A stretch of DNA of 63,974 nt, filler included, from 7 parts of 7 records of this genome joined end to end with filler, not necessarily neighbours in it, one strand, 5' to 3'; shown: positions 1-63,974, numbered from the whole stretch's first letter. The notes: a model not told the origin generated them from the sequence alone. A program made the numbers and translations.

Positions 1-608
1 ATTTCAGTTATTTCAATTGATCCTGATTCCTGAAAATAAGTTTTTGCAGGGCCACCCATTGAGTCTTCACTTTCTTCATCAATGTCTTCAAAAATAAGAA
101 TGCATTCTGTGCATGTATTAAGCTTCTGATTATTTTCAGCGCCAAGATCATATGTTCCTATTGTAAAATCAAAGATCTCTTCTGATTCTTCTTCAGAGTA
201 ATCATAGAACATCATCTGAACCCAATCAGGAAGGTCTTCTTCTCCAAGAGCTTCGTTCGGATCACCGCTATAATCAGCGCCGTCAGTGTATGAATCGACC
301 CACAGCTCTCCAAGAGTAATCACCTTACACTTATTAACATCAGCATCGGCATCATCAGCTTCGTTATCAGTTGCACTGTCATCTTCTTCCTGGTCTTCAT
401 CTTTGACCATATCGTCATTTTCATCAACAACTTCATTGTCCTTATCTTCAATCATTTGTGAATCAGACACATCATCATCACCAACTATTGCAGTATCAGT
501 GTTTTCATCGCCGCAATTCTCACAATCTTTACAATTATTTTCACTACAGGAAATAAAGATCTGAAATGATAAAAAGACAGTAACAATCATTAAAATTTTG
601 AACTTCAT
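1..608 (-). CDS. Acidic predicted lipoprotein, 3' end truncated by the window edge
   Basis: Manual translation from ATG 608: MKFKILMIVTVFLSFQIFISC (lipobox-like), CKDCENC, then a D/E-rich linker and a globular part (TYDLGAENNQKLNTCTEC). No stop seen in the stretches translated. Absent from the ORF track. Confidence 0.75.
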   Translation of the reverse strand, partial: MKFKILMIVTVFLSFQIFISCSENNCKDCENCGDENTDTAIVGDDDVSDSQMIEDKDNEVVDENDDMVKDEDQEEDDSATDNEADDADADVNKCKVITLGELWVDSYTDGADYSGDPNEALGEEDLPDWVQMMFYDYSEEESEEIFDFTIGTYDLGAENNQKLNTCTECILIFEDIDEESEDSMGGPAKTYFQESGSIEITE

Positions 609-693
609 TTTTTTTCTCCAGTTTTTCAAAAAATTACACACGCTTAAGTCGGAGGATACGAATATTATTTAAAAAGCCAAGATTTTTAAGGGA

Positions 694-1854
694 TTATTTA
701 AGCATTTCCTCGCCGCTGAAATCACGGTAAAGTGAAAGCTGATCAAGAATGAAATCGTAATCTTTAGAGTTATCTACAACAATTTCAGAAATTATCTTAC
801 CAAGTCCCGGACCCAACATATAACCCTGACCGCACATACCGACAGTAAGGAAAAGGTTCTTAACCTCCTTTGCAAATCCAACGATCGGAAAACCGTCAGG
901 AGTCATTGGATAAAGTCCTCTCCAGGTTCTTCTTACTCTAAGGTTTCTAAGTCTTGGATAAAGCTCTATCATCCTTTTTATAACTAACGGTAAAAATTCA
1001 CTTGTGTTATCACTATCCTTTCCGGGAGCTTTTGGATGAGGAGTGATACAGAAAACAACCTGACCTTCGATATTTTGATAAAAATAATAGTTATGAGACT
1101 GTGCGTCAGGCCTGATATCAACGACCATTGGTTTAAAAAATGACTGGACAGGCTCTGTTATTCCAGCTTCGTGTGAATCAGGATAAACCGGAAGCTCAAG
1201 TCCGCTCATTTTTCCAACTTCTCTTGCGTCTCCTCCAGCTGCATTTACAAAAAGGTCGGCTGTATAAACATCTTTAGTTGTTTTCACGCTCTTAATTTCA
1301 TCGCCGTCCATTTCCATGGAAAGCACATTTTCATAGAATTTAAAATCAACACCGGCTTTGGTTGCAAGTTTGAAAAATGCACCAGTTGTCTTTAGTGGAG
1401 AAGCGCTGCCGTCTTCCGGTGAAAAAGTTGCACCTCTAAGTCCTCTTTCGTTTATTCCGGGAACAAGTTCTTTCACCATTTCAGCATCGATCCAGTCAAT
1501 ATTCAGACCGAAACTTTTCTGAACAACAAGAAGCTCTTTTAAAGCCCTTTCTCTATCTGTATCATAAACTGGAAAAAGATATCCGCCTTCTATCCAGTCA
1601 ATATCAATTCCATGTTCTTTTTCCATATTTCTGACTATATCAAGCGATATGCTGCAGATCTTGATCTTTGCCGGATCACTATGGGTCGCTCTTATCCCAC
1701 CAATTGCCGCCCTATTCTGCCCACGCCCTGTTGATGCATGTTTTTCAATGACACAGACCTTTTTACCTTTTTTAGCAAGATAGTAAGCTAGAGGAGCTCC
1801 AATACTTCCACCGCCAATTATCAGGATATCATATTTTTTCATATCACTCTCCAC
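694..1854 (-). CDS. FAD-binding oxidoreductase (DAO/SoxB, dye-linked proline dehydrogenase beta-like)
   Basis: N-terminal GGGSIG dinucleotide motif, C-terminal WRGLYPMTPDGFPIVG and GMCGQG; overlaps the upstream subunit gene. Confidence 0.85.
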   Translation of the reverse strand: MESDMKKYDILIIGGGSIGAPLAYYLAKKGKKVCVIEKHASTGRGQNRAAIGGIRATHSDPAKIKICSISLDIVRNMEKEHGIDIDWIEGGYLFPVYDTDRERALKELLVVQKSFGLNIDWIDAEMVKELVPGINERGLRGATFSPEDGSASPLKTTGAFFKLATKAGVDFKFYENVLSMEMDGDEIKSVKTTKDVYTADLFVNAAGGDAREVGKMSGLELPVYPDSHEAGITEPVQSFFKPMVVDIRPDAQSHNYYFYQNIEGQVVFCITPHPKAPGKDSDNTSEFLPLVIKRMIELYPRLRNLRVRRTWRGLYPMTPDGFPIVGFAKEVKNLFLTVGMCGQGYMLGPGLGKIISEIVVDNSKDYDFILDQLSLYRDFSGEEMLK

Positions 1855-3916
1855 TCTCTTCGTTGATCAGTGCAAACATCGGTGTCTCAACACACATTGG
1901 TCTATTCGTACCTTCTGTTACCTCAGACCAGTCTACACCTGCAGCTTTAAAAACTCTCGGCATCTGAACGGAACATGTCTTACTTCCGCAAGCACCCATA
2001 CCGACCCTTATCTGTTTAAGCTGATTTATGTCTCTAACATCATTTTCCTTAATAAATTCAACACATTCCTTCAATGCCACTCTTTCACAGCGACAGACAA
2101 TTCCGTTCTCGGGAACATAGTCATATTCAGCCTTATCCAGTGGTTTAACAACTGATTCTTCCTGAACCTTAGTACCCATAACAAGAGGTGCATTTTCCAA
2201 AGAACACTTAACAGTTACAAGTGATGTCTTATATTTTTTGTTAAACATAACCTTAACAACTTCGCCATCTTCAAGATAGTTTCCATCCATATCATTTAGA
2301 GGGATTTTATCTCCTACCTTAAGATCACAGTTAAATTCGTATGGAAGCATCACATCGGCTTCTTTTTCACCAGTCTTTTTTACAAGAGTGATCGCAAGTC
2401 CGGGGCAAGCAGCAACACAGATCCCGCAACCGATACAATCGCCGGAAAGATACGGTATATCCATAATGGTTCCGGACTTATCCATTAATTTAATAGCGTT
2501 CTTAGGACAGACCGTTGTACACGGATTACAAGGAATTTCCTGAACACAGCTGAAGTTAGGATTAAATTTCTCAGTCGGGTTAAGCGGATCAAGTCTGTGA
2601 ATAACACCCGGTTTTGATTTAAGCACTTCCGCCTTTTTATACCAGGTATCATCAACAACGACATCATCGCGACCAAGAAGTGCAGCCATCTTAAGACCTG
2701 CGATCCTTCCGCCGAACATAGCACTGCTTGCTTCAGCAATTTCCTGAGCGTCACCAGTCTTTATCACCTTAAATTCAAAACTCTCAGCCATATCATAAAA
2801 TTCATCTGCAGGTGAAAGTCCTGCAGCGACGAGAACTGTATCTACTTCAAAAGTTTTCGAAGTTTCTAAAACAGGGTTCCATGCGCTATTAACTTCTGCG
2901 ATCGTCACTCTTTGAACTTTATCTTCACCTTCTGCGCAAAGAACTGTGGTATTAAGATAGATAGGAACACCCATTCTTTTGATCTTATCTGCGTGAACCT
3001 TGTATCCGCTTATCTGTCCGGAGATCTCAATGATACCTGCGACTTCAATCCCAGCTTGAAGCGCGTGGTAGGCACCGATCAGACCGACATTTCCACTACC
3101 AATTATCATCACCTTGTCTGAAGATTTTACCAGATCACGGTTTACAAGTGTTTGAAAGGCACCGGCACCATAAACTCCCGGAAGATCGTTTCCAGGGAAA
3201 ACGATAGAGCGCTCCCTTGCACCTGCCGATATAACAAGTCCTTGAAAATCAATGAGAACGTAGTTTTTATTTTCAACAAAAACACCTGCTTTTCTATCCT
3301 TAAAAATACCGACAACAGCAGTTTCGGTAAATATCTTTACATTATCAAAACTTCTAACCTCTTCTTCCAGTATTGCGCCGATATCGTTGCCTCTAGTTCC
3401 GGCGTAGCAATCTTCCTCGCTTCCAAAGAATTTATGAGTCTGCAGAAGAAGTTTTCCACCAAGTTTATCTTTGTCATCGATCAGAACAACTCTAAATCCG
3501 AGTTTTGCAAGTTCAATTGTGCTTGTAAGTCCGCTTGGACCGCCACCGATAACAAGAACATCACAGACAACCGTCTTTTTCTCAAATCCTTTTATCCTTG
3601 AATCATCTTTTGGTAGCTTTGGAAGATGTCTGAGAGTCTCAACATTCATTCCTTCATGAAGTGGTGTGATACATGATTTTAAAGGTCTTCCGTCAATTAT
3701 AACAGTACATTGACTGCACATTCCATTTGCACAGAAGATCCCTTGAGGAGCGTCACCTTTTTTGTGGATCGAAAATTCAGAAATACCATTTGCAAATAAG
3801 GCTGAACTGACCATTTCCCCTTCAAAACCAGTCATTGCATCGCCATTAAAAGTGAATTTCACTTCTTTCCTGTCTGTAGGACTGTCAAGAACCGGGTGTT
3901 TTGTGATCCTTTTCAT
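1844..3916 (-). CDS. Fused 2Fe-2S / FAD-NAD oxidoreductase / 2x4Fe-4S / BFD-like protein (sarcosine oxidase alpha or proline dehydrogenase-like)
   Basis: CANGMCSQC, GGGPSG, GSGNVG, CNPCTTVCP, CIGCGICVAACP and C-terminal CRCE...GACGSKTC. Confidence 0.85.
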   Translation of the reverse strand: MKRITKHPVLDSPTDRKEVKFTFNGDAMTGFEGEMVSSALFANGISEFSIHKKGDAPQGIFCANGMCSQCTVIIDGRPLKSCITPLHEGMNVETLRHLPKLPKDDSRIKGFEKKTVVCDVLVIGGGPSGLTSTIELAKLGFRVVLIDDKDKLGGKLLLQTHKFFGSEEDCYAGTRGNDIGAILEEEVRSFDNVKIFTETAVVGIFKDRKAGVFVENKNYVLIDFQGLVISAGARERSIVFPGNDLPGVYGAGAFQTLVNRDLVKSSDKVMIIGSGNVGLIGAYHALQAGIEVAGIIEISGQISGYKVHADKIKRMGVPIYLNTTVLCAEGEDKVQRVTIAEVNSAWNPVLETSKTFEVDTVLVAAGLSPADEFYDMAESFEFKVIKTGDAQEIAEASSAMFGGRIAGLKMAALLGRDDVVVDDTWYKKAEVLKSKPGVIHRLDPLNPTEKFNPNFSCVQEIPCNPCTTVCPKNAIKLMDKSGTIMDIPYLSGDCIGCGICVAACPGLAITLVKKTGEKEADVMLPYEFNCDLKVGDKIPLNDMDGNYLEDGEVVKVMFNKKYKTSLVTVKCSLENAPLVMGTKVQEESVVKPLDKAEYDYVPENGIVCRCERVALKECVEFIKENDVRDINQLKQIRVGMGACGSKTCSVQMPRVFKAAGVDWSEVTEGTNRPMCVETPMFALINEESGE

Positions 3917-4053
3917 TTTTTCCTCTAGATAAAACTAAATAACAATTTACAGCGGAGAATAAATCTCCAAAACCCAAAAGTCAAGAACAGAAAATTGACA
4001 AGACTTACTTAAAGAGACATATTTATGTGTTTTTACTATTTATGGAGAAAACT

Positions 4054-4677
4054 ATGCATAAGGCTATTGACCATCCACTTATTAAACACAAAATTACATG
4101 GATGAGAAAGATCGATACTGACAAGAAACACTTTAGAGAGTTATTAAACGAGATCTCAACAATGCTGATGTACGAAGCTTCAAGAGATCTGCCACTAAGA
4201 GAAGTTGAAGTTGAAACGCCTTTAATGAAAACAAAGTCTCTCATTCTTGAAGATAATGCTGTAGCGATCATACCGATTCTTAGAGCCGGACTTGGAATGA
4301 CAGATATCCTTCAGGATCTGCTTCCAATTGCAAAGGTTGGACATATCGGCCTTTTTAGAAACGAAGAAACGCTTGAACCGGTTGAATACTACAAAAAACT
4401 TCCAAAAGATATCTCACAAAGACACGTCTATCTTGTTGATCCAATGCTTGCAACAGGCGGATCTTTAAGTGCAGCAGTTGATATTATTAAAAAGGAAAAC
4501 CCTGTTTCAATAAGAGTTCTTTCAATAATCGCCGCTCCTGAAGGACTTGAAAGAATGGAAAAAGATCATCCTGATGTAACTATCTACACCGCTCAGGTCG
4601 ATGAAAAATTAAATGAAAAAGGATATATACTTCCAGGTCTTGGAGATGCTGGAGATAGACTTTTCGGAACTCTTTAG
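4054..4677 (+). CDS. upp: Uracil phosphoribosyltransferase
   Basis: [17 protein letters not shown] and [20 protein letters not shown] 4054 follows GGAG. Confidence 0.97.
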
Positions 4678-4684
4678 AACTAAT

Positions 4685-6036
4685 CTAGCTGCCGGGAACT
4701 TCGCAGATAAATGAATAGGTGTTGGTGGTTTCAGAATCATTCCATTTCCCGTCAACATACATCATTGTGCCCTGCTCATCTGTATTATTCGGCTCTCCAC
4801 TGTTCCAGTTAGCATAGCTGTAGTTATCACCACTTTCCCAGCCAAAATACTGATACTCTTCATCAGAGTAACTTATTGACATAACGTAAGTGCCGTAATC
4901 AGTATCTTCAAACCCTTGAACAGCAAAATAATATGTAGTTCCAGCGCTTAGAGAATAGTTAAAATATTCTTCACCTCCGTTACCTGGGTCATCCTCATAA
5001 ACTAATCTATTGCTATAAGTGACATCAGATCTATCCCACAAACGCAGTTCAGCATCCCAGTTTGAAGCAGGAGTTGCCGAAAAAGTGTAGAAACCTGAAA
5101 CAGCGGGTGTGATCTTGTAGTAGTGAGTGTAGTGCATATAATTGCTTCCATTTGGTGTATTCTGCTGAGTTCCTGTTGTATCTCCGGAGTATCGGCCTCC
5201 ATAAGTACCAACTTCAAAAGCATTTGCTGTGAGATCTCCGTTTCCTGAAGCGGCAACTCGCGCTGTAGCTGAATGCCCGCCAAGACCTATCCATATACTT
5301 CCACCACCGTTATCTGTGGCAAAAGACCGAACAACACCGTTTTCAGTAGCATTGTTAATGGTGACAAGATGAGCTGTACTGCCTGAATTTGTAGTCATTC
5401 CCTTGCACTGAGTCTCGGCTGATGCCTGATTTGCTACAGCAGCAACATAAAGATAACAGTTTCCTGATCCATCATGCCACCAGTCAACGCCTGATACAAA
5501 ACATGGATCTACTGAGCATACATTTTCTGAGTTACAAATTTCAGGATCAGTGCAATCCGCCGTTGTCAGACATTCGACACATTTTGTTGTACCGTCACCG
5601 TTGTCTTTACAAAGAAGAGTGTCTCCTGTACATTCATGACAATCAGAACCACATGTTGCAGCCTGGTCACAGAAGGTACAGCTTGTTCCGTCACCTGTGA
5701 AATAATCTTTACATGAACAAGTAAAGGATCCCGGAATATTTTCACAATCAGCATTTGCATTGCAATTATGAGTGGAGGTTGCGCATTCATCAATATCAAT
5801 GCACTTTCCGTCCTCATCATTTTCATAACCCGCTTCACATACTTCAAAAACTATATCAGCATCGTCTATCTCGTCAATATCTGTTTCGATATCTCCCGAA
5901 TCACCCATGTCCACATCATCTATTTCATCAATATCCACAGTATCATCGTCCTCTTCGTCCATGTCTGTCATTTCGTCCACTTCTTCTTCGTCTATATCTA
6001 TCATTTCGTCCACTTTGTCCTCTTCTTCTTCGTCCA
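4685..6036 (-). CDS. Acidic surface protein with Ca-binding EGF domain, Cys-rich repeats and a split C-type lectin domain; 5' truncated
   Basis: DIDECATSTHNC...GSFTCSC (cbEGF); HLVTI, WIGL, NWNSGEPNN, WND and FICE (C-type lectin). Confidence 0.8.
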
Positions 6037-6136
6037 NNNNNNNNNNNNNNNNNNNNNNNNNNNNNNNNNNNNNNNNNNNNTTAATTAATTAANNNNNNNN
6101 NNNNNNNNNNNNNNNNNNNNNNNNNNNNNNNNNNNN
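6037..6136. other. Artificial contig spacer
   Basis: Ns flanking TTAATTAATTAA; 100 nt. Confidence 0.98.
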
Positions 6137-6512
6137 AATATATTTGTACTAGAAAAATAATATATTTGTACATTTTTAGTAAATATAGTATTCTATATGA
6201 GTAAAGAAAATTTATATAGTATAATTTAAAAAAATAAAAGATCTTATTTGCAACATAAAAATTAATTAAATAGGTGTGAGAATGAATATTAATATTGGAA
6301 CTATTAGGAAAGCAGAGCACACAGATATAAATTGAAAAATTTATAACTAAGTGTGCTATATTTTTCTAAAAATTTCAGATATGCTGAAGTGTTCTATATT
6401 TTGGCAAGGATAATATTATCAACTGAAAAATTTAATGGATAATTTAACTTTATATAATTTAACTTAAAGATTAATGAAATTATATAAAGTTTTGAGACTG
6501 GAGGAATTGAGA

Positions 6513-9500
6513 ATGAAAAGAGGAATTGGGATACCTGAAGCCCAGGGATTATATAGTCCTGAGTTTGAAAAAGATAACTGTGGAATAGGTATGGTAACGG
6601 ATATTAAAGGAAGAAAGAGTCATAAGATAATTGAAATGGCTGCTCAAGTTTTAGAAAGAATTGAGCATAGAGGAGCAGTTGGTTCTGATCCAACTACCGG
6701 AGATGGAGCAGGAGTACTTATTCAAATTCCTGATGAGTTTTTTAGAACGAAAGTAGAAAATTTACCTGAAGAGGGTAAATATGGAGTTGGAATGATTTTC
6801 TTCCCTCAAGATGAGGTAGAAAGAAAACAGTGTGAGGAAATTGTTGAAAGAGTAATTGCAGAAGAGGGGCAAAAAGTAATTGCATGGAGAAATATACCTG
6901 TAAACAAAGATCAGGTTGGTAAAACTGCAGAACTTTCTAGACCGTATATTCAACAGGTATTTATTGAAAAATCGGAAGAAACAGAAAATTTAGAGTTAAG
7001 ATTATATATTATTAGAAAAAGAATTGAAAATGAAGTAAGAGCACTTAATTTGACACAAGAGGAGTTTTTCTATATTCCATCAATGTCATCAAGAATTATT
7101 GTTTATAAAGGACTTTTACTTGCAAATCAATCATTCTATCAAGATTTATCAGATGAATCTGTTAAATCTGCAATAGCCTTAGTACATCAAAGATATAGTA
7201 CAAATACATTCCCGTCTTGGGATTTAGCACAACCATTTAGATATTTAGCACATAATGGTGAAATAAATACAGTTAAAGGAAATGTTAACTGGATGACAGC
7301 TAGAGAACCTGAACTTTTTAATGAAGTATTCGGTGAGGAGATATCAAAACTATTCCCTCTTCAATTAGCTGAAAAATCAGATACGTCAAACTTAGATAAT
7401 GCGTTAGAATTTATGCTATGTTCAGGAAAATCAATTCTTGAAGCTGCGAGCATTTTAGTTCCGCCGGCTTGGGAAAATAACTCTGAGATGTCAGAAGAGA
7501 TGAAAGCATACTATGAGTACTACTCAGGGCTTGTTGAACCTTGGGATGGGCCAGCTTCGTTAGTAATGACTGATGGAACTCAAGTATTAGGGAAACTTGA
7601 CAGAAACGGGCTTAGACCAGCTAGATATCTGATTACTAAAGATGATATCATTATTCTAGCATCAGAAGCAGGAACAATTGATGTACCAGCAGATGAGATT
7701 AAAGAAAATGGAAGATTACAACCTGGAAAAGTTCTTCTGATTGATACAGCAGAAGGAAGAATTTTATCACAGGAAGAGATAGAGGAAAAACTTGTTTCAA
7801 AAGCAGAATTTGGAAAATGGCTTGAAAAGAAAAGAAGTTTAGCTGATTTAGCTGAAGTTGAAGCTAGATATGCTACTGATTTTGAAAATATATTTGATAC
7901 TTGGAGAGAATTTGGTTATACAAGAGAGCAGTTAAAAGAAGTTCTTGCTCCAATGGCAAAAAATGAAAAAGAACCAATTGGTTCAATGGGGAACGATGCA
8001 GCACTTGCAGTTCTTTCAAATAAATCAAAATCGTTATTTGAGTACTTTAAACAACTATTTGCACAGGTAACTAACCCACCAATTGATCCAATTAGAGAAG
8101 AGTTAGTAATGTCAATTACAACTCAATTAGGATGTCAGGGTAATATATTAGAAGATACAGAAGACAAAGCAAATGTTATAAAGCTTGATACTCCTGTACT
8201 TTTAAACAGTGAATTAGATAAAATATTAGCATTAAATGAAGAGCACTTCAAATCAGAAGTTGTATCTATGTTATTTGATGTAAGTGAAGGACTTGAAAAA
8301 GGACTTGAAGCTTTCTTTGCAGCAGCAGAAAAAGCTATAGATAATGGAGCAAATATCTTAGTATTAAGTGATAGAGGAGTAACAGAGGATAAAGCAGCAA
8401 TTCCAAGTTTACTTGCAACTGCCGGTTTACACCATCACTTAATTGCACAGAGAAAAAGAAATGGCCTTGACCTGATTGTTGAAACAGGTGAAGCTAGAGA
8501 AGTAATGCACTTTGCTCTACTTGTTGGATATGGAGCACTTGCAGTAAATCCATACTTAGCACTTGATTCGGTAGCTTATATGGTTGAAAAGCAGTTATAT
8601 TTAACAGCTGATAATGCAGTGAAAAAGCAAAAGAAATTTGTTAAAGCAATCGGAAAAGGGCTTAAAAAAGTTATGTCGAAAATGGGAATCTCAACTATCC
8701 AAAGTTACAGAGGAGCTCAAATTTTCGAGGCACTTGGACTTAAAAAAGAGTTAGTAGATAAATATTTTAAAGGAACTACTTCAAGAATTGAAGGAATCGG
8801 TTTAGATGTTGTTGAAGAAGAAACTCTTAGAAAACATAAAGAAGCCTTTGGACAACTTCAAGAGCAAGCAAAAGTTCTTAAGAATGAAGGGGAATTCCAC
8901 TGGAAGCAAGGTGGAGAAAAAAGATTATTTACTCCGGACGCAATTGCTAAATTACAACATTCAACTAGAAATGGTGATTTTGACGAGTATAAAGAATACG
9001 CTAAATTAATAAATGAACAGGGAAAAGACTTTGCAACTATTAGAGGACTTTTCAAACTTAAAAAAGGAAACTCAATCTCTATTGATGAAGTAGAATCTGT
9101 TGAGGAGATTACTAAAAGATTCGTAACAGGAGCTATGTCATTTGGTTCAATTTCAAGAGAAGCGCATGAAGCAATGGCAATAGCAATGAATACAATTGGA
9201 GGTAAATCAAACTCAGGAGAGGGTGGAGAAGACCCAGCTAGATTCCTTGATAACAGAAGAAGTGCTATCAAGCAGATTGCATCAGGTAGATTTGGAGTTA
9301 CAACTCACTACTTAGTAAATGCTGATGAACTTCAAATCAAAATGGCACAGGGAGCAAAACCTGGAGAGGGTGGACACTTACCAGGTCATAAAGTTAATGA
9401 TGAGATTGCGTCAGTAAGACATACATCACCTGGAATTGATTTAGTATCTCCACCGCCACATCATGATATTTACTCAATTGAAGATTTAGCACAGCTTATT

Positions 9501-10973
9501 TTCGATCTTAAGAACGTTAATCCATCTTCAAGAGTAAGTGTTAAACTTGTATCGGAAGTTGGAGTAGGAACAATCGCAGCAGGAGTTTCAAAAGCACATG
9601 CTGATATGATTCTTATCTCTGGATATGACGGAGGAACTGGAGCAGCACCTCTATCATCAATTAAACATACTGGACTTCCTTGGGAACTTGGACTTTCTGA
9701 AGCTCATCAAGTATTAATCCTTAATGACCTTAGAGGAAGAGTAAGAGTTCAGGCTGATGGACAGATGAAAACAGGAAGAGACGTTGCTATAGCGGCACTT
9801 CTTGGAGCGGAAGAGTTTGGATTCGCAACTGCACCCTTAGTAGTACTTGGATGTATTATGATGAGAGCTTGTCATACTAATATGTGTCCTGTAGGGGTAG
9901 CAACTCAAAATGCTGAACTTAGAAAGAGATTCTTAGGTAGATCTGAATACTTAATTAATTTCTTCAAATTCATCGCACAAGAATTAAGAGAAATTATGGC
10001 TGAATTAGGATTCAGAACTGTTGAAGAGATGGTTGGAAGAACTGATATGATCGAGATGAACGATGCTATTTCACATTGGAAAGCTAACGGAATCGACATC
10101 AGTAACATTCTATATAAACCACAAGTTGATGAGTCAATTGCAACTAAGTGTGTAACAACTCAAGATCACGGAATAGATTCTATCTTAGATAGAAAACTTA
10201 TAGAAGAAGCAAAACCAGCACTTGAAAATCAAGACAAAGTAGTAATTAATACTGATATTTTCAACATGAACAGAACTGTTGGTACAATGTTAAGTGGAGA
10301 AGTTGCTAAGAGATACGGAGGAGCTGGACTTGATACTGATACAATAACAATTAACTTCAAAGGTTATGCAGGTCAAAGTTTCGGAACATTCGGAATGCAA
10401 GGTATTACTTATAACTTAGAAGGACTTGCAAATGATTATGTAGGTAAAGGACTATTCGGAGCGAAATTAATCGTTAAAAAACCTGAAATAGCAGAATTTA
10501 AAGCAGAAGAAAATATGATCGCCGGAAACACTTGTTTCTATGGAGCAATCAGAGGAGAAGCTTATCTGAATGGTAAAGCCGGAGAAAGATTCTGCGTAAG
10601 AAACTCAGGAGTAAAAGCTGTTGTAGAAGGTGTTGGAGATCACGGTTGTGAATACATGACAGGTGGTAGAGTAGCAGTTCTTGGACTAACAGGAAGAAAC
10701 TTCGGAGCAGGTATGAGTGGAGGAATCGCTTATGTTTATGACATAGATGGTAACTTTGGCAGAAGAGTAAATCAAATGAATGTAGAGCTTGAAAAAGTTG
10801 AAACAGAAACTGATACTAATGAACTTAAAACAATGATAGAAAAACATGCTGAATATACAGATAGTTCAAGAGCAAAAGAGATTCTTGAAGCGTGGGAAGA
10901 AAATGTCGGTAAATTCGTAAAAGTAATATCACCGAAATATAGAGAACTTCTTGCACAAGGGAAGGTGAAGTAA
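6513..10973 (+). CDS. gltB: Glutamate synthase large subunit
   Basis: EKDNCGIG, HQRYSTNT, MEPWDGPA-like VEPWDGPA, QGAKPGEGG, GCEYMTGG; start placed at ATG 6513 after GGAGGA. Confidence 0.98.
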   Translation: MKRGIGIPEAQGLYSPEFEKDNCGIGMVTDIKGRKSHKIIEMAAQVLERIEHRGAVGSDPTTGDGAGVLIQIPDEFFRTKVENLPEEGKYGVGMIFFPQDEVERKQCEEIVERVIAEEGQKVIAWRNIPVNKDQVGKTAELSRPYIQQVFIEKSEETENLELRLYIIRKRIENEVRALNLTQEEFFYIPSMSSRIIVYKGLLLANQSFYQDLSDESVKSAIALVHQRYSTNTFPSWDLAQPFRYLAHNGEINTVKGNVNWMTAREPELFNEVFGEEISKLFPLQLAEKSDTSNLDNALEFMLCSGKSILEAASILVPPAWENNSEMSEEMKAYYEYYSGLVEPWDGPASLVMTDGTQVLGKLDRNGLRPARYLITKDDIIILASEAGTIDVPADEIKENGRLQPGKVLLIDTAEGRILSQEEIEEKLVSKAEFGKWLEKKRSLADLAEVEARYATDFENIFDTWREFGYTREQLKEVLAPMAKNEKEPIGSMGNDAALAVLSNKSKSLFEYFKQLFAQVTNPPIDPIREELVMSITTQLGCQGNILEDTEDKANVIKLDTPVLLNSELDKILALNEEHFKSEVVSMLFDVSEGLEKGLEAFFAAAEKAIDNGANILVLSDRGVTEDKAAIPSLLATAGLHHHLIAQRKRNGLDLIVETGEAREVMHFALLVGYGALAVNPYLALDSVAYMVEKQLYLTADNAVKKQKKFVKAIGKGLKKVMSKMGISTIQSYRGAQIFEALGLKKELVDKYFKGTTSRIEGIGLDVVEEETLRKHKEAFGQLQEQAKVLKNEGEFHWKQGGEKRLFTPDAIAKLQHSTRNGDFDEYKEYAKLINEQGKDFATIRGLFKLKKGNSISIDEVESVEEITKRFVTGAMSFGSISREAHEAMAIAMNTIGGKSNSGEGGEDPARFLDNRRSAIKQIASGRFGVTTHYLVNADELQIKMAQGAKPGEGGHLPGHKVNDEIASVRHTSPGIDLVSPPPHHDIYSIEDLAQLIFDLKNVNPSSRVSVKLVSEVGVGTIAAGVSKAHADMILISGYDGGTGAAPLSSIKHTGLPWELGLSEAHQVLILNDLRGRVRVQADGQMKTGRDVAIAALLGAEEFGFATAPLVVLGCIMMRACHTNMCPVGVATQNAELRKRFLGRSEYLINFFKFIAQELREIMAELGFRTVEEMVGRTDMIEMNDAISHWKANGIDISNILYKPQVDESIATKCVTTQDHGIDSILDRKLIEEAKPALENQDKVVINTDIFNMNRTVGTMLSGEVAKRYGGAGLDTDTITINFKGYAGQSFGTFGMQGITYNLEGLANDYVGKGLFGAKLIVKKPEIAEFKAEENMIAGNTCFYGAIRGEAYLNGKAGERFCVRNSGVKAVVEGVGDHGCEYMTGGRVAVLGLTGRNFGAGMSGGIAYVYDIDGNFGRRVNQMNVELEKVETETDTNELKTMIEKHAEYTDSSRAKEILEAWEENVGKFVKVISPKYRELLAQGKVK

Positions 10974-10977
10974 TAAG

Positions 10978-12441
10978 ATGGGTAAAATAGGTGGATTTTT
11001 AGAAATCTCAAGAGAAGAGGCTGCAAAAAGGCCTGTAGAAGAAAGAGTAAAAGATTGGAAAGAATTATATAAGCCATATACAGATGAATATCTGTTAAAG
11101 CAGGCTGCTAGATGTATGGATTGTGGTGTTCCTTTCTGTCACTATTCATGTCCTGTATCAAATAACTGTCCTGAATGGAACGATTTCGTTCATAAAGGCC
11201 AATGGAAAGAGGCTTTAGACATTCTTCAAACTACAAACAACTTCCCTGAATTTACAGGAAGAGTTTGTCCTGCACTTTGTGAAGGTGGATGTGTACTTGG
11301 TCTAAATGATAAATCAGTTACTATTAAAAATATTGAACTTAATATAGTTGAAAAAGGATGGGAAAATGGTTGGATTAAACCTGAGCCTCCTAAAAACAGA
11401 ACAGGTAAAAAAGTAGCTGTAGTTGGAAGTGGACCAGCAGGTCTTGCAGCAGCTCAACAACTTAATAGAGCAGGTCATGAAGTAACTGTTTATGAGAGAG
11501 ATTTTAAAGCTGGAGGAATATTAACTTATGGTATTCCTGATTATAAAATTGAAAAATGGGTTGTTGAAAGAAGAGTCGCTCAAATTGCTGACGAAGGAGT
11601 AGAATTTGTATTCAACTGCAATGTTGGAGTTGATGTAACAGTTGATGAACTTGAAGCTAAATATGATGCAGTTCTTTTAGCTGGTGGTTCTAAAATGGCT
11701 AGAGATCTTCCTGTATTTGGTAGAGAGCTAAATGGAATCAACTATGCAATGGATTATTTAATTCAACAAAACTTAAGAAATGCAAGGAAAGAAGTTCCTG
11801 CAGAAGAATTAATAGATGCAAAAGATAAAAATGTTGTAATCATTGGTGGAGGAGATACAGGTGCCGATTGTGTCGGTACAGCAATGAGACAAGGAGCGAA
11901 AAATATTTACCAAATAGAGCTTCTTGAAAAACCACCTTTAGATAGACCACAAACTAATCCTTGGCCAAATTATCCTCAAGTATTAAAAATTAATACTGCA
12001 CATGAGGAAGCAGAAACATGCCTTGGAGGAAAATGTGAACTTGGTGAAGTTAGACAGTGGAGCATTTTAACAAAAGAGTTTGTTGGCGATGAAAACGGCA
12101 ACGTTAAGCAGTTTAAAGCAGCAAGAGTTGAATGGGTAGAAGATGAGAATGGTAAAAAATCAATGAAAGAAGTTCCAAACTCTGAATTTACTTTAGATGC
12201 TGATCTTGTATTCTTAGCAATTGGATTCGTTCATCCTGAACATGAAGGACTTGTAAATGAACTTGGTGTAAAACTTGATGGAAGAGGAAATGTTGCAGCT
12301 AATACAGAAGATTTCCAAACTTCTAAAGAGAAAGTATTTGCAGCAGGAGATATGAGAAAAGGTCAATCACTTGTTGTATGGGCTATTGCAGAGGGAAGAG
12401 ATGCAGCAGCTTCAATTGATAAATATTTAATGGAAAAGTAA
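10978..12441 (+). CDS. gltD: Glutamate synthase small subunit
   Basis: RCMDCGVPFC, GRVCPALCEGGC, GSGPAG, GGGDTG, GQSLVVWAIAEGR. Confidence 0.97.
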   Translation: MGKIGGFLEISREEAAKRPVEERVKDWKELYKPYTDEYLLKQAARCMDCGVPFCHYSCPVSNNCPEWNDFVHKGQWKEALDILQTTNNFPEFTGRVCPALCEGGCVLGLNDKSVTIKNIELNIVEKGWENGWIKPEPPKNRTGKKVAVVGSGPAGLAAAQQLNRAGHEVTVYERDFKAGGILTYGIPDYKIEKWVVERRVAQIADEGVEFVFNCNVGVDVTVDELEAKYDAVLLAGGSKMARDLPVFGRELNGINYAMDYLIQQNLRNARKEVPAEELIDAKDKNVVIIGGGDTGADCVGTAMRQGAKNIYQIELLEKPPLDRPQTNPWPNYPQVLKINTAHEEAETCLGGKCELGEVRQWSILTKEFVGDENGNVKQFKAARVEWVEDENGKKSMKEVPNSEFTLDADLVFLAIGFVHPEHEGLVNELGVKLDGRGNVAANTEDFQTSKEKVFAAGDMRKGQSLVVWAIAEGRDAAASIDKYLMEK

Positions 12442-12459
12442 AGAGAATAATTTTATATT

Positions 12460-12486
12460 GAGGCAGATTAATTTCTGCCTCTTTTT
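12460..12486 (+). terminator. Intrinsic terminator of gltBD
   Basis: GAGGCAGA-ttaatt-TCTGCCTC followed by TTTTT. Confidence 0.85.
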
Positions 12487-12639
12487 AATTTATATCTAAT
12501 TGTGAGTGTTTAAAATATAGTAGAAGTTATTAGGAAAATCACTAGTTTTTACATAGAATTTATTGATATAGTATAATTTAAATGTTAAAATGTAAAAGAA
12601 TTAAATATGCAAATGTGAATATTCTGTTAAGGGGGCAAA

Positions 12640-12915
12640 ATGTATCAAAAAGAACTTGAATTAGCGAAGGAACTTGCGATTAAAGCGGGAAAAGAAATAT
12701 TAAAAATTTACGAAACAGACTTTGATGTTGAAATAAAGGGGGATAATTCTCCGTTGACAACAGCTGATAAAAATGCAAATGATATTATAGTAGAAAAATT
12801 AAAACAAGAATTTCCAGATTATGCAATACTTTCTGAAGAAGTTAAAGATGATAAAATAAGAATGGAGAATGATTATTGTTTTATAGTTGACCCTTTGGAT
12901 GGAACAAAAGAGTTT
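12640..12915 (+). CDS. cysQ: 3'(2'),5'-bisphosphate nucleotidase (inositol monophosphatase family), partial
   Basis: KGDNSPLTTAD, ILSEE and VDPLDGTKEF; cut by the gap. Confidence 0.85.
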
Positions 12916-13015
12916 NNNNNNNNNNNNNNNNNNNNNNNNNNNNNNNNNNNNNNNNNNNNTTAATTAATTAANNNNNNNNNNNNNNNNNNNNNNNNNNNNN
13001 NNNNNNNNNNNNNNN
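12916..13015. other. Artificial contig spacer
   Basis: Ns flanking TTAATTAATTAA. Confidence 0.98.
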
Positions 13016-14404
13016 AGCAAATCCTCTACCTGCTTCTCCTGCTCTTGAAGCCTCAATAGCAGCATTTAATGCTAATAAATTAGTTTGTTCTGTTACGTTG
13101 TATATTTTTTCAATAAAAGAGTGGATTTCGTCAGAAGAAGATTTCAATTCATTGATTTCACTTGCATTTTTTTTGATATCTTCCCCGATGGAAGCTATTT
13201 GATTTAAAGTATCCAATAATTTAGATTTTTCGGTTAATGTTTGGTCAAGAACAGTTTGGTTTTCCTCGTTAATTGATTTAACAGTTCCTAGTATTTTTTC
13301 TGAACTTTCAGAAACCTGTTCTACTTTACTATCTACATCGTTTAAATTTCTTGAAGCATCTTCGATTGATTCTGAAATATTTTCCATAGTTGCAGACAGT
13401 TCCTCTGTTGCTGCAGCTGTTTTTAATACAGAATTATTAATTTTTTCTGATTCTGCCGTAACATCGTGCGATACAGAATCGATATTCTTAAGAGTATTAG
13501 TAAGAGCATTAACCATGACTTTAAAAGATTTTGATAAACTTGCAATTTCACACTTTGATTTTAGTTGTGGAAACTTTACATCTAAATTTAAAGTTGAAAG
13601 CCTGTTTGCCACATTTATTAGATTTGAAAGTGGACTGTTAATACTTTTTGCCGTTGTAGATTGGATGATACTAACTAAAATGATTAAAACTACTATAATA
13701 ATATTATTTCTTAATCCTACTTTTTTTAGTAATTTAAGGTTTTCATTTGAAATAGCATTGATTTCATCGATTTTTTTTAAGTTATCGATATTTTTCTTTT
13801 GAATAAATGGTCTGAGTGAATAATACACTGTTTCAACATTGTTTGTAAAAGTAGTTGTTTTAAAATAAGAGATCTCCTCTTTTTTAGATTTTAAAACAAT
13901 TTCCTTCGCAAGAATTTCTTCTGCTTTATTTTTAAGAGTAGTGTGTTGTGAATTGTTTATGTTTTCGAATATTTCGCTTTTTAATTGGTCAATTTCAGCC
14001 GTCAATGTAGATTCTTCAATTTTTAAATCAATCAATTTTGTCAAATTACCTTTCATTGTTGAGATAACAAGTTGAAGGTTAGTTTTAACATTTAAGTTTT
14101 CAGCTGCTTTGAAGACGGCGTTTACATCATCATCTACTTTAGAGTTAATTGCAGTAATGTCATTACTTGTTATTGGATTCTCAATGATTTCAGTAATATC
14201 ATCAAAAAGTTTTTTGAAAGCATCCCCTACTTTTATAGTTTCGGCGCTTTCGATTGCAATTTCTTTTAGTTCATCTGAAGTAGTAGAAATTTCAGCCGCT
14301 TTCTCGGAAAAATTTTTGTTGGTAATAATAGTATTTGCAGAAATAATAACCAAGCCAAAAAACACAACAAAAAATCCAAGAGACAGTTTTCTTGATATTT
14401 TCAT
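13016..14404 (-). CDS. Methyl-accepting chemotaxis protein, 3' truncated
   Basis: Two TM segments, a HAMP region and [24 protein letters not shown]. Confidence 0.93.
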
Positions 14405-14640
14405 TTAAAAGTCCTCCTAAAAATTATTAATAATATATGGTAACATTTTTGTGTATAAAAATCAACCAAATCTACCAGAATAAAAAACCAGAACCCGGTT
14501 TCAAGACACTTTTAAAAGATACAATAAATTATTTATAAAAAAAGAAATAATGTAAGAGGTGCCGGAAGAGTATAAAAATAATATTTGTAAATGTTGAGTA
14601 AAAACTCTAAAAAGAGTAGAAAAGATTTACTAAAAAACAT

Positions 14641-14668
14641 TAAAGAAAAAGCAGGTTATAGTCGATAT
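14641..14668 (+). promoter_or_regulatory. Putative sigma28 (FliA/SigD) promoter for flgG-flgA
   Basis: TAAA-N16-GTCGATAT about 90 nt upstream of flgG. Confidence 0.6.
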
Positions 14669-14757
14669 TCTGATTAGGGCAGAGTAAAGTCTGTTATTTA
14701 ATTATTTTGAAATTAAACAATTTAACATATTTAAATTAACTGAGGAGTTGGTTAAAA

Positions 14758-15543
14758 ATGATGACATCGCTATATTCGGCAGCATCAGGAATGAACGCAC
14801 AACAACAAAATATGGACGTTATATCAAATAACCTTGCGAATGTTGATACAGCTGGATTTAAAAAAAGTAGAGCTGATTTCCAAGATTTAATGTATAGTAC
14901 AAAAAAACAGGCGGGAGAATCTACTGGTGAAGGAAGTAGTCTTCCAAATGGCCTTCAAATTGGAAATGGAGTTAAATTAGTGGGTACGAAGAAATTATTC
15001 ACTCAAGGAAACTTCAAGCAAACAGGAAATGAACTGGATATAGCAATTGAAGGAAAAGGATTTTTCCAAGTCTTAAGACCGGATGGGAATATCGCTTATT
15101 CTAGAAACGGGTCGTTTTCCAGAGATGCAAATGGCCAAATGGTAAATTCAGATGGATTTCTAATGGAACCTGCAATTGTAGTTCCTGATAACTTTACAAA
15201 TTTCTCAGTAGGTCAAGACGGTGTTTGTACAGTTTATATCGATGGTGAACAGCAAGAGATCGGTAGAATAGAGCTTGCAAACTTTATTAATCCGGCAGGT
15301 CTGCATAACTTAGGTAAAAATCTTTATGTTTCAACTCCTGCGTCTGGTGAAGCAGTAGTTGGAAACCCGGGTGAAGAAGCAATGGGAACTTTAATGCAAG
15401 GAAGTCTTGAAACTTCAAATGTAAAAACTGTTAATGAGATGGTAGATATGATCACAGCTCAAAGAGCATATGAAGTTAACAGTAAATCGATTCAAACATC
15501 AGATGATATGCTTCAACAGGCAAATAACCTGAAAAGAGGATAA
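14758..15543 (+). CDS. flgG: Flagellar basal-body rod protein FlgG
   Basis: SNNLANVDTAGFKKSRADFQDLMY and LETSNV...EMVDMITAQRAYEVNSKSI. Confidence 0.96.
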   Translation: MMTSLYSAASGMNAQQQNMDVISNNLANVDTAGFKKSRADFQDLMYSTKKQAGESTGEGSSLPNGLQIGNGVKLVGTKKLFTQGNFKQTGNELDIAIEGKGFFQVLRPDGNIAYSRNGSFSRDANGQMVNSDGFLMEPAIVVPDNFTNFSVGQDGVCTVYIDGEQQEIGRIELANFINPAGLHNLGKNLYVSTPASGEAVVGNPGEEAMGTLMQGSLETSNVKTVNEMVDMITAQRAYEVNSKSIQTSDDMLQQANNLKRG

Positions 15544-15550
15544 ATAAATC

Positions 15551-16498
15551 ATGAAAATAAATAAATTTAAAATAAAAATGATAGTTCTGCTATCATTTTT
15601 ATTTATTTATAATATAAGTTTTTCGATAAAAATAATTGAAAATATTGAAGTTGAAGGAGTCAAAGTTTATCTAAGTGATTGTATAATCACAACAGATAAA
15701 ATAATGTTCCAGAAAGCTTCGAAGATAACAATAACGAGGCTGCCAAATCCTGGTGAATTTATTGAGCTTTCTGGTGAGAGAATAGCTTCGAAGTTGAGAA
15801 CTTTAACTAAAAAGGAGTTTAGTATTCCTCGAAAAGTTAAAATAAGAAGAAGTTTTAATATAGCCAGTCGAGATGAAATAAATGAAATAATTAAAGAAAA
15901 GTTAGAAGTTTTTTATCTGAGTAAACCGGAATTAAATTATGATTTTTCAGTAAATGTAGGAAGAAAGCTTAGAATTCCTGTTGGGAACGTAACATATAAG
16001 CTTGATGAAAGTAAACTAAAAAGAGATAGATATGGTAAATTTCAAGTTTATCTTGAGCTTTATCAAGCTGAAGAACTAGCGCAAAGAATCCCTTTTGTAA
16101 TGGAAATATCAAAAATAGTTTCAGAATACTATTTAACCAAAGATGTAGTAAAAGGTGAAGAGTTTAATAAGTCTCATATAGAAAAAAAATCCAGAGAGGT
16201 TTTTTATGATTTAAAAACTAAAGAATTTTTTATAGAGAAAGCAATTGGAAATGTTTATCAAGGTGGTTTTAAAAGCGGTTATAAAATCAAAAACGAAGAT
16301 ATAGGTCTAAAAACATTAATTACCAAAGGAAAAATAGTTAAACTTCAACTTAATTTTAAAGGAATTGTTATAACTGATTTAGCTGAAGCAATGGAAGATG
16401 GAAAAGTTGGAGAGATAATATCTTTAAAAAATATTAGAAGTGGTAAGAGAATTAGAGGAAAAGTAATGGCTGATGGTTCAATAGAGATAGAGTATTAA
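15551..16498 (+). CDS. flgA: Flagellar P-ring formation chaperone FlgA
   Basis: Signal peptide, C-terminal AEAMEDGKVGEIISLKNIRSGKRIRG SAF-type motif, follows flgG. Confidence 0.8.
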   Translation: MKINKFKIKMIVLLSFLFIYNISFSIKIIENIEVEGVKVYLSDCIITTDKIMFQKASKITITRLPNPGEFIELSGERIASKLRTLTKKEFSIPRKVKIRRSFNIASRDEINEIIKEKLEVFYLSKPELNYDFSVNVGRKLRIPVGNVTYKLDESKLKRDRYGKFQVYLELYQAEELAQRIPFVMEISKIVSEYYLTKDVVKGEEFNKSHIEKKSREVFYDLKTKEFFIEKAIGNVYQGGFKSGYKIKNEDIGLKTLITKGKIVKLQLNFKGIVITDLAEAMEDGKVGEIISLKNIRSGKRIRGKVMADGSIEIEY

Positions 16499-16516
16499 TT
16501 CTATCTCTATTTTTTT
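16480..16516 (+). terminator. Intrinsic terminator overlapping the flgA stop codon
   Basis: AATAGAGATAG...CTATCTCTATT followed by a T run. Confidence 0.75.
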
Positions 16517-16701
16517 ATAATATAGAAATATAAAATTACTGAATTTAATGAGTGAAGGTCCGAATATTCAGGTGAAAAAAATAAAATGTTTCAGGATTAG
16601 AAGTTTGGCTTAGAAAATAAGGAATGCAAAGTGTTCTTTATTGATTTTTTTTGTAAAATAATGTAAAATGTGATGAAAAATACAGTAAAAGGCGGTAAGT
16701 A

Positions 16702-17664
16702 ATGACAGAAAAAACTAGAAAAACAGAATATGAGAAAAAATACCATATTCCTGTTTTGTATGAAGAAACTCTGGATAATTTAATTTTAGATGAGAACGGG
16801 GTTTATGTTGACTGTACTCTAGGTGGAGGAGGTCACTCTGAAGGGATATTGAATAGACTTTCAAATAATGGAAGATTAGTTTGTATAGATCAAGATGAGA
16901 CGGCAATTAAATTTGCAAGTGAAAGATTAAAAGAACATAAGGGAAAATTTGAAATATTTAAAGATAACTTTAGAAATCTTGAAACAGTAATTTATATGGC
17001 TGGTTATGATAAAGTTGATGGAATATTAATGGATATCGGTGTTTCGTCAAAACAACTTGATGATGGTGATAGAGGGTTTTCGTATAATACAGATGCAAGA
17101 CTTGATATGAGAATGGATCAAAGCTCTCCTCTGTCAGCATATGAAGTAGTTAATGAGTACCCGGAAGAAGAGCTTTCCAGAATAATTTATGAATTTGGTG
17201 AGGAGAGAAGAGCTAGAAGAATTGCCAAAGTCATAGTAGAAGTGAGAGAAGAAAAACCTATTGAAACAACAGATGAGTTAGTAGGAGTTATTAAAAAAGT
17301 TATTAGAGAAAAAACTAAAAAACATCCTGCAAAAAAAGTATTCCAGGCAATTAGAATGGAAGTAAATAAAGAGCTTGAAGTTTTGGATGAAGCAATTGAT
17401 GCTGCTATTAAATGCCTAAAACCAGGCGGAAGATTAGCGATAATAACTTTCCACTCTTTAGAAGATAGATTAGTAAAAAATAAATTCAGGAACCTTGCAA
17501 AAGACTGTGTGTGTCCACCGGAGATACCTATTTGCGTGTGTGACACGATACCTAAAGTTAAAGTTATAACAAGAAAAGCAATAGCTCCTAAAAAAGATGA
17601 GTTACTGGATAATAAACGTGCACATTCATCTAAATTAAGAGTGTGTGAAAGGCTGAAGGATTAA
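16702..17664 (+). CDS. rsmH: 16S rRNA m4C1402 methyltransferase RsmH
   Basis: HIPVL, DCTLGGGGHS, LDMRMD, ITFHSLEDR. Confidence 0.97.
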   Translation: MTEKTRKTEYEKKYHIPVLYEETLDNLILDENGVYVDCTLGGGGHSEGILNRLSNNGRLVCIDQDETAIKFASERLKEHKGKFEIFKDNFRNLETVIYMAGYDKVDGILMDIGVSSKQLDDGDRGFSYNTDARLDMRMDQSSPLSAYEVVNEYPEEELSRIIYEFGEERRARRIAKVIVEVREEKPIETTDELVGVIKKVIREKTKKHPAKKVFQAIRMEVNKELEVLDEAIDAAIKCLKPGGRLAIITFHSLEDRLVKNKFRNLAKDCVCPPEIPICVCDTIPKVKVITRKAIAPKKDELLDNKRAHSSKLRVCERLKD

Positions 17665-17665
17665 A

Positions 17666-17950
17666 ATGATTAAATTACTGAATTCAAAAAAAGTTAATGT
17701 TGCTATTTTATTAATAATTATATCTATTTTAATTATTGGTAACATGTATCTATTTTCATTAATGAGTAAAATAAAATTAATGGCAGCAGATGGAGATTTA
17801 GACAAGCAAATTAGAATAGTGAATAGTGAAATCAGTAAATTAAAAATAGAAATTGATGAAAAAATTGATTTAGACAGAATAGAAAAGACAGCAAAAAAGC
17901 AGTTAAAAATGGAAATGACCGAAGAAGTAAATTACATAAAATATGAATAA
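17666..17950 (+). CDS. ftsL: FtsL-like cell division protein
   Basis: One TM segment plus coiled coil ending LDRIEKTAKKQLKM, directly after rsmH. Confidence 0.6.
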   Translation: MIKLLNSKKVNVAILLIIISILIIGNMYLFSLMSKIKLMAADGDLDKQIRIVNSEISKLKIEIDEKIDLDRIEKTAKKQLKMEMTEEVNYIKYE

Positions 17951-18099
17951 TAAATGCAAAATTATAGTTAAATAAAAAAGCTGTAAAAAGATTAATCGAA
18001 ATGTTCTAAAAGCTTTAGAAATGTTGACTTTCGAAGAAAAAGAATGTATAATTGTATGTCGGTTTAATTATTTAAATCGATTTCCAGAAGGGTGAGATA

Positions 18100-19473
18100 A
18101 TGCTACATAAAGGACAGAAAATAGAAATAGAAATAGACAAGATTGTTTTCGGAGGAGAAGGACTAGGTTTTTACACTGATTTTGCTGTGTTTGTACCGAT
18201 GTCAGTTCCCGGAGATTATGTTGAAATAGAGATTATTTCAGCAAAAAAAACATATGCAAGAGGTTTAATAACTAAAATAATAAAACCTTCACCTGATAGA
18301 GTTGGTGAAGGAAAAATTAGTTTTGAAGATTTTTCAGGTTGTGACTTTGCAATGATTGATTATGCTAAGCAACTGGAGTATAAAAAATTAATGACAGAAG
18401 AAGTTCTTGGGAAAATAGGTAAATTAAATAATTATGAGTTGTTAGACACTATCGGTGCTGAACATCCTTATCATTATAGAAATAAAGTGATAGAACCTTT
18501 TGCTAAATCAAAAGGCAAGATTATTTCAGGTTTTTACAAAAGAAAAAGCCACGATGTATTTGAAACGGATAATAATTTATTACAGCCAGAGCTTGCAAAT
18601 AAAGTATTAAAAATATTAAAAGAAAAACTTAATGAAAATATAAAAAGATTCTCATTATATAACGAAAAAACACATAAAGGTTTCTTAAGAAATGTAATGG
18701 TGCGAACTAACTCTTTTAATGAAGTTATGCTTGTACCAATTGTAAATACAAAACTTGACTCACAAGAGTTTAAGAATTTAAAAAACTTATTGCTTGATTT
18801 GGTTTCGAAAATACCTGAGATTAAATCAATTTATATATCATTAAATACAAGAAAGACTAACTTTGTATTAGGTGATAATAATATTAAGATTTTTGGAAAT
18901 GATTATTTAAAAGAAGAGCTATTTGGAATAAAATTCAATATTTCTCCGAGATCATTTTTTCAGATAAATATTCCGCAAACTAAAAAACTTTATCAAGAAG
19001 CAATTGCTTTATTTGGTAATATAGAAAATAAATATATAGTTGATGCTTATTCGGGTACAGGAACGATTGCAATGATTTTAGCAGCAAAGGCAAAACATGT
19101 ATATGGTATCGAATTAGTAGAGTCGGCTGTTAAAGATGCTATTAAAACATCATCTGAAAACAACATAAATAATGTTGAATTTATAAATGGAAAAGTTGAA
19201 AATACATTGCCAGAAATGCTAAAAGAGAATAAAAAAATAGATGCAATAATTTTTGATCCGCCGCGAAAAGGTATTCAAAAAAACGTGTTAGAAGCTGTAA
19301 ATGAAGCCGGGATTCAGGAAATTGTTTATATTTCTTGTAATCCGTCTACTTTTGCAAGAGATGCAGAGATACTTAGTGATTTAGGCTATAAAGTTGAATT
19401 AGTTCAACCTTTAGACATGTTTCCACAAACGAATCATATAGAGTTAGCAGCAAAGATCGTAAAACAAAATTAA
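18100..19473 (+). CDS. rlmD: 23S rRNA m5U1939 methyltransferase RlmD
   Basis: TRAM domain, YRNK, SFFQIN, DPPRKG, YISCNPST, DMFPQTNHIE. Confidence 0.94.
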   Translation: MLHKGQKIEIEIDKIVFGGEGLGFYTDFAVFVPMSVPGDYVEIEIISAKKTYARGLITKIIKPSPDRVGEGKISFEDFSGCDFAMIDYAKQLEYKKLMTEEVLGKIGKLNNYELLDTIGAEHPYHYRNKVIEPFAKSKGKIISGFYKRKSHDVFETDNNLLQPELANKVLKILKEKLNENIKRFSLYNEKTHKGFLRNVMVRTNSFNEVMLVPIVNTKLDSQEFKNLKNLLLDLVSKIPEIKSIYISLNTRKTNFVLGDNNIKIFGNDYLKEELFGIKFNISPRSFFQINIPQTKKLYQEAIALFGNIENKYIVDAYSGTGTIAMILAAKAKHVYGIELVESAVKDAIKTSSENNINNVEFINGKVENTLPEMLKENKKIDAIIFDPPRKGIQKNVLEAVNEAGIQEIVYISCNPSTFARDAEILSDLGYKVELVQPLDMFPQTNHIELAAKIVKQN

Positions 19474-19509
19474 AATGCAAATAAAGAAATGAAGGGTGAG
19501 TAAGTAGAA

Positions 19510-20121
19510 ATGACATTATTAATGATACTTTTTGTAGTATTAGGATACTTGATGGGAAGCATTCCTAGCGGAGTGATTATTGGAAAAACATTTAAAGGAA
19601 TTGATATTAGAGAACATGGAAGTAAAAATACAGGTGCTACAAACGCATTTAGAGTTTTAGGGAAAAATTTAGGTATTACGGTTTTCTTTTTAGATATGTT
19701 TAAAGGAATGATTCCTTTATTTATTGCTGCTGCGGTAGGAGTAAAAGGAAATATATTGGTATTTATCGGAGCAATCGCTATTGTAGGACATATGTTTTCG
19801 CCGTTCTTAAAGTTTAAAGGCGGAAAAGGAATTGCAACTGGTTTTGGTGTTTTTCTTTATCTAGCACCTATTGAGGCACTACTTGCAATAATAGTTTTTA
19901 TAATAATAGTTTCATTTACAAAGTATATTTCGGCAGGTTCAATTGTCGCTGCAACAGTTTTACCAATATTTATAGTGTTTTTACCGGTTAATCCGGCCAT
20001 TGAAAACAAATTACTGGTTATTATCGCTAGTGTATTAATTAGTGTGTATGTAATCTATAAACATAAAAGTAATATCAGTAGATTACTAAAAGGCGAGGAA
20101 AATAAATTTAAATTTAAATAA
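19510..20121 (+). CDS. plsY: Glycerol-3-phosphate acyltransferase PlsY
   Basis: GSIPSG, GSKNTGATN, FKGGKGIAT, HKSNI. Confidence 0.96.
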   Translation: MTLLMILFVVLGYLMGSIPSGVIIGKTFKGIDIREHGSKNTGATNAFRVLGKNLGITVFFLDMFKGMIPLFIAAAVGVKGNILVFIGAIAIVGHMFSPFLKFKGGKGIATGFGVFLYLAPIEALLAIIVFIIIVSFTKYISAGSIVAATVLPIFIVFLPVNPAIENKLLVIIASVLISVYVIYKHKSNISRLLKGEENKFKFK

Positions 20122-20132
20122 AGAGGTGAAGC

Positions 20133-21134
20133 ATGGAAAAAGTAGTAGTTTTGGGAGCCGGTAGCTGGGGAACGGCACTAGCTGTTCTTTTAGCAGAAAA
20201 ATCAAATGACGTTTATCTTTGGGAATACGATGAAAGTAGAGCTATAGAACTAGAAAATGACAGAGAGAATAAAAAATATCTTCCAGGACTTAAATTCCCT
20301 GAAAATCTAAAAGTAGTAAATAAAGTTGAAGGGTTATTAGAAAATGCTAAATATGTAGTATTGTCTGTTCCTTCACAAGTTTTAAGAGGAGTAGTACAGC
20401 AATTTTCACCTCAGCTAACAAGTGACATGATACTTATCAATACAGGAAAAGGTTTAGAAGTAAAAACTAAGATGAGGCTGTCTGAAGTAATGAAAGATGA
20501 AATATTAGGAAAGTTTCATAATAATATAATTATACTATCAGGACCAACTCATGCCGAAGAGGTTGCAAAAAAATTACCAACAACAATTGTTGCAGCCGGA
20601 GCAGTTGATAAAGCTTCAAAAGTTCAGGAATTATTTAGTACGAAATATTTTAGAGTTTATGTAAGTGATGATCTTATCGGAGTTGAGCTGGGAGGTTCAC
20701 TAAAAAACTGTATTGCGATTGCAGCCGGAGTTGCAGACGGTATGGGATTTGGAGATAATACAAAAGCAGCGATTATTACAAGAGGTTTAGCTGAAATAAG
20801 TAGATTTTCCAGAGTTTACGGAGCAAAAGAACAAACATTCTCGGGACTTGCCGGAATGGGAGATCTTATAGTAACTTGTGCAAGTAAACACAGTCGTAAC
20901 AGGTTTGTAGGAGAAGAGCTTGGAAAAGGTAAAACTATGGAACAGATTATGAGTGAAATGTTCATGGTTGCTGAAGGAATTCCAACAATTCAGGCAGTAG
21001 CAGAAATGGCTAAAGAAAAAGAGATTCAGATGCCAATAATAGAAGCGCTGTATCAAGTAGTATATAAAAATCAAAAACCTGTAGAATTGGCAAAATTATT
21101 AATGGAAAGAGACCTGAAAACGGAATTTTATTAA
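20133..21134 (+). CDS. gpsA: NAD(P)H-dependent glycerol-3-phosphate dehydrogenase
   Basis: GAGSWGTAL, SGPTHAEE, GDLIVTC, SRNR. Confidence 0.97.
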   Translation: MEKVVVLGAGSWGTALAVLLAEKSNDVYLWEYDESRAIELENDRENKKYLPGLKFPENLKVVNKVEGLLENAKYVVLSVPSQVLRGVVQQFSPQLTSDMILINTGKGLEVKTKMRLSEVMKDEILGKFHNNIIILSGPTHAEEVAKKLPTTIVAAGAVDKASKVQELFSTKYFRVYVSDDLIGVELGGSLKNCIAIAAGVADGMGFGDNTKAAIITRGLAEISRFSRVYGAKEQTFSGLAGMGDLIVTCASKHSRNRFVGEELGKGKTMEQIMSEMFMVAEGIPTIQAVAEMAKEKEIQMPIIEALYQVVYKNQKPVELAKLLMERDLKTEFY

Positions 21135-21249
21135 AGTAAAATTATTATAAATATCCATGTTAAGCTTACTAAAACTTTTGTACTTTCTGAAAATTTGGGT
21201 GTATGTGAGTTTAAATTAAAAGGAAAAAGGAAAAAGTGGTGAAATAGTT

Positions 21250-21324
21250 GTGGACAAAAATAAAGACTTAGTTTCGCTGTATTTAAGCGACATTAGAAAA
21301 TATGATATTTTAACAAAAGAGGAA
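21250..21324 (+). CDS. Sigma-70 family factor, N-terminal fragment (region 1.2)
   Basis: GTG 21250 gives VDKNKDLVSLYLSDIRKYDILTKEE, matching the YL.DI...LT.EE pattern; cut by the gap. Confidence 0.75.
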
Positions 21325-21424
21325 NNNNNNNNNNNNNNNNNNNNNNNNNNNNNNNNNNNNNNNNNNNNTTAATTAATTAANNNNNNNNNNNNNNNNNNNN
21401 NNNNNNNNNNNNNNNNNNNNNNNN
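21325..21424. other. Artificial contig spacer
   Basis: Ns flanking TTAATTAATTAA. Confidence 0.98.
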
Positions 21425-22595
21425 AGCAAATATCCTGGTGCAGGGTGCTGCCAATGTAAACTGCCCGGTTGTTGTGCAATATGTTGGTGTCGACCGTTTC
21501 AGTGAAGATGCAGGCCATCTATTTATCCGTGATGAAGAAAACGGACTGCCCGAAGCCAACGAACCCATCGATTTTGACATGGCGCCATTTATAACGGATG
21601 GCCTTGGACCCAATGGAAACTGGATTTCCTATTACAACTTTGATGTGATGCCTACTTTGCCGGCTCCCATTTATGTACTCTTCCGCGAAGGTGAAGAAAC
21701 CCCGGTTGAAGGACAAATGAATATCATCGACGTCATTCCCGGCGATGAAGGTTACAATGATTTCTGGCGGGTACATAAAGTTACTGTTCCTTCTAATTAT
21801 ATGGCCAATACAGCCACAAGCTATGATCAGATCATGATGACCGGTTATACCATCGAATCAACCCCTACACTCGTAAACTGCCCAGTTGTTCCTGAAGGCT
21901 CAACGGCCACATTGCGTTATGATGAAGGGAGTACAGGCCTCACAATGGGCTGGTACAAAGGTGAAATCGTTTACTACTTTAATTTTGTGGAGCATCCACT
22001 CACAACTGATGAAATGGGCATGGTTCCGTTGTCACCTATTTATGTTTCGTTCAACATCAACCCGGGTGAACCGGGTGGTGGCCCTCCCTCCGGATTTATG
22101 GCCGAACCGGAAACCGGCAGAACTCACAATGTAACTGCCACTTTGCCTGAAGATGATGCATATTCCCCATTCTGGATGGTAAACATTTACGACAACGCAG
22201 ACTTTTGGAATGTTACAAATCTGGCTACTGCAATTGAGGCCAATCTCCTGGTATCAGGAGCTGCAAATGTAAACTGCCCGGTGGTTAAATTCGACGAAGC
22301 TTCCGCGATAGGTCAACCAGGTGATGAAATAAAACCGATCGCACTGGAACAAAACTTCCCGAATCCGTTCAGGTATTCCACCAGTATCAATTTTTCGGTG
22401 GATCAAAGCGGACTAATTACACTCCGGATATTCGACCTGCATGGAAAACAAATTGCAGAACTGCTCAATCGCAGGATGTTGCCGGGTGAATACACATTAC
22501 AGTGGAATGCACAGGATCAGGCCGAGGGTATTTATTTCTATACTGTTCAGGCTGGAAGTTTTCTGGAAACCAGGAAAATGACCCTGCTTAAATAA
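21425..22595 (+). CDS. T9SS type A cargo protein with NCPVV-ending internal repeats, 5' truncated
   Basis: C-terminal QNFPNPF...IFDLHGK...GIYF...KMTLLK sorting domain; three VNCPVV motifs. Confidence 0.85.
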
Positions 22596-22635
22596 ACCTT
22601 CCTGCACCTCCTTATAAATCTCTTTTTAATGCAGG

Positions 22636-22671
22636 AAAGCCTCTGGATCCCAATCGGGACCAGAGGCTTTT
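22636..22671 (+). terminator. Intrinsic terminator
   Basis: AAAGCCTCTGG...CCAGAGGCTTTT. Confidence 0.75.
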
Positions 22672-22996
22672 ATAATTCAGGATATACTAAATGGGCCATT
22701 AATAAAGAACCTGACGCAGCATTTGCAATAAAAAAACCCACCCCCTTCAATTCTGCCCCTTATACAAGCCAGTTAATTTAAATCCAGCAGCTGATGTTTC
22801 CATATTCTTTTACCGGACCATTGCTAAATCACCCATTGTAATTAAATTCAATGTTATGTTGAAGACATCGAAAAACAGGAAGATGGCTCGTTTCAATTAC
22901 ACCTGAATTACCCTTGAGCCCGCCGGTTAGATCCTTCACAATTTTTATATCTAAATCAGGTTAGTAATTGAATTTTAAGTTTGACAAGATAAAGCT

Positions 22997-23596
22997 ATGA
23001 CATTTCACAAAGTTGATTCAGCCACTAAAAACAAAATTAGATTATTGATTTGTATGGTTTTTGGATTCCTGGTTTCATGCAATCAGAAAGATCATGAATC
23101 AACATATACAAGGTACATCAACAGTTTTAATCATGCTGGATTTGAAAGTATTTCGGGTATTTTAGCAGATACTATTATTCTAAAAGACATTGAAGATTAT
23201 GAAGTAAGATATGCAAGAAAAGATTTCAAAATATACTACCAATGGGATTCCGTTTTCAAACCGGAAATAATAATCAATGCATGCACAGCAACTGATTCAA
23301 CAGTTGATGTTACGCTGTCCGTATCTTCGCAACGTTTAGAATTCCTGGAAAATAGTCCTTTGAAAATAAAAAAAAGGATTTGTTTTGAAAATGGAAAAAT
23401 TAAAACGATTGAGAATTTAAAATACTTAAATGTGAACTGGGAAATTTGGACAAGAAAACGTGATTCGCTGGTAAATTGGATAGATTCAAATCATACGGAT
23501 TTGACAGGGTTTATTTATGATCTTTCCCCAGATGGTGCACAAAAATACATGGAAGCCATAAAATTGTTCAATCAGGCAAATGGCCTGGAGCCCTAA
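22997..23596 (+). CDS. Hypothetical lipoprotein (possibly NTF2-like)
   Basis: LVSC lipobox; 199-aa ORF. Confidence 0.65.
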   Translation: MTFHKVDSATKNKIRLLICMVFGFLVSCNQKDHESTYTRYINSFNHAGFESISGILADTIILKDIEDYEVRYARKDFKIYYQWDSVFKPEIIINACTATDSTVDVTLSVSSQRLEFLENSPLKIKKRICFENGKIKTIENLKYLNVNWEIWTRKRDSLVNWIDSNHTDLTGFIYDLSPDGAQKYMEAIKLFNQANGLEP

Positions 23597-23764
23597 AAGA
23601 GCGAAAGAGAAACCTGCCATTGGCCGATCCCACGAAACAGACCTCCCAAAAGGATTTGGCTGGATAACCCGAAAAAATTCGCTTTTGCATTTTAAACCAT
23701 CTAATCAACTTTTCGTTTATTCTTAAAAGAAAAACACCTTAACTGCATGTTATAAAATTCACCT

Positions 23765-24226
23765 ATGATGCAAAAATTTCAAGTTAAAATAGCCATAAAT
23801 GCACCGGTTAACAAGGTTTACCGGACAATGCTTGGGTTGGATGATATCAAAACTTACGAAACCTGGACCCTGACCTTTAACCCAACCTCAACCTATAGAG
23901 GCACCTGGCAGAAGGATTCAAAAATGTACTTCATCGGCACTGCCGAAAATGGTAAACAGGGCGGAATGGTATCAATCGTCGAGGAGCACATTCCCAACCG
24001 GTTTGTTTCATTGCGCCATGTTGCAGCTTTGGAAGGAGACAAAGAAATAACTGAAGGAGCCGGGATTGAAACATGGGCCGGCGGCCATGAGAACTATACT
24101 TTTGAAGAAAAAAATGGCGTAACCACCGTAACTGTTGAAACAGATACACCGGAAGAGTTCCAGGATTATTTTAATGAAACCTGGCCCAAGGCACTAAAAA
24201 AGCTTAAAACACTTGCTGAAAAATGA
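23765..24226 (+). CDS. SRPBCC/AHSA1-like domain protein
   Basis: INAPVNKVY N-terminus and WPKALKKLKTLAE C-terminal helix. Confidence 0.85.
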   Translation: MMQKFQVKIAINAPVNKVYRTMLGLDDIKTYETWTLTFNPTSTYRGTWQKDSKMYFIGTAENGKQGGMVSIVEEHIPNRFVSLRHVAALEGDKEITEGAGIETWAGGHENYTFEEKNGVTTVTVETDTPEEFQDYFNETWPKALKKLKTLAEK

Positions 24227-24438
24227 CTATTCGTCTGGTGAAAAACAGCATCGAATGTGGTAGCACATTTTACGAGGATAGTTCTGAGATGACAGAACTC
24301 TGTCCCGAATGCACTCGTAAGTTATATGAATTTCCGAAGTGTGAACATAAGTTTAATAATGGTAGGTGCATCAAATGTTTTTGGGATGGTAGCAGTTCCG
24401 ATTTCCTTAATGCTCAGAAAAATAACCTCCATGAATAA
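24223..24438 (+). CDS. Small Cys-rich hypothetical protein
   Basis: ATGA overlap with the upstream gene; CPEC, CEH and CIKC motifs. Confidence 0.6.
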   Translation: MTIRLVKNSIECGSTFYEDSSEMTELCPECTRKLYEFPKCEHKFNNGRCIKCFWDGSSSDFLNAQKNNLHE

Positions 24439-25531
24439 GACAATTCATTCACAATTTCCATCAAAAATCCTGATAATTTTCGTTTTGACCTTTTCCACAT
24501 CCTGCCAGTGGAAAACACAAAACGACTCATCTCAACAACAAACCGAAAAGGCCAATCAGCAGGATCCTGTATGGGTAGATCCGCTGTTTGAGATTGAAGG
24601 ACAACTTTGCCAGCATCTGCGCGTGATTTACCAGGACAAGCGCGGAGACCTCTGGTTTGGCACCAACGTTTATGGCCTGATCCGCTATAATGGTGATACC
24701 CTGGAATACTTCGACAGAAACAATGGATTTGCTGCTGGGCGTGTAACCGGAATTACGGAAGATAAAAACGGAACATTATGGATCGCATCTGCCAACGGAC
24801 TTACAAAATGGGATGGGAAAACTTTTACCACTCTGAATGAAGAGAATGGTTTAGGCAACAGCGAAATCTGGAGCATGACAATCGATCGGAACGGCCTCTT
24901 CTGGCTGGGGACAAACGAAGGCGTCTTCCAATTTGATGGCAGCAACTTTATGAACTTCCCCATCTCAAAACCGGCGGTGGCTGACACAAATACCATGATT
25001 TCCTACAACAGGGTAGCTGCAATCCTTGAAGACCGTCAGGGCAGAATGTGGTTTGGCACCGATGGATTTGGAATAACAAGGTTCAACAACAATGATACAT
25101 CAAACAATCCTGAAAAAAGATTTTCGCATTTCACAACTTTCAATGGGCTGCCTGACAATAATGTTGCCGATATATTTGAAGATAAGAACGGCAACATCTG
25201 GATCGGGACCATGTTTGGTTGTGTCAGCCGGTATGATGGAAAAACTTTCCATAACCTGAACCAGGACGGAACCCTGGAAGGCACAGAAGGCTACGGATTT
25301 TACGAAGATAAAAACGGTGATCTTTGGTTTGCAGTTGAGCACCAGGGTGTGTATAAGTACGATGGCAAAACCTATACCAGTTATAATGAACAGGATGGCC
25401 TGACCACCGGAGGTGTGATCTGCATTTACGAAGACCGGGATGAGCGATTTTGGCTGGGAGGCTGGCTGGGACTTTTCAGGTTTGATGGGGAGCAATTTTT
25501 TCCCGTTACAAAAAACGGTCCCTGGAAATGA
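24431..25531 (+). CDS. Lipoprotein with two-component-regulator beta-propeller repeats, no kinase domain
   Basis: Repeated EDKNGxxWxGT blades; STSC lipobox after ATG 24431. Confidence 0.85.
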   Translation: MNKTIHSQFPSKILIIFVLTFSTSCQWKTQNDSSQQQTEKANQQDPVWVDPLFEIEGQLCQHLRVIYQDKRGDLWFGTNVYGLIRYNGDTLEYFDRNNGFAAGRVTGITEDKNGTLWIASANGLTKWDGKTFTTLNEENGLGNSEIWSMTIDRNGLFWLGTNEGVFQFDGSNFMNFPISKPAVADTNTMISYNRVAAILEDRQGRMWFGTDGFGITRFNNNDTSNNPEKRFSHFTTFNGLPDNNVADIFEDKNGNIWIGTMFGCVSRYDGKTFHNLNQDGTLEGTEGYGFYEDKNGDLWFAVEHQGVYKYDGKTYTSYNEQDGLTTGGVICIYEDRDERFWLGGWLGLFRFDGEQFFPVTKNGPWK

Positions 25532-25722
25532 TTTAATCTCGTATTTTCAAAGAAATATTCTTTTCTTTGGAATATAAACGATCAACCATATCTGGTTGAG
25601 GAAAAACCTTAGCAGCCCACCATCCAAAACAATTATTATGCTGTATCCTTCACCATACCTGATGGAAGGGTTCCCAACCTGAAATCCTCCAGACCTTTAA
25701 CATTTCAGAATGCAATTTAAGG

Positions 25723-26868
25723 TTAAAACGGATCAGCATAATCCGGATTGTTCATGAAAGTTTCATCGGTTAGTGTCTTTAAAAACGCGATGATATCGGC
25801 TTTATCCTGTTCGGTTAATCCCAAACCCGGGTCCAGGTTATACTGCATAATTTCATCAATGGTTGATGATTCCTTCACCCCGGTATCATAATGATCGAGT
25901 ACTTCTTCCAGCGTTTCAAAACGACCATCATGCATGTATGGTGGAGTAACCGCAATATTGCGCAGTGAGGGGACCTTAAACCTGGCCATATCCCCAGGCA
26001 GACCGGTGGTTGCAAAATAGCCTTCATCTTCAAATTGGGCATCTGTATCCAGGCCATTGTTCATGTATTTGTTATTGGTGAAATTGATGCCGGCATGACA
26101 GTGAAAACATTCCCCACCCTTCTGTGTGCCATTGGGATCAAACTCGGTAAAGAAAAGATCGTAACCTCTTTGTTCACTTTCTGTAAACGTATATTCACCC
26201 TGCAAAAACCGGTCAAACCTTGAATCGTTCGAAATTATGGTCAGCATGAAGGCCTCAAGCGCCAGCGCCAGTTTTTCATCGGTAATTTCCGGATCTTCAA
26301 AAGCACGGGCAAACTGGAACCTGTAATCTTTTTCATCTTTCAGTTTAACGATCACATTATCCAGGGTTTCATTCATTTCCAGCGGATCCTGTATTGGCAT
26401 CAGAGCCTGATCCCGAAGATGTTCGGCACGGCCGTCCCAGAAAAAACCGTTGGTATGCCATGCCATGTTAAACACTGCCATTGCCTGCCTTTTACCTGGG
26501 AGTTCATCCACGCCAAGACTAAACCTTCTGACGTCACTAAATCCATCCAACTGCAGGTGGCAATCGGCGCAACTTTGCTTCTCCCCTTTCGATAATATGG
26601 GATCATAAAAAAGCATTTTTCCCAGTTTCACCTTTTCAGCAGTGAGTGGGTTATCCTCAGGAAGGCTGGGTGGAGGCAGGATACCATAATCCAAAGTATA
26701 TGAGGTAGAATCGTAATCCGGCAACACTTCGGGTTCCGGTTCCGGCTCTTCAACCTCCACATCTCCGGCAGTATCCGATTCTTTGTTGCAGGCAACAACA
26801 ATAGCCAGCAAAATAAAAATAAACGCAATATTCCTGAGGTTGAGTAAACTATGGTCTGAATTTTTCAT
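25723..26868 (-). CDS. Diheme cytochrome c peroxidase family lipoprotein (MbnH/MauG-like), copy 2
   Basis: CADCH and CFHCH heme motifs, FFWDGR, FKVPSLRN, PYMHDG; VAC lipobox. Confidence 0.9.
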   Translation of the reverse strand: MKNSDHSLLNLRNIAFIFILLAIVVACNKESDTAGDVEVEEPEPEPEVLPDYDSTSYTLDYGILPPPSLPEDNPLTAEKVKLGKMLFYDPILSKGEKQSCADCHLQLDGFSDVRRFSLGVDELPGKRQAMAVFNMAWHTNGFFWDGRAEHLRDQALMPIQDPLEMNETLDNVIVKLKDEKDYRFQFARAFEDPEITDEKLALALEAFMLTIISNDSRFDRFLQGEYTFTESEQRGYDLFFTEFDPNGTQKGGECFHCHAGINFTNNKYMNNGLDTDAQFEDEGYFATTGLPGDMARFKVPSLRNIAVTPPYMHDGRFETLEEVLDHYDTGVKESSTIDEIMQYNLDPGLGLTEQDKADIIAFLKTLTDETFMNNPDYADPF

Positions 26869-27868
26869 TGTTAACGAAGTTTTCATCGGTGAGTGTTTTT
26901 AAAAATGCAAGCAAGGCCTGCTTTTCCTGGTTTGATAGACTCATTGGCCTGATTAATGGGCTTTTATTAGCGTGCTGTTTTCCACCGGTGTTGTAATGGT
27001 CAATCACTTCCTCAAGTTTGCTGATTGAACCATCATGCATGTAAGGGCCGGTAAGTTCAACATTCCTGAGTGATGGTACCTTAAAAACAGCACGATCACT
27101 TTCTTCGCCGGTCAACCGAAATCGGCCGGAATCATCATATTCAGCATACAACCCATTATTGGTGAAGCCATAATTGGTAAAATTGAATCCGCTGTGACAA
27201 CTTGCACAATTTGTTCTGGAACTTTCAAATAGTGTCAGTCCTTCATTTTCCAGTTCAGAAAAATTTGCTGTCCCGTTAAGGTATTGATCGTACTTGCTGT
27301 TGCCACTGATCAAGGACCGCTCGAAGGTGGCAATAGCACGCGGAATCACGTAATAATCAATCTCCCGTCCGTAGGCCTGTTCGGAAAGTTCCTGATAAAC
27401 GCTGTCGGAAGAGAGCAATTCAGCAATTTCCAAAATATTCGAATTGAACTCAGTGTGTTCCTGCACAGGCACCAGCACCTGCATCTCCAGTGTGGGCACA
27501 CCGCCTTCCCTGGTGAAATAGGGATGATAGCCCACATTGGCCAGGCTTGGGGCATTGCGTGTTCCGGACAACTGATCGAACCCACGGCTAAAAGCCACTG
27601 TATCGCTGAAAGCTTTCTGTGGATGGTGGCATGATGCACAGCTCACCTTCCGGTCATTGGAAAGCCGCACATCGTAAAACAGCCGCTTACCCAGTTCCCA
27701 TGCCGCTTCCGAAAACGGGTTATCTTCGGGGAAAGCAGGCTCTGGAAATCCCGCAGGAACCAGCAGCAAGGGTTCTGCTTCCTTTGGAGATGGAACTTCG
27801 GTTTCCGCTTTTTGACAAGCTATCCCAATAAAAACCAGCAAAAAAAGATATGTGATTTTGTTGTGCAA
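26849..27868 (-). CDS. Diheme cytochrome c peroxidase family lipoprotein (MbnH/MauG-like), copy 1
   Basis: Two CASCH motifs, RNAPSL, FKVPSLRN, PYMHDG; IAC lipobox. Confidence 0.9.
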   Translation of the reverse strand: MHNKITYLFLLVFIGIACQKAETEVPSPKEAEPLLLVPAGFPEPAFPEDNPFSEAAWELGKRLFYDVRLSNDRKVSCASCHHPQKAFSDTVAFSRGFDQLSGTRNAPSLANVGYHPYFTREGGVPTLEMQVLVPVQEHTEFNSNILEIAELLSSDSVYQELSEQAYGREIDYYVIPRAIATFERSLISGNSKYDQYLNGTANFSELENEGLTLFESSRTNCASCHSGFNFTNYGFTNNGLYAEYDDSGRFRLTGEESDRAVFKVPSLRNVELTGPYMHDGSISKLEEVIDHYNTGGKQHANKSPLIRPMSLSNQEKQALLAFLKTLTDENFVNNEKFRP

Positions 27869-27878
27869 TTACAATCTG

Positions 27879-28838
27879 TTATTGGGCTACAACAAGTTTT
27901 TCTGATTGAACCAACTGCCCGTTATGCCAAAGCTGAACAAAATAGATACCCGCCTCGCCGAAACTAAGCTGTTGTTTGTGGGCTCCCTGAATCGGCTTGG
28001 AAACGATTTGCCTGCCTGTCATATCTGTAACTGTAAGATGTCCTGATGAAGATTGCGGCCAAACTAAGCTTATGGAAGCTTTACCCGAATAAGTTGGATT
28101 GGGGTATGCCTGAAAGGATTGTTTACCTGCTTCAGAAATTCCAGTAAAAAGAATTTGTGAAAAAACATTATCGGAAAAATTATGGAGCAATGTTTCAGCA
28201 GCACCAACCTCACTATGTTCAATCAATCCGGTAGAAACATCAATGCCCTGATACATGCCCATGTAATCGGCCTGCAATGCAATCACCAGGTCGTCACCTT
28301 CCCAAACTGCGCTTGTAGCCACCGAAGACTGCATGTAGTTGGCATCGCCAAGTGCGTGGATCTGGTAAACAAAAAGCAAACCAATACCTGTGAACCCTTC
28401 AAGGCAAACAAACCGGTATCCTGAGGCCCACCCCCAGTGCATAGACGGGTTTTGCGGTGCCAGCGGATGACCACTGGGATAAGTTGTCGGGTCAAGGTGA
28501 TTGTGCTCCGGATCAACGCCGATATGGAAGGTAATCCCCTCAACATCTGTAATATTATGACTGCCCAACGCATAATCCATTTGGTTTTTGGCATCAACCA
28601 GCAACCAGGTTTCCTCGATTTCAGTTACCTGCCCGCCATCATGCTGGATGGCAATTTCTGAAATATAATACTCCAGGCGCGTAATATTGAAATCATAACC
28701 TAAATCAGGTTCTGAATATTCCTGGTTAAACTGTAGGGGTTCACCATTCATGGTGTGCTCCAACCGCAGCAGTACGTTGGTCTGAGCAAAAAATGTTAAT
28801 GAAAAAAGTACAAGTGTAAGTGTAAAGATTTGTCGCAT
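27879..28838 (-). CDS. mbnP: MbnP family copper-binding protein with a T9SS C-terminal domain
   Basis: LEYYISEI, GITFHIGVD and MHWGWASGYRF (WxW motif); C-terminal YPNP...GIYFVQL...KLVV. Confidence 0.82.
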   Translation of the reverse strand: MRQIFTLTLVLFSLTFFAQTNVLLRLEHTMNGEPLQFNQEYSEPDLGYDFNITRLEYYISEIAIQHDGGQVTEIEETWLLVDAKNQMDYALGSHNITDVEGITFHIGVDPEHNHLDPTTYPSGHPLAPQNPSMHWGWASGYRFVCLEGFTGIGLLFVYQIHALGDANYMQSSVATSAVWEGDDLVIALQADYMGMYQGIDVSTGLIEHSEVGAAETLLHNFSDNVFSQILFTGISEAGKQSFQAYPNPTYSGKASISLVWPQSSSGHLTVTDMTGRQIVSKPIQGAHKQQLSFGEAGIYFVQLWHNGQLVQSEKLVVAQ

Positions 28839-29255
28839 AATATTCGATTTTAATGTTAAGGTGGCTAAATTACTATGGCAATGGTCACATGCAAAATATC
28901 AGCATGTTAAAAAACTGTTAATGTATTGAATAAGTGATTTTTCCTGAAGAAGTCACAAATGGATTTTGCTTGAAAAAGGAATTTTTTCAGATTTAAACCT
29001 GATAGGAATTTTCATATTTCCCTGAGTTAGAAAGCTCGAGAAACATCCATGGATTAAGGTAAAATAGAAAAGGGAATCATTTGCAATAATTGGTTAACCT
29101 CTTCATGTCATGTAGCATTTGCACTTTGCTTTTGCGAAAAAATGATTGTTATGAACATACTACCCTGAAAAATCTACTTTTGTCAGGAAAGATTATCAGT
29201 TGATCAGTAATTTGAAATTGCGAAACAGATTTACAATATTAGCCCTAATTCATCC

Positions 29256-30410
29256 ATGAATAAAAAGCAGATCGGGGAAACAGCATACCAATACATTTTA
29301 ATACTGCTAATCCTGGTAGCCATAGCATACCGAGGTGGGAGGGAATTCATCTTTCAGAAAAATGAGGTGGAAGTTACGGTGCGTTTAGAAGATTTGCAGG
29401 AGATTTTTCCTGCAGCGGCATATTATGAAGTGAACAAGTTTGGTGCATTTGATGCTTATGACAGCAAACGCGAAAAAATAGGGTCAGCGCTTCTTTCGTC
29501 CGACTATTCCCGGAAATATGGCTACAGTGGCATTGTTCCGCTGCTGATCGGCGTAGACGACAGCCTGACGATCACGAAAATAACCTTGTTGCCAAATAAT
29601 GAAACCTTCGACTATGTACGCGTCATTTACGAGGATGAATTCATAGGCAAATGGGAGGGTATAAGCCTGGAAGAAGCCGTGGATTACCGGGTGGATGCGG
29701 TTTCCGGCGCTACCCACACCAGCAAAGCGGTGATAGCCGGAGTAAGGCAAACGGCAGCTTCGGTTATGAAATCCGATGCAGCCGTTGGTGCAGATACAAC
29801 CCATTGGAGCACGGCTAAGGATTTGCTGTTTCTGGGTTTGATGCTGCTGTCGCTGGTGATCGCTTACAAGAAAGGCATGGCGAAATACCGCACCGTTTAT
29901 ATGTTTCTGGTACTGGTCATCATGGGGCTGATCATGAATAATGCACTTTCTGCACAGTTGCTGCACGGCTGGCTGCAGGACGGATTTTCATGGCGGGCCA
30001 ATTGGCAAAGTACGGTGATATTTATCCTGGCCCTGGCCATCTCATTTATCGGGAAGCGGAAATTTTACTGCAACTATCTCTGCCCGATGGGCGCATTGCA
30101 GGAGCTGACCAATCGCTTCACGCCTTTCAAAAAAAGAAACCTCCCCACACGATACAGGGGACTCACGGTAAGGGAAGTTTACCTGACGCTGATTGCCGGA
30201 GCATTGCTGCTGGGCTTTACACCCAAATTGTCATACCTGGAGCCTTTCATGTTCTTTTCGTTTCGCATCATCGGCACCGGGCTGATCATCTTCGGTTTAG
30301 CCGTTATCCTGATGTCGCTGTTTTTTAACAAACCCTGGTGTGCCGTTTGTCCTACAGGATGTTTCCTGGATACGGTATCCTATAAAAAAGTCAATAACAC
30401 TGCATCCTGA
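29256..30410 (+). CDS. FMN-binding domain fused to a NapH/NosR-like 4Fe-4S-binding membrane domain
   Basis: GYSGIVPLLIG, VDAVSGATHTS flavinylation motif, YCNYLCPMG, WCAVCPTG, several TM segments. Confidence 0.85.
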   Translation: MNKKQIGETAYQYILILLILVAIAYRGGREFIFQKNEVEVTVRLEDLQEIFPAAAYYEVNKFGAFDAYDSKREKIGSALLSSDYSRKYGYSGIVPLLIGVDDSLTITKITLLPNNETFDYVRVIYEDEFIGKWEGISLEEAVDYRVDAVSGATHTSKAVIAGVRQTAASVMKSDAAVGADTTHWSTAKDLLFLGLMLLSLVIAYKKGMAKYRTVYMFLVLVIMGLIMNNALSAQLLHGWLQDGFSWRANWQSTVIFILALAISFIGKRKFYCNYLCPMGALQELTNRFTPFKKRNLPTRYRGLTVREVYLTLIAGALLLGFTPKLSYLEPFMFFSFRIIGTGLIIFGLAVILMSLFFNKPWCAVCPTGCFLDTVSYKKVNNTAS

Positions 30411-30481
30411 AATCGTCAGCCTAAAAGAAGCAAACTACTTAACACCTTAACAAAAAATGCATAATATTCTATTTGCACTAT

Positions 30482-30556
30482 TGGAAGAATGGAAGGATGG
30501 AAGAATGGACCAGGCCCGTAGTCGACGGCCCAATATTCCAATATTCCAACTTTCCA
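30482..30556. repeat. Intergenic element of inverted 8-mer tandem repeats
   Basis: TGGAAGAA/TGGAAGGA/TGGAAGAA facing CCAATATT/CCAATATT/CCAACTTT. Confidence 0.55.
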
Positions 30557-30631
30557 TTTTTTATTCAGGTTTAAAGTTTTCAGAGAGTTAATCATTTATT
30601 TGTATCCGAATCACGTTAACATTATAGCAAC

Positions 30632-31909
30632 ATGCAAAAATCCAAATACTTAAATATTGTGCTTGCCATCGCCGTGCTGGTGCTGGTCTTTCAACTGGTC
30701 AATAAGAGTGAGCGCTCCGAAAAGCAAACCACAACGCGGGCCGCACCACCGGCGGATACGTCGTTGAAAAAATCAGATACTGCAATGAAACCATTTAAGA
30801 AGAAATCTCTGGGTGTGAGAAGTGAGGTTTACCCCAAACCTGCTTTTGTAATTGGGTCTTACGACGCAGCAGGCAAACCCAACATCATGACGGCTGCGTG
30901 GGCAGGCATTTGCAATTCCGATCCGCTCAGCATAGCGGTCTCCATGCGCCCTGCCACTTATTCCCATGGCAATGTAACGGAGTCGAAGGCCTTTACAGTA
31001 AATGTGCCCTCCTCCGAAATGGCCAAATATGTGGATTACGCAGGCCGGTTGTCGGGGAAAGATCTGGACAAGTTTAAGGAAACCGGGCTTACGCCTGTAA
31101 AAGGCGAATTTGTAAATGCACCTTACGTGAAAGAATTCCCCATTGTAATCGAATGTGAGCTAACCACCTTTCATGATCTCGGATCACACCGGCAATTCAT
31201 TGGAAAGGTAATAGATGTGAAAGTGGATGAGGCCGTGCTCGATGCCGAAGGCCGCGTGGACGTGAATTTGCTGAATCCACTGATTTATGGCGGCGGGAAA
31301 TACTTTGAAACCGGCAAGATGATTACGAAGGTAGGGGAATCGATAGACGAGATTGACGGCAAACCGTTTGTACCTGATTACAGCCGCAGGTATGCCAACG
31401 AAACTTTGGAAGTGATCCATAACCGGAAGAGTGTGCGTCATTTTACTGATCAGCCCGTTTCAAAAGCGCAAACAGAAACCCTGCTAAAGGCTGGCATGGC
31501 AGCACCTACCGCAGTCAACAGGCAACCCTGGGCTTTTTATGTGGTTACCCGGCGCAAAACCCTGGACGCTATGGCTGAGCAGTTGCCCTATGCTAAAATG
31601 CTGTCGCAGGTACAAACCGCTATTGTGGTTTGTGGAGACATGGAAAAGGCCGGCAACCTAAAAGATCAGGGCTACTGGGTGCAAGACTGTTCAGCAGCCA
31701 CAGAAAATATTTTGCTTGCCGCAGAAAGCCTGGGCCTGGGCGCGGTTTGGACGGCAGCATATCCTTACGAGGACAGAACCGCAGTGGTGACAAAAGCGCT
31801 CAACCTGCCGGAGCATCATGTGCCCTTGAATGTTATCCCCATCGGTTATCCCACCGGCGAAGACCTGCCCAAAAACAAGTGGAAGCCCGAAAATGTGCTT
31901 TGGAGATAG
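30632..31909 (+). CDS. Flavin reductase-like domain fused to a nitroreductase domain, with an N-terminal anchor
   Basis: GKPNIMTAAW...GSHRQFIG (flavoredoxin-like), then RKSVRHF, APTAVNRQPW, ESLGLGAVW. Confidence 0.87.
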   Translation: MQKSKYLNIVLAIAVLVLVFQLVNKSERSEKQTTTRAAPPADTSLKKSDTAMKPFKKKSLGVRSEVYPKPAFVIGSYDAAGKPNIMTAAWAGICNSDPLSIAVSMRPATYSHGNVTESKAFTVNVPSSEMAKYVDYAGRLSGKDLDKFKETGLTPVKGEFVNAPYVKEFPIVIECELTTFHDLGSHRQFIGKVIDVKVDEAVLDAEGRVDVNLLNPLIYGGGKYFETGKMITKVGESIDEIDGKPFVPDYSRRYANETLEVIHNRKSVRHFTDQPVSKAQTETLLKAGMAAPTAVNRQPWAFYVVTRRKTLDAMAEQLPYAKMLSQVQTAIVVCGDMEKAGNLKDQGYWVQDCSAATENILLAAESLGLGAVWTAAYPYEDRTAVVTKALNLPEHHVPLNVIPIGYPTGEDLPKNKWKPENVLWR

Positions 31910-32055
31910 CGGACTTGAAATTGCATTCATACACCAATTACACAAGAACCGCCCCATTGCTGAGGCAGTTTTCATACAAATTCAGAATTTGTAACCAGGT
32001 TTGTGTCAACGTTGTTTTGAGGTTTCAGTTTTCAAATTAATAATCATATGGTCAT

Positions 32056-33710
32056 TTAATCCCTCATACAACGCACACTTAAACCATCACCCTTAGGGTT
32101 GCCTCCACGGCTAACGAAGGCAAAGTGGTTGTACATGTTCCGGTGCCAGACGGCCGCAGCCGAGCTCTCCGTCGAAGACCACCAGTAAACGTCGGCATTC
32201 ATGGCGAAAAAAGAATCCCAATCACTGTTACGGAATCCGCCCGGTAAGCCCGAAAAACCTGTGCTATTATTTGCTGAAAGGTTGTTGCCTACAGCACAGG
32301 TTTCTGATGCACTTGTCCAGTTGGTAGTGGCAGCAAGTGCTTTTGCAATGTAAAAATCATCACCATTGCAGAGGTGTTCGGGCTGACTACTCACATAATC
32401 GGTTAAAGCAGTCCACTCGGCATCGGCAGGCAGGTGCCAGCCTTCAGGGCACGCATCCAGCGATGCCGGCCAGTTATACAAAACACCATAGGTTTGGTAA
32501 TTTGTTGTGGCTTGGGCTTCTGCTACACTTGTTCCCTGGTAATCATACACATAATAATACGGATCGGTATTACTACCTTGCGAAGATGGATATACCTCCG
32601 GCAGATATGCGAGGTTTTCCGCCATCCAGCATTGATCGCCAATAAGGACAGTTTCATACTGCTGTCCATCCCTGGAGTCAGTAATAACATCGCCACAATT
32701 AAAAGATACTGTTTCAACCTCGGTTTGAAATCTCCACATCGGCCCGTTGGTAGTATTGCCCTGGTCGTCGTGTGCCACTATTCTCCAGTAATACCAGGTT
32801 TCGTATTGCAGTGTGCCGGGCTCAAATGTTGATCCCGATTGACCTGTAGCCACTGATGGCGGTGTTTCGGATGTGCCAAAATAAACATCATAGGTAATGG
32901 GGTCGTTATCCGCGTCGAGGGAACTCCAGGAAAGGATGGTTCCTTCCACAGGTTGTTCCGTGCTCAGGTTTTCCGGCACAGCATAATGCGGTGCTGATGG
33001 TGGCTGATTGGCCGGTGCCTCGCCATAAACACAGCGCATGCTGAATCCCAAACCCTTATGCCATGCCGCTCTGTAAGATGAATCTGTAACAGCAAATAAA
33101 ATCCTGTACCAGCCATTTTCGGCGGAGGCTTCGGTGAGTGTCCAGAATCTGGCGCCACTACCCAGACCGTAGAATGAACCGGTATCAAAAGCACGGCCAC
33201 CCGCGGGAAGGGCTGAGAATCCAAAAAGATCAGTGCCATTGCCATTGTCATTCCATCCGGTTGTACTTTTCAGGTTTTTGTTTGTATCAAAGCCACGGTA
33301 ACCGGTTTGATCCCAGAATGGATCTCCTACCGGATACTGGCTGTCCGCATTGCCTTCCAGGATTTTCCATTCGGCATCATTGGGTGTGTGCCAGCCTTCC
33401 GGACAAGCATTTTGTGCTGCCGGCCAGTTGTAAAGTACACCATAATCCTGGTAGTTTTGTGTGGCTTTGGCTGCAGCAATATCCGTACCCTGGTAATCAA
33501 ACACATAATAATAAGGTGCTGCATCACTACCATCAGATGAAGGACTCACAGAGGGCAGGAATGCCAGGTTTTCGGCCATCCAGCACTGGTCACCAATCTG
33601 AACAGTTGCGTAAGTATTGTCATCTCTGCTATCAATAAAAGTATCTCCGCAGGAAAACTGAGCGGTTTCTTCCTCAGTAGTAAAACTCCACACCGGCCCT
33701 TCGGTGGCAT
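32056..33710 (-). CDS. Protein with two FISUMP (Fib_succ_major) domains and an Fn3-like linker, 5' truncated
   Basis: Two copies of DSRD..Y.TV.IGDQCWMAENL, YGVLYNW, CPEGWH; SVRC/SMRC ends. Confidence 0.9.
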
Positions 33711-33810
33711 NNNNNNNNNNNNNNNNNNNNNNNNNNNNNNNNNNNNNNNNNNNNTTAATTAATTAANNNNNNNNNNNNNNNNNNNNNNNNNNNNNNNNNN
33801 NNNNNNNNNN
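33711..33810. other. Artificial contig spacer
   Basis: Ns flanking TTAATTAATTAA. Confidence 0.98.
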
Positions 33811-35335
33811 TCGGCATGCGATAGGGCGGCAGTTCCATGACGAACGGAGTGGATGCTCCCTTGATGACGGTCGAGCGCAGAGCACGGGCCACGATAAGAG
33901 CCATTACCCAAGCGCACAGGGTGATCATGAGCATGACCGTGGCAGCATTTTGCGGGAAAAAGGCAGCGGTCAGCATGAGGAAAACAGGGACTTTGGCTCC
34001 GCAGGTCATATAAGGAGCGACGAACAACGTGGCGAGTTTTTCTTTTGGGCTTCTCAGTGTGCGGGCGGCCATGACGCCGGGAACGGCGCAACCACCGGCA
34101 ATGCCGCCTGAAACAATGAATGGCAACACTGACGTGCCGTGGAGACCGAAAATTTTAAAGATGCGGTCAAGCATGTATGCCATACGGGCGATGTAGCCAG
34201 AATCTTCCAATGCTGAAATCATCAGGAACATGAACATGATGAGCGGGACGAATCCGAGGACGCCTCCGACACCATCAATAATGCCTGAAACAACTAGAGA
34301 GCGAAGGTGCCCATCAGGTAAGGCGTTGTATGCAGTGTCGCCCATCCATCCGAAAAGCATTTCCAGCCAACCCATGGGAATTTCTCCCACAGTGAATGTT
34401 ATCTTATAAATGAGATAAACGATGCCGAGCATGATAGCCGGACCAAGGAAGCGGTGGGTGAGTACCTTGTCCATTTGATCTGAACGGCTGATGCGATCTT
34501 CGTCAAGCACTGGGTAGGATATGACGTCTTTGATCATGCCTGCGATGAATCCGTAGCGATGGTCGGCGATGAGTGCGTCCGGTCTGGCTTTGAGAGTCTT
34601 TTCTGTGTGGTCGGCAACCTCGCGAGCCATAGCTTCAAGCTTGTCGGACAAGGCCGTGTTGATCATTCGTCCTTTGACGACCACATCTTCGTCGCGTTCA
34701 AGGTATTTGATGCCGGTCCAACGGGCTGGAACTTTTTCGGTAAGAAAGTTTTCGGCTTCGATGAGTTTGACCATGTCATCTAAGACAGGGTCAAGATCTG
34801 GCCCGTAGGAAATGTTCAAAGGTTTCCATGCACCATTTTGCTCTTTGGCAAGTTCCAGAGTCGCTTTCAGAAGATCCTGTGTGCCTTGATCGTTTCTGGC
34901 TACAGTTTCCACCACAGCACAACCTGAGAGTTTGGAAAGTCGTTCACTGTCGATTTGTTTACCGCTACTGCGAACTTCATCCATCATGTTGAGGCCGAGT
35001 ACAAGCGGAACACCCAACTCCATAATTTGGACAGCCAGATACAGGTTTCGTTCAAGAGCATCGGCATTCATGATGTCGATGACGACTTCCGGGCGTTCAT
35101 CTACGAGGAAATTACGGGCAACCAGTTCTTCTTGTGTGTATGCAGTCAAAGAGTAGGTGCCCGGCAGGTCCACCATGACAATGGAGTCGCCGTTGGTTTG
35201 GATGTGGCCGATCTTTTTTTCAACGGTAACACCGGGCCAGTTGGCAACGTGTTGCCGTGCTCCGGTCAGGGAGTTGAACATAGTGGTTTTGCCGCAGTTG
35301 GGATTGCCTGCGATGCCAATGGTATACTCTGCCAT
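33811..35335 (-). CDS. feoB: Ferrous iron transporter FeoB, 3' truncated
   Basis: GNPNCGKTT, NWPGVTVE, DLPGTYSL, NMMD, FVMELPPY. Confidence 0.97.
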
Positions 35336-35338
35336 CGC

Positions 35339-35581
35339 TTAGTCCTCCAACAGGGTGACGGTGATGTGATCTGCTTCGCTGTTGCGCAAGGTGAGTGTGA
35401 AGTCTTTGAGTCGTAGGGCAACAGGGTCTTTGAGTGGTGCCTTGCCGATAACATGAACTTCTGTGCCAGAGATGAGACCCATGTCTCGAATTCGTCGACC
35501 AAGTTCTCCCTCAGCGGCAACGGTTTTAATTTTGAGTTTCTGATTGACCTTGGCTTTTCTTAAACAAAAATCTTGAGACAT
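35339..35581 (-). CDS. feoA: FeoA
   Basis: RRIRDMGL...APLKDP...LTLR; start placed at ATG 35581. Confidence 0.93.
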   Translation of the reverse strand: MSQDFCLRKAKVNQKLKIKTVAAEGELGRRIRDMGLISGTEVHVIGKAPLKDPVALRLKDFTLTLRNSEADHITVTLLED

Positions 35582-35604
35582 TATGTATTCCTTGAAATGT
35601 TCTG

Positions 35605-35623
35605 GTTGATAATTAATATCAAC
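35605..35623. promoter_or_regulatory. Fur box upstream of feoA
   Basis: Near-palindrome GTTGATAATTAATATCAAC. Confidence 0.7.
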
Positions 35624-35639
35624 GATGGAGCAAAAAAAA

Positions 35640-35822
35640 TTATCGCGAACCTGGGCAACTGTCATTGTTCGGACTGTCCTGAATGCCAGCGCATGAACCG
35701 GAATGTCCGCAACCTGTACAGTTGCAAGAAGGTTGTTTTGACGTGAATTGCTTGAAGAGCTTGCGGGCAACGAATATCCCAGCAATAGAGACAATGCAAA
35801 CTACAAGTATGGTGTCGATCAT
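35640..35822 (-). CDS. FeoB-associated Cys-rich membrane protein
   Basis: N-terminal TM segment followed by CNCTGC...C...C. Confidence 0.8.
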   Translation of the reverse strand: MIDTILVVCIVSIAGIFVARKLFKQFTSKQPSCNCTGCGHSGSCAGIQDSPNNDSCPGSR

Positions 35823-35881
35823 TTTAATCCCCTCAAAGTTTTGACCTGAGTTTCAGGTCGGACATGAGAGATGTAGTGATG

Positions 35882-35898
35882 TTGAGAATCAGTGTCAA
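35882..35898. promoter_or_regulatory. Fur box at the feo promoter
   Basis: TTGAGAATCAGTGTCAA, resembling the TTGAAAATCATTTTCAA-type box. Confidence 0.65.
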
Positions 35899-36051
35899 GT
35901 GTTCTTTGGAATTATTTCATACCTTATCGGAATGATGTCTTCTTGGGTTACTTGTGTTCAATGCTGTTTTGTGCTGAGATGACTGTCTTGGGTTGAGGCA
36001 TTAAAACAGTTTGTCGCACTATCATAACAGCTTATATACGGAGTTTAGGTC

Positions 36052-36255
36052 ATGGACGACGATTCCAGAGATTTCATGAGATGGATAGATGCCCTTGCCA
36101 AGGGAATTATCGCTGGTGCTGCCATTGGCTACCTGTTCAGCCTCACCGATATGATGCCCCCCGGCAAAGCTGTCGTCCTTGGCGGACTCGCAGGCTGCCT
36201 TGCCGCCATTACTTTCAAGAATCGTCAAGATGATAAGAAGGACGAGGAGAAGTAG
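36052..36255 (+). CDS. Small two-TM hypothetical protein
   Basis: GGAG RBS, two hydrophobic segments, charged tail. Confidence 0.65.
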   Translation: MDDDSRDFMRWIDALAKGIIAGAAIGYLFSLTDMMPPGKAVVLGGLAGCLAAITFKNRQDDKKDEEK

Positions 36256-36365
36256 GCTCTTTACGAAATGGCCTTTCTCCGTGAAAAAGATGGCTGTTTT
36301 CTATGTTTTTTTATACGAATGACCACAAGTAGTTTTTAATTTTAGTAGTAACGAGGTAGGTTCCT

Positions 36366-37028
36366 GTGTGGGAAAAGATTTGGGATGAAATATATTCTGC
36401 AAAAGAATGGGGTAAATATCCTAGTGAGAGCGTTATTCGCTTTGTAGCTCGTAATTATTACGGGGTTGAAGATCGGCGTTCTGTGCGAATTTTAGATATT
36501 GGCTGTGGAAGCGGCGCAATCTCATGGTATTTGGGCAGAGAAGGTTTCAATGGATATGGCATTGATGGATCCGCAGTTGCTGTCAAGCGAGCTGAAGAAC
36601 GTTTTAAGCGTAATGGCTTGAAAGGAGAATTCACTGTAGGTGATTTTCAGAATTTACCATATGAAGACGGTTTTTTTGATGCAGTGATTGATGGCTACGC
36701 CCTGTGTAGTAATAATAAACAAGTTCATACGGCAACATTGAAAGAAGTTGATAGAGTTTTGAAGCCAGAAGGTAAATTCTATTCAATAATGCCACAAATA
36801 TCATGTACAGGATTTGGCTTTGGTAAAAAAGTTGATGATTATGTATATACAGAAATACCAATAGGGTGTTTCCATGGTTTGGGAACGGTATACTTTTTTG
36901 ATTATGCAGAAATTGAGAATCAGTTTAGTTTGTTCGATATTGAGGATGTTCAAGAGCAAACTCATTCTTTTCACTATCGGACCATAAAACAATCTGACTG
37001 GATTGTTCATTGTAAGAAAAAAAGTTAG
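36366..37028 (+). CDS. Class I SAM-dependent methyltransferase
   Basis: ILDIGCGSG, GIDGS, LPYEDGFFDAV, LKPEG. Confidence 0.9.
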   Translation: MWEKIWDEIYSAKEWGKYPSESVIRFVARNYYGVEDRRSVRILDIGCGSGAISWYLGREGFNGYGIDGSAVAVKRAEERFKRNGLKGEFTVGDFQNLPYEDGFFDAVIDGYALCSNNKQVHTATLKEVDRVLKPEGKFYSIMPQISCTGFGFGKKVDDYVYTEIPIGCFHGLGTVYFFDYAEIENQFSLFDIEDVQEQTHSFHYRTIKQSDWIVHCKKKS

Positions 37029-37137
37029 CCTTTTGAAAAGTAGTTTCATTTTTGTATTATTTAATGCTGACAATATGTAATCAAAGCGAGTGGATGCTCT
37101 CATTTTGAGGGCATCCAATTTGTTTTAGTGGTATGCT

Positions 37138-38493
37138 ATGAAAGAACTTATCCTTGTTCATTGTGTCGATACGGAAGGTCCTCTTTACGAATCCATTTCA
37201 GCTACTTTTGAACGTGTAAAAAGTACTTTTGGCTTGGAGTATGAACCTTCACGAAGCCAATTGATTCGGTTGAAAGCTGGAAAAGACATACCTACCGAGT
37301 TGAAGAACAAAGTGGTTGACTTTGTTTCTGACGAGCGACTTGGGTATAATTCGACTTGGACTGAAGTGGATGAAATGCTTCAATTGTTGATGTCAGACGA
37401 CTGGCGCATGAGTCACGCAGATGATCATGGTAATGGGTACGTTTTTTCTTGGTTTGTCATGGATCATGTAGGATTTACAGTCAATCCTCGACAACGAGCT
37501 TTGGGATTTCATTCCGTATACGAACATTACAAAGAATTATTTAAAGAGTATAAACCTAAAAATGATGCTTTGTATTGGCACTTTCATCCTGTACCGTTTT
37601 CTTATGAGGCCAACAGGGCTTCATGTAATTATAGTTTCACTTCGTATCATATTGAATCAATTAGTCGGCGGATAATAGATTTTCTTGATTTCCCTGCTGC
37701 ATTTCGTCCAGGCCTGCATTGTGAAAGACCTGATATCAATTTGTTCTTGGAAATGTGGATTCCTGTTGATTATGGTAATCAGGGAATGCCGGAGAGTTCT
37801 GAAGATGCCATGCAGAAAGATGTCTGCGGTGGACGTTTTGGAGATTGGCGGAGAGCATCCTCAGATTGGGGCGTTTATCATCCTGATTGGTATGATTATC
37901 AGCGCTCAGGAAGCATGAAACGCTACATTGCGCGTTGCCTTAATCTCAATGCCCGTATCAGAGCAATTACGGAAGACGAGGTGCATAAGGCCTTTCGTCA
38001 AGTACAATCAGGACAGTCAACGATTCTTTCAGTGACTAGCCATGATCAAAATCGGATGGCTGCTCCCATATCTCAATACATGGAGCTTGTTCGAAAAGTT
38101 CAGAAGCATTATCCCGATATTTCAATTCGTCATGCAAACGCAGTAGATGCAGTCCGGTCAGTATGTGGTTTGAGTACAGAGTCACCTGTTCAATTAGAAT
38201 TCGAATGGACAGGCAACCGATTGGATATTGTAGCGGATAAAAATATTTGGGGCCCACAGCCTTGGCTTTGTTTTAAAACATTAGACCAACGTTGTTTTCA
38301 TGAAAATTTGGATAGACAGGAAGGGAATCATTGGAGCTTTGTATTTGATATTGATTCGATTCCTTTGGATCGCCTTGAGGCGATCGGCATAGCTACCAAT
38401 GATAACAATTTTAATGCGTCAGTCTACAGGATTCCGGTTCGTTACGGAAAACCTGGCCCTGTCGAGTTTCGTTTTAGAAATACTGGGAATTAG
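37138..38493 (+). CDS. Hypothetical protein, possibly a metal-dependent deacetylase-like enzyme
   Basis: HCVDTEGP, WHFHP, FRPG and TSHD resemble the NodB/CE4 motif order; the fold call is an inference. Confidence 0.55.
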   Translation: MKELILVHCVDTEGPLYESISATFERVKSTFGLEYEPSRSQLIRLKAGKDIPTELKNKVVDFVSDERLGYNSTWTEVDEMLQLLMSDDWRMSHADDHGNGYVFSWFVMDHVGFTVNPRQRALGFHSVYEHYKELFKEYKPKNDALYWHFHPVPFSYEANRASCNYSFTSYHIESISRRIIDFLDFPAAFRPGLHCERPDINLFLEMWIPVDYGNQGMPESSEDAMQKDVCGGRFGDWRRASSDWGVYHPDWYDYQRSGSMKRYIARCLNLNARIRAITEDEVHKAFRQVQSGQSTILSVTSHDQNRMAAPISQYMELVRKVQKHYPDISIRHANAVDAVRSVCGLSTESPVQLEFEWTGNRLDIVADKNIWGPQPWLCFKTLDQRCFHENLDRQEGNHWSFVFDIDSIPLDRLEAIGIATNDNNFNASVYRIPVRYGKPGPVEFRFRNTGN

Positions 38494-38514
38494 ATTTAAC
38501 GATGACTGAAAATA

Positions 38515-39867
38515 CTATGCTGGTTGGATCAGGAATGTATTGAGACATAATTCAGTTACATCCACCTGAGGAAAATCCGGTCTGATGTTCTGAATTTCAG
38601 CCATTCTATTTAACACCATGCTACGTGTAAGCCGTGGGAATTTATCCAGAGCATAGCGAACCTTTTGACCATTGCGACCAGGTTGGTGAGCGCGGATGAG
38701 TTTGCTTAAATGCTTTCGCCAGCATTTTATATCTCCCCACAGTCCCAATGGTTTTGGAAGCCAGGAGTGCTCATGTGTACAATTGGTTTGAACGAGGTCC
38801 GCAAGAATCGAAGCAGAATCATTTTGAATCGTATGGAGATAAGGGCTAATCGTTTGTGTTTGTCTGGTTCTTTCTGTTATTGAATCACAGTTATTCAAAG
38901 TCTTCAGAACTTCTTCTGCGGTCACTGTTTGGTGTCCAATTTTGCCTGAAAGCTGCGACGTTATGCTTTCATCAAAAATTGGTCGAAATTGGATGACTGG
39001 GATACCAAGAAGCATGGCCTCTATTCCAGTTGTACAATCATGGTGAATGACTGCTTTTGCGGAAGCAATCCAATTTCTGACTCCCCCCTTGTTTGTGACA
39101 AAGATATTTTTGAGTGTACTAAATTCTTGTTCGTAAACAGTAGCGTTTTCTACAGGATGGGGGCGAATGATTATTGTGTGATCTGGGAGTGCTTCTGCAA
39201 TATATTTGACCATGCTATTGAATTCATTGAGAAGGTCTTTTTGGTAAGTATTTATATTTTCAAGATAGTCTTGCAGCCCTTCCTCACCATAGCATTTCCA
39301 TTCATCCATACTGCTTAACATTCTGATATAATTTTTAAATCCCATTTTGTGATTGTAGAAATAAAAATTAGTATTGATCAGAATGAAATTTTCACCGTAT
39401 TCATCGGTGATGGATTTGTCTTTGTAGAGGGGGACGAATTCTTTTTTTAGCAAGTCAAATGAAGGATATCCGGTCGGTATGACCTTACTTTGCTGATCCT
39501 CTGGTAGGTGGGAAGAAATGAGTTGTGTCTGTTCTTCTCCCCACATGCACAACTTTGTCGTATAGGGGGCAACTTTTGTGTAATTGTCGATCAATTGGTC
39601 TGGACTGCCAATGAGAGATAGGCCTTCAGCGTTAAGGTTGAAGACAATTCCGCCATTCTCCAGAATCTTTTTATTCGTCGGTTGGTGTTGATCACTGTCA
39701 AAGTAACAAATGGGTGCAGTCGTTGATTTGACGTATTGATTAACCATTCTTTCACCCAACAATACAGGATAGCCGCGGGAGGCAAGGTTGAGGGCAAAAT
39801 AAAGCATGCCGTCAAGTTCGCGAGTTGCGATTTCCATGGGAATTGCACAAAGCATAATGTCAATCAA
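38515..39867 (-). CDS. Surface carbohydrate biosynthesis protein (GT-B, putative nonulosonate transferase)
   Basis: EIATRELD, TGYPSFDL, ILINTNF, RPHPVE, CTTGIEA. Confidence 0.75.
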   Translation of the reverse strand: MIDIMLCAIPMEIATRELDGMLYFALNLASRGYPVLLGERMVNQYVKSTTAPICYFDSDQHQPTNKKILENGGIVFNLNAEGLSLIGSPDQLIDNYTKVAPYTTKLCMWGEEQTQLISSHLPEDQQSKVIPTGYPSFDLLKKEFVPLYKDKSITDEYGENFILINTNFYFYNHKMGFKNYIRMLSSMDEWKCYGEEGLQDYLENINTYQKDLLNEFNSMVKYIAEALPDHTIIIRPHPVENATVYEQEFSTLKNIFVTNKGGVRNWIASAKAVIHHDCTTGIEAMLLGIPVIQFRPIFDESITSQLSGKIGHQTVTAEEVLKTLNNCDSITERTRQTQTISPYLHTIQNDSASILADLVQTNCTHEHSWLPKPLGLWGDIKCWRKHLSKLIRAHQPGRNGQKVRYALDKFPRLTRSMVLNRMAEIQNIRPDFPQVDVTELCLNTFLIQPA

Positions 39868-39899
39868 TCCGTTTTGTCAGAGTGTTAGCGATGCTAATG

Positions 39900-40907
39900 T
39901 TATTGAGCAAGAAAGGCTTCAGGATTTTGTCGAAGTGCGGCCGTAGCTGTTTTGATAACCGTTTGAGTATTGTATACTTCGATTGTTCCATGTCCGACTG
40001 ACGCTTTTTTTACGTCTTCAATGATTGCCGGATATGCTTTTAGTTTGCCAAAATCATAATGCGTTGTCTCTGGATTTCTCGCGTAGAGATAATAAGAACG
40101 TGTGTCAGTCAATCCATTGTCAGTATACGCGTGTTTGAATTCAAGAGTGTTGCGATAGGGAACTTTTTCTCGGAATTCTGTCGTGTGCACAATAGAAGCG
40201 TAACTCAAGTCAATACCAGCACAGAGGAGTTTGGCATTTTGATCGATGGCCTTTTGCCATGGAGAGTCGTCTGCATACGCGTATGTATTTTCCCCACTCA
40301 TGAGATCTTCGGCTTTGGCTCCTAATGCACATGCACCATCAAGAGGATTGTTATTTCTTGTGGCACCTGGACGCGTCCTGACGAATTCGGGGAAAACACC
40401 AAGGCTAGGAATGGCAGGAGTGTTTTGTTTATCGAAAGCATCATTTTTGAATACCGGTATATTGCCAGCTGGAACCATAATCGTTCCTTGAGAGCCAATG
40501 ACGTTGAAAATTCCTTGGAGAAAACCATCAAGGTCATTTTCGAAAGAACCAAGATGTTGAAGGCCGGAATGAATAACAAGCATGTCTCCAGATGTAATGC
40601 CCGTATTTTTGAGCGCTTCTTCCCATTCTTTTATCGTAACTGTATGTTGGTGTTTTTCGCCACCCATACAGAAGGCCATGGTTTCAAGGGTACTGAGTGG
40701 ACCATCGCCAACTAAACTGAGATCCATTCCATTTCCGAGGGTTGCTTCAAATTCTAATTGCAATGCAAGGAAGCTCATGGAGTCAATGAGTCCAGAGGCG
40801 ATAATATCAAAATCGTCAGCCAGTTCTGATGCAGAATGGATATCAAGTTTGGTCAGCTTATCGCAATATTTTGTGAAGATGAATTGCTTAAGATCTTTTA
40901 CATTCAT
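39900..40907 (-). CDS. Acyl carrier domain fused to an AAC(3)/YokD-family N-acyltransferase
   Basis: N-terminal GLIDSMSFLAL phosphopantetheine site, then LVIHSG, GTIMVP, LGVFPEFVR, SIVHTTE. Confidence 0.8.
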   Translation of the reverse strand: MNVKDLKQFIFTKYCDKLTKLDIHSASELADDFDIIASGLIDSMSFLALQLEFEATLGNGMDLSLVGDGPLSTLETMAFCMGGEKHQHTVTIKEWEEALKNTGITSGDMLVIHSGLQHLGSFENDLDGFLQGIFNVIGSQGTIMVPAGNIPVFKNDAFDKQNTPAIPSLGVFPEFVRTRPGATRNNNPLDGACALGAKAEDLMSGENTYAYADDSPWQKAIDQNAKLLCAGIDLSYASIVHTTEFREKVPYRNTLEFKHAYTDNGLTDTRSYYLYARNPETTHYDFGKLKAYPAIIEDVKKASVGHGTIEVYNTQTVIKTATAALRQNPEAFLAQ

Positions 40908-42501
40908 TTTTTTTCATCATGGTGACAAGAGCTTTCCTGTCAACTTTTCCGTTTGAGTTAAGGGGCATGGTTTCGACTTGGATATAGCGTTTTGCTCGCA
41001 TGTAAGTCGGGAGATTCTTGTTGGAAATTGCTTCGAAATCAATTTCGGGGCTACCGCTGTAGAAGACAATGAGTTCGATAGGAGCTTCAGGGTCCTCTTG
41101 GAATCCAACAGCAACAAGATGTTCAACATTTGAGCCTGTGCGAAGAACATGTTCGATTTCACCAAGCTCCACTCGATATCCTGCAATTTGGATTTGATTA
41201 TCGATGCGGCCAATGAAAATTAGGTCACGGTTGTTATCGAAGCGGACCAAGTCGCCGGTACGATACCACCTGTTGTCTCTTTTTCTGATATCGGTGTTCA
41301 ATTTGCAGAATTTTTCATCGCTCAGTGTTTTATTTTTCCAATAGCCTGGCGCCAATTGGTTGCCTCCCAAGCAAAGTTCTCCGATATCTCCGGTCGGTAC
41401 GGGTGTCAATGTCTCATCGACAACGGCAACGTCAAGCCCAGGCAGAGGGGTTCCAATTGGGACGCAACCTTGACAGTCGGCGGGGAGCGGCGTTTTGGGA
41501 TTGTATTCGTAATCTGTAAAATAGACGGTCGCTTCTGTGGGCCCATAGAGATTGAAGACTTTTGAGTTCTGTGCTGCTGCTGCAAAATTTTGTGCAGTTG
41601 TTTCTAGGAGAGTTTCTCCACAAAAAAGGGAAAGACGGAGATGAGGCAATGATTTTTGTTTGAGAAGTTTGAATTTGGAAAGAAAAACAGCGACTGCTGG
41701 AACAGAGAACCATACTGATATTTTATGTTTATTTACAAAATTTATAGGAAGCATAACCTCTGGTTGAGGCACGCAGAAAATGGCCCCCCCGACCGTCAGG
41801 GGAATGAAGATATCAAAGACGGAAAGGTCAAAGGTGAAATCGAAAAGTTGTGTAAATGAATCAACAGAAGTGAATGAAAATTTTTGGATGGAATTCGTCA
41901 CCATGCTGACTGCATTTGTGTGAGTTATCCCAACTCCTTTGGGGGTGCCGGTGCTGCCGGACGTAAAGAGAAGATATGCGATTTCGCTTGGTTTGACTTC
42001 TGGTGAGACAAGGTGAGTTTTTGCCGGGGCTTCTAGTTCTGATTTGTCCAAAAATGAAATGGTAATATTTTGTGCAACCGTTTCGAGATGGGGCAGATTT
42101 CCAAGAACAATGATCGAAAATTCCTGTTCCTGATCACCAAGCATATCTAAAAGTTCGTTGAGGTGGTCAGCATCAGTGATGATGATATTAATGCCGGATT
42201 TGTCTATGGCAGCAAGTACACGACTTTGCGGAAAGATTGGATTGAGAGGAACATATCCGTTTCCACTATGGAGAGCTGAAAGGATTCCCGTATACATGTG
42301 AATCGAACGATAGGCATATACACCAATGAGTTTGCAGTGATTGTCAAGCTGGGTAATGCGTTTTGATGTGCTGTCGATTCTGTTAGCCAACATCTGATAT
42401 GTATATTCGATACCATCAACGTACAGGGCTTTGTTGTCGGGATACAAAGAAGAATTCTTTATAAAACCGTCGATGAGTAAAGTGTTCTGCGACAGAGTCA
42501 T
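40888..42501 (-). CDS. Stand-alone amino acid adenylation enzyme (DltA-like)
   Basis: FTSGSTGTPKG, FDLSV, NLYGPTE, YRTGD, GYRVELGEIE, NSNGKVDR. Confidence 0.9.
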   Translation of the reverse strand: MTLSQNTLLIDGFIKNSSLYPDNKALYVDGIEYTYQMLANRIDSTSKRITQLDNHCKLIGVYAYRSIHMYTGILSALHSGNGYVPLNPIFPQSRVLAAIDKSGINIIITDADHLNELLDMLGDQEQEFSIIVLGNLPHLETVAQNITISFLDKSELEAPAKTHLVSPEVKPSEIAYLLFTSGSTGTPKGVGITHTNAVSMVTNSIQKFSFTSVDSFTQLFDFTFDLSVFDIFIPLTVGGAIFCVPQPEVMLPINFVNKHKISVWFSVPAVAVFLSKFKLLKQKSLPHLRLSLFCGETLLETTAQNFAAAAQNSKVFNLYGPTEATVYFTDYEYNPKTPLPADCQGCVPIGTPLPGLDVAVVDETLTPVPTGDIGELCLGGNQLAPGYWKNKTLSDEKFCKLNTDIRKRDNRWYRTGDLVRFDNNRDLIFIGRIDNQIQIAGYRVELGEIEHVLRTGSNVEHLVAVGFQEDPEAPIELIVFYSGSPEIDFEAISNKNLPTYMRAKRYIQVETMPLNSNGKVDRKALVTMMKKNECKRS

Positions 42502-42588
42502 CTTATATTATCTCAATTTGTTATGATAGGGCAGTTCGTATGAACTTTTTGTAGTTACGATCAGTCGGATAATGTCAACGGATTGGAA

Positions 42589-43392
42589 TTACCAAGCAGT
42601 CCAACCGCCGTCAACAAGCAGATTTTGCCCTGTAACATAGGCCGATAAGTCGCTAGCAAGATAGAGAAGTGCACCCTTCATGTCTTCTTCAGTGCCCATG
42701 CGTTTCATCGGGGTGCGTTCCTTGTATCGGTTGACGAATTTTTCATCCTGGCCTCGGGCAATTCCACCGGGACTGATACAGTTGACGCGGATATCCGGGG
42801 CTAGTGTCGTGGCGAGCCAGCGAGTGAGTTGAGTCAGACCTCCCTTGGAGGCGGCGTAGGCTGCAGGGTTGCCCATGGCCGTGCCTTCGTAGAGAGACAT
42901 GTCCGGGCCGACCACGCCATAGGTTGAACCAATATTGATGACTGAACCATGGCCGGATTCACGGAGGAATGGAGTTGCAGCCTGAATGAGGGCGAAGCAG
43001 GCCGTCAGGTTGGTTTCCAAGGCAGCGCGCCAGGTGGCTACACTTTGTTCTTCAAAAGGCGTGACCCAACCGGTTAGGCCTGAAGTGCCAACAAATGCGG
43101 CGCAGTTGACGACGATGTCGAGTGAGCCCATTTTGTCTTTGATCTTTTTGGGGGCAGCAACAACCGCGGCCTCGTCGGAAAGATTGACTGTTAGGCCTAA
43201 GGTTTTGACTGAGTAAGTGGCAGCCAGTTTCGACGCCGATTCCTGTACGCGATCAGTGGCAATGTCGAGTACTGCGATGTTCGCGCCTGCTTCAGCCAAT
43301 GCTTCGCAAAAGGCTGTTCCAATATATCCGGCACCGCCAGTAATCAGGGCAGTGCGACCAGTCAGGTCCATAAGTTGTTTTATGCTTTTCAT
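42589..43392 (-). CDS. ptmA: SDR oxidoreductase, PtmA-like
   Basis: TGGAGYIG, GSTYG, YAASKGG, VTGQNLLVDGGW; position in the cluster. Confidence 0.75.
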   Translation of the reverse strand: MKSIKQLMDLTGRTALITGGAGYIGTAFCEALAEAGANIAVLDIATDRVQESASKLAATYSVKTLGLTVNLSDEAAVVAAPKKIKDKMGSLDIVVNCAAFVGTSGLTGWVTPFEEQSVATWRAALETNLTACFALIQAATPFLRESGHGSVINIGSTYGVVGPDMSLYEGTAMGNPAAYAASKGGLTQLTRWLATTLAPDIRVNCISPGGIARGQDEKFVNRYKERTPMKRMGTEEDMKGALLYLASDLSAYVTGQNLLVDGGWTAW

Positions 43393-44069
43393 GAGTTTCG
43401 CTCCATAAGAAATTCAGCAAAGGCGAAGTCGAGTTCCGTGTCGATATCTACGGCTCTCTCTGGTGGTATCTCTACCATTTTAACTTTGCCTTGAAAGACG
43501 GCATCGTGTTCGAGAATGAAGTTTGGGGTGGTAACATAACAAACTGTGGTCATGTCAAAAACCGGGGGGGCCTCTTGGCGACGTATGATGTCCGTACCTG
43601 TGGGCATGGCAATGGTTGCGTATCCGGCAGTGTCCACTGTTATCATGTTGAAAGAAGGATGCCGTTCAGCCTCACGTGCTGTGATGACCATATCGCACTT
43701 GTCACTTTCGAATGTTTCGATACAGCGACGTACGTCGTCTCCGATACGCATGGGGGCGGTACAAGGGAGAGAAACGAATATGTCGAAATCATCCACGGCG
43801 TTTATGGCGTGTCGCCATGCCAACCATTCAGGGCTGCTATCCTGGGCCAGTTCTGTTGGTCGCATGAAGGGAACTTCCGCACCGAGTTGCCGAGCGGTGT
43901 CAGCGATGGCCTCGTCGTCTGTAGACACGATAATTCGGTCTAGCAAACCGGAGTTTTGACCTGCTTTGATAGCGTGACCAATGAGTGGGATGCCGCCAAG
44001 AGGGCGAATGTTTTTTCCTGGTACGCCCTTGGAGCCGCCTCTGGCAAAAATGAATCCATATCGTTTCAT
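43389..44069 (-). CDS. legF: CMP-nonulosonate (acylneuraminate) cytidylyltransferase
   Basis: ARGGSKGVPGKN, VSTDD, DIDTELDF. Confidence 0.88.
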   Translation of the reverse strand: MKRYGFIFARGGSKGVPGKNIRPLGGIPLIGHAIKAGQNSGLLDRIIVSTDDEAIADTARQLGAEVPFMRPTELAQDSSPEWLAWRHAINAVDDFDIFVSLPCTAPMRIGDDVRRCIETFESDKCDMVITAREAERHPSFNMITVDTAGYATIAMPTGTDIIRRQEAPPVFDMTTVCYVTTPNFILEHDAVFQGKVKMVEIPPERAVDIDTELDFAFAEFLMERNS

Positions 44070-44974
44070 GGTGCCGTTATCCAGGTGTTAGTGTGTGCAC
44101 TTTTTTCAACAGCTTGGACTAATTGGACGACGTTCATACCTTGTTCAAACGAACAAAGGTGCGGATTATCGACCATCATGGCCCTGAGTTGATTTTCATA
44201 TGTGGTGTTTCGGTCAATGGAAAATTCTTCCGTTGTAGTACCCATCGTAAGCGTTCCTGCAATGAAGTCAGCTTGGAGACAGAATTCTTGCGTGGTGATG
44301 ACGAATCCTCGACGTGTGGTCCTGCTCAGGTAGTCCATGTGGATGGTGACGGCAGGGCAACCAGCGGTTTCCATGAGGATGGAAAATTGATCATCGGAGT
44401 CGATTCTGAGATCGCTGAAATGACCACCAATGGCTGTGACGCGTTTCCAACATCCCAGAAGAAAACAGGACAGATCGAGTTCATGCGACAGATCTCGTAG
44501 TACCCCACCGCCTTGCGCACGGCTGGCTGAATAGCTGGTCGTGTAATCTGTGCCGGGCCGCCAGTCGGGCAGGTATTGGCCAACGTGAAATTGTGCGTTG
44601 AGAATCGTTTGACCCGTGAGCAACTCTCGTGTGCGTGTGACCAGTGGGTGAAAGCGAAGATTGTACGCCACCCGAATGGTGTCGCGTGGAGGAACGAGTG
44701 CGTATGGTTCATCGAATAGGGGTTTCTCAACCAGGATAAGTCCGGTAAAGCCAGTGTCCATAAGCATAGTCAGACTTGGAAGATGTTCGACTGTGGCATT
44801 GGAAATGATAGCCAGTGAAGGCGAAGTTGTTTGTATGGCCTCGGCTATAGTTGAGAAGATCGGGTAAGGGCAACTTGGATTGCTGGTTACGCACGCTAGA
44901 GAGTAGTCCAATGAATCGAGAATTTGTGCGTGACGTGCTCCAATAGATCCATACCCTATGATCAATGCTTTCAT
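44066..44974 (-). CDS. ptmF: Gfo/Idh/MocA oxidoreductase, PtmF-like
   Basis: GYGSIG, EKP, GGGVLRDLSHELD. Confidence 0.75.
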   Translation of the reverse strand: MKALIIGYGSIGARHAQILDSLDYSLACVTSNPSCPYPIFSTIAEAIQTTSPSLAIISNATVEHLPSLTMLMDTGFTGLILVEKPLFDEPYALVPPRDTIRVAYNLRFHPLVTRTRELLTGQTILNAQFHVGQYLPDWRPGTDYTTSYSASRAQGGGVLRDLSHELDLSCFLLGCWKRVTAIGGHFSDLRIDSDDQFSILMETAGCPAVTIHMDYLSRTTRRGFVITTQEFCLQADFIAGTLTMGTTTEEFSIDRNTTYENQLRAMMVDNPHLCSFEQGMNVVQLVQAVEKSAHTNTWITAP

Positions 44975-44975
44975 G

Positions 44976-46040
44976 TTAGCACTCTTCCTTTACGCGAAAG
45001 TGCATGTCGTAATCATAATTGGCCTGATCAAAATCTTGTTTACGGCCAATATCCATCCAGTATTCATGGATGGGGAAAGCCGATGTCGTTTCGTCTTTGT
45101 TCATGAGCTGACTAAACAGGGTCGGCATATCCAGGTATTCATTTTTAGGGATAGATGCGGCAATGTCCGGATCCAACACGTAGATTCCCGCATTGACGAA
45201 AAATTTATGTGTTGGTTTTTCTTCAAGGTGTGTGATTATGTTGTCTTCAACATTGACCACACCATATGGGACTTGAATGTCGAACCTGCGGACTGCCATT
45301 GTTGCTCGGGCTTTTTGTTCCTGATGAAAAGCAAGCATACCAGGGAAATCCACGCGGGTAAGCAGGTCTCCGTTCATGACAAATATTGGTTTGTCAGTTT
45401 GTTGGGGGATAAGGCCAACAGCTCCGGCTGTTCCTAGTTGTTTGTCTTCTCGAAGGTACCGAATTTCCACGCCATGCTTTGAGCCGTCGCCAAAGTAATC
45501 TTCGACCATTTCGGCGCGGTAGTTGACGGAAATATAAAAACGCTCAAAGCCATATTCTACGAATTGGTCCAAAATTGTACTGAGTAACGGTTTGCCGCCC
45601 ACTGTCAGAAGCGGTTTGGGACAATCCTCGGTAAGGGGGCGCAAGCGTTGGCCTAGGCCGCCCGCCATGAGTACGACCCAATTGTCTTTTTTGGGAGGAG
45701 TGACCATGTCCATAAGGGTCCGTAAACCCACAATACGATTTTCGTTATCAAGTAAAGGTACCTGGCGGAATTCTTGTTCTCGCATAGTTGTCAGCAGAAC
45801 AGACTGGTCGTCGTGTTCATTGGCCGAGAAGAAATTAGTTTCCATGATTTCAGCAACAGGTGACTCCAGTGTTTTTCCTGCTAATAAACCACGTCTGACA
45901 TCGCCGTCAGTGATGACTCCTTTGAGGTGTCCCGAATTATCAACGACTAAAGCTATCTGTGTTGCTGACCGATTGAGTGCTTCCACCGAGTCACGGATTG
46001 TGGCTGATGGTGGTATGACAGATTCTTTCCAACGAGTCAT
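44976..46040 (-). CDS. ptmE: CBS-pair nucleotidyltransferase, PtmE-like
   Basis: Two CBS domains, MAGGLGQRLRPLT, PKPLL, VMNGD. Confidence 0.82.
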   Translation of the reverse strand: MTRWKESVIPPSATIRDSVEALNRSATQIALVVDNSGHLKGVITDGDVRRGLLAGKTLESPVAEIMETNFFSANEHDDQSVLLTTMREQEFRQVPLLDNENRIVGLRTLMDMVTPPKKDNWVVLMAGGLGQRLRPLTEDCPKPLLTVGGKPLLSTILDQFVEYGFERFYISVNYRAEMVEDYFGDGSKHGVEIRYLREDKQLGTAGAVGLIPQQTDKPIFVMNGDLLTRVDFPGMLAFHQEQKARATMAVRRFDIQVPYGVVNVEDNIITHLEEKPTHKFFVNAGIYVLDPDIAASIPKNEYLDMPTLFSQLMNKDETTSAFPIHEYWMDIGRKQDFDQANYDYDMHFRVKEEC

Positions 46041-46043
46041 AGG

Positions 46044-47225
46044 TTATTCCTCGCCTGCAAGCAGGCTGTGCGTGATGTCGTAAAATGGTTTGGCAACATG
46101 GAAGGTAGCTTGCTTGATCTCATTCAAAATGTGCAAGCTGGTTCCTTCTTTTTCATACGGGTTCATGACTTCTTTGACAACTCGGGTTTGGCCAGCTTCC
46201 AATGCTCGGCGGGTTCTTCGTACAAGAATTTCAGACACAGACGGTGAGTTGAATACGGATTTGGCCTGTTCTCTTCCTTTTTGTCGTATGCCGACATTAA
46301 TAGAAGGGATTTTGAAACTTGGTGCTTCTAAAATGCCGGAAGAGGAATTGCCAATGACAGCTCCACAGTACTTCATTGCGGATAAATATCGGACAAGGCC
46401 AAGCGACGGAACAACGCAAGTTTGTCGAGGATGTTTATTTGCAAGTAGAGCGGCCCGTTCATCAATGGCGTTACCGCCGGGATCAGCATTGGCCCCGGTG
46501 ATGATTGCTGTCATAGTCGGATCATCCGAGAGCAGTGTCTCAATGGCAGAGAAAAATTCATTGAGTTGGGTTTTATCATCTTTATCCTGAGTTACAGGAT
46601 GATAGGTCGTGAGCAAACAGTTGTCACCCATGGAGAAATTGAGGTCAGCCTCAAGTTCAATTTTGTCCATCAGGGGGATGGTCATGATATTCTCTACCCC
46701 GAGAGCTCCCACATTGAAGACAGTGTCTGGATGTTCTCCTAATTGAATGACTCGATCTCTGTATGCTTCGCAAGAGGTGAAATGGAGATGAGACATTTTT
46801 GTAATGGAGTGGCGATAGTAATCATCCATGGCTCCTTCGGTTACTTCTCCGCCATGGATATGGGCAATAGGATATCCCAGGATTGAGGCAGCAGTGGCGC
46901 AGGCAAAACATTCATATCGATCACCGAGTAGTATCAGAATGTCTGGCCTAATTTTATCCAAAGCATGAGCGCAGCCAGTGAGTGCCTCTCCCATGGCTGT
47001 GGCAACTCCGAGGCGAGTGTCGTCATTGAGTTGAAGTGGTACTGTAGCCTGGATCGTGAAACCGTCCGCAAGGATGGCGTCGACAGTATGACCATGCCGG
47101 TCAGACAAATGTGACCCTGAGACCAGAAGTTGAAGTTCGGTATCAGGGTCTTGCTTAATGCGTTTAAGCAACGGGAGTAATAGGCCGTATTCGGCGCGCG
47201 TACCTGTGAAAACACAAATTTTCAT
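46044..47225 (-). CDS. legG: Hydrolysing NDP-sugar 2-epimerase (NeuC/LegG)
   Basis: TGTRAEYG, GDRYE, HIHGGE, GNSSSG. Confidence 0.88.
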   Translation of the reverse strand: MKICVFTGTRAEYGLLLPLLKRIKQDPDTELQLLVSGSHLSDRHGHTVDAILADGFTIQATVPLQLNDDTRLGVATAMGEALTGCAHALDKIRPDILILLGDRYECFACATAASILGYPIAHIHGGEVTEGAMDDYYRHSITKMSHLHFTSCEAYRDRVIQLGEHPDTVFNVGALGVENIMTIPLMDKIELEADLNFSMGDNCLLTTYHPVTQDKDDKTQLNEFFSAIETLLSDDPTMTAIITGANADPGGNAIDERAALLANKHPRQTCVVPSLGLVRYLSAMKYCGAVIGNSSSGILEAPSFKIPSINVGIRQKGREQAKSVFNSPSVSEILVRRTRRALEAGQTRVVKEVMNPYEKEGTSLHILNEIKQATFHVAKPFYDITHSLLAGEE

Positions 47226-48238
47226 AGCTCAATAATCTCCCCTGTATGGAAATATCTGGCTGCTGTTTGTTGCATTACTTCATCCCATCGCATGGGAGAA
47301 ATTCCACCTTGACCAGTTCGTTTGGCGACCACATTGGCTTCGGTAAAAGGTTCTCCTGCCATAATGGGGGCGGCTGCCACGAGAAACCGGCGAGCAATGT
47401 TGATGTTTTCTTTTTCGCTTACGCTTGGCTGTTTGGTCCCATCACCCAGAGCCTTTTCAATATCTCTGATACCGGAAACCATGGCAGTGAGTTCTTCTGG
47501 GTCAATAGACGCTGCATGGTCCGGGCCTTTCATGGTTTTGTCCAGAGTAAAGTGCTTTTCAACGAGCGAAGCCCCCATAGCAGTAGCCGCCACTGGACAG
47601 GATATGCCGGGAGTGTGGTCTGAATAACCAACTGCACATTCAGGAAAAGCGAGAGCCAGTGTGTCCATGGCTTTGAGGTTGGCATCCTCAAGAGGTGTTG
47701 GGTATTGGGTGTTGCAATGGAGTAGAGTTATGTCTTTAGCTGATGCCCCTGTTTCCATGAGGGCCGTGACAGCGGCTTTGACTTCTTCCAACGTGGTCAT
47801 GCCTGTAGACATGACAATGGGGACTCCCTTGTTGCCCACTCGGCGTAGATAGGGGAGATTTGTAATTTCTCCAGATGGGATTTTAATAGTGTTAATACCG
47901 AGTTCAAGAAGCATATCCAGACTGTCTGCATCGAAGGGGGTGGAGAGAAATTCTATATTGTGTTTTTGGGCATGAGCGATGAGGTCTTCGTGCGCCTTTG
48001 TATCCAGTTCGAGTTTCTTTAACATGGCAAACTGGGATTCTTCAGCTCCAGAAGTCTCTTTTTGATAGTTTGCCTTTTGGGCCAGATCTGTGACGATTTC
48101 TTTGGCTTTGAAAGTCTGAAATTTAACCGCATCAGCTCCGGCTTTGGCTGCCACCTCTATCAGTTGGCGAGCGAGACTCATATCTCCGTTGTGATTGACC
48201 CCTGCTTCGGCGATTATAAAGACCGAATTGCGGTTCAT
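47222..48238 (-). CDS. legI: Nonulosonate (legionaminic acid) synthase (NeuB/LegI)
   Basis: IIAEAGVNHNG, KFQTF, STPFD, GYSDHT, EKHFTLD; ATGA overlap at 48238. Confidence 0.9.
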   Translation of the reverse strand: MNRNSVFIIAEAGVNHNGDMSLARQLIEVAAKAGADAVKFQTFKAKEIVTDLAQKANYQKETSGAEESQFAMLKKLELDTKAHEDLIAHAQKHNIEFLSTPFDADSLDMLLELGINTIKIPSGEITNLPYLRRVGNKGVPIVMSTGMTTLEEVKAAVTALMETGASAKDITLLHCNTQYPTPLEDANLKAMDTLALAFPECAVGYSDHTPGISCPVAATAMGASLVEKHFTLDKTMKGPDHAASIDPEELTAMVSGIRDIEKALGDGTKQPSVSEKENINIARRFLVAAAPIMAGEPFTEANVVAKRTGQGGISPMRWDEVMQQTAARYFHTGEIIEL

Positions 48239-49362
48239 ATACATTCCTCCTTGCGGGGGCTACTTGGCAGGTTGACGGTGCGGGCAGCCAGATATCTGGC
48301 GTTAATCAAACCGTCGTTGAGGTTGTTTGCATACATGGGCAAGTCGGCCATCAAGGTCCACAGGGGACGAGTCATGATACTTGCATCGTTGCTTGCGGTT
48401 AGGAAATGGTCGCGTTGTTCTTGTGATTCAAATCGGATGGTGTTTAACCAATAATTAGCCGTACAATTGGCTGGTGCATCAATGTACGTAATATCTTTTT
48501 TCCCCTCAAAGAAAGTTTTGTAAGCCGAAGCAATTACCTGTTTGTCCCTGAGGATGGCGTCAAGTTTTTCCATTTGCGCACAGCCTAAGGCAGCGTTGAC
48601 GTTTGGCATGCGATAGTTCCAGCCAATGTTGTCGTGGCGAAATTCCCATTTATGTGGGATTTTGGCGGTGGTGGTCATATGCTTGGCGTGCGCACCCAAC
48701 TCAGCATCTTTTGTCAGGATCATACCTCCACCACCAGTGGTAATGGTTTTGTTTCCGTTAAAGCTGAGGACCCCAAAAGTACCGAAAGTGCCGAGATGCT
48801 GTCCTTCGTAACGACTCCCAAGGACCTCGGCGGCATCTTCTACCACCGGAATGTCGTATTCTGCACAAATTTCGCAGATTTCACGGATACGACAGGCGTG
48901 GCCCAGAATATGAACCGGTACACATGCGGCGATATGCCCATTAGCAGGATTATGATTTTTTAAAAATGTTTTCAGTGCGTCAGGACTCATCCCCAGACTA
49001 TCTTTGTCCGAGTCGAGGAAAACGGGCTTGGCTCCGGTGTGGCTGATGGCGTTGGCTGAGGCTACAAAGGTTAATGCTTGAGTCAGGACGAGATCGCCAG
49101 GACGTACGTTGACCATACCCAAGGCTGCGGTGAGGCCGCAGGTGCCATTAACTACGGCAATAGCTCGGGCCGCGTCTGTGAAGTCGCAGACCATATCTTC
49201 GAATCGGTCAACATATTTTCCCACACTGGAAACAAAAGTGGAGTCGATGCAGTCGCATAGATATTCTTTTTCGTGTCCGAAAAAAATAGGTGCATGGAGA
49301 GGAATGAACCCCTCAGGCTCCCGATAGAGTTGTCTGATGAAAAAGAGTACGTCGTCAAACAT
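48235..49362 (-). CDS. legC: LegC aminotransferase
   Basis: IPLHAP, STFVSSVG, SFNGNKTITTGGGG, NYRMPN. Confidence 0.92.
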   Translation of the reverse strand: MFDDVLFFIRQLYREPEGFIPLHAPIFFGHEKEYLCDCIDSTFVSSVGKYVDRFEDMVCDFTDAARAIAVVNGTCGLTAALGMVNVRPGDLVLTQALTFVASANAISHTGAKPVFLDSDKDSLGMSPDALKTFLKNHNPANGHIAACVPVHILGHACRIREICEICAEYDIPVVEDAAEVLGSRYEGQHLGTFGTFGVLSFNGNKTITTGGGGMILTKDAELGAHAKHMTTTAKIPHKWEFRHDNIGWNYRMPNVNAALGCAQMEKLDAILRDKQVIASAYKTFFEGKKDITYIDAPANCTANYWLNTIRFESQEQRDHFLTASNDASIMTRPLWTLMADLPMYANNLNDGLINARYLAARTVNLPSSPRKEECI

Positions 49363-49371
49363 TAGGCTATC

Positions 49372-50382
49372 CTAAATATTGTATATGTCTGCTTTATAGC
49401 GTTTAAGATTTTCACCGTCAGCGAACCATTTGGCTGTTAATTCAAGGCCGCGTTTGAAACCATCCAACCCGTTGAATTCCGGTTCCCAATTACAAAGTTT
49501 TTTGACCTTCTCATTTCCGGCAAATAATCTTTCAACTTCACTGTTTTTAGGGCGAATTCGTTCCTGATCGCAGACTATTTCGATATTTGCTCCCATCACA
49601 TCGGCAATGGCTTGTGCTGTGTCACCTATTGATACTTCAAATCCGCTCCCCACGTTGACCACTTCCCCTATACAGTCGTCAGATGCTGCTACGGCTTCAA
49701 AACCGCGGACTGTATCGGATACATAGTTGAAGTCACGAGTGGGTGTGAGTGCGCCGAGTTTGATAGTCTCCGCACCATTGGCAATTTGCGTAATAACGGT
49801 TGGAATGACCGCACGAGCACTCTGGCGAGGCCCATAAGTGTTAAACGGACGAATGATGGATACGGGTGTTTCAAAGGCATTGTAGAAGCTCATAGCTATT
49901 TGGTCAGCACCGATCTTTGTGGCTGAATATGGAGATTGACCTTGAAGCGGATGATCTTCGGTGATGGGAACAAATTGCGCTGTACCATAAACTTCACTTG
50001 TGGAAGTGACCACAACACGTTCTACGCCAAGGTCTTTGGCAGCTTGAACGATATTCAGAGTGCCTTTGACATTGGTATCAACATACGTGTCCGGAGAGTG
50101 GTAGGAATACGGGATAGCGATGAGTGCAGCAAGATGCATGACCACATCACATCCCTTCATGGCTTCGCGTACCCCGTTAGGGTCGCGTACGTCACCAGAG
50201 AATATTTCCAAATTGTCTATTATATCTTTTGGAGATTCGTCGAGCCATCCCCAAGAGTTGAAGGAATTGTAAAGGACAAAGGCGCGGACTGAATACCCTT
50301 GGCGAATTAGATATTCAACCAGATGGGAACCAATAAAACCATCTGAGCCGGTGACGAGAATTTTTTTTCCTTTTAGATTCAT
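49372..50382 (-). CDS. legB: NDP-GlcNAc 4,6-dehydratase LegB
   Basis: GSDGFIGSH, YNSFNSWGWL, LIAIPYSY, QSPYSATK. Confidence 0.92.
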   Translation of the reverse strand: MNLKGKKILVTGSDGFIGSHLVEYLIRQGYSVRAFVLYNSFNSWGWLDESPKDIIDNLEIFSGDVRDPNGVREAMKGCDVVMHLAALIAIPYSYHSPDTYVDTNVKGTLNIVQAAKDLGVERVVVTSTSEVYGTAQFVPITEDHPLQGQSPYSATKIGADQIAMSFYNAFETPVSIIRPFNTYGPRQSARAVIPTVITQIANGAETIKLGALTPTRDFNYVSDTVRGFEAVAASDDCIGEVVNVGSGFEVSIGDTAQAIADVMGANIEIVCDQERIRPKNSEVERLFAGNEKVKKLCNWEPEFNGLDGFKRGLELTAKWFADGENLKRYKADIYNI

Positions 50383-50537
50383 ACTATACCCATTCCTGTT
50401 TAAGACGGAAGATCTTGTAATTTATTGTGAACATATGTCCTCCATTAGAGGAAGGCAAGAGAGGAATATGAGAGCGTCAGAGGATGAGATGTCTATTTAT
50501 GTCAATATTTTGATTTTGGACATTTTCAAATGTAAAA

Positions 50538-51572
50538 TTAGGAAGCATACCTTAAGGCGAGGAGCCGTAAGGCTTCGTCTAAACACTCTTCGGGATGGAA
50601 AGTTTCCAGACATTCTCGGGTTTCACATTTGTTTTGGTTGCAGGAACGGCAAGGCAATCCCTTATCCAAGCTGACGTGTTCGTCTGATGGAAATCGCCAA
50701 CCAAAGCCAGTGGCACCGTGAATAACCAAAGAAGGTGTGTCTACCGCTACGGCAAAGTGTCGGGGGGCTGAACAGTTTCCTACATGGAGTGCTGCCATGG
50801 ATTGGACTGCAGCCATTTCGCGGAGGGAAAGCATGTTGTCGGAGATGATAACACCATCTCCGGCTATTTGGGCTACTTCTTGCGCAACCGGTAGTTCTCC
50901 AGGGCCATACAATATGAAGAATTTCAGATCAGGATAGCGTTTTTTCATGAGCTGAATGAGGCCGGCAAAGTGACGTTCAGGCCATTTTCGGGTGATCCGG
51001 CGATGGCTGGGGTCGATAGTAACAAAGCGGCATGGCTCCATGCCTTGTGAGGCAATGAAATTTTTGGCCCAGTCCTTTTCTACTTTTGTGAAGAAAATTT
51101 CAGGTGGTTCGTTTTTCCACTCAATGCCCAAGGGACGGAGAACACTTGCTTTGCACTTGGCCGCATAGCCGTTGAGGGGCGTTGTCCAGTGAGTGTATAG
51201 ATGACGGTTGTACCATGGTGGTTGAAAGGTCAAACGAACTGGAGCCGTTGAAAAACGAACGACCCATTTACAGCGCGGGAGTTGTTGAAAATCAACAATA
51301 AGATCATAGCCGCTTTTGCCAACTTTTCGATAGTATTTTAAAGCGGTCAAAGGGTTGCTAAGAGCCTTTTTGTCAATAGTCCAAATGTGATCGATATGTG
51401 GGTTGTTTTCTAAAACCGATGCACATTTTTTTTCTGTCAATATATCGAGTTTTGCATTCGGGAATCGTTCTTTGAGCAGCCGAATAGATGGCGTAGCGAG
51501 CACGACATCTCCGATTTGCCGGAGCTGGCAAGCCAGAATTCTTTTGGGGTGAATGTTTGAGATATCTTTCAT
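50538..51572 (-). CDS. Glycosyltransferase family 9 (heptosyltransferase-like)
   Basis: QIGDVVLATP, RKWP, GNCSAPRHFAVA. Confidence 0.88.
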   Translation of the reverse strand: MKDISNIHPKRILACQLRQIGDVVLATPSIRLLKERFPNAKLDILTEKKCASVLENNPHIDHIWTIDKKALSNPLTALKYYRKVGKSGYDLIVDFQQLPRCKWVVRFSTAPVRLTFQPPWYNRHLYTHWTTPLNGYAAKCKASVLRPLGIEWKNEPPEIFFTKVEKDWAKNFIASQGMEPCRFVTIDPSHRRITRKWPERHFAGLIQLMKKRYPDLKFFILYGPGELPVAQEVAQIAGDGVIISDNMLSLREMAAVQSMAALHVGNCSAPRHFAVAVDTPSLVIHGATGFGWRFPSDEHVSLDKGLPCRSCNQNKCETRECLETFHPEECLDEALRLLALRYAS

Positions 51573-51809
51573 TATGGTTCTATGATCGTTTGTTGGAGCA
51601 ATTATAGAAAATTATCGAGCCGAATAACGCACGGCAATGATTTTTCATTTCTCATATAAGTCTATGTTGGGAGTTAGTATACGTGTTTTTCCTCACACAC
51701 AAGGGGTAGGTTTTTTCATTTTGGGAATGGATTTAGAGACTGGTGAATGACATTTACAGTAACAAGGAAATATATGGGTGGAGAGTGTCGAATTTTGTTT
51801 TTTATGAAA

Positions 51810-51839
51810 AAAAGGGTTGCGGCAAACCGCAACCCTTTT
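51810..51839 (-). terminator. Intrinsic terminator, possibly bidirectional
   Basis: AAAAGGGTTGCGG-caaa-CCGCAACCCTTTT. Confidence 0.85.
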
Positions 51840-51866
51840 GATTTAGTAATGAGGATTTTAGCCAAT

Positions 51867-52008
51867 TTATAATATTTGGCTTAGGAAGAGTTTGGTGCGT
51901 TCGTGCTCGGGGTTGGTAAAGAAATGTTCGGGGTTACCGACTTCGACGATCTTTCCTTCATCCATAAAGACGACATGATCGGCCACTTCGCGGGCAAAGC
52001 CCATTTCG
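51867..52008 (-). CDS. Polar amino acid ABC transporter ATP-binding protein, C-terminal fragment
   Basis: Manual translation EMGFAREVADHVVFMDEGKIVE...RTKLFLSQIL*. Confidence 0.88.
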
Positions 52009-52108
52009 NNNNNNNNNNNNNNNNNNNNNNNNNNNNNNNNNNNNNNNNNNNNTTAATTAATTAANNNNNNNNNNNNNNNNNNNNNNNNNNNNNNNNNNNN
52101 NNNNNNNN
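52009..52108. other. Artificial contig spacer
   Basis: Ns flanking TTAATTAATTAA. Confidence 0.98.
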
Positions 52109-52212
52109 ATACATACATGTTGAGGTTGCTTTTCTCTTTACGCACAAGTGAGTTTTTCTCTATTTTGTTGCTGAAAAAAGCAATGTCTTATTCTTTGTCG
52201 GAAAATAGAACG

Positions 52213-52256
52213 TTGACATGGGACGTCTTATAGTTTACATTACATAGTGTAAACTA
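52213..52256 (+). promoter_or_regulatory. Sigma70 promoter with overlapping TA operator palindrome
   Basis: TTGACA-N17-TACATT; inverted repeat TAGTTTACA-N8-TGTAAACTA covers the -10 element. Confidence 0.7.
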
Positions 52257-52272
52257 AAAGAACGGGAGGCAA

Positions 52273-52509
52273 GTGATGGAAGCAACTGCCAAGGATCTCA
52301 GGTTCAATTCAAAGGGGCTTCTTGATACGGTAAGTCGGGGCGAGGAAGTCGTAATAACCTTTCGCGGCAAGCCCTGTGCAAAACTTATACCCTATACTGA
52401 AAAAAATGAAGAAACCATAAAAAACCAATTGTTTGGAATCTGGAAAGATAACGATGCGACCAAAGACGTAGATAAATATGTACGGGGACTGAGGAAAGGA
52501 AGGTTCTAG
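52273..52509 (+). CDS. Phd/YefM family antitoxin
   Basis: DLR...LLDTVSRGEEVVITFRGKPCAKLIP. Confidence 0.88.
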   Translation: MMEATAKDLRFNSKGLLDTVSRGEEVVITFRGKPCAKLIPYTEKNEETIKNQLFGIWKDNDATKDVDKYVRGLRKGRF

Positions 52510-52887
52510 GTGGTTATCGATACTGATGTCCTTATTTGGTACATGAAAGGAAATGAAAACGCATATAACGTAATCGAGGATTCAAAGATTTTTTTCATTT
52601 CCGTTGTTACCTATATGGAATTGGTTCAAGGCATGAGAAACAAGAATGAGCTTAGTCATCTGCGCAAAGCCCTCTATGCCTGGAATACAAAAATCCTCTA
52701 TATTTCTGAGGAGATATCCGTGAAAGCGATGTTTTTTGTGGAGCGGCATTATTTGAGTCACTCCATGCAATTGGCAGATGCTTTGATAGGTGCTACGGCA
52801 ATTTCGCACGGGTTTCCTATTCTAACCGGCAATGATAAACATTACAAAGTATTAAAAGAAATCCAAATCAAAAAGTTCCGCCCATAA
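52510..52887 (+). CDS. vapC: PIN-domain VapC toxin
   Basis: IDTDVLI, MELVQG, DALIGATA, TGNDKHY. Confidence 0.9.
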   Translation: MVIDTDVLIWYMKGNENAYNVIEDSKIFFISVVTYMELVQGMRNKNELSHLRKALYAWNTKILYISEEISVKAMFFVERHYLSHSMQLADALIGATAISHGFPILTGNDKHYKVLKEIQIKKFRP

Positions 52888-53562
52888 TGACTCTACGCCG
52901 TGGCGAACAACGCCTAAACACAGCGTCTCTATATCAGGGCCGCGGAAAAAAGGTTTCATCTCAACTTCCATCACCTCTTCGGTCCGCTTTGTCCGCTCTT
53001 CAATCATCAAGTCCTCAAAATAGTCCAGCTATTCTTGCGGCTTGATAATGTGAAATTGTCCGGGTACTAAAACAGTCTTCCGACCGGAAACTTCTGGACA
53101 ATATGATCGTCTCTCTTCTTCTTCTGAACTTCGATGACATACGTACGTACGTTTCTGAAAAACAAACCATTGCCAGGGAATATTACGAGAGACAATTCGC
53201 CTCCCTTGATAAGGGAGGAAATTGAAATTTATCTGAATATCGAGCAATTGACAACCGATCCAAGGAGGACTGCCCGTGTCCAAGCGAAATTTAGTAGGCG
53301 TCTTCATCATGCTACAGGCTCTTGTTGGGACGTCCGGATTTATCCAAGAACATCCGGAGGAATCCCGCGCTATGGTCATGAAACACTCATATTGAAAATG
53401 CCGAAGGGAACTGCATCCTCATTGCCGTTGAGGGCCCCTTTATTGGAAGTCACGATAAAAGACCAAGAACCATGTCCCTGCTCTGAAGGCGAAGGTCTCC
53501 CCGGCATTGATTACCGGGAAGGTTCCATCCTCATTCTGCAGATCGGCTTCAAGATCTCCCTT

Positions 53563-56208
53563 TTACCTCTTTTCCGGGTCGATTCCATGACCGACGGGAA
53601 CCGGCAACAGCTCCGAATCTTCGAGATCTTCTCCGCCTTGGCCACCGGATTTCCCCTTCTTTTGGGAGGCCCCTTTCCCACCCACCAAGGCGACCAGATC
53701 CAATACCATGCCTTTCAACCGGGCCGCCTGGGAATCCATCTCCTCTGCGGAACCGGCCGACTCCTCGGCCCCTGCAGCAGTCTTTTGGGTCACGTCGTTC
53801 ATCCCCGCAACCGCTTCGCTTATCTGCTCGATGCCCTGGGCCTGCTGGTTGGAAGCCCCGTCGATTTCCGTCACAAGGGTCGCGACCTTTGCCGAGTGAT
53901 TCGCCACCCTCTGGTAGGCTTCATCGGTCTTCTTCATCAGACTGGAACCGCCATTTACCTTCTGGACGGTTTTCTCGAGGAGGGATGCCGTCGCCTTCGC
54001 CGCCTCCGCGGCCCGTATGGCCAGATTCCTGACCTCATCTGCCACCACGGCAAATCCGGCACCGGCCTCACCGGCCCTGGCGGCCTCCACTGCGGCGTTC
54101 AAGGCCAGAAGATTGGTTTGAAATGCAATTTCGTCAATGGTCTTGACAATGGCCGATGTCTCATTGCTTGCCCTGGAAATCTCTTCCATGGATTCCGTTA
54201 GCGCCGTCATGGACCCCTTTGCCTCTTCCATGACGTCGATGACCCGTTGGGAACTCTTCTTGGCATCACCGGCCCGATGGGAATTCTGCTTGGTCATGGC
54301 CGACATCTCTTCCAATGCGGTTGAAGCCTCTTCAATGGCGGCGGCCTGTGTCGATGAATCGTGAGACAGCTCCTGGCCGGCGGAGGATACCATCTCCGCC
54401 ACATCCGCAATCTGATCCGCACCGCCGCTCAACCCCTGGATGATGCGGTTCAAGGGCCGCGTAATGCCCCTGGTGATGACCCACGAGAGAAGGATTCCCA
54501 GAAAGACGCTCAACAGGGCGGCCATCCATATGAGGTTCTTTGCGGATACCATCCGTTCCGCCATCCCGCTGCTCTGATCCACCTGTGCTTCGACGCAGGC
54601 CTTGTCCGCCTTCCGGGCCTCCTGGACCATGATATCCCTCGCGGTCTGCTGCTCTTCCATCAGGCCTGCAAATCGGCCGAAGGCGGTTTGGTAAGCCTCT
54701 ACCGCCCCCGCCACCCGGTCCACCTGCTTCGCGTTTTCCGCCACTTTGAACCTCCCTTTGAGATCCTTTGCAAGGTTCAGGATCCTGGCGTTCCCCGCTT
54801 CAACCATGGACTTCCACTTCTCACCGCCACCCGATAAAATGAACTCTTTCTCGTTTTGTCTGGTATCGAGAAAATCCTTGAACAGAAGATTGGCACTGTC
54901 GGCCTTGGCCAGTTTGTCGTAAAGGAAGGTCTCGCTTTCCTTCCTGGCCTGCTCCAGCTGTGATTTCTGTTCCTTCCGCACCGATTCCACCTCAGCCAGG
55001 GTTTCCACGGCCGTATCATTCATTTCCCCCAGGGTATCCCGCTTCCATTTTACCAGTTCACAGAATTTCTCAAAGGCGGAATGATAACTCCTGATGGCGG
55101 CAATGGCCGTATGAATCCGATCCAGATTTTCGGCCAGCTCAAACCGGCTTTTCAGGTCTTGACCCAGTTTGAGTATTTTGTATATGGAAGCGTCCAGGGA
55201 GGTCTTCCATTTGCGTTGGCCTCCTGAGAGGATGAACTCCTTTTCGTATTGGCGGGCTTCAAGAAACCGTTTGATGAGTTCATTGGTATCGTTGGCTTCC
55301 GCCATATCTTTGTGAAAGAAGACAGAGGATTGGGTTTCGGAACCGGCCAGTCTTTCCGTCAAATCGGCCCGGATGGATTCTATCTGCTCCAGGGCCACAC
55401 CAGCCTTTTCGGTCATTTTCTCCTTATGCCGGATCTGCATCTCCGTCAACTTGGTGAGTTCATGAAAGGAGTCCTGATAGGACTGGACTCCCCCCAGGAT
55501 CCAATCCATCCGCTTTTTGTCTTTCTCGGTTTTAAATCGGGATTTCAGTTTCTGGCCCAATTCCAGAATCCCGGACATCTTCCCTTTCACCGCATCTTTC
55601 CATTTTTCCTCGCCATTGGAGAAGATGAACTCCTTTTCATCCTGCCGGGTTTCAAGGAACCATTTTGCCAGCCGGTTCGTGTCCTCTGAATTGAGCATTT
55701 TTTCCTTTAAAGAGGCTTCGGAACGCTGTTGTGCCTTCTCCAACTGATCTTTTTGACTGTTCCTGATGGCTTGGGCCAACCGGAGGGCCTCGCCGGCCCG
55801 ATCCTGCATCTCTTTCATACATTTGTTCTTCTCGCCTTCCAATGCCACGTAACCCACGAAAGCTTTCCGGTATTTCAGAACATCCTGTCGGACCCGATCC
55901 ATCTGCGCTTTGTTGGCTTCTTCTGTGAAGCGCTCCCCGGCACCGGCCGCCTGCTCTATGAGTCGCTGAGTTTCCTTTTCCACTTTAGCGGAGAGGGATG
56001 GGTCTTTTTCTATGACAAAACCCATCTCATCCTGTCTGATTTCCAGGAGCTTTTTCACCATCCGATTCACGTCTTCGCTATTCTCTACCCTTTCGGCAAT
56101 CCCCGCGAGGCTGTCATACCCCACATAAGCAATGGCCAGAGTCAGAATTAGCACCATCGAAAATCCCGCAACGAGTTTGACGCCCAGTTTTGCATTCTTG
56201 AAAACCAT
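53563..56208 (-). CDS. Methyl-accepting chemotaxis protein with a four-repeat helical periplasmic sensor
   Basis: Two TM segments, [21 protein letters not shown], four N.L.K.FL..RQ.EK.F repeats. Confidence 0.93.
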
Positions 56209-56385
56209 GATCAATATTTCCTCCCATTTATCCGACGAATTCGAGCATATTCCAGAGACAGAGCAACTGTTGACACCAAAGAGTCAATTCGTTGACGGAG
56301 CGTGAAAGGGATTCTCCAGGAAGAACGCTGCCACCGCCCGTTCTGAACGCCTCTTTGAAGATCTTGGTTTGGCTGGCAAAAAAGC

Positions 56386-56401
56386 AGCAAACTTCATGCC
56401 A
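56386..56401 (-). promoter_or_regulatory. Sigma54 promoter for the MCP gene
   Basis: Minus strand reads TGGCATGAAGTTTGCT (GG-N10-GC). Confidence 0.75.
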
Positions 56402-56698
56402 AGTGGGAGTCCAACGGATTGGAGATCTGCTTGATCCGTTTCTCTCAGCAAATATCGACTCATTTTTTTTCTCCCTATATTATATTTCAAAGGGAAGAGC
56501 CCGCTTTAACCGGATGCCCTGGATGGGATTTTCAGACAGCGGCTGAATGCTCCAATGGTTGACGAGAAGAAAGGTCTTCAGGAAAACCCTTTGGTGAACC
56601 CTTAAAATATTTTGAGCACAGGCCCAAAAAAAACCTTGACAAAATGCAGAACTGACATATATTATGAGCGCAAGACCAAAACAAAGGAGAAAAAATCC

Positions 56699-57055
56699 GT
56701 GCCGAGACCCAGAAAACCCCGTTTTGTGCAGGGAGGCCCCATGGCGAATGTATTCAAACCCAAGGGGATTCCTGCAAGAGATCTGGAAGAGGTGGCGCTG
56801 CCGGTCGAAGGACTTGAAGCGCTTCGCCTGAGTGATTTTGAAAGACTGGACCACTCCACGGCTGCGGTCCGCATGAATGTGTCAAGACAGACCTTCGGCA
56901 GGGTCCTGTCCGAGGCAAGGGGACTGGTTTCAGAGGCCTTGGTCATGGGAAAGATGATCCGGATCCAGGGGGGGGTCTATACCCTGCCCGGCGGTGACGG
57001 AAGACACGGACCCGGCGGCAGAGGCCGTGGCAGGCATGGAAGGGGAAGGCCATAG
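56699..57055 (+). CDS. DUF134 (UPF0251) predicted DNA-binding protein with a Gly/Arg tail
   Basis: GTG after AAGGAG; PRPRK, FKPKGIP, EALRLSD, MNVSRQTF. Confidence 0.88.
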   Translation: MPRPRKPRFVQGGPMANVFKPKGIPARDLEEVALPVEGLEALRLSDFERLDHSTAAVRMNVSRQTFGRVLSEARGLVSEALVMGKMIRIQGGVYTLPGGDGRHGPGGRGRGRHGRGRP

Positions 57056-57093
57056 GACAAACTTTTTAATATTAGGCAAAAGGAGGTGATCTC

Positions 57094-57246
57094 ATGCCAG
57101 GACAGGACAGAACAGGACCCATGGGCCAGGGCCCCGGGACAGGCAAGGGTCAGGGCCAGTGCGGCAAGGGCGCTGGACGTAATGGAACCGGAGGAAAGCA
57201 GGGTTCCGGCAAAGGCGGCTGCGGCAAGGGTAAAGGCCGTGCATAG
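57094..57246 (+). CDS. 50-aa Gly-rich DUF5320-like protein, absent from the ORF track
   Basis: AGGAGGTG RBS; MPGQDRTGPMGQGPGTGKGQGQC... Confidence 0.75.
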   Translation: MPGQDRTGPMGQGPGTGKGQGQCGKGAGRNGTGGKQGSGKGGCGKGKGRA

Positions 57247-57287
57247 GAAATCCACCATAGGAAGGATATAAAAAGGAGGTGTTAATC

Positions 57288-57617
57288 ATGCCGGGATTTG
57301 ATGGAACAGGACCCACGGGAATGGGCGCCATGACAGGAGGCGCCCGGGGTCTGTGCAATCCCCGAGGGGTGGCGCAGGCCGGCCCCGGAGCAGTACGCGG
57401 ATACGGCAGGGGTCGTGGAGGCCGTGGTTCTCGAAATATGTATTGGGCAACCGGGCTTCCGGGCTGGCAAAGACCTTATCCGGCCGGGTTCCGGGGAGTT
57501 CCTTCAGCGGCACCCTATACGGGGGACCGGGAGATGGACTTTCTGAAAAATCAGGCAAATGCCCTGAAGGCCGAGCTGGATGCGGTCAATGCCAGGATTC
57601 AGGAACTGGAATCCTGA
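57288..57617 (+). CDS. DUF5320 family protein
   Basis: AGGAGGTG RBS; MPGFDGTGPTGMGAMTGGARGLC, ATGLPGW, C-terminal coiled coil. Confidence 0.85.
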   Translation: MPGFDGTGPTGMGAMTGGARGLCNPRGVAQAGPGAVRGYGRGRGGRGSRNMYWATGLPGWQRPYPAGFRGVPSAAPYTGDREMDFLKNQANALKAELDAVNARIQELES

Positions 57618-57646
57618 AGCGGAAGATTCGAATAGTTCGTGGACAG

Positions 57647-57672
57647 TGACAGGGGCCTCAGTACCCCTGTCA
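57647..57672 (+). terminator. Hairpin after the DUF5320 genes
   Basis: TGACAGGGG-N8-CCCCTGTCA; weak U tail. Confidence 0.45.
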
Positions 57673-57802
57673 AGCCGCTTTCCAACCAAGTATCTTGCAT
57701 ATTTTCCTCCCTTTTTCCATCAATTTATTTGATCAGGTTCATGCAAGGTATTGGCAGAAAATCTTACGGAAACCCTCGTAAGCACTATAAGTAAAAGATA
57801 TT

Positions 57803-58861
57803 ATGAAACCATCCCGGCTCAGTTTTTCGCAAATCGAAAATACCCTTTATCATCTTAATTACAGATGGAACCTGCAGGCCCTTGCACTCTGGAAGGGAGA
57901 TAAAATTCCCTTTAAGGCCCATGAGCTGTATGAAGGCTATGACGACTTTATCAGCCTGGACACGCTCTGGCGGATTGATCAAATTGCGGGGGCGGCGGAA
58001 AGACAGCGGTTGCGGTCTGCCTTGATCGATCACTATCTGCAACGGACCCTGCTGCCCCACGAAAACGAAATGCGCGCCTGGATGAGGGGTGCTGCCGCGC
58101 ACGTGGATGGAGAAAAGATCTACTTCAGGGAGATTATCCCCTGGTGTCAGAAAACCGGCAATTATGAAAAGCGGCAGATGCTTCAGAAAGAAACCGGCCC
58201 CTTGTGCAAGTTTTTAAAGCCGTTTGCTTTGAATTACTGGAAGATCCTGCTGAAAATTCTTTCTGATGATTTGGGTTATGAGAACTACATTGAATACTGT
58301 AGGAAAAAGAAGTGTATTGATTATGCTTTTTATTATGGTTTGTTAAAAGAACTTCTTGAAGCTACGGATGAACTCTATTTCGGCGCCATGGAACGGTGGT
58401 GCCGTGAGAAATTCGCTCGACCCCTGTCCGATCTTACACGATATGATGCCATTAACCTGTTAAGTCTAAGGCAATTCGATGACCTGTTTCCCGGGAAAGG
58501 TCTGGATGTGCTGACCCCGTTTTTTAAAACCTGGGCCATTGATCCGGAGAAAACCCCCGGGCTCACTCTGGAACTGGGCCGTGAAAAGGGCAAGAGCGCC
58601 CAGGCCATCTGCCTGATGTTGCAGGTTCCGGAAGAGGTTTATGTTCTGATGCGGCCGGAAGGAGGGTGGGGCGACCTGGAGACACTGTGGCATGAATTGG
58701 GCCATGGGCTCTCGGCTGTTTTCACTTCGCCGGATCTCTCCATGGTAATGCGGGATATGGGGACCTCCTTTGCCCTGTCCGAATCCTTTGCCTTCCTGAT
58801 TCAGAACCTGGCGCTTTCAAGCCCTTTTCTGAAAGAATTTATGGGTCTTTCCCCTGAGGAT
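57803..58861 (+). CDS. Gluzincin-like (M3-type) metallopeptidase, 3' truncated
   Basis: HELGH followed by a downstream ESFA glutamate. Confidence 0.65.
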
Positions 58862-58961
58862 NNNNNNNNNNNNNNNNNNNNNNNNNNNNNNNNNNNNNNN
58901 NNNNNTTAATTAATTAANNNNNNNNNNNNNNNNNNNNNNNNNNNNNNNNNNNNNNNNNNNN
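58862..58961. other. Artificial contig spacer
   Basis: Ns flanking TTAATTAATTAA. Confidence 0.98.
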
Positions 58962-59020
58962 AGCTTGCTGCGATTTATATAGCATGTTTCCTTTTGACGC
59001 ACCGTAGCTTGCTGCGGGGA
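58962..59020. repeat. REP-like palindrome pair
   Basis: AGCTTGCTGCG occurs twice; CCGTAGC-tt-GCTGCGG hairpin at 59002-59017. Confidence 0.5.
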
Positions 59021-59023
59021 GCT

Positions 59024-60262
59024 TCATTCTTTCATGGCTGAATCGAGAAGACAGTGAAGGAGAACATTGGTTCCTGCTTCACAGTCTTCCCAACTGGTGT
59101 TTTCTATTTCCACGTGGCTGCGGCCTCCGATGCTGGGAACAAAAATCATGGCGGTCGGGCCGATCATGGCCATATATGTTGCATCATGCCCGGCGCCGCT
59201 GACCATGGGGAGGTATTGATATCCAAGCATTTCAGACTTCCCGGCGATATTATCCACCAATTCCGCGGCAAAGGGATTGTGCTGAACATGCCAGGTTTCA
59301 TCTATGTTGAGCGGGCATCCCCTGCGCCCGGCTATTTCGCTAAAATCTTTTCTCAGGGTTTCCCAGGCCCGGCCGGCCAGTTCATCGTCCCAGGAGCGAA
59401 TGTCCACGGTAAAGTGTACGTTGTCAGGTATGATGTTTCTGGAATTGGGGCCGTTGTGAATTTCACCGACCGTGGCGACCATGTTTCCGCCCATACGCTG
59501 GGGCAGTTCATTGACTTTAAGAATCATTTCCGCGGCCGCGCAAAGAGCGTCGTTGCGCCCTTCCATGGGAGTCGGGCCGACCTGGTTGGCCGTGCCTGAA
59601 ATATAAACGTCAAACCAGTAAATGCCTACTATTCCCTTGGGAATGCCTATTGTTCCGTTTTCTTTTTCCAGCCTGGGGCCCTGTTCAATGTGAAGTTCGT
59701 AATAGGCATGAAAAGGTTGTTTTCGCGCCGGTATTTTTCCCTTGTACCCGATGCGCTCCAGTTCGTCTTCAAATCTGGCCCCGTGAAAATCGGTTCGGTC
59801 GTACGCCCATTCCAAATCCAGGAAACCGGCCCATACTCCGGAAGAAAGCATTGCCGGGGCAAACCTGGAGCCTTCTTCATTGGTCCAGTTGACAATATCG
59901 ATCGGCCGGAGGGTTTCGATGTTGTTTTCTTTTATGGTCCTCAGAGCTTCCAGCGCGCCCATGACTCCAAGAATGCCGTCGAAACGTCCCCCCTTGGGTT
60001 GTGAGTCAATATGGGAGCCGGAAATAACGGGAGGCAGTTCTTCCGTTCCGGGACGCTTCCCGAAAATATTTCCCATCTGGTCGATTCTGATATCCAGGTC
60101 GAGTTCCTTGAGCCATTCAACAAACAGGTCGCGAGCCTGTTTATCCGCCTCCGTCAGGGTGAGTCTATGCACGCCGCCGCCCGGGGTGGCCCCGATTTTA
60201 GCCATGTCCTCTAGTGATTCTCTAAGACGCTGCCCATTAACCCGTAAATCGCTATAATCCAT
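59024..60262 (-). CDS. Zn-dependent M20 amidohydrolase (N-carbamoyl-L-amino acid hydrolase/beta-ureidopropionase type)
   Basis: GSHIDSQPKGGRFDG, NEEGSRF, ELHIEQGP, SGAGHDA. Confidence 0.92.
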   Translation of the reverse strand: MDYSDLRVNGQRLRESLEDMAKIGATPGGGVHRLTLTEADKQARDLFVEWLKELDLDIRIDQMGNIFGKRPGTEELPPVISGSHIDSQPKGGRFDGILGVMGALEALRTIKENNIETLRPIDIVNWTNEEGSRFAPAMLSSGVWAGFLDLEWAYDRTDFHGARFEDELERIGYKGKIPARKQPFHAYYELHIEQGPRLEKENGTIGIPKGIVGIYWFDVYISGTANQVGPTPMEGRNDALCAAAEMILKVNELPQRMGGNMVATVGEIHNGPNSRNIIPDNVHFTVDIRSWDDELAGRAWETLRKDFSEIAGRRGCPLNIDETWHVQHNPFAAELVDNIAGKSEMLGYQYLPMVSGAGHDATYMAMIGPTAMIFVPSIGGRSHVEIENTSWEDCEAGTNVLLHCLLDSAMKE

Positions 60263-60267
60263 GACAG

Positions 60268-61350
60268 TTATTCCCCGTTTTTCTTCAGATCGGAATTTCT
60301 TGAATTATTGCCTAGTTGTTCAGAGAGCTTCTTTTTTTCTTCACGCCTGTTTTTAATATTTTTCACTTCTTCAATGTATTCCTTTCGTCCGTCCAGTTCA
60401 TATGCCTTTTTAACCTGTATTTCGGCTTCATCGAACCGTTCGGTGTAAAGATAGCCTATTCCCAGGTTCCAGTTCGCCCTGGCCGAGGCGGTCTTATCAA
60501 TGGCAGGATCGGCGGCGGCTATTTCCACGGCTTGTTCGAACAGGCCTACGGCTTCCGGCCACAGTCCGGCTTTTGCATATTCAATTCCCTCTTCCAGCAT
60601 GGGAAGAAGATTGTGTTTGTATAAATTAACCTTGACGGTTTCAGACCAGGGAATTATTACCCGGCAAAAGTCTTGCGCCACTTTTTGCGCGCACCTGTCC
60701 AGCATGGCGCGGCCGTCCAGCGAAGCTGGGAAGCCGTCGATCTCTTCCGTGTACCTGCTCATTCTGCATTCGGGCGTCTTGGCGGCAATTGTTTCACCGG
60801 TTTTAATATCCACGGCTTCAAAAGCGACGCGCACGCCGGCCCGCCCTTTCCTGACAAAGTGCGTACAATCGTCGAATTCCGTTACATAGCCTTTACCCGT
60901 GGCAACGACCCTTCTTCTGCAAATAAAGTTTCTCTGGTACACATTTTCCGTATATTCGTAATCAAGCATATCAGCCTTTATAAGAACCAAAGCCTCGGAT
61001 TCTTTTGCGGGCTCCAGTTTGGTCATTTCCATTTTTTTCCATTCTGGAATGATCACCGGTGTTGTAGCTTCTCCCCGCGAAATGGCGGTATTATGCTCTG
61101 ATACGGGAGGACTATGCTCGGAAGATACCAAACGAACTGTGTCGGAATCGGCCAGAATCGTCCTGACATATGATTGAACTTCCAGGCCTCCCCGCCCGCT
61201 AAAAGGAGCGAGTTGAACAATATTTTTTCCGCTCAGGTTGACTTCGGCCGGACGTATAAGGTCGACAGGCACGCTTACTCGCGCACAACCGCCAATAATG
61301 CAAATGCAAAATATCATGAGCAGCAGTATCGATTTGGAACGACTTGTCAA
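60268..61350 (-). CDS. Lipoprotein with a C-terminal TPR
   Basis: TTG 61350 after GGAGGA; IGGC lipobox; ANWNLGIGY...EAE TPR. Confidence 0.75.
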   Translation of the reverse strand: MTSRSKSILLLMIFCICIIGGCARVSVPVDLIRPAEVNLSGKNIVQLAPFSGRGGLEVQSYVRTILADSDTVRLVSSEHSPPVSEHNTAISRGEATTPVIIPEWKKMEMTKLEPAKESEALVLIKADMLDYEYTENVYQRNFICRRRVVATGKGYVTEFDDCTHFVRKGRAGVRVAFEAVDIKTGETIAAKTPECRMSRYTEEIDGFPASLDGRAMLDRCAQKVAQDFCRVIIPWSETVKVNLYKHNLLPMLEEGIEYAKAGLWPEAVGLFEQAVEIAAADPAIDKTASARANWNLGIGYLYTERFDEAEIQVKKAYELDGRKEYIEEVKNIKNRREEKKKLSEQLGNNSRNSDLKKNGE

Positions 61351-61824
61351 AATTATCCTCCATTTAACAGGATAATAAGGGAGGGCCGTGCTTTCAATGT
61401 GCAGACGCCGGCTACCCCATTTTAATGACACTACATATGGTCGGACTTATCGTCAAGGAATGGTTATACATCCACGATTTTAGACGCATTTACGAGGCCT
61501 TTATTATAATCTCCTCTATTAATTACCGGAAAATCGAAATTATCGGATTGACATTAACTTAGACACCCATAAATCAGATCATGACTATGATATCCATAAA
61601 TTTATGGCCTGATAGAATTGAAACCCATGAATTTAAGCTTGTAAGCGAGTCTTGTGTTATAATTCCTTGAATTTCCGAACAACAATTATAATTGCATTTA
61701 CTCAAGCCTGGAGTGGATATTTATGAGGAAAATAATATGCGGTTTGACAACATTCGGCGCCCACTGGGGGGCGCCGCTACAGAAATAAAACTTAATTCAA
61801 ACTTTTTCCGCGCAAGAATATGTT

Positions 61825-62517
61825 TTATTCTTCCTGAAGTTGACGATAGGCCCTCATTTCATTCTGATACAGGTGCAGAATCACGGAAAAAGCCGGATAA
61901 TGCTTTCTATTCAAATCCTTGAGAATTCCGGTTGAAATCCTGTCAAGCTTGACTATTCGCAGTTCTTCAAAGGCGGCCATATTGGCATCCAGCAGTTTTT
62001 GCTGAAGTATGTATTTATCCGGGTATCTTTTATCAAGTTCGGCTTTGCAGTCATGTGCGGCATCGGTAATGCTTATTGAGGTTAACGGATTAATGTACGC
62101 CGGATTGCTTTTATTCCTGGTTCCGGCTTCAAATGTTTCGACTTTTTTTCTTGCATCCACAGATTCCGTTTCGGTGATGTGGGCGATTCCTTTTCTATCG
62201 ACCCATAAATGAACCCGCTCGCTCTTCGCATCGGTTTGTTCGGCTTTTTCTTGAGAGGAGTCAGGAGTTTTCGATGGCGGCGCGGTGATCGTCAGAACAC
62301 CCCTTTTATCTTTGCGGAGAATAACTTCATCAGCCGTATTTTTACCTGATTCATCAACAAGCTTATTTTGTTCTTCTTTTTCAGAATCAACAATTTTGGG
62401 CGCGCCGTATTGATCCTTGATCAGCAAAGGTTCGCCGCCATAAGCGTCAACACACCAAAACGACAATAAAAACAATATAATAACCCGGCATAGCATTCCA
62501 GGCATAATACTCTCCAT
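61825..62517 (-). CDS. Secreted hypothetical protein with short beta-hairpin repeats (DUF4124-like)
   Basis: Signal peptide; KDQYGAPKI, KDKRGVLTI, WVDRKGIAHI. Confidence 0.65.
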   Translation of the reverse strand: MESIMPGMLCRVIILFLLSFWCVDAYGGEPLLIKDQYGAPKIVDSEKEEQNKLVDESGKNTADEVILRKDKRGVLTITAPPSKTPDSSQEKAEQTDAKSERVHLWVDRKGIAHITETESVDARKKVETFEAGTRNKSNPAYINPLTSISITDAAHDCKAELDKRYPDKYILQQKLLDANMAAFEELRIVKLDRISTGILKDLNRKHYPAFSVILHLYQNEMRAYRQLQEE

Positions 62518-62669
62518 TTTGTCCCGTCATGAAGTCGGCGATTCCGCCCGCAAGAATCCCGAATATAAGTACAATCGTAATGCCAGGCGCCGATATAATC
62601 AAGACCCGCTGTAGGACGCATCGGACTTGAGGGGTCAAACGGATAGATTGAAAAGGGCGGACGAATTAT

Positions 62670-62960
62670 TGAGGCGATGCTTCAGCCGCCGGGTCTTACC
62701 GGCGACTGAAGCATCAGAGGATGTATGGAGGGGAATGGTTTTGTGAGGTTGAGCAGCGTCTATGGTTGTGTAATATTCTCGGTCAGACCAACTCCACAAT
62801 TATATTCTTTGGCCAAACAGGAGGCAGAAGAGCTGATCCAACCGGGAACGTAGCGTGAGGAGTTTACAAACATCGGATCTGCCGTAAAAACGGACTGCTT
62901 GACCTTTATAAAAGAACAGGCGCCGGTATTTTAAGCTTCCAGCAACCGCCGCGTTGTTGA
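62670..62960 (-). ncRNA. Candidate sigma54-dependent small RNA or long leader
   Basis: Lies between a sigma54 promoter and a 17-bp hairpin; no ORF with an RBS; repeated CUCC/CCUC tracts. Confidence 0.4.
62676..62715. terminator. Long GC-rich hairpin
   Basis: GATGCTTCAGCCGCCGG-gtctta-CCGGCGACTGAAGCATC. Confidence 0.6.
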
Positions 62961-62970
62961 GGAGAAATAG

Positions 62971-62986
62971 AGCAATTTGGGCGCCA
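62971..62986 (-). promoter_or_regulatory. Sigma54 promoter
   Basis: Minus strand reads TGGCGCCCAAATTGCT (GG-N10-GC), divergent from the activator gene. Confidence 0.75.
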
Positions 62987-63190
62987 ATCCGCTTCAGCTA
63001 TTTTTACTTGTATTTTCAAAATGTTACAAAACCATGCTATTTTTGTATTCTCACAGATTCCTTTCAATATGAAATATTGCATTTCAAATTAAAATAGCGT
63101 TAGAATTAGCAGCCAAAAAGGGATGGACGCTGATAAGTCCATCTTGATCCAAGAGGACCCGGCGAGTCCAAAATGATTACGGAGGCATTG

Positions 63191-63974
63191 ATGCTCGCTG
63201 AAGATCTGCGCCCCTGGGAAATATTCAGCCTGGAACCGCAAACAGGCTTTCCTCTTGTGGGCGTTTCAAGAGTTTTTATTTTAGGAGCTTCTTCCCTGGC
63301 CCGGTTGGAAGAAGATTTAATTCGCAGTGTTGGCTGGGAAAAGGTATCGGTGATCTTTTACCGGTTCGGGTACGAGGCAGGCTTGGCCATGGCCATGGCC
63401 GTAGCGGACATATATGAGTTCGAAAGCCCTGAAGAATGGCTGCGGGCGAGCAGCGTCATGATTTCCAGGTCCGGAGCGGCTATAGTGGAATTTGAGGACA
63501 TAGACCTGGATGCAGAGAATAAGAATTTGCGTTTTAGCGGTAAATGGAAAAATTCCCTGGGCGCCCCGAACAGGCATGAAGAACTTTTGAATGGTGAAAA
63601 TCCATTTTGCACAATTTTGGCCGGAATCGCCAGCGGCTATGCCAGTGGAGTTATCGGAACCGAAGTAATGGTCAAGGAAACATCCTGCACGGCCGGAGGG
63701 AACAGGTATTGTTCATTTGAAGGACGAAGCATGTCAGAGTGGGGACTTGAAAATACCAGTGTTCTTGGGATAACAACAGTCATATCTCTGGATGATGAAA
63801 TAGACCGCCTTAAGGAAAAGTTTAATCGGGCCAAAAAGGACCTGGCTTTAAAGAACGATGAATTAAGGCGACTCAGACAACACTCGATGAAACCTGATAA
63901 AAGCAGCATCTTGGTTTATAGAAGCGCGGCCATGGTGCAATTAATATTGATGTCGGCCAAAGTGGCCCCAACGG
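63191..63974 (+). CDS. XylR/DmpR-type sigma54-dependent activator (XylR-N + V4R), 3' truncated
   Basis: Manual translation after GGAGG: MLAEDLRP...RFGYEAG...FCTILAGIASGYASG...KETSCTAGGNRYCSFEGR, coiled coil, then YRSAAM...KVAPT leading into the AAA+ domain. Confidence 0.88.
   Translation, partial: MLAEDLRPWEIFSLEPQTGFPLVGVSRVFILGASSLARLEEDLIRSVGWEKVSVIFYRFGYEAGLAMAMAVADIYEFESPEEWLRASSVMISRSGAAIVEFEDIDLDAENKNLRFSGKWKNSLGAPNRHEELLNGENPFCTILAGIASGYASGVIGTEVMVKETSCTAGGNRYCSFEGRSMSEWGLENTSVLGITTVISLDDEIDRLKEKFNRAKKDLALKNDELRRLRQHSMKPDKSSILVYRSAAMVQLILMSAKVAPT

Follow-up and report, generated by a model that had tools for sequence, protein, structure and literature searches.

Bacterial clusters for legionaminic acid, a sugar resembling sialic acid, depend on the N-acylation of an amino sugar, a step for which several enzymatic solutions are relevant to the locus described here. 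The left-handed beta-helix N-acetyltransferases of the LegH, PglD and NeuD type, from the legionaminic acid and bacillosamine pathways, carry out the C4 N-acylation of NDP-4-amino-4,6-dideoxy-GlcNAc; their fold is a hexapeptide repeat, their donor is acetyl-CoA and their gene adjoins neuB in canonical clusters. It is this step that stands vacant in our locus, where a protein with an AAC(3) fold is proposed to act with a carrier-tethered aminoacyl group as donor.

The transfer of a carrier-tethered acyl or aminoacyl group to a sugar amine has the same logic as LpxD, which uses acyl-ACP, and BtrI/BtrH of butirosin biosynthesis. The transferase folds in these systems differ from AAC(3), loading is by fatty-acid synthase or an ATP-grasp ligase rather than by an NRPS-type adenylation (A) domain as here, and we know of no carrier–transferase fusion in either. 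The AAC(3) enzymes themselves N-acylate an amino sugar or amine, the same chemistry as that proposed for our fusion, and share the Antibiotic_NAT fold with it, as do YokD and FrbF; unlike all of these, the fusion has an N-terminal carrier and a cognate A domain, and belongs to a separate clade in which all members are fused. A further parallel is the DltA/DltC pair, which has the same layout as the two genes at the end of our operon: an A domain that stands alone and contains FDLSV, and a carrier, some 80 residues long, in which DS(L/M) is found, the amino acid being small in the Dlt system and, as a best guess, here too. The carrier in our locus, unlike DltC, is fused to its transferase, and its predicted product is an amino-sugar amide, as opposed to the ester on teichoic acid that the Dlt system makes.

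An earlier note on this DNA had built on the existence of N-alanyl legionaminic acids, the product class predicted here, and two papers agree with it. Leg5Ac7AcAla occurs in Vibrio vulnificus CMCP6 (PMC7371886), and a review (PMC7685785) lists Lea3 as the Leg ‘alanyltransferase’ of an O antigen from E. coli. In that list, Lea3 stands third, directly after the aminotransferase Lea2, from which we infer that it marks the LegH step; Lea3 is, thus, possibly a LegH-type protein rather than a module of A domain, carrier and AAC(3) transferase. The E. coli matches that we examined included no O161 cluster.

A legionaminic acid operon without a LegH gene

The window, by which we mean the whole 64-kb stretch of DNA that was analysed, contains ten genes confirmed as real between positions 39900 and 50382, all on the minus strand. 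Gene families were assigned with NCBIfam and Pfam models at their curated cutoffs, and LegB, LegC, LegI and LegG all scored above the NCBIfam values. The operon begins with legB, encoding an NDP-GlcNAc 4,6-dehydratase (49372-50382; TIGR04180, 537.3 bits versus a cutoff of 475), and continues with legC, encoding a PLP aminotransferase with a DegT_DnrJ_EryC1 domain that gives the 4-amino sugar (48235-49362; TIGR04181, 497.9 bits versus 420), legI/neuB, encoding a nonulosonic acid synthase with NeuB and SAF domains (47222-48244; TIGR03569, 472 bits versus 400), and legG/neuC, encoding a hydrolysing NDP-sugar 2-epimerase (46044-47225; TIGR03568, 414.7 bits versus 236). These are followed by a ptmE-like gene for a sugar-1-phosphate nucleotidyltransferase with CBS and NTP_transferase domains (44976-46040), a ptmF-like gene for a Gfo/Idh/MocA protein with GFO_IDH_MocA C-terminal domains (44066-44974), a legF-like gene for a CMP-nonulosonate synthetase (43389-44069; CTP_transf_3, 71.5 bits; the PseF model reaches 132.8 of the 205.7 bits required) and a ptmA-like gene for a short-chain dehydrogenase (42589-43392; adh_short_C2; PtmA model NF050062 138.7 bits, below its cutoff of 350). 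Neighbours among them overlap by up to 10 nt or lie up to 9 nt apart. These are the eight genes that the earlier note had read as one tightly packed run, and all eight were found, the last four as ‘-like’ genes whose domain families fit.

After a gap of 87 nt, the operon continues on the same strand into a gene for a stand-alone NRPS-type A domain (P0002, 537 aa, 40888-42501; TIGR01733, 328.2 bits versus 317.4), and then into one for a fusion of a carrier and an AAC(3)-fold transferase (39900-40907), the two overlapping by 20 nt, an arrangement that had also been noticed from the DNA. Promoter and terminator scans gave results no better than shuffled sequence.

The next gene on the minus strand, 32 nt downstream of the fusion, encodes a 450-aa protein (38515-39867) with a Capsule_synth match (E 0.012) below the cutoff. 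Its Atlas neighbours include a ‘putative surface carbohydrate biosynthesis protein’ cluster, and in another of the neighbouring clusters 18% of the proteins carry the polysialyltransferase family PF07388; as a weak lead, the 450-aa protein may be a candidate glycosyltransferase for the CMP-sugar. Convergent with the operon, on the plus strand, is a gene for a conserved 451-aa protein (37138-38493), which has no Pfam or PDB match and travels with the A domain and fusion genes, orthologues being present in the related loci L001 (56% identity) and L002 (40%).

No hexapeptide or GNAT acetyltransferase had been seen in the cluster, and this observation extends to the window as a whole. A Pfam scan found neither family in 48 ORFs. 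Of the 56 ORFs that reach 150 aa, 47 were in this set, together with a shorter one (125 aa), and the other nine each overlap larger scanned genes. In addition, tblastn with four LegH/PglD-like proteins gave a best E value of 0.16 in the window. The canonical E. coli O61 cluster (L007) carries the same eight genes, including counterparts of the ptmE-like and ptmF-like genes, plus an acetyltransferase gene between neuB and ptmE. The window, for its part, has one aminotransferase and one N-acyltransferase.

Domain composition of the A protein and the fusion

By its sequence, the A domain belongs with those that activate amino acids. Its best PDB matches are NRPS A domains (for example, LgrA, E 2e-99), with DltA structures matched at E values of about 1e-53. 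The FDLSV motif picked out in the earlier note occupies residues 224-228 and an NGK motif residues 517-519, and both Asp225 and Lys519 are invariant in four of four orthologues. From GrsA work, we take Asp225, in FDxS, to bind the alpha-amino group of the substrate, and Lys519 to be the lysine of the last core motif. The proposal of an Ala-like substrate, as in DltA, fared less well. The DltA equivalog models fall far short of their cutoffs (TIGR01734, 267 bits versus 559.85; PRK04813, 270.4 versus 476), and a DltA orthologue was rejected on these scores. The predicted pocket residues, mapped by hand on what we take to be the GrsA numbering, also vary among orthologues, reading DLFFSFLVYK in the window and DFATAFLVFK in L002 and L003.

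The N-terminal part of the fusion (residues 1-88, 40644-40907) escaped the PP-binding search that had been suggested for it: the Pfam model has no match at E <= 10, either in the whole protein or in residues 1-90 alone, and phmmer with residues 1-90 found nothing in the PDB. A profile of 21 homologues, on the other hand, matches solved carriers at E values from 2e-8 to 3e-6, namely the PCP 2my5 (profile positions 12-85, E 1.9e-8), E. coli ACP 1acp (E 1.7e-7) and the D-alanyl carrier proteins 9xgl, 6bug and 8jf2 (E 1.4e-6 to 2.5e-6). We assign the domain as a carrier on the basis of these profile matches. The GLIDS motif on which the earlier note had based its carrier lies at residues 39-43 and ends in Ser43 (codon 40779-40781), which is invariant (21 of 21 homologues) and opens a helix, residues 43-57, in the AF2 model; each of the 23 representatives with a carrier has a (D/S/T/N)-S-(L/M/I/F) motif.

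The C-terminal part (residues 92-335, 39900-40634) matches the Antibiotic_NAT family (PF02522, residues 112-325, 104.6 bits versus a cutoff of 25), and its AF2 model (pLDDT 90.9) aligns in Foldseek with 6mmz and 7mqk (E 1e-21, target-normalised TM-score 0.83). In the alignment with meta-AAC0038, His113 and His241 (codon 40185-40187) correspond to H29 and H168, the two histidines tested by mutation in PDB entries 6mmz and 6mn0. All 21 homologues have His241, and Glu244 is likewise invariant. As the sequence and the predicted structure have it, then, this domain is an AAC(3) fold with the catalytic histidine kept as His241, in line with the transferase originally proposed. Identity with the aminoglycoside-resistance AAC(3) enzymes was rejected (NF033082, 91.2 bits versus a cutoff of 270; resistance subtype models, 39-62 bits versus cutoffs of 420-675), and nothing in the analysis suggests a role for the fusion in antibiotic resistance.

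Coupling of the three parts

The A gene lies directly upstream of the fusion gene, and overlaps it, in all four loci with upstream sequence (the window, L001, L002 and L003; L004 was too short and was left out of the count), the A domain orthologues in L001, L002 and L003 being 39-47% identical. The same three parts also occur as a single A–carrier–AAC(3) polypeptide of 889 aa (P0070), and, in split form, on plasmids of Solidesulfovibrio carbinolicus and S. magneticus, where one operon encodes an A domain (35% identical), an 89-aa ACP and an AAC(3)-family protein; the annotated stand-alone ACP matches our carrier profile with an E value of 2e-16. Constant adjacency, a triple fusion and a split operon point to coupling, and the A, carrier and AAC(3) parts very probably work together. 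A carrier is fused to an AAC(3) transferase in 23 of the 150 representative clusters examined, in several parts of the tree. The window’s fusion falls in a clade (SH-like support 100, FastTree) of ten representative clusters, every one of which is fused.

Proposed mechanism and alternatives

We lean towards reading the two genes that end the operon as a small thiotemplate module for N-acylation. We infer that the stand-alone A domain would adenylate an alpha-amino acid, a small side chain being the best guess because the pocket is lined by bulky residues, and would load it as a thioester onto the phosphopantetheine arm at Ser43 of the fused carrier. The AAC(3)-fold domain, via its His241/Glu244 pair, would then take the tethered aminoacyl group instead of acetyl-CoA, and pass it to an amine on a precursor of legionaminic acid. 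The acceptor is likely to belong to the nonulosonate pathway. As the window has one aminotransferase and no LegH, the simplest choice is the amine at C4 of the LegB/LegC product, NDP-4-amino-4,6-dideoxy-GlcNAc, an assignment to the LegH step that we make tentatively and at somewhat less than even odds. LegG, LegI and LegF would subsequently yield a CMP-activated 5-N-acetyl-7-N-aminoacyl-legionaminic acid.

The related loci agree with one half of the co-occurrence that the earlier note had proposed to test, between the module and leg clusters lacking legH. Three loci gave enough context to judge (the window, L001 and L002), and in each the fused clade sits amid nonulosonic-acid genes, with NeuB, DegT aminotransferases, 4,6-dehydratase-like genes and CTP_transf_3 less than 10 kb away, and the link to sugar clusters on which the proposal depended is present in these three. 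The other half, the lack of legH, did not carry over to L001 and L002, each of which holds two aminotransferases, a PglD-like hexapeptide acetyltransferase, the fusion and a formyltransferase; in L001, the PglD-like gene lies between legC and neuB, the canonical legC-X-neuB position. Because both loci keep a PglD-like enzyme, the module there must acylate another amine, and is not a general stand-in for LegH. Replacement of LegH is the simplest reading for the window; as a general rule it is not supported.

The module of the window could likewise use another amine if a legH gene lies elsewhere in the genome. The aminoacyl-carrier chemistry would then be the same, a distant LegH/PglD-type enzyme would acetylate C4, and the acceptor might be the C2 amine of NDP-GlcN (the PtmE route, giving the N5 substituent), a late-deacetylated nonulosonate or an amine of the assembled glycan. 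We regard this as unlikely, but as the alternative to be taken most seriously. It fits the combination in L001 and L002 of a PglD-like enzyme, the module and a second DegT aminotransferase (60% identical between the two loci), as well as the window’s own PtmE-like gene, which implies that NDP-GlcN, its C2 amine free, is an intermediate, the PtmE route via NDP-GlcN being that of C. jejuni. However, the 64-kb window contains no second aminotransferase and no other N-acyltransferase, and, judged by the canonical clusters examined, it would be unusual for legH to lie far from a leg operon that is otherwise complete and closely spaced.

A quite different possibility is that the AAC(3) domain is an acetyl-CoA-dependent substitute for LegH, leading to Leg5Ac7Ac, whilst the A domain and carrier serve another purpose, such as Dlt-like polymer alanylation. 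All characterised AAC(3)-fold structures that were matched use acetyl-CoA, and a pseudaminic-acid cluster of Tritonibacter mobilis has an unfused AAC(3)-family gene and no PseH listed. Nevertheless, we consider this reading very improbable: a carrier with an invariant serine is repeatedly fused to the transferase across the tree, a transferase that took no notice of the carrier would hardly account for the triple fusion or for an A gene that is always adjacent, and the 48 scanned ORFs included nothing like DltB or DltD. It is just as doubtful that the pair serves some unconnected pathway, such as one for a small NRPS-like metabolite or for modifying another glycopolymer, and neighbours the leg operon by chance. 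Three observations lend something to this reading: the A gene follows an 87-nt gap; the split version in Solidesulfovibrio has genes for a glycerophosphotransferase and glycosyltransferases as neighbours, and none for nonulosonates listed nearby; and two of the four unfused plasmid AAC(3) contexts examined had no sugar genes. Against it stand the nonulosonate association of three of three fused-clade loci, which share only 30-43% identity, the shared strand and the next gene just 32 nt downstream.

We therefore return to the thiotemplate module as our preferred reading. In this locus, it probably attaches an amino acid to a legionaminic-acid-type sugar. As the Solidesulfovibrio version stands in a context without nonulosonate genes, the module is not tied to nonulosonic acids as such, and what we describe is plausibly a new thiotemplated N-aminoacylation module for amino sugars.

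Gene content and the vacant acetyltransferase step

Assignment with NCBIfam and Pfam confirmed the run of legionaminic acid genes described in the earlier note, with every gene on the minus strand. LegB (49372–50382; TIGR04180, 537 bits against a cutoff of 475), LegC (48235–49362; TIGR04181, 498 against 420), NeuB/LegI (47222–48244; TIGR03569, 472 against 400) and NeuC/LegG (46044–47225; TIGR03568, 415 against 236) are followed by a PtmE-like protein with CBS and nucleotidyltransferase domains (44976–46040) and a PtmF-like Gfo/Idh/MocA protein (44066–44974), both assigned by domain match, then by a LegF-like CTP_transf_3 cytidylyltransferase (43389–44069; 71.5 bits) and a PtmA-like SDR (42589–43392) that scores 139 bits with NF050062, under the cutoff of 350. 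Junctions from legB to ptmA range between a 10-nt overlap and a 9-nt gap. An 87-nt gap then separates ptmA from the gene for a 537-aa adenylation protein (A domain; 40888–42501), which passes the amino-acid-adenylation model TIGR01733 (328 bits against 317) and overlaps by 20 nt the gene for a 335-aa fusion protein (39900–40907), whose residues 112–325 match Antibiotic_NAT, the AAC(3) family (105 bits against 25). The motifs quoted in that note, FDLSV and GLIDS, are present at A-domain residues 224–228 and fusion residues 39–43, respectively. Promoter and terminator scans gave the same counts as shuffled sequence.

The product of LegC is normally N-acetylated by a LegH/PglD-like enzyme. No hexapeptide or GNAT domain was found by Pfam in any of 48 ORFs of the window (47 of the 56 that reach 150 aa and a further one of 125 aa; the other nine overlap larger scanned genes), and tblastn of both strands with four LegH/PglD-like queries, two from Escherichia coli and one each from the related metagenome loci L001 and L002, detected no such gene in the window (best E 0.16). 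By contrast, all eight gene types recur in a canonical E. coli cluster annotated O61, where an additional ‘acetyltransferase’ gene stands between neuB and the ptmE-type gene; a second E. coli cluster shows this arrangement too. The legC and legI genes of the window overlap, leaving no space for an extra gene between them.

Positions 6000–22000 form a block of 29–36 % G+C that encodes housekeeping functions (glutamate synthase, a flgG-like rod protein, flgA, rsmH, plsY and gpsA), against 39–54 % G+C in the remainder, reflecting either very uneven base composition or an assembly that joins different genomes. Of the proteins at 21438–22595, 27879–28838, 32056–33693 and 4685–6013, two carry Por_Secre_tail, the C-terminal sorting domain of type IX secretion, one has the Fibrobacter domain ‘Fib_succ_major’ and one has EGF and C-type lectin domains. 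Such domains are unexpected for Pseudodesulfovibrio, the name attached to P0003, a public near-identical fusion, and that label should therefore be treated with care. On the minus strand at 25723–28838, a gene for an MbnP-family protein adjoins a pair of di-haem cytochrome c peroxidase genes (CCP_MauG) in a layout like that of MbnP/MbnH.

A carrier domain fused to an AAC(3)-fold transferase

Among 1.84 billion representative proteins, HMMER found 3053 relatives of the fusion at E ≤ 1e-3 and just 10 at E ≤ 1e-30; about twenty proteins of similar length among the best 150 of the 3053 also align across the N-terminal extension. A word-based search returned P0003 alone as a near-identical homologue (99 %), and genome-contig scans with P0001 and with P0153 (the latter named Desulfovibrio aminophilus and about 36 % identical) yielded no confirmed relatives.

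Pfam, PP-binding included, reported no carrier domain at E ≤ 10 in fusion residues 1–90 or in the whole protein, and phmmer with residues 1–90 found no match in the PDB; carrier proteins were detected solely by a profile of 21 aligned fusion homologues. Positions 12–85 of this profile match the peptidyl carrier protein 2my5 (E 1.9e-8), many ACPs including E. coli 1acp (E 1.7e-7) and the D-alanyl carrier proteins 9xgl, 6bug and 8jf2 (E 1.4e-6 to 2.5e-6). Ser43 is invariant across the alignment, in the motif G-x-x-D-S-L/M. An AlphaFold2 model built with the same alignment (pLDDT 90.9) has a helix at residues 43–57, which thus starts at Ser43, as in carrier proteins.

The profile also matches AAC(3) structures, and the non-carrier rest of the model resembles AAC(3) enzymes, YokD and FrbF (Foldseek E 1e-21, target-normalised TM-score 0.83). 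In a HMMER alignment His113 and His241 correspond to H29 and H168 of meta-AAC0038, for which PDB entries 6mmz and 6mn0 name mutants, and both His241 and Glu244 are invariant among the 21 homologues. With NF033082 the fusion scores 91 bits, under the cutoff of 270, and so is not a resistance-type AAC(3).

Coupling of adenylation, carrier and transferase

The A domain, carrier and transferase very probably work together as one machine, because three independent kinds of evidence (adjacency, fusion and fission) agree. A metagenome contig scan with a six-sequence alignment recovered four loci, L001–L004. Counting the window, all four loci with upstream sequence have an A-domain gene directly upstream of, and overlapping, the fusion gene (39, 43 and 47 % identity to that of the window in L001, L002 and L003); L004 comprises only 1.2 kb. 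Two relatives in the AAC(3) family combine the domains differently: P0070 (889 aa) is a single chain of A domain, carrier (LLDSLEY) and AAC(3) domain, and P0101 (357 aa) has the AAC(3) domain first and the carrier at its C-terminus. P0054, P0041 and P0059 are among several long proteins that link an AAC(3) domain to further domains.

The components also occur as separate genes. On plasmids pDCAR1 of Solidesulfovibrio carbinolicus and pDMC1 of S. magneticus RS-1, found by tblastn with the A domain, a split operon runs from a hypothetical gene through an A domain (35 % identical), an 89-aa ‘acyl carrier protein’ and a second hypothetical gene to an ‘AAC(3) family N-acetyltransferase’; an HMM of the fused N-terminal domains recognizes the free carrier protein (E 2e-16). 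The thiotemplate part of the original proposal is well supported by the carrier profile, the invariant Ser43, adjacency, the triple fusion and the split operon. Complex prediction for the A domain paired with residues 1–90 of the fusion scored 0.26 against a mark of 0.34, and is neutral as to their pairing.

Recurrence of carrier-bearing forms in the AAC(3) family

Among the best 150 of the 3053 relatives, the HMM of the fused N-terminal domains found a carrier domain in 23, all with the serine motif. A FastTree phylogeny of AAC(3) domains was built from 147 representatives and one plasmid protein, leaving out three representatives with envelopes shorter than 180 residues and the near-duplicate P0003. 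The window protein falls in a clade of 10 representatives, every one fused (SH-like support 100), and the remaining 13 fused forms are scattered, with at least seven changes on well-supported branches, although the number of origins is uncertain because the tree is a quick one. This distribution suggests that carrier use in AAC(3)-fold proteins is no one-off.

The notion that AAC(3) genes in general belong to sugar clusters was rejected on four unfused plasmid contexts: one pse cluster, one sugar/sulfatase-related and two unrelated. On the Tritonibacter mobilis plasmid NZ_CP110387.1, an unfused AAC(3)-family gene (7980–8753), preceded by a DUF4910 gene, sits within a pseB-pseC-...-FlmD-ATP-grasp-pseI-pseF cluster among whose annotations there is no PseH-type acetyltransferase, so that N-acetylation in pseudaminic acid synthesis may there fall to an enzyme of the AAC(3) fold.

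Sugar-gene context and the acceptor amine

All three loci of the fused clade with context (the window, L001 and L002) lie within nonulosonate clusters. The gene order in L001 is dehydratase-like, DegT aminotransferase, CTP_transf_3, A domain, fusion, formyltransferase, two unknown genes and B12/radical-SAM genes, and then legB-like, legC (53 % identical to that of the window), a PglD-like acetyltransferase gene, neuB and neuC. L002 contains PglD-like, dehydratase, aminotransferase, CTP_transf_3, second aminotransferase, A-domain, fusion, formyltransferase and neuB genes; B12/radical-SAM genes are present in both loci. The formyltransferase gene directly follows the fusion gene (L001 11048–12040, L002 11011–11955), and the second DegT aminotransferase (L001 6497–7669, L002 5121–6290) is 60 % identical between them. 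These additions point to a nonulosonate more elaborate than that of the window, possibly with an N-formylated amine. The Solidesulfovibrio split operon adjoins genes for a CDP-glycerol glycerophosphotransferase, a cytidylyltransferase and glycosyltransferases, and no nonulosonate gene was found near it in the PLSDB gene tables, which are incomplete. The safe generalization is surface-glycan amino-sugar modification, with nonulosonic acids as the context of the window’s clade only.

Two further proteins occur near the module. A 451-aa protein that belongs to no Pfam family accompanies it in the window (37138–38493, plus strand), L001 (13262–14641) and L002 (13435–14778, minus strand), with identities of 56 and 40 %, and is probably an enzyme because many His, Asp, Arg and Trp residues are invariant. 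Its profile matched nothing in the PDB, no Pfam family matched it at E ≤ 10, its AlphaFold2 model from three aligned sequences (pLDDT 44) was unusable, and its Atlas neighbours are ‘hypothetical protein’ clusters only, from Thermodesulfobacteriota and Pseudomonadota. A 450-aa protein (38515–39867, minus strand), whose gene follows the fusion gene after 32 nt in the same orientation and which has no homologue in L001 or L002, matches Capsule_synth alone in Pfam, below threshold (E 0.012). In the Atlas it neighbours, among others, a cluster named ‘putative surface carbohydrate biosynthesis protein’ and clusters with polysialyltransferase or glycerophosphotransferase domains in 18–19 % of their members, and it may be a transferase for the CMP-sugar.

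We consider it likely that the module aminoacylates an amine of the legionaminic pathway. The earlier suggestion that it replaces LegH does not hold in general because L001 and L002 retain a PglD-like enzyme, in L001 exactly at the LegH position of canonical clusters. In the main rival reading, a legH gene would lie elsewhere in the genome, and the substrate of the module would be the C2 amine of NDP-GlcN from the PtmE route or a later intermediate or product. For the window itself, replacement is still the most economical account, since a single pathway aminotransferase is matched by a single N-acyltransferase, the fusion, which makes the LegC product the simplest acceptor. L001 and L002 have two aminotransferases, a PglD-like enzyme as well as the fusion, and a formyltransferase, so that this bookkeeping fits all three loci. 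That the module performs the LegH step in this organism is quite possible, if short of probable; it would then acylate the LegC product, and the resulting 7-N-aminoacyl legionaminic acid would keep its alpha-amine free. The formyltransferase of L001 and L002 could cap either a sugar amine or the alpha-amine of the amino acid that is attached.

The selected amino acid

The FDxS aspartate and the terminal lysine are retained in all four A-domain orthologues. Mapping ten pocket positions by hand from the core motifs, with GrsA numbering, gives what we take to be DLFFSFLVYK in the window, DLYCSFFVFK in L001 and DFATAFLVFK in both L002 and L003. The many aromatic residues in the pocket suggest a small side chain for the loaded amino acid, and the differences among orthologues suggest that the loaded amino acid varies across the family. 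The module would share its loading logic with DltA/DltC; by score, the A domain falls outside the DltA equivalogs (267 bits against 560). An Ala-like amino acid is possible.

Precedents and implications

The nonulosonic acids of flagella, S-layers, capsules and LPS bear a variety of N-acyl groups that include alanyl, N-acetylalanyl, hydroxybutyryl, glutamyl and formyl, and these determine antigenicity as well as phage and immune recognition. To our knowledge, the enzymes that add the non-acetyl groups are mostly unassigned. In the large AAC(3) family, ‘antibiotic resistance’ is the default annotation.

Several precedents bear on the proposed route. PMC7371886 places Leg5Ac7AcAla in Vibrio vulnificus CMCP6, and a gene list in PMC7685785 names ‘Lea3, alanyltransferase’ for an E. 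coli O antigen with a Leg derivative. When legC–legI DNA was used to look for the cluster of E. coli O161 (Leg5Ac7Ala), both of the matches examined were canonical clusters with an acetyltransferase, one of them annotated O61. Flagellin glycosylation islands of Enterobacteriaceae bear ACP, LuxE, LuxC and CoA-ligase genes, according to PMC4875605, and on that account carrier-based glycan acylation is not new in principle. Both the transfer of a carrier-bound acyl group to an amine of a sugar and loading of the DltA/DltC type are already known; what is new here is the AAC(3)-fold catalyst and the architecture of the module. Outside subscription journals and supplements, we found no literature that describes either the fusion of a carrier to an AAC(3) domain or a nonulosonate cluster with an NRPS-type A domain.

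Taken as a whole, the following reading is tentative and rather doubtful: the AAC(3) fold would include unrecognized, recurrent carrier-dependent aminoacyl transferases, which with a dedicated A domain would form a minimal ‘A–T–transferase’ line, fused, split or triple-fused, that decorates amino sugars, and in the window such a line would have taken over the LegH step, yielding 7-N-aminoacyl legionaminic acid by an NRPS-like route. If true, the aminoacylated nonulosonic acids known from structural chemistry would have a new enzymatic origin. The module would offer a testable enzymatic route to aminoacylated sugars and would add to the NRPS toolbox an amide-forming catalyst other than the condensation domain, for use in glyco-engineering. 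It would also give a physiological role to part of the AAC(3) family, and such genes in environmental genomes should not be taken for resistance genes.
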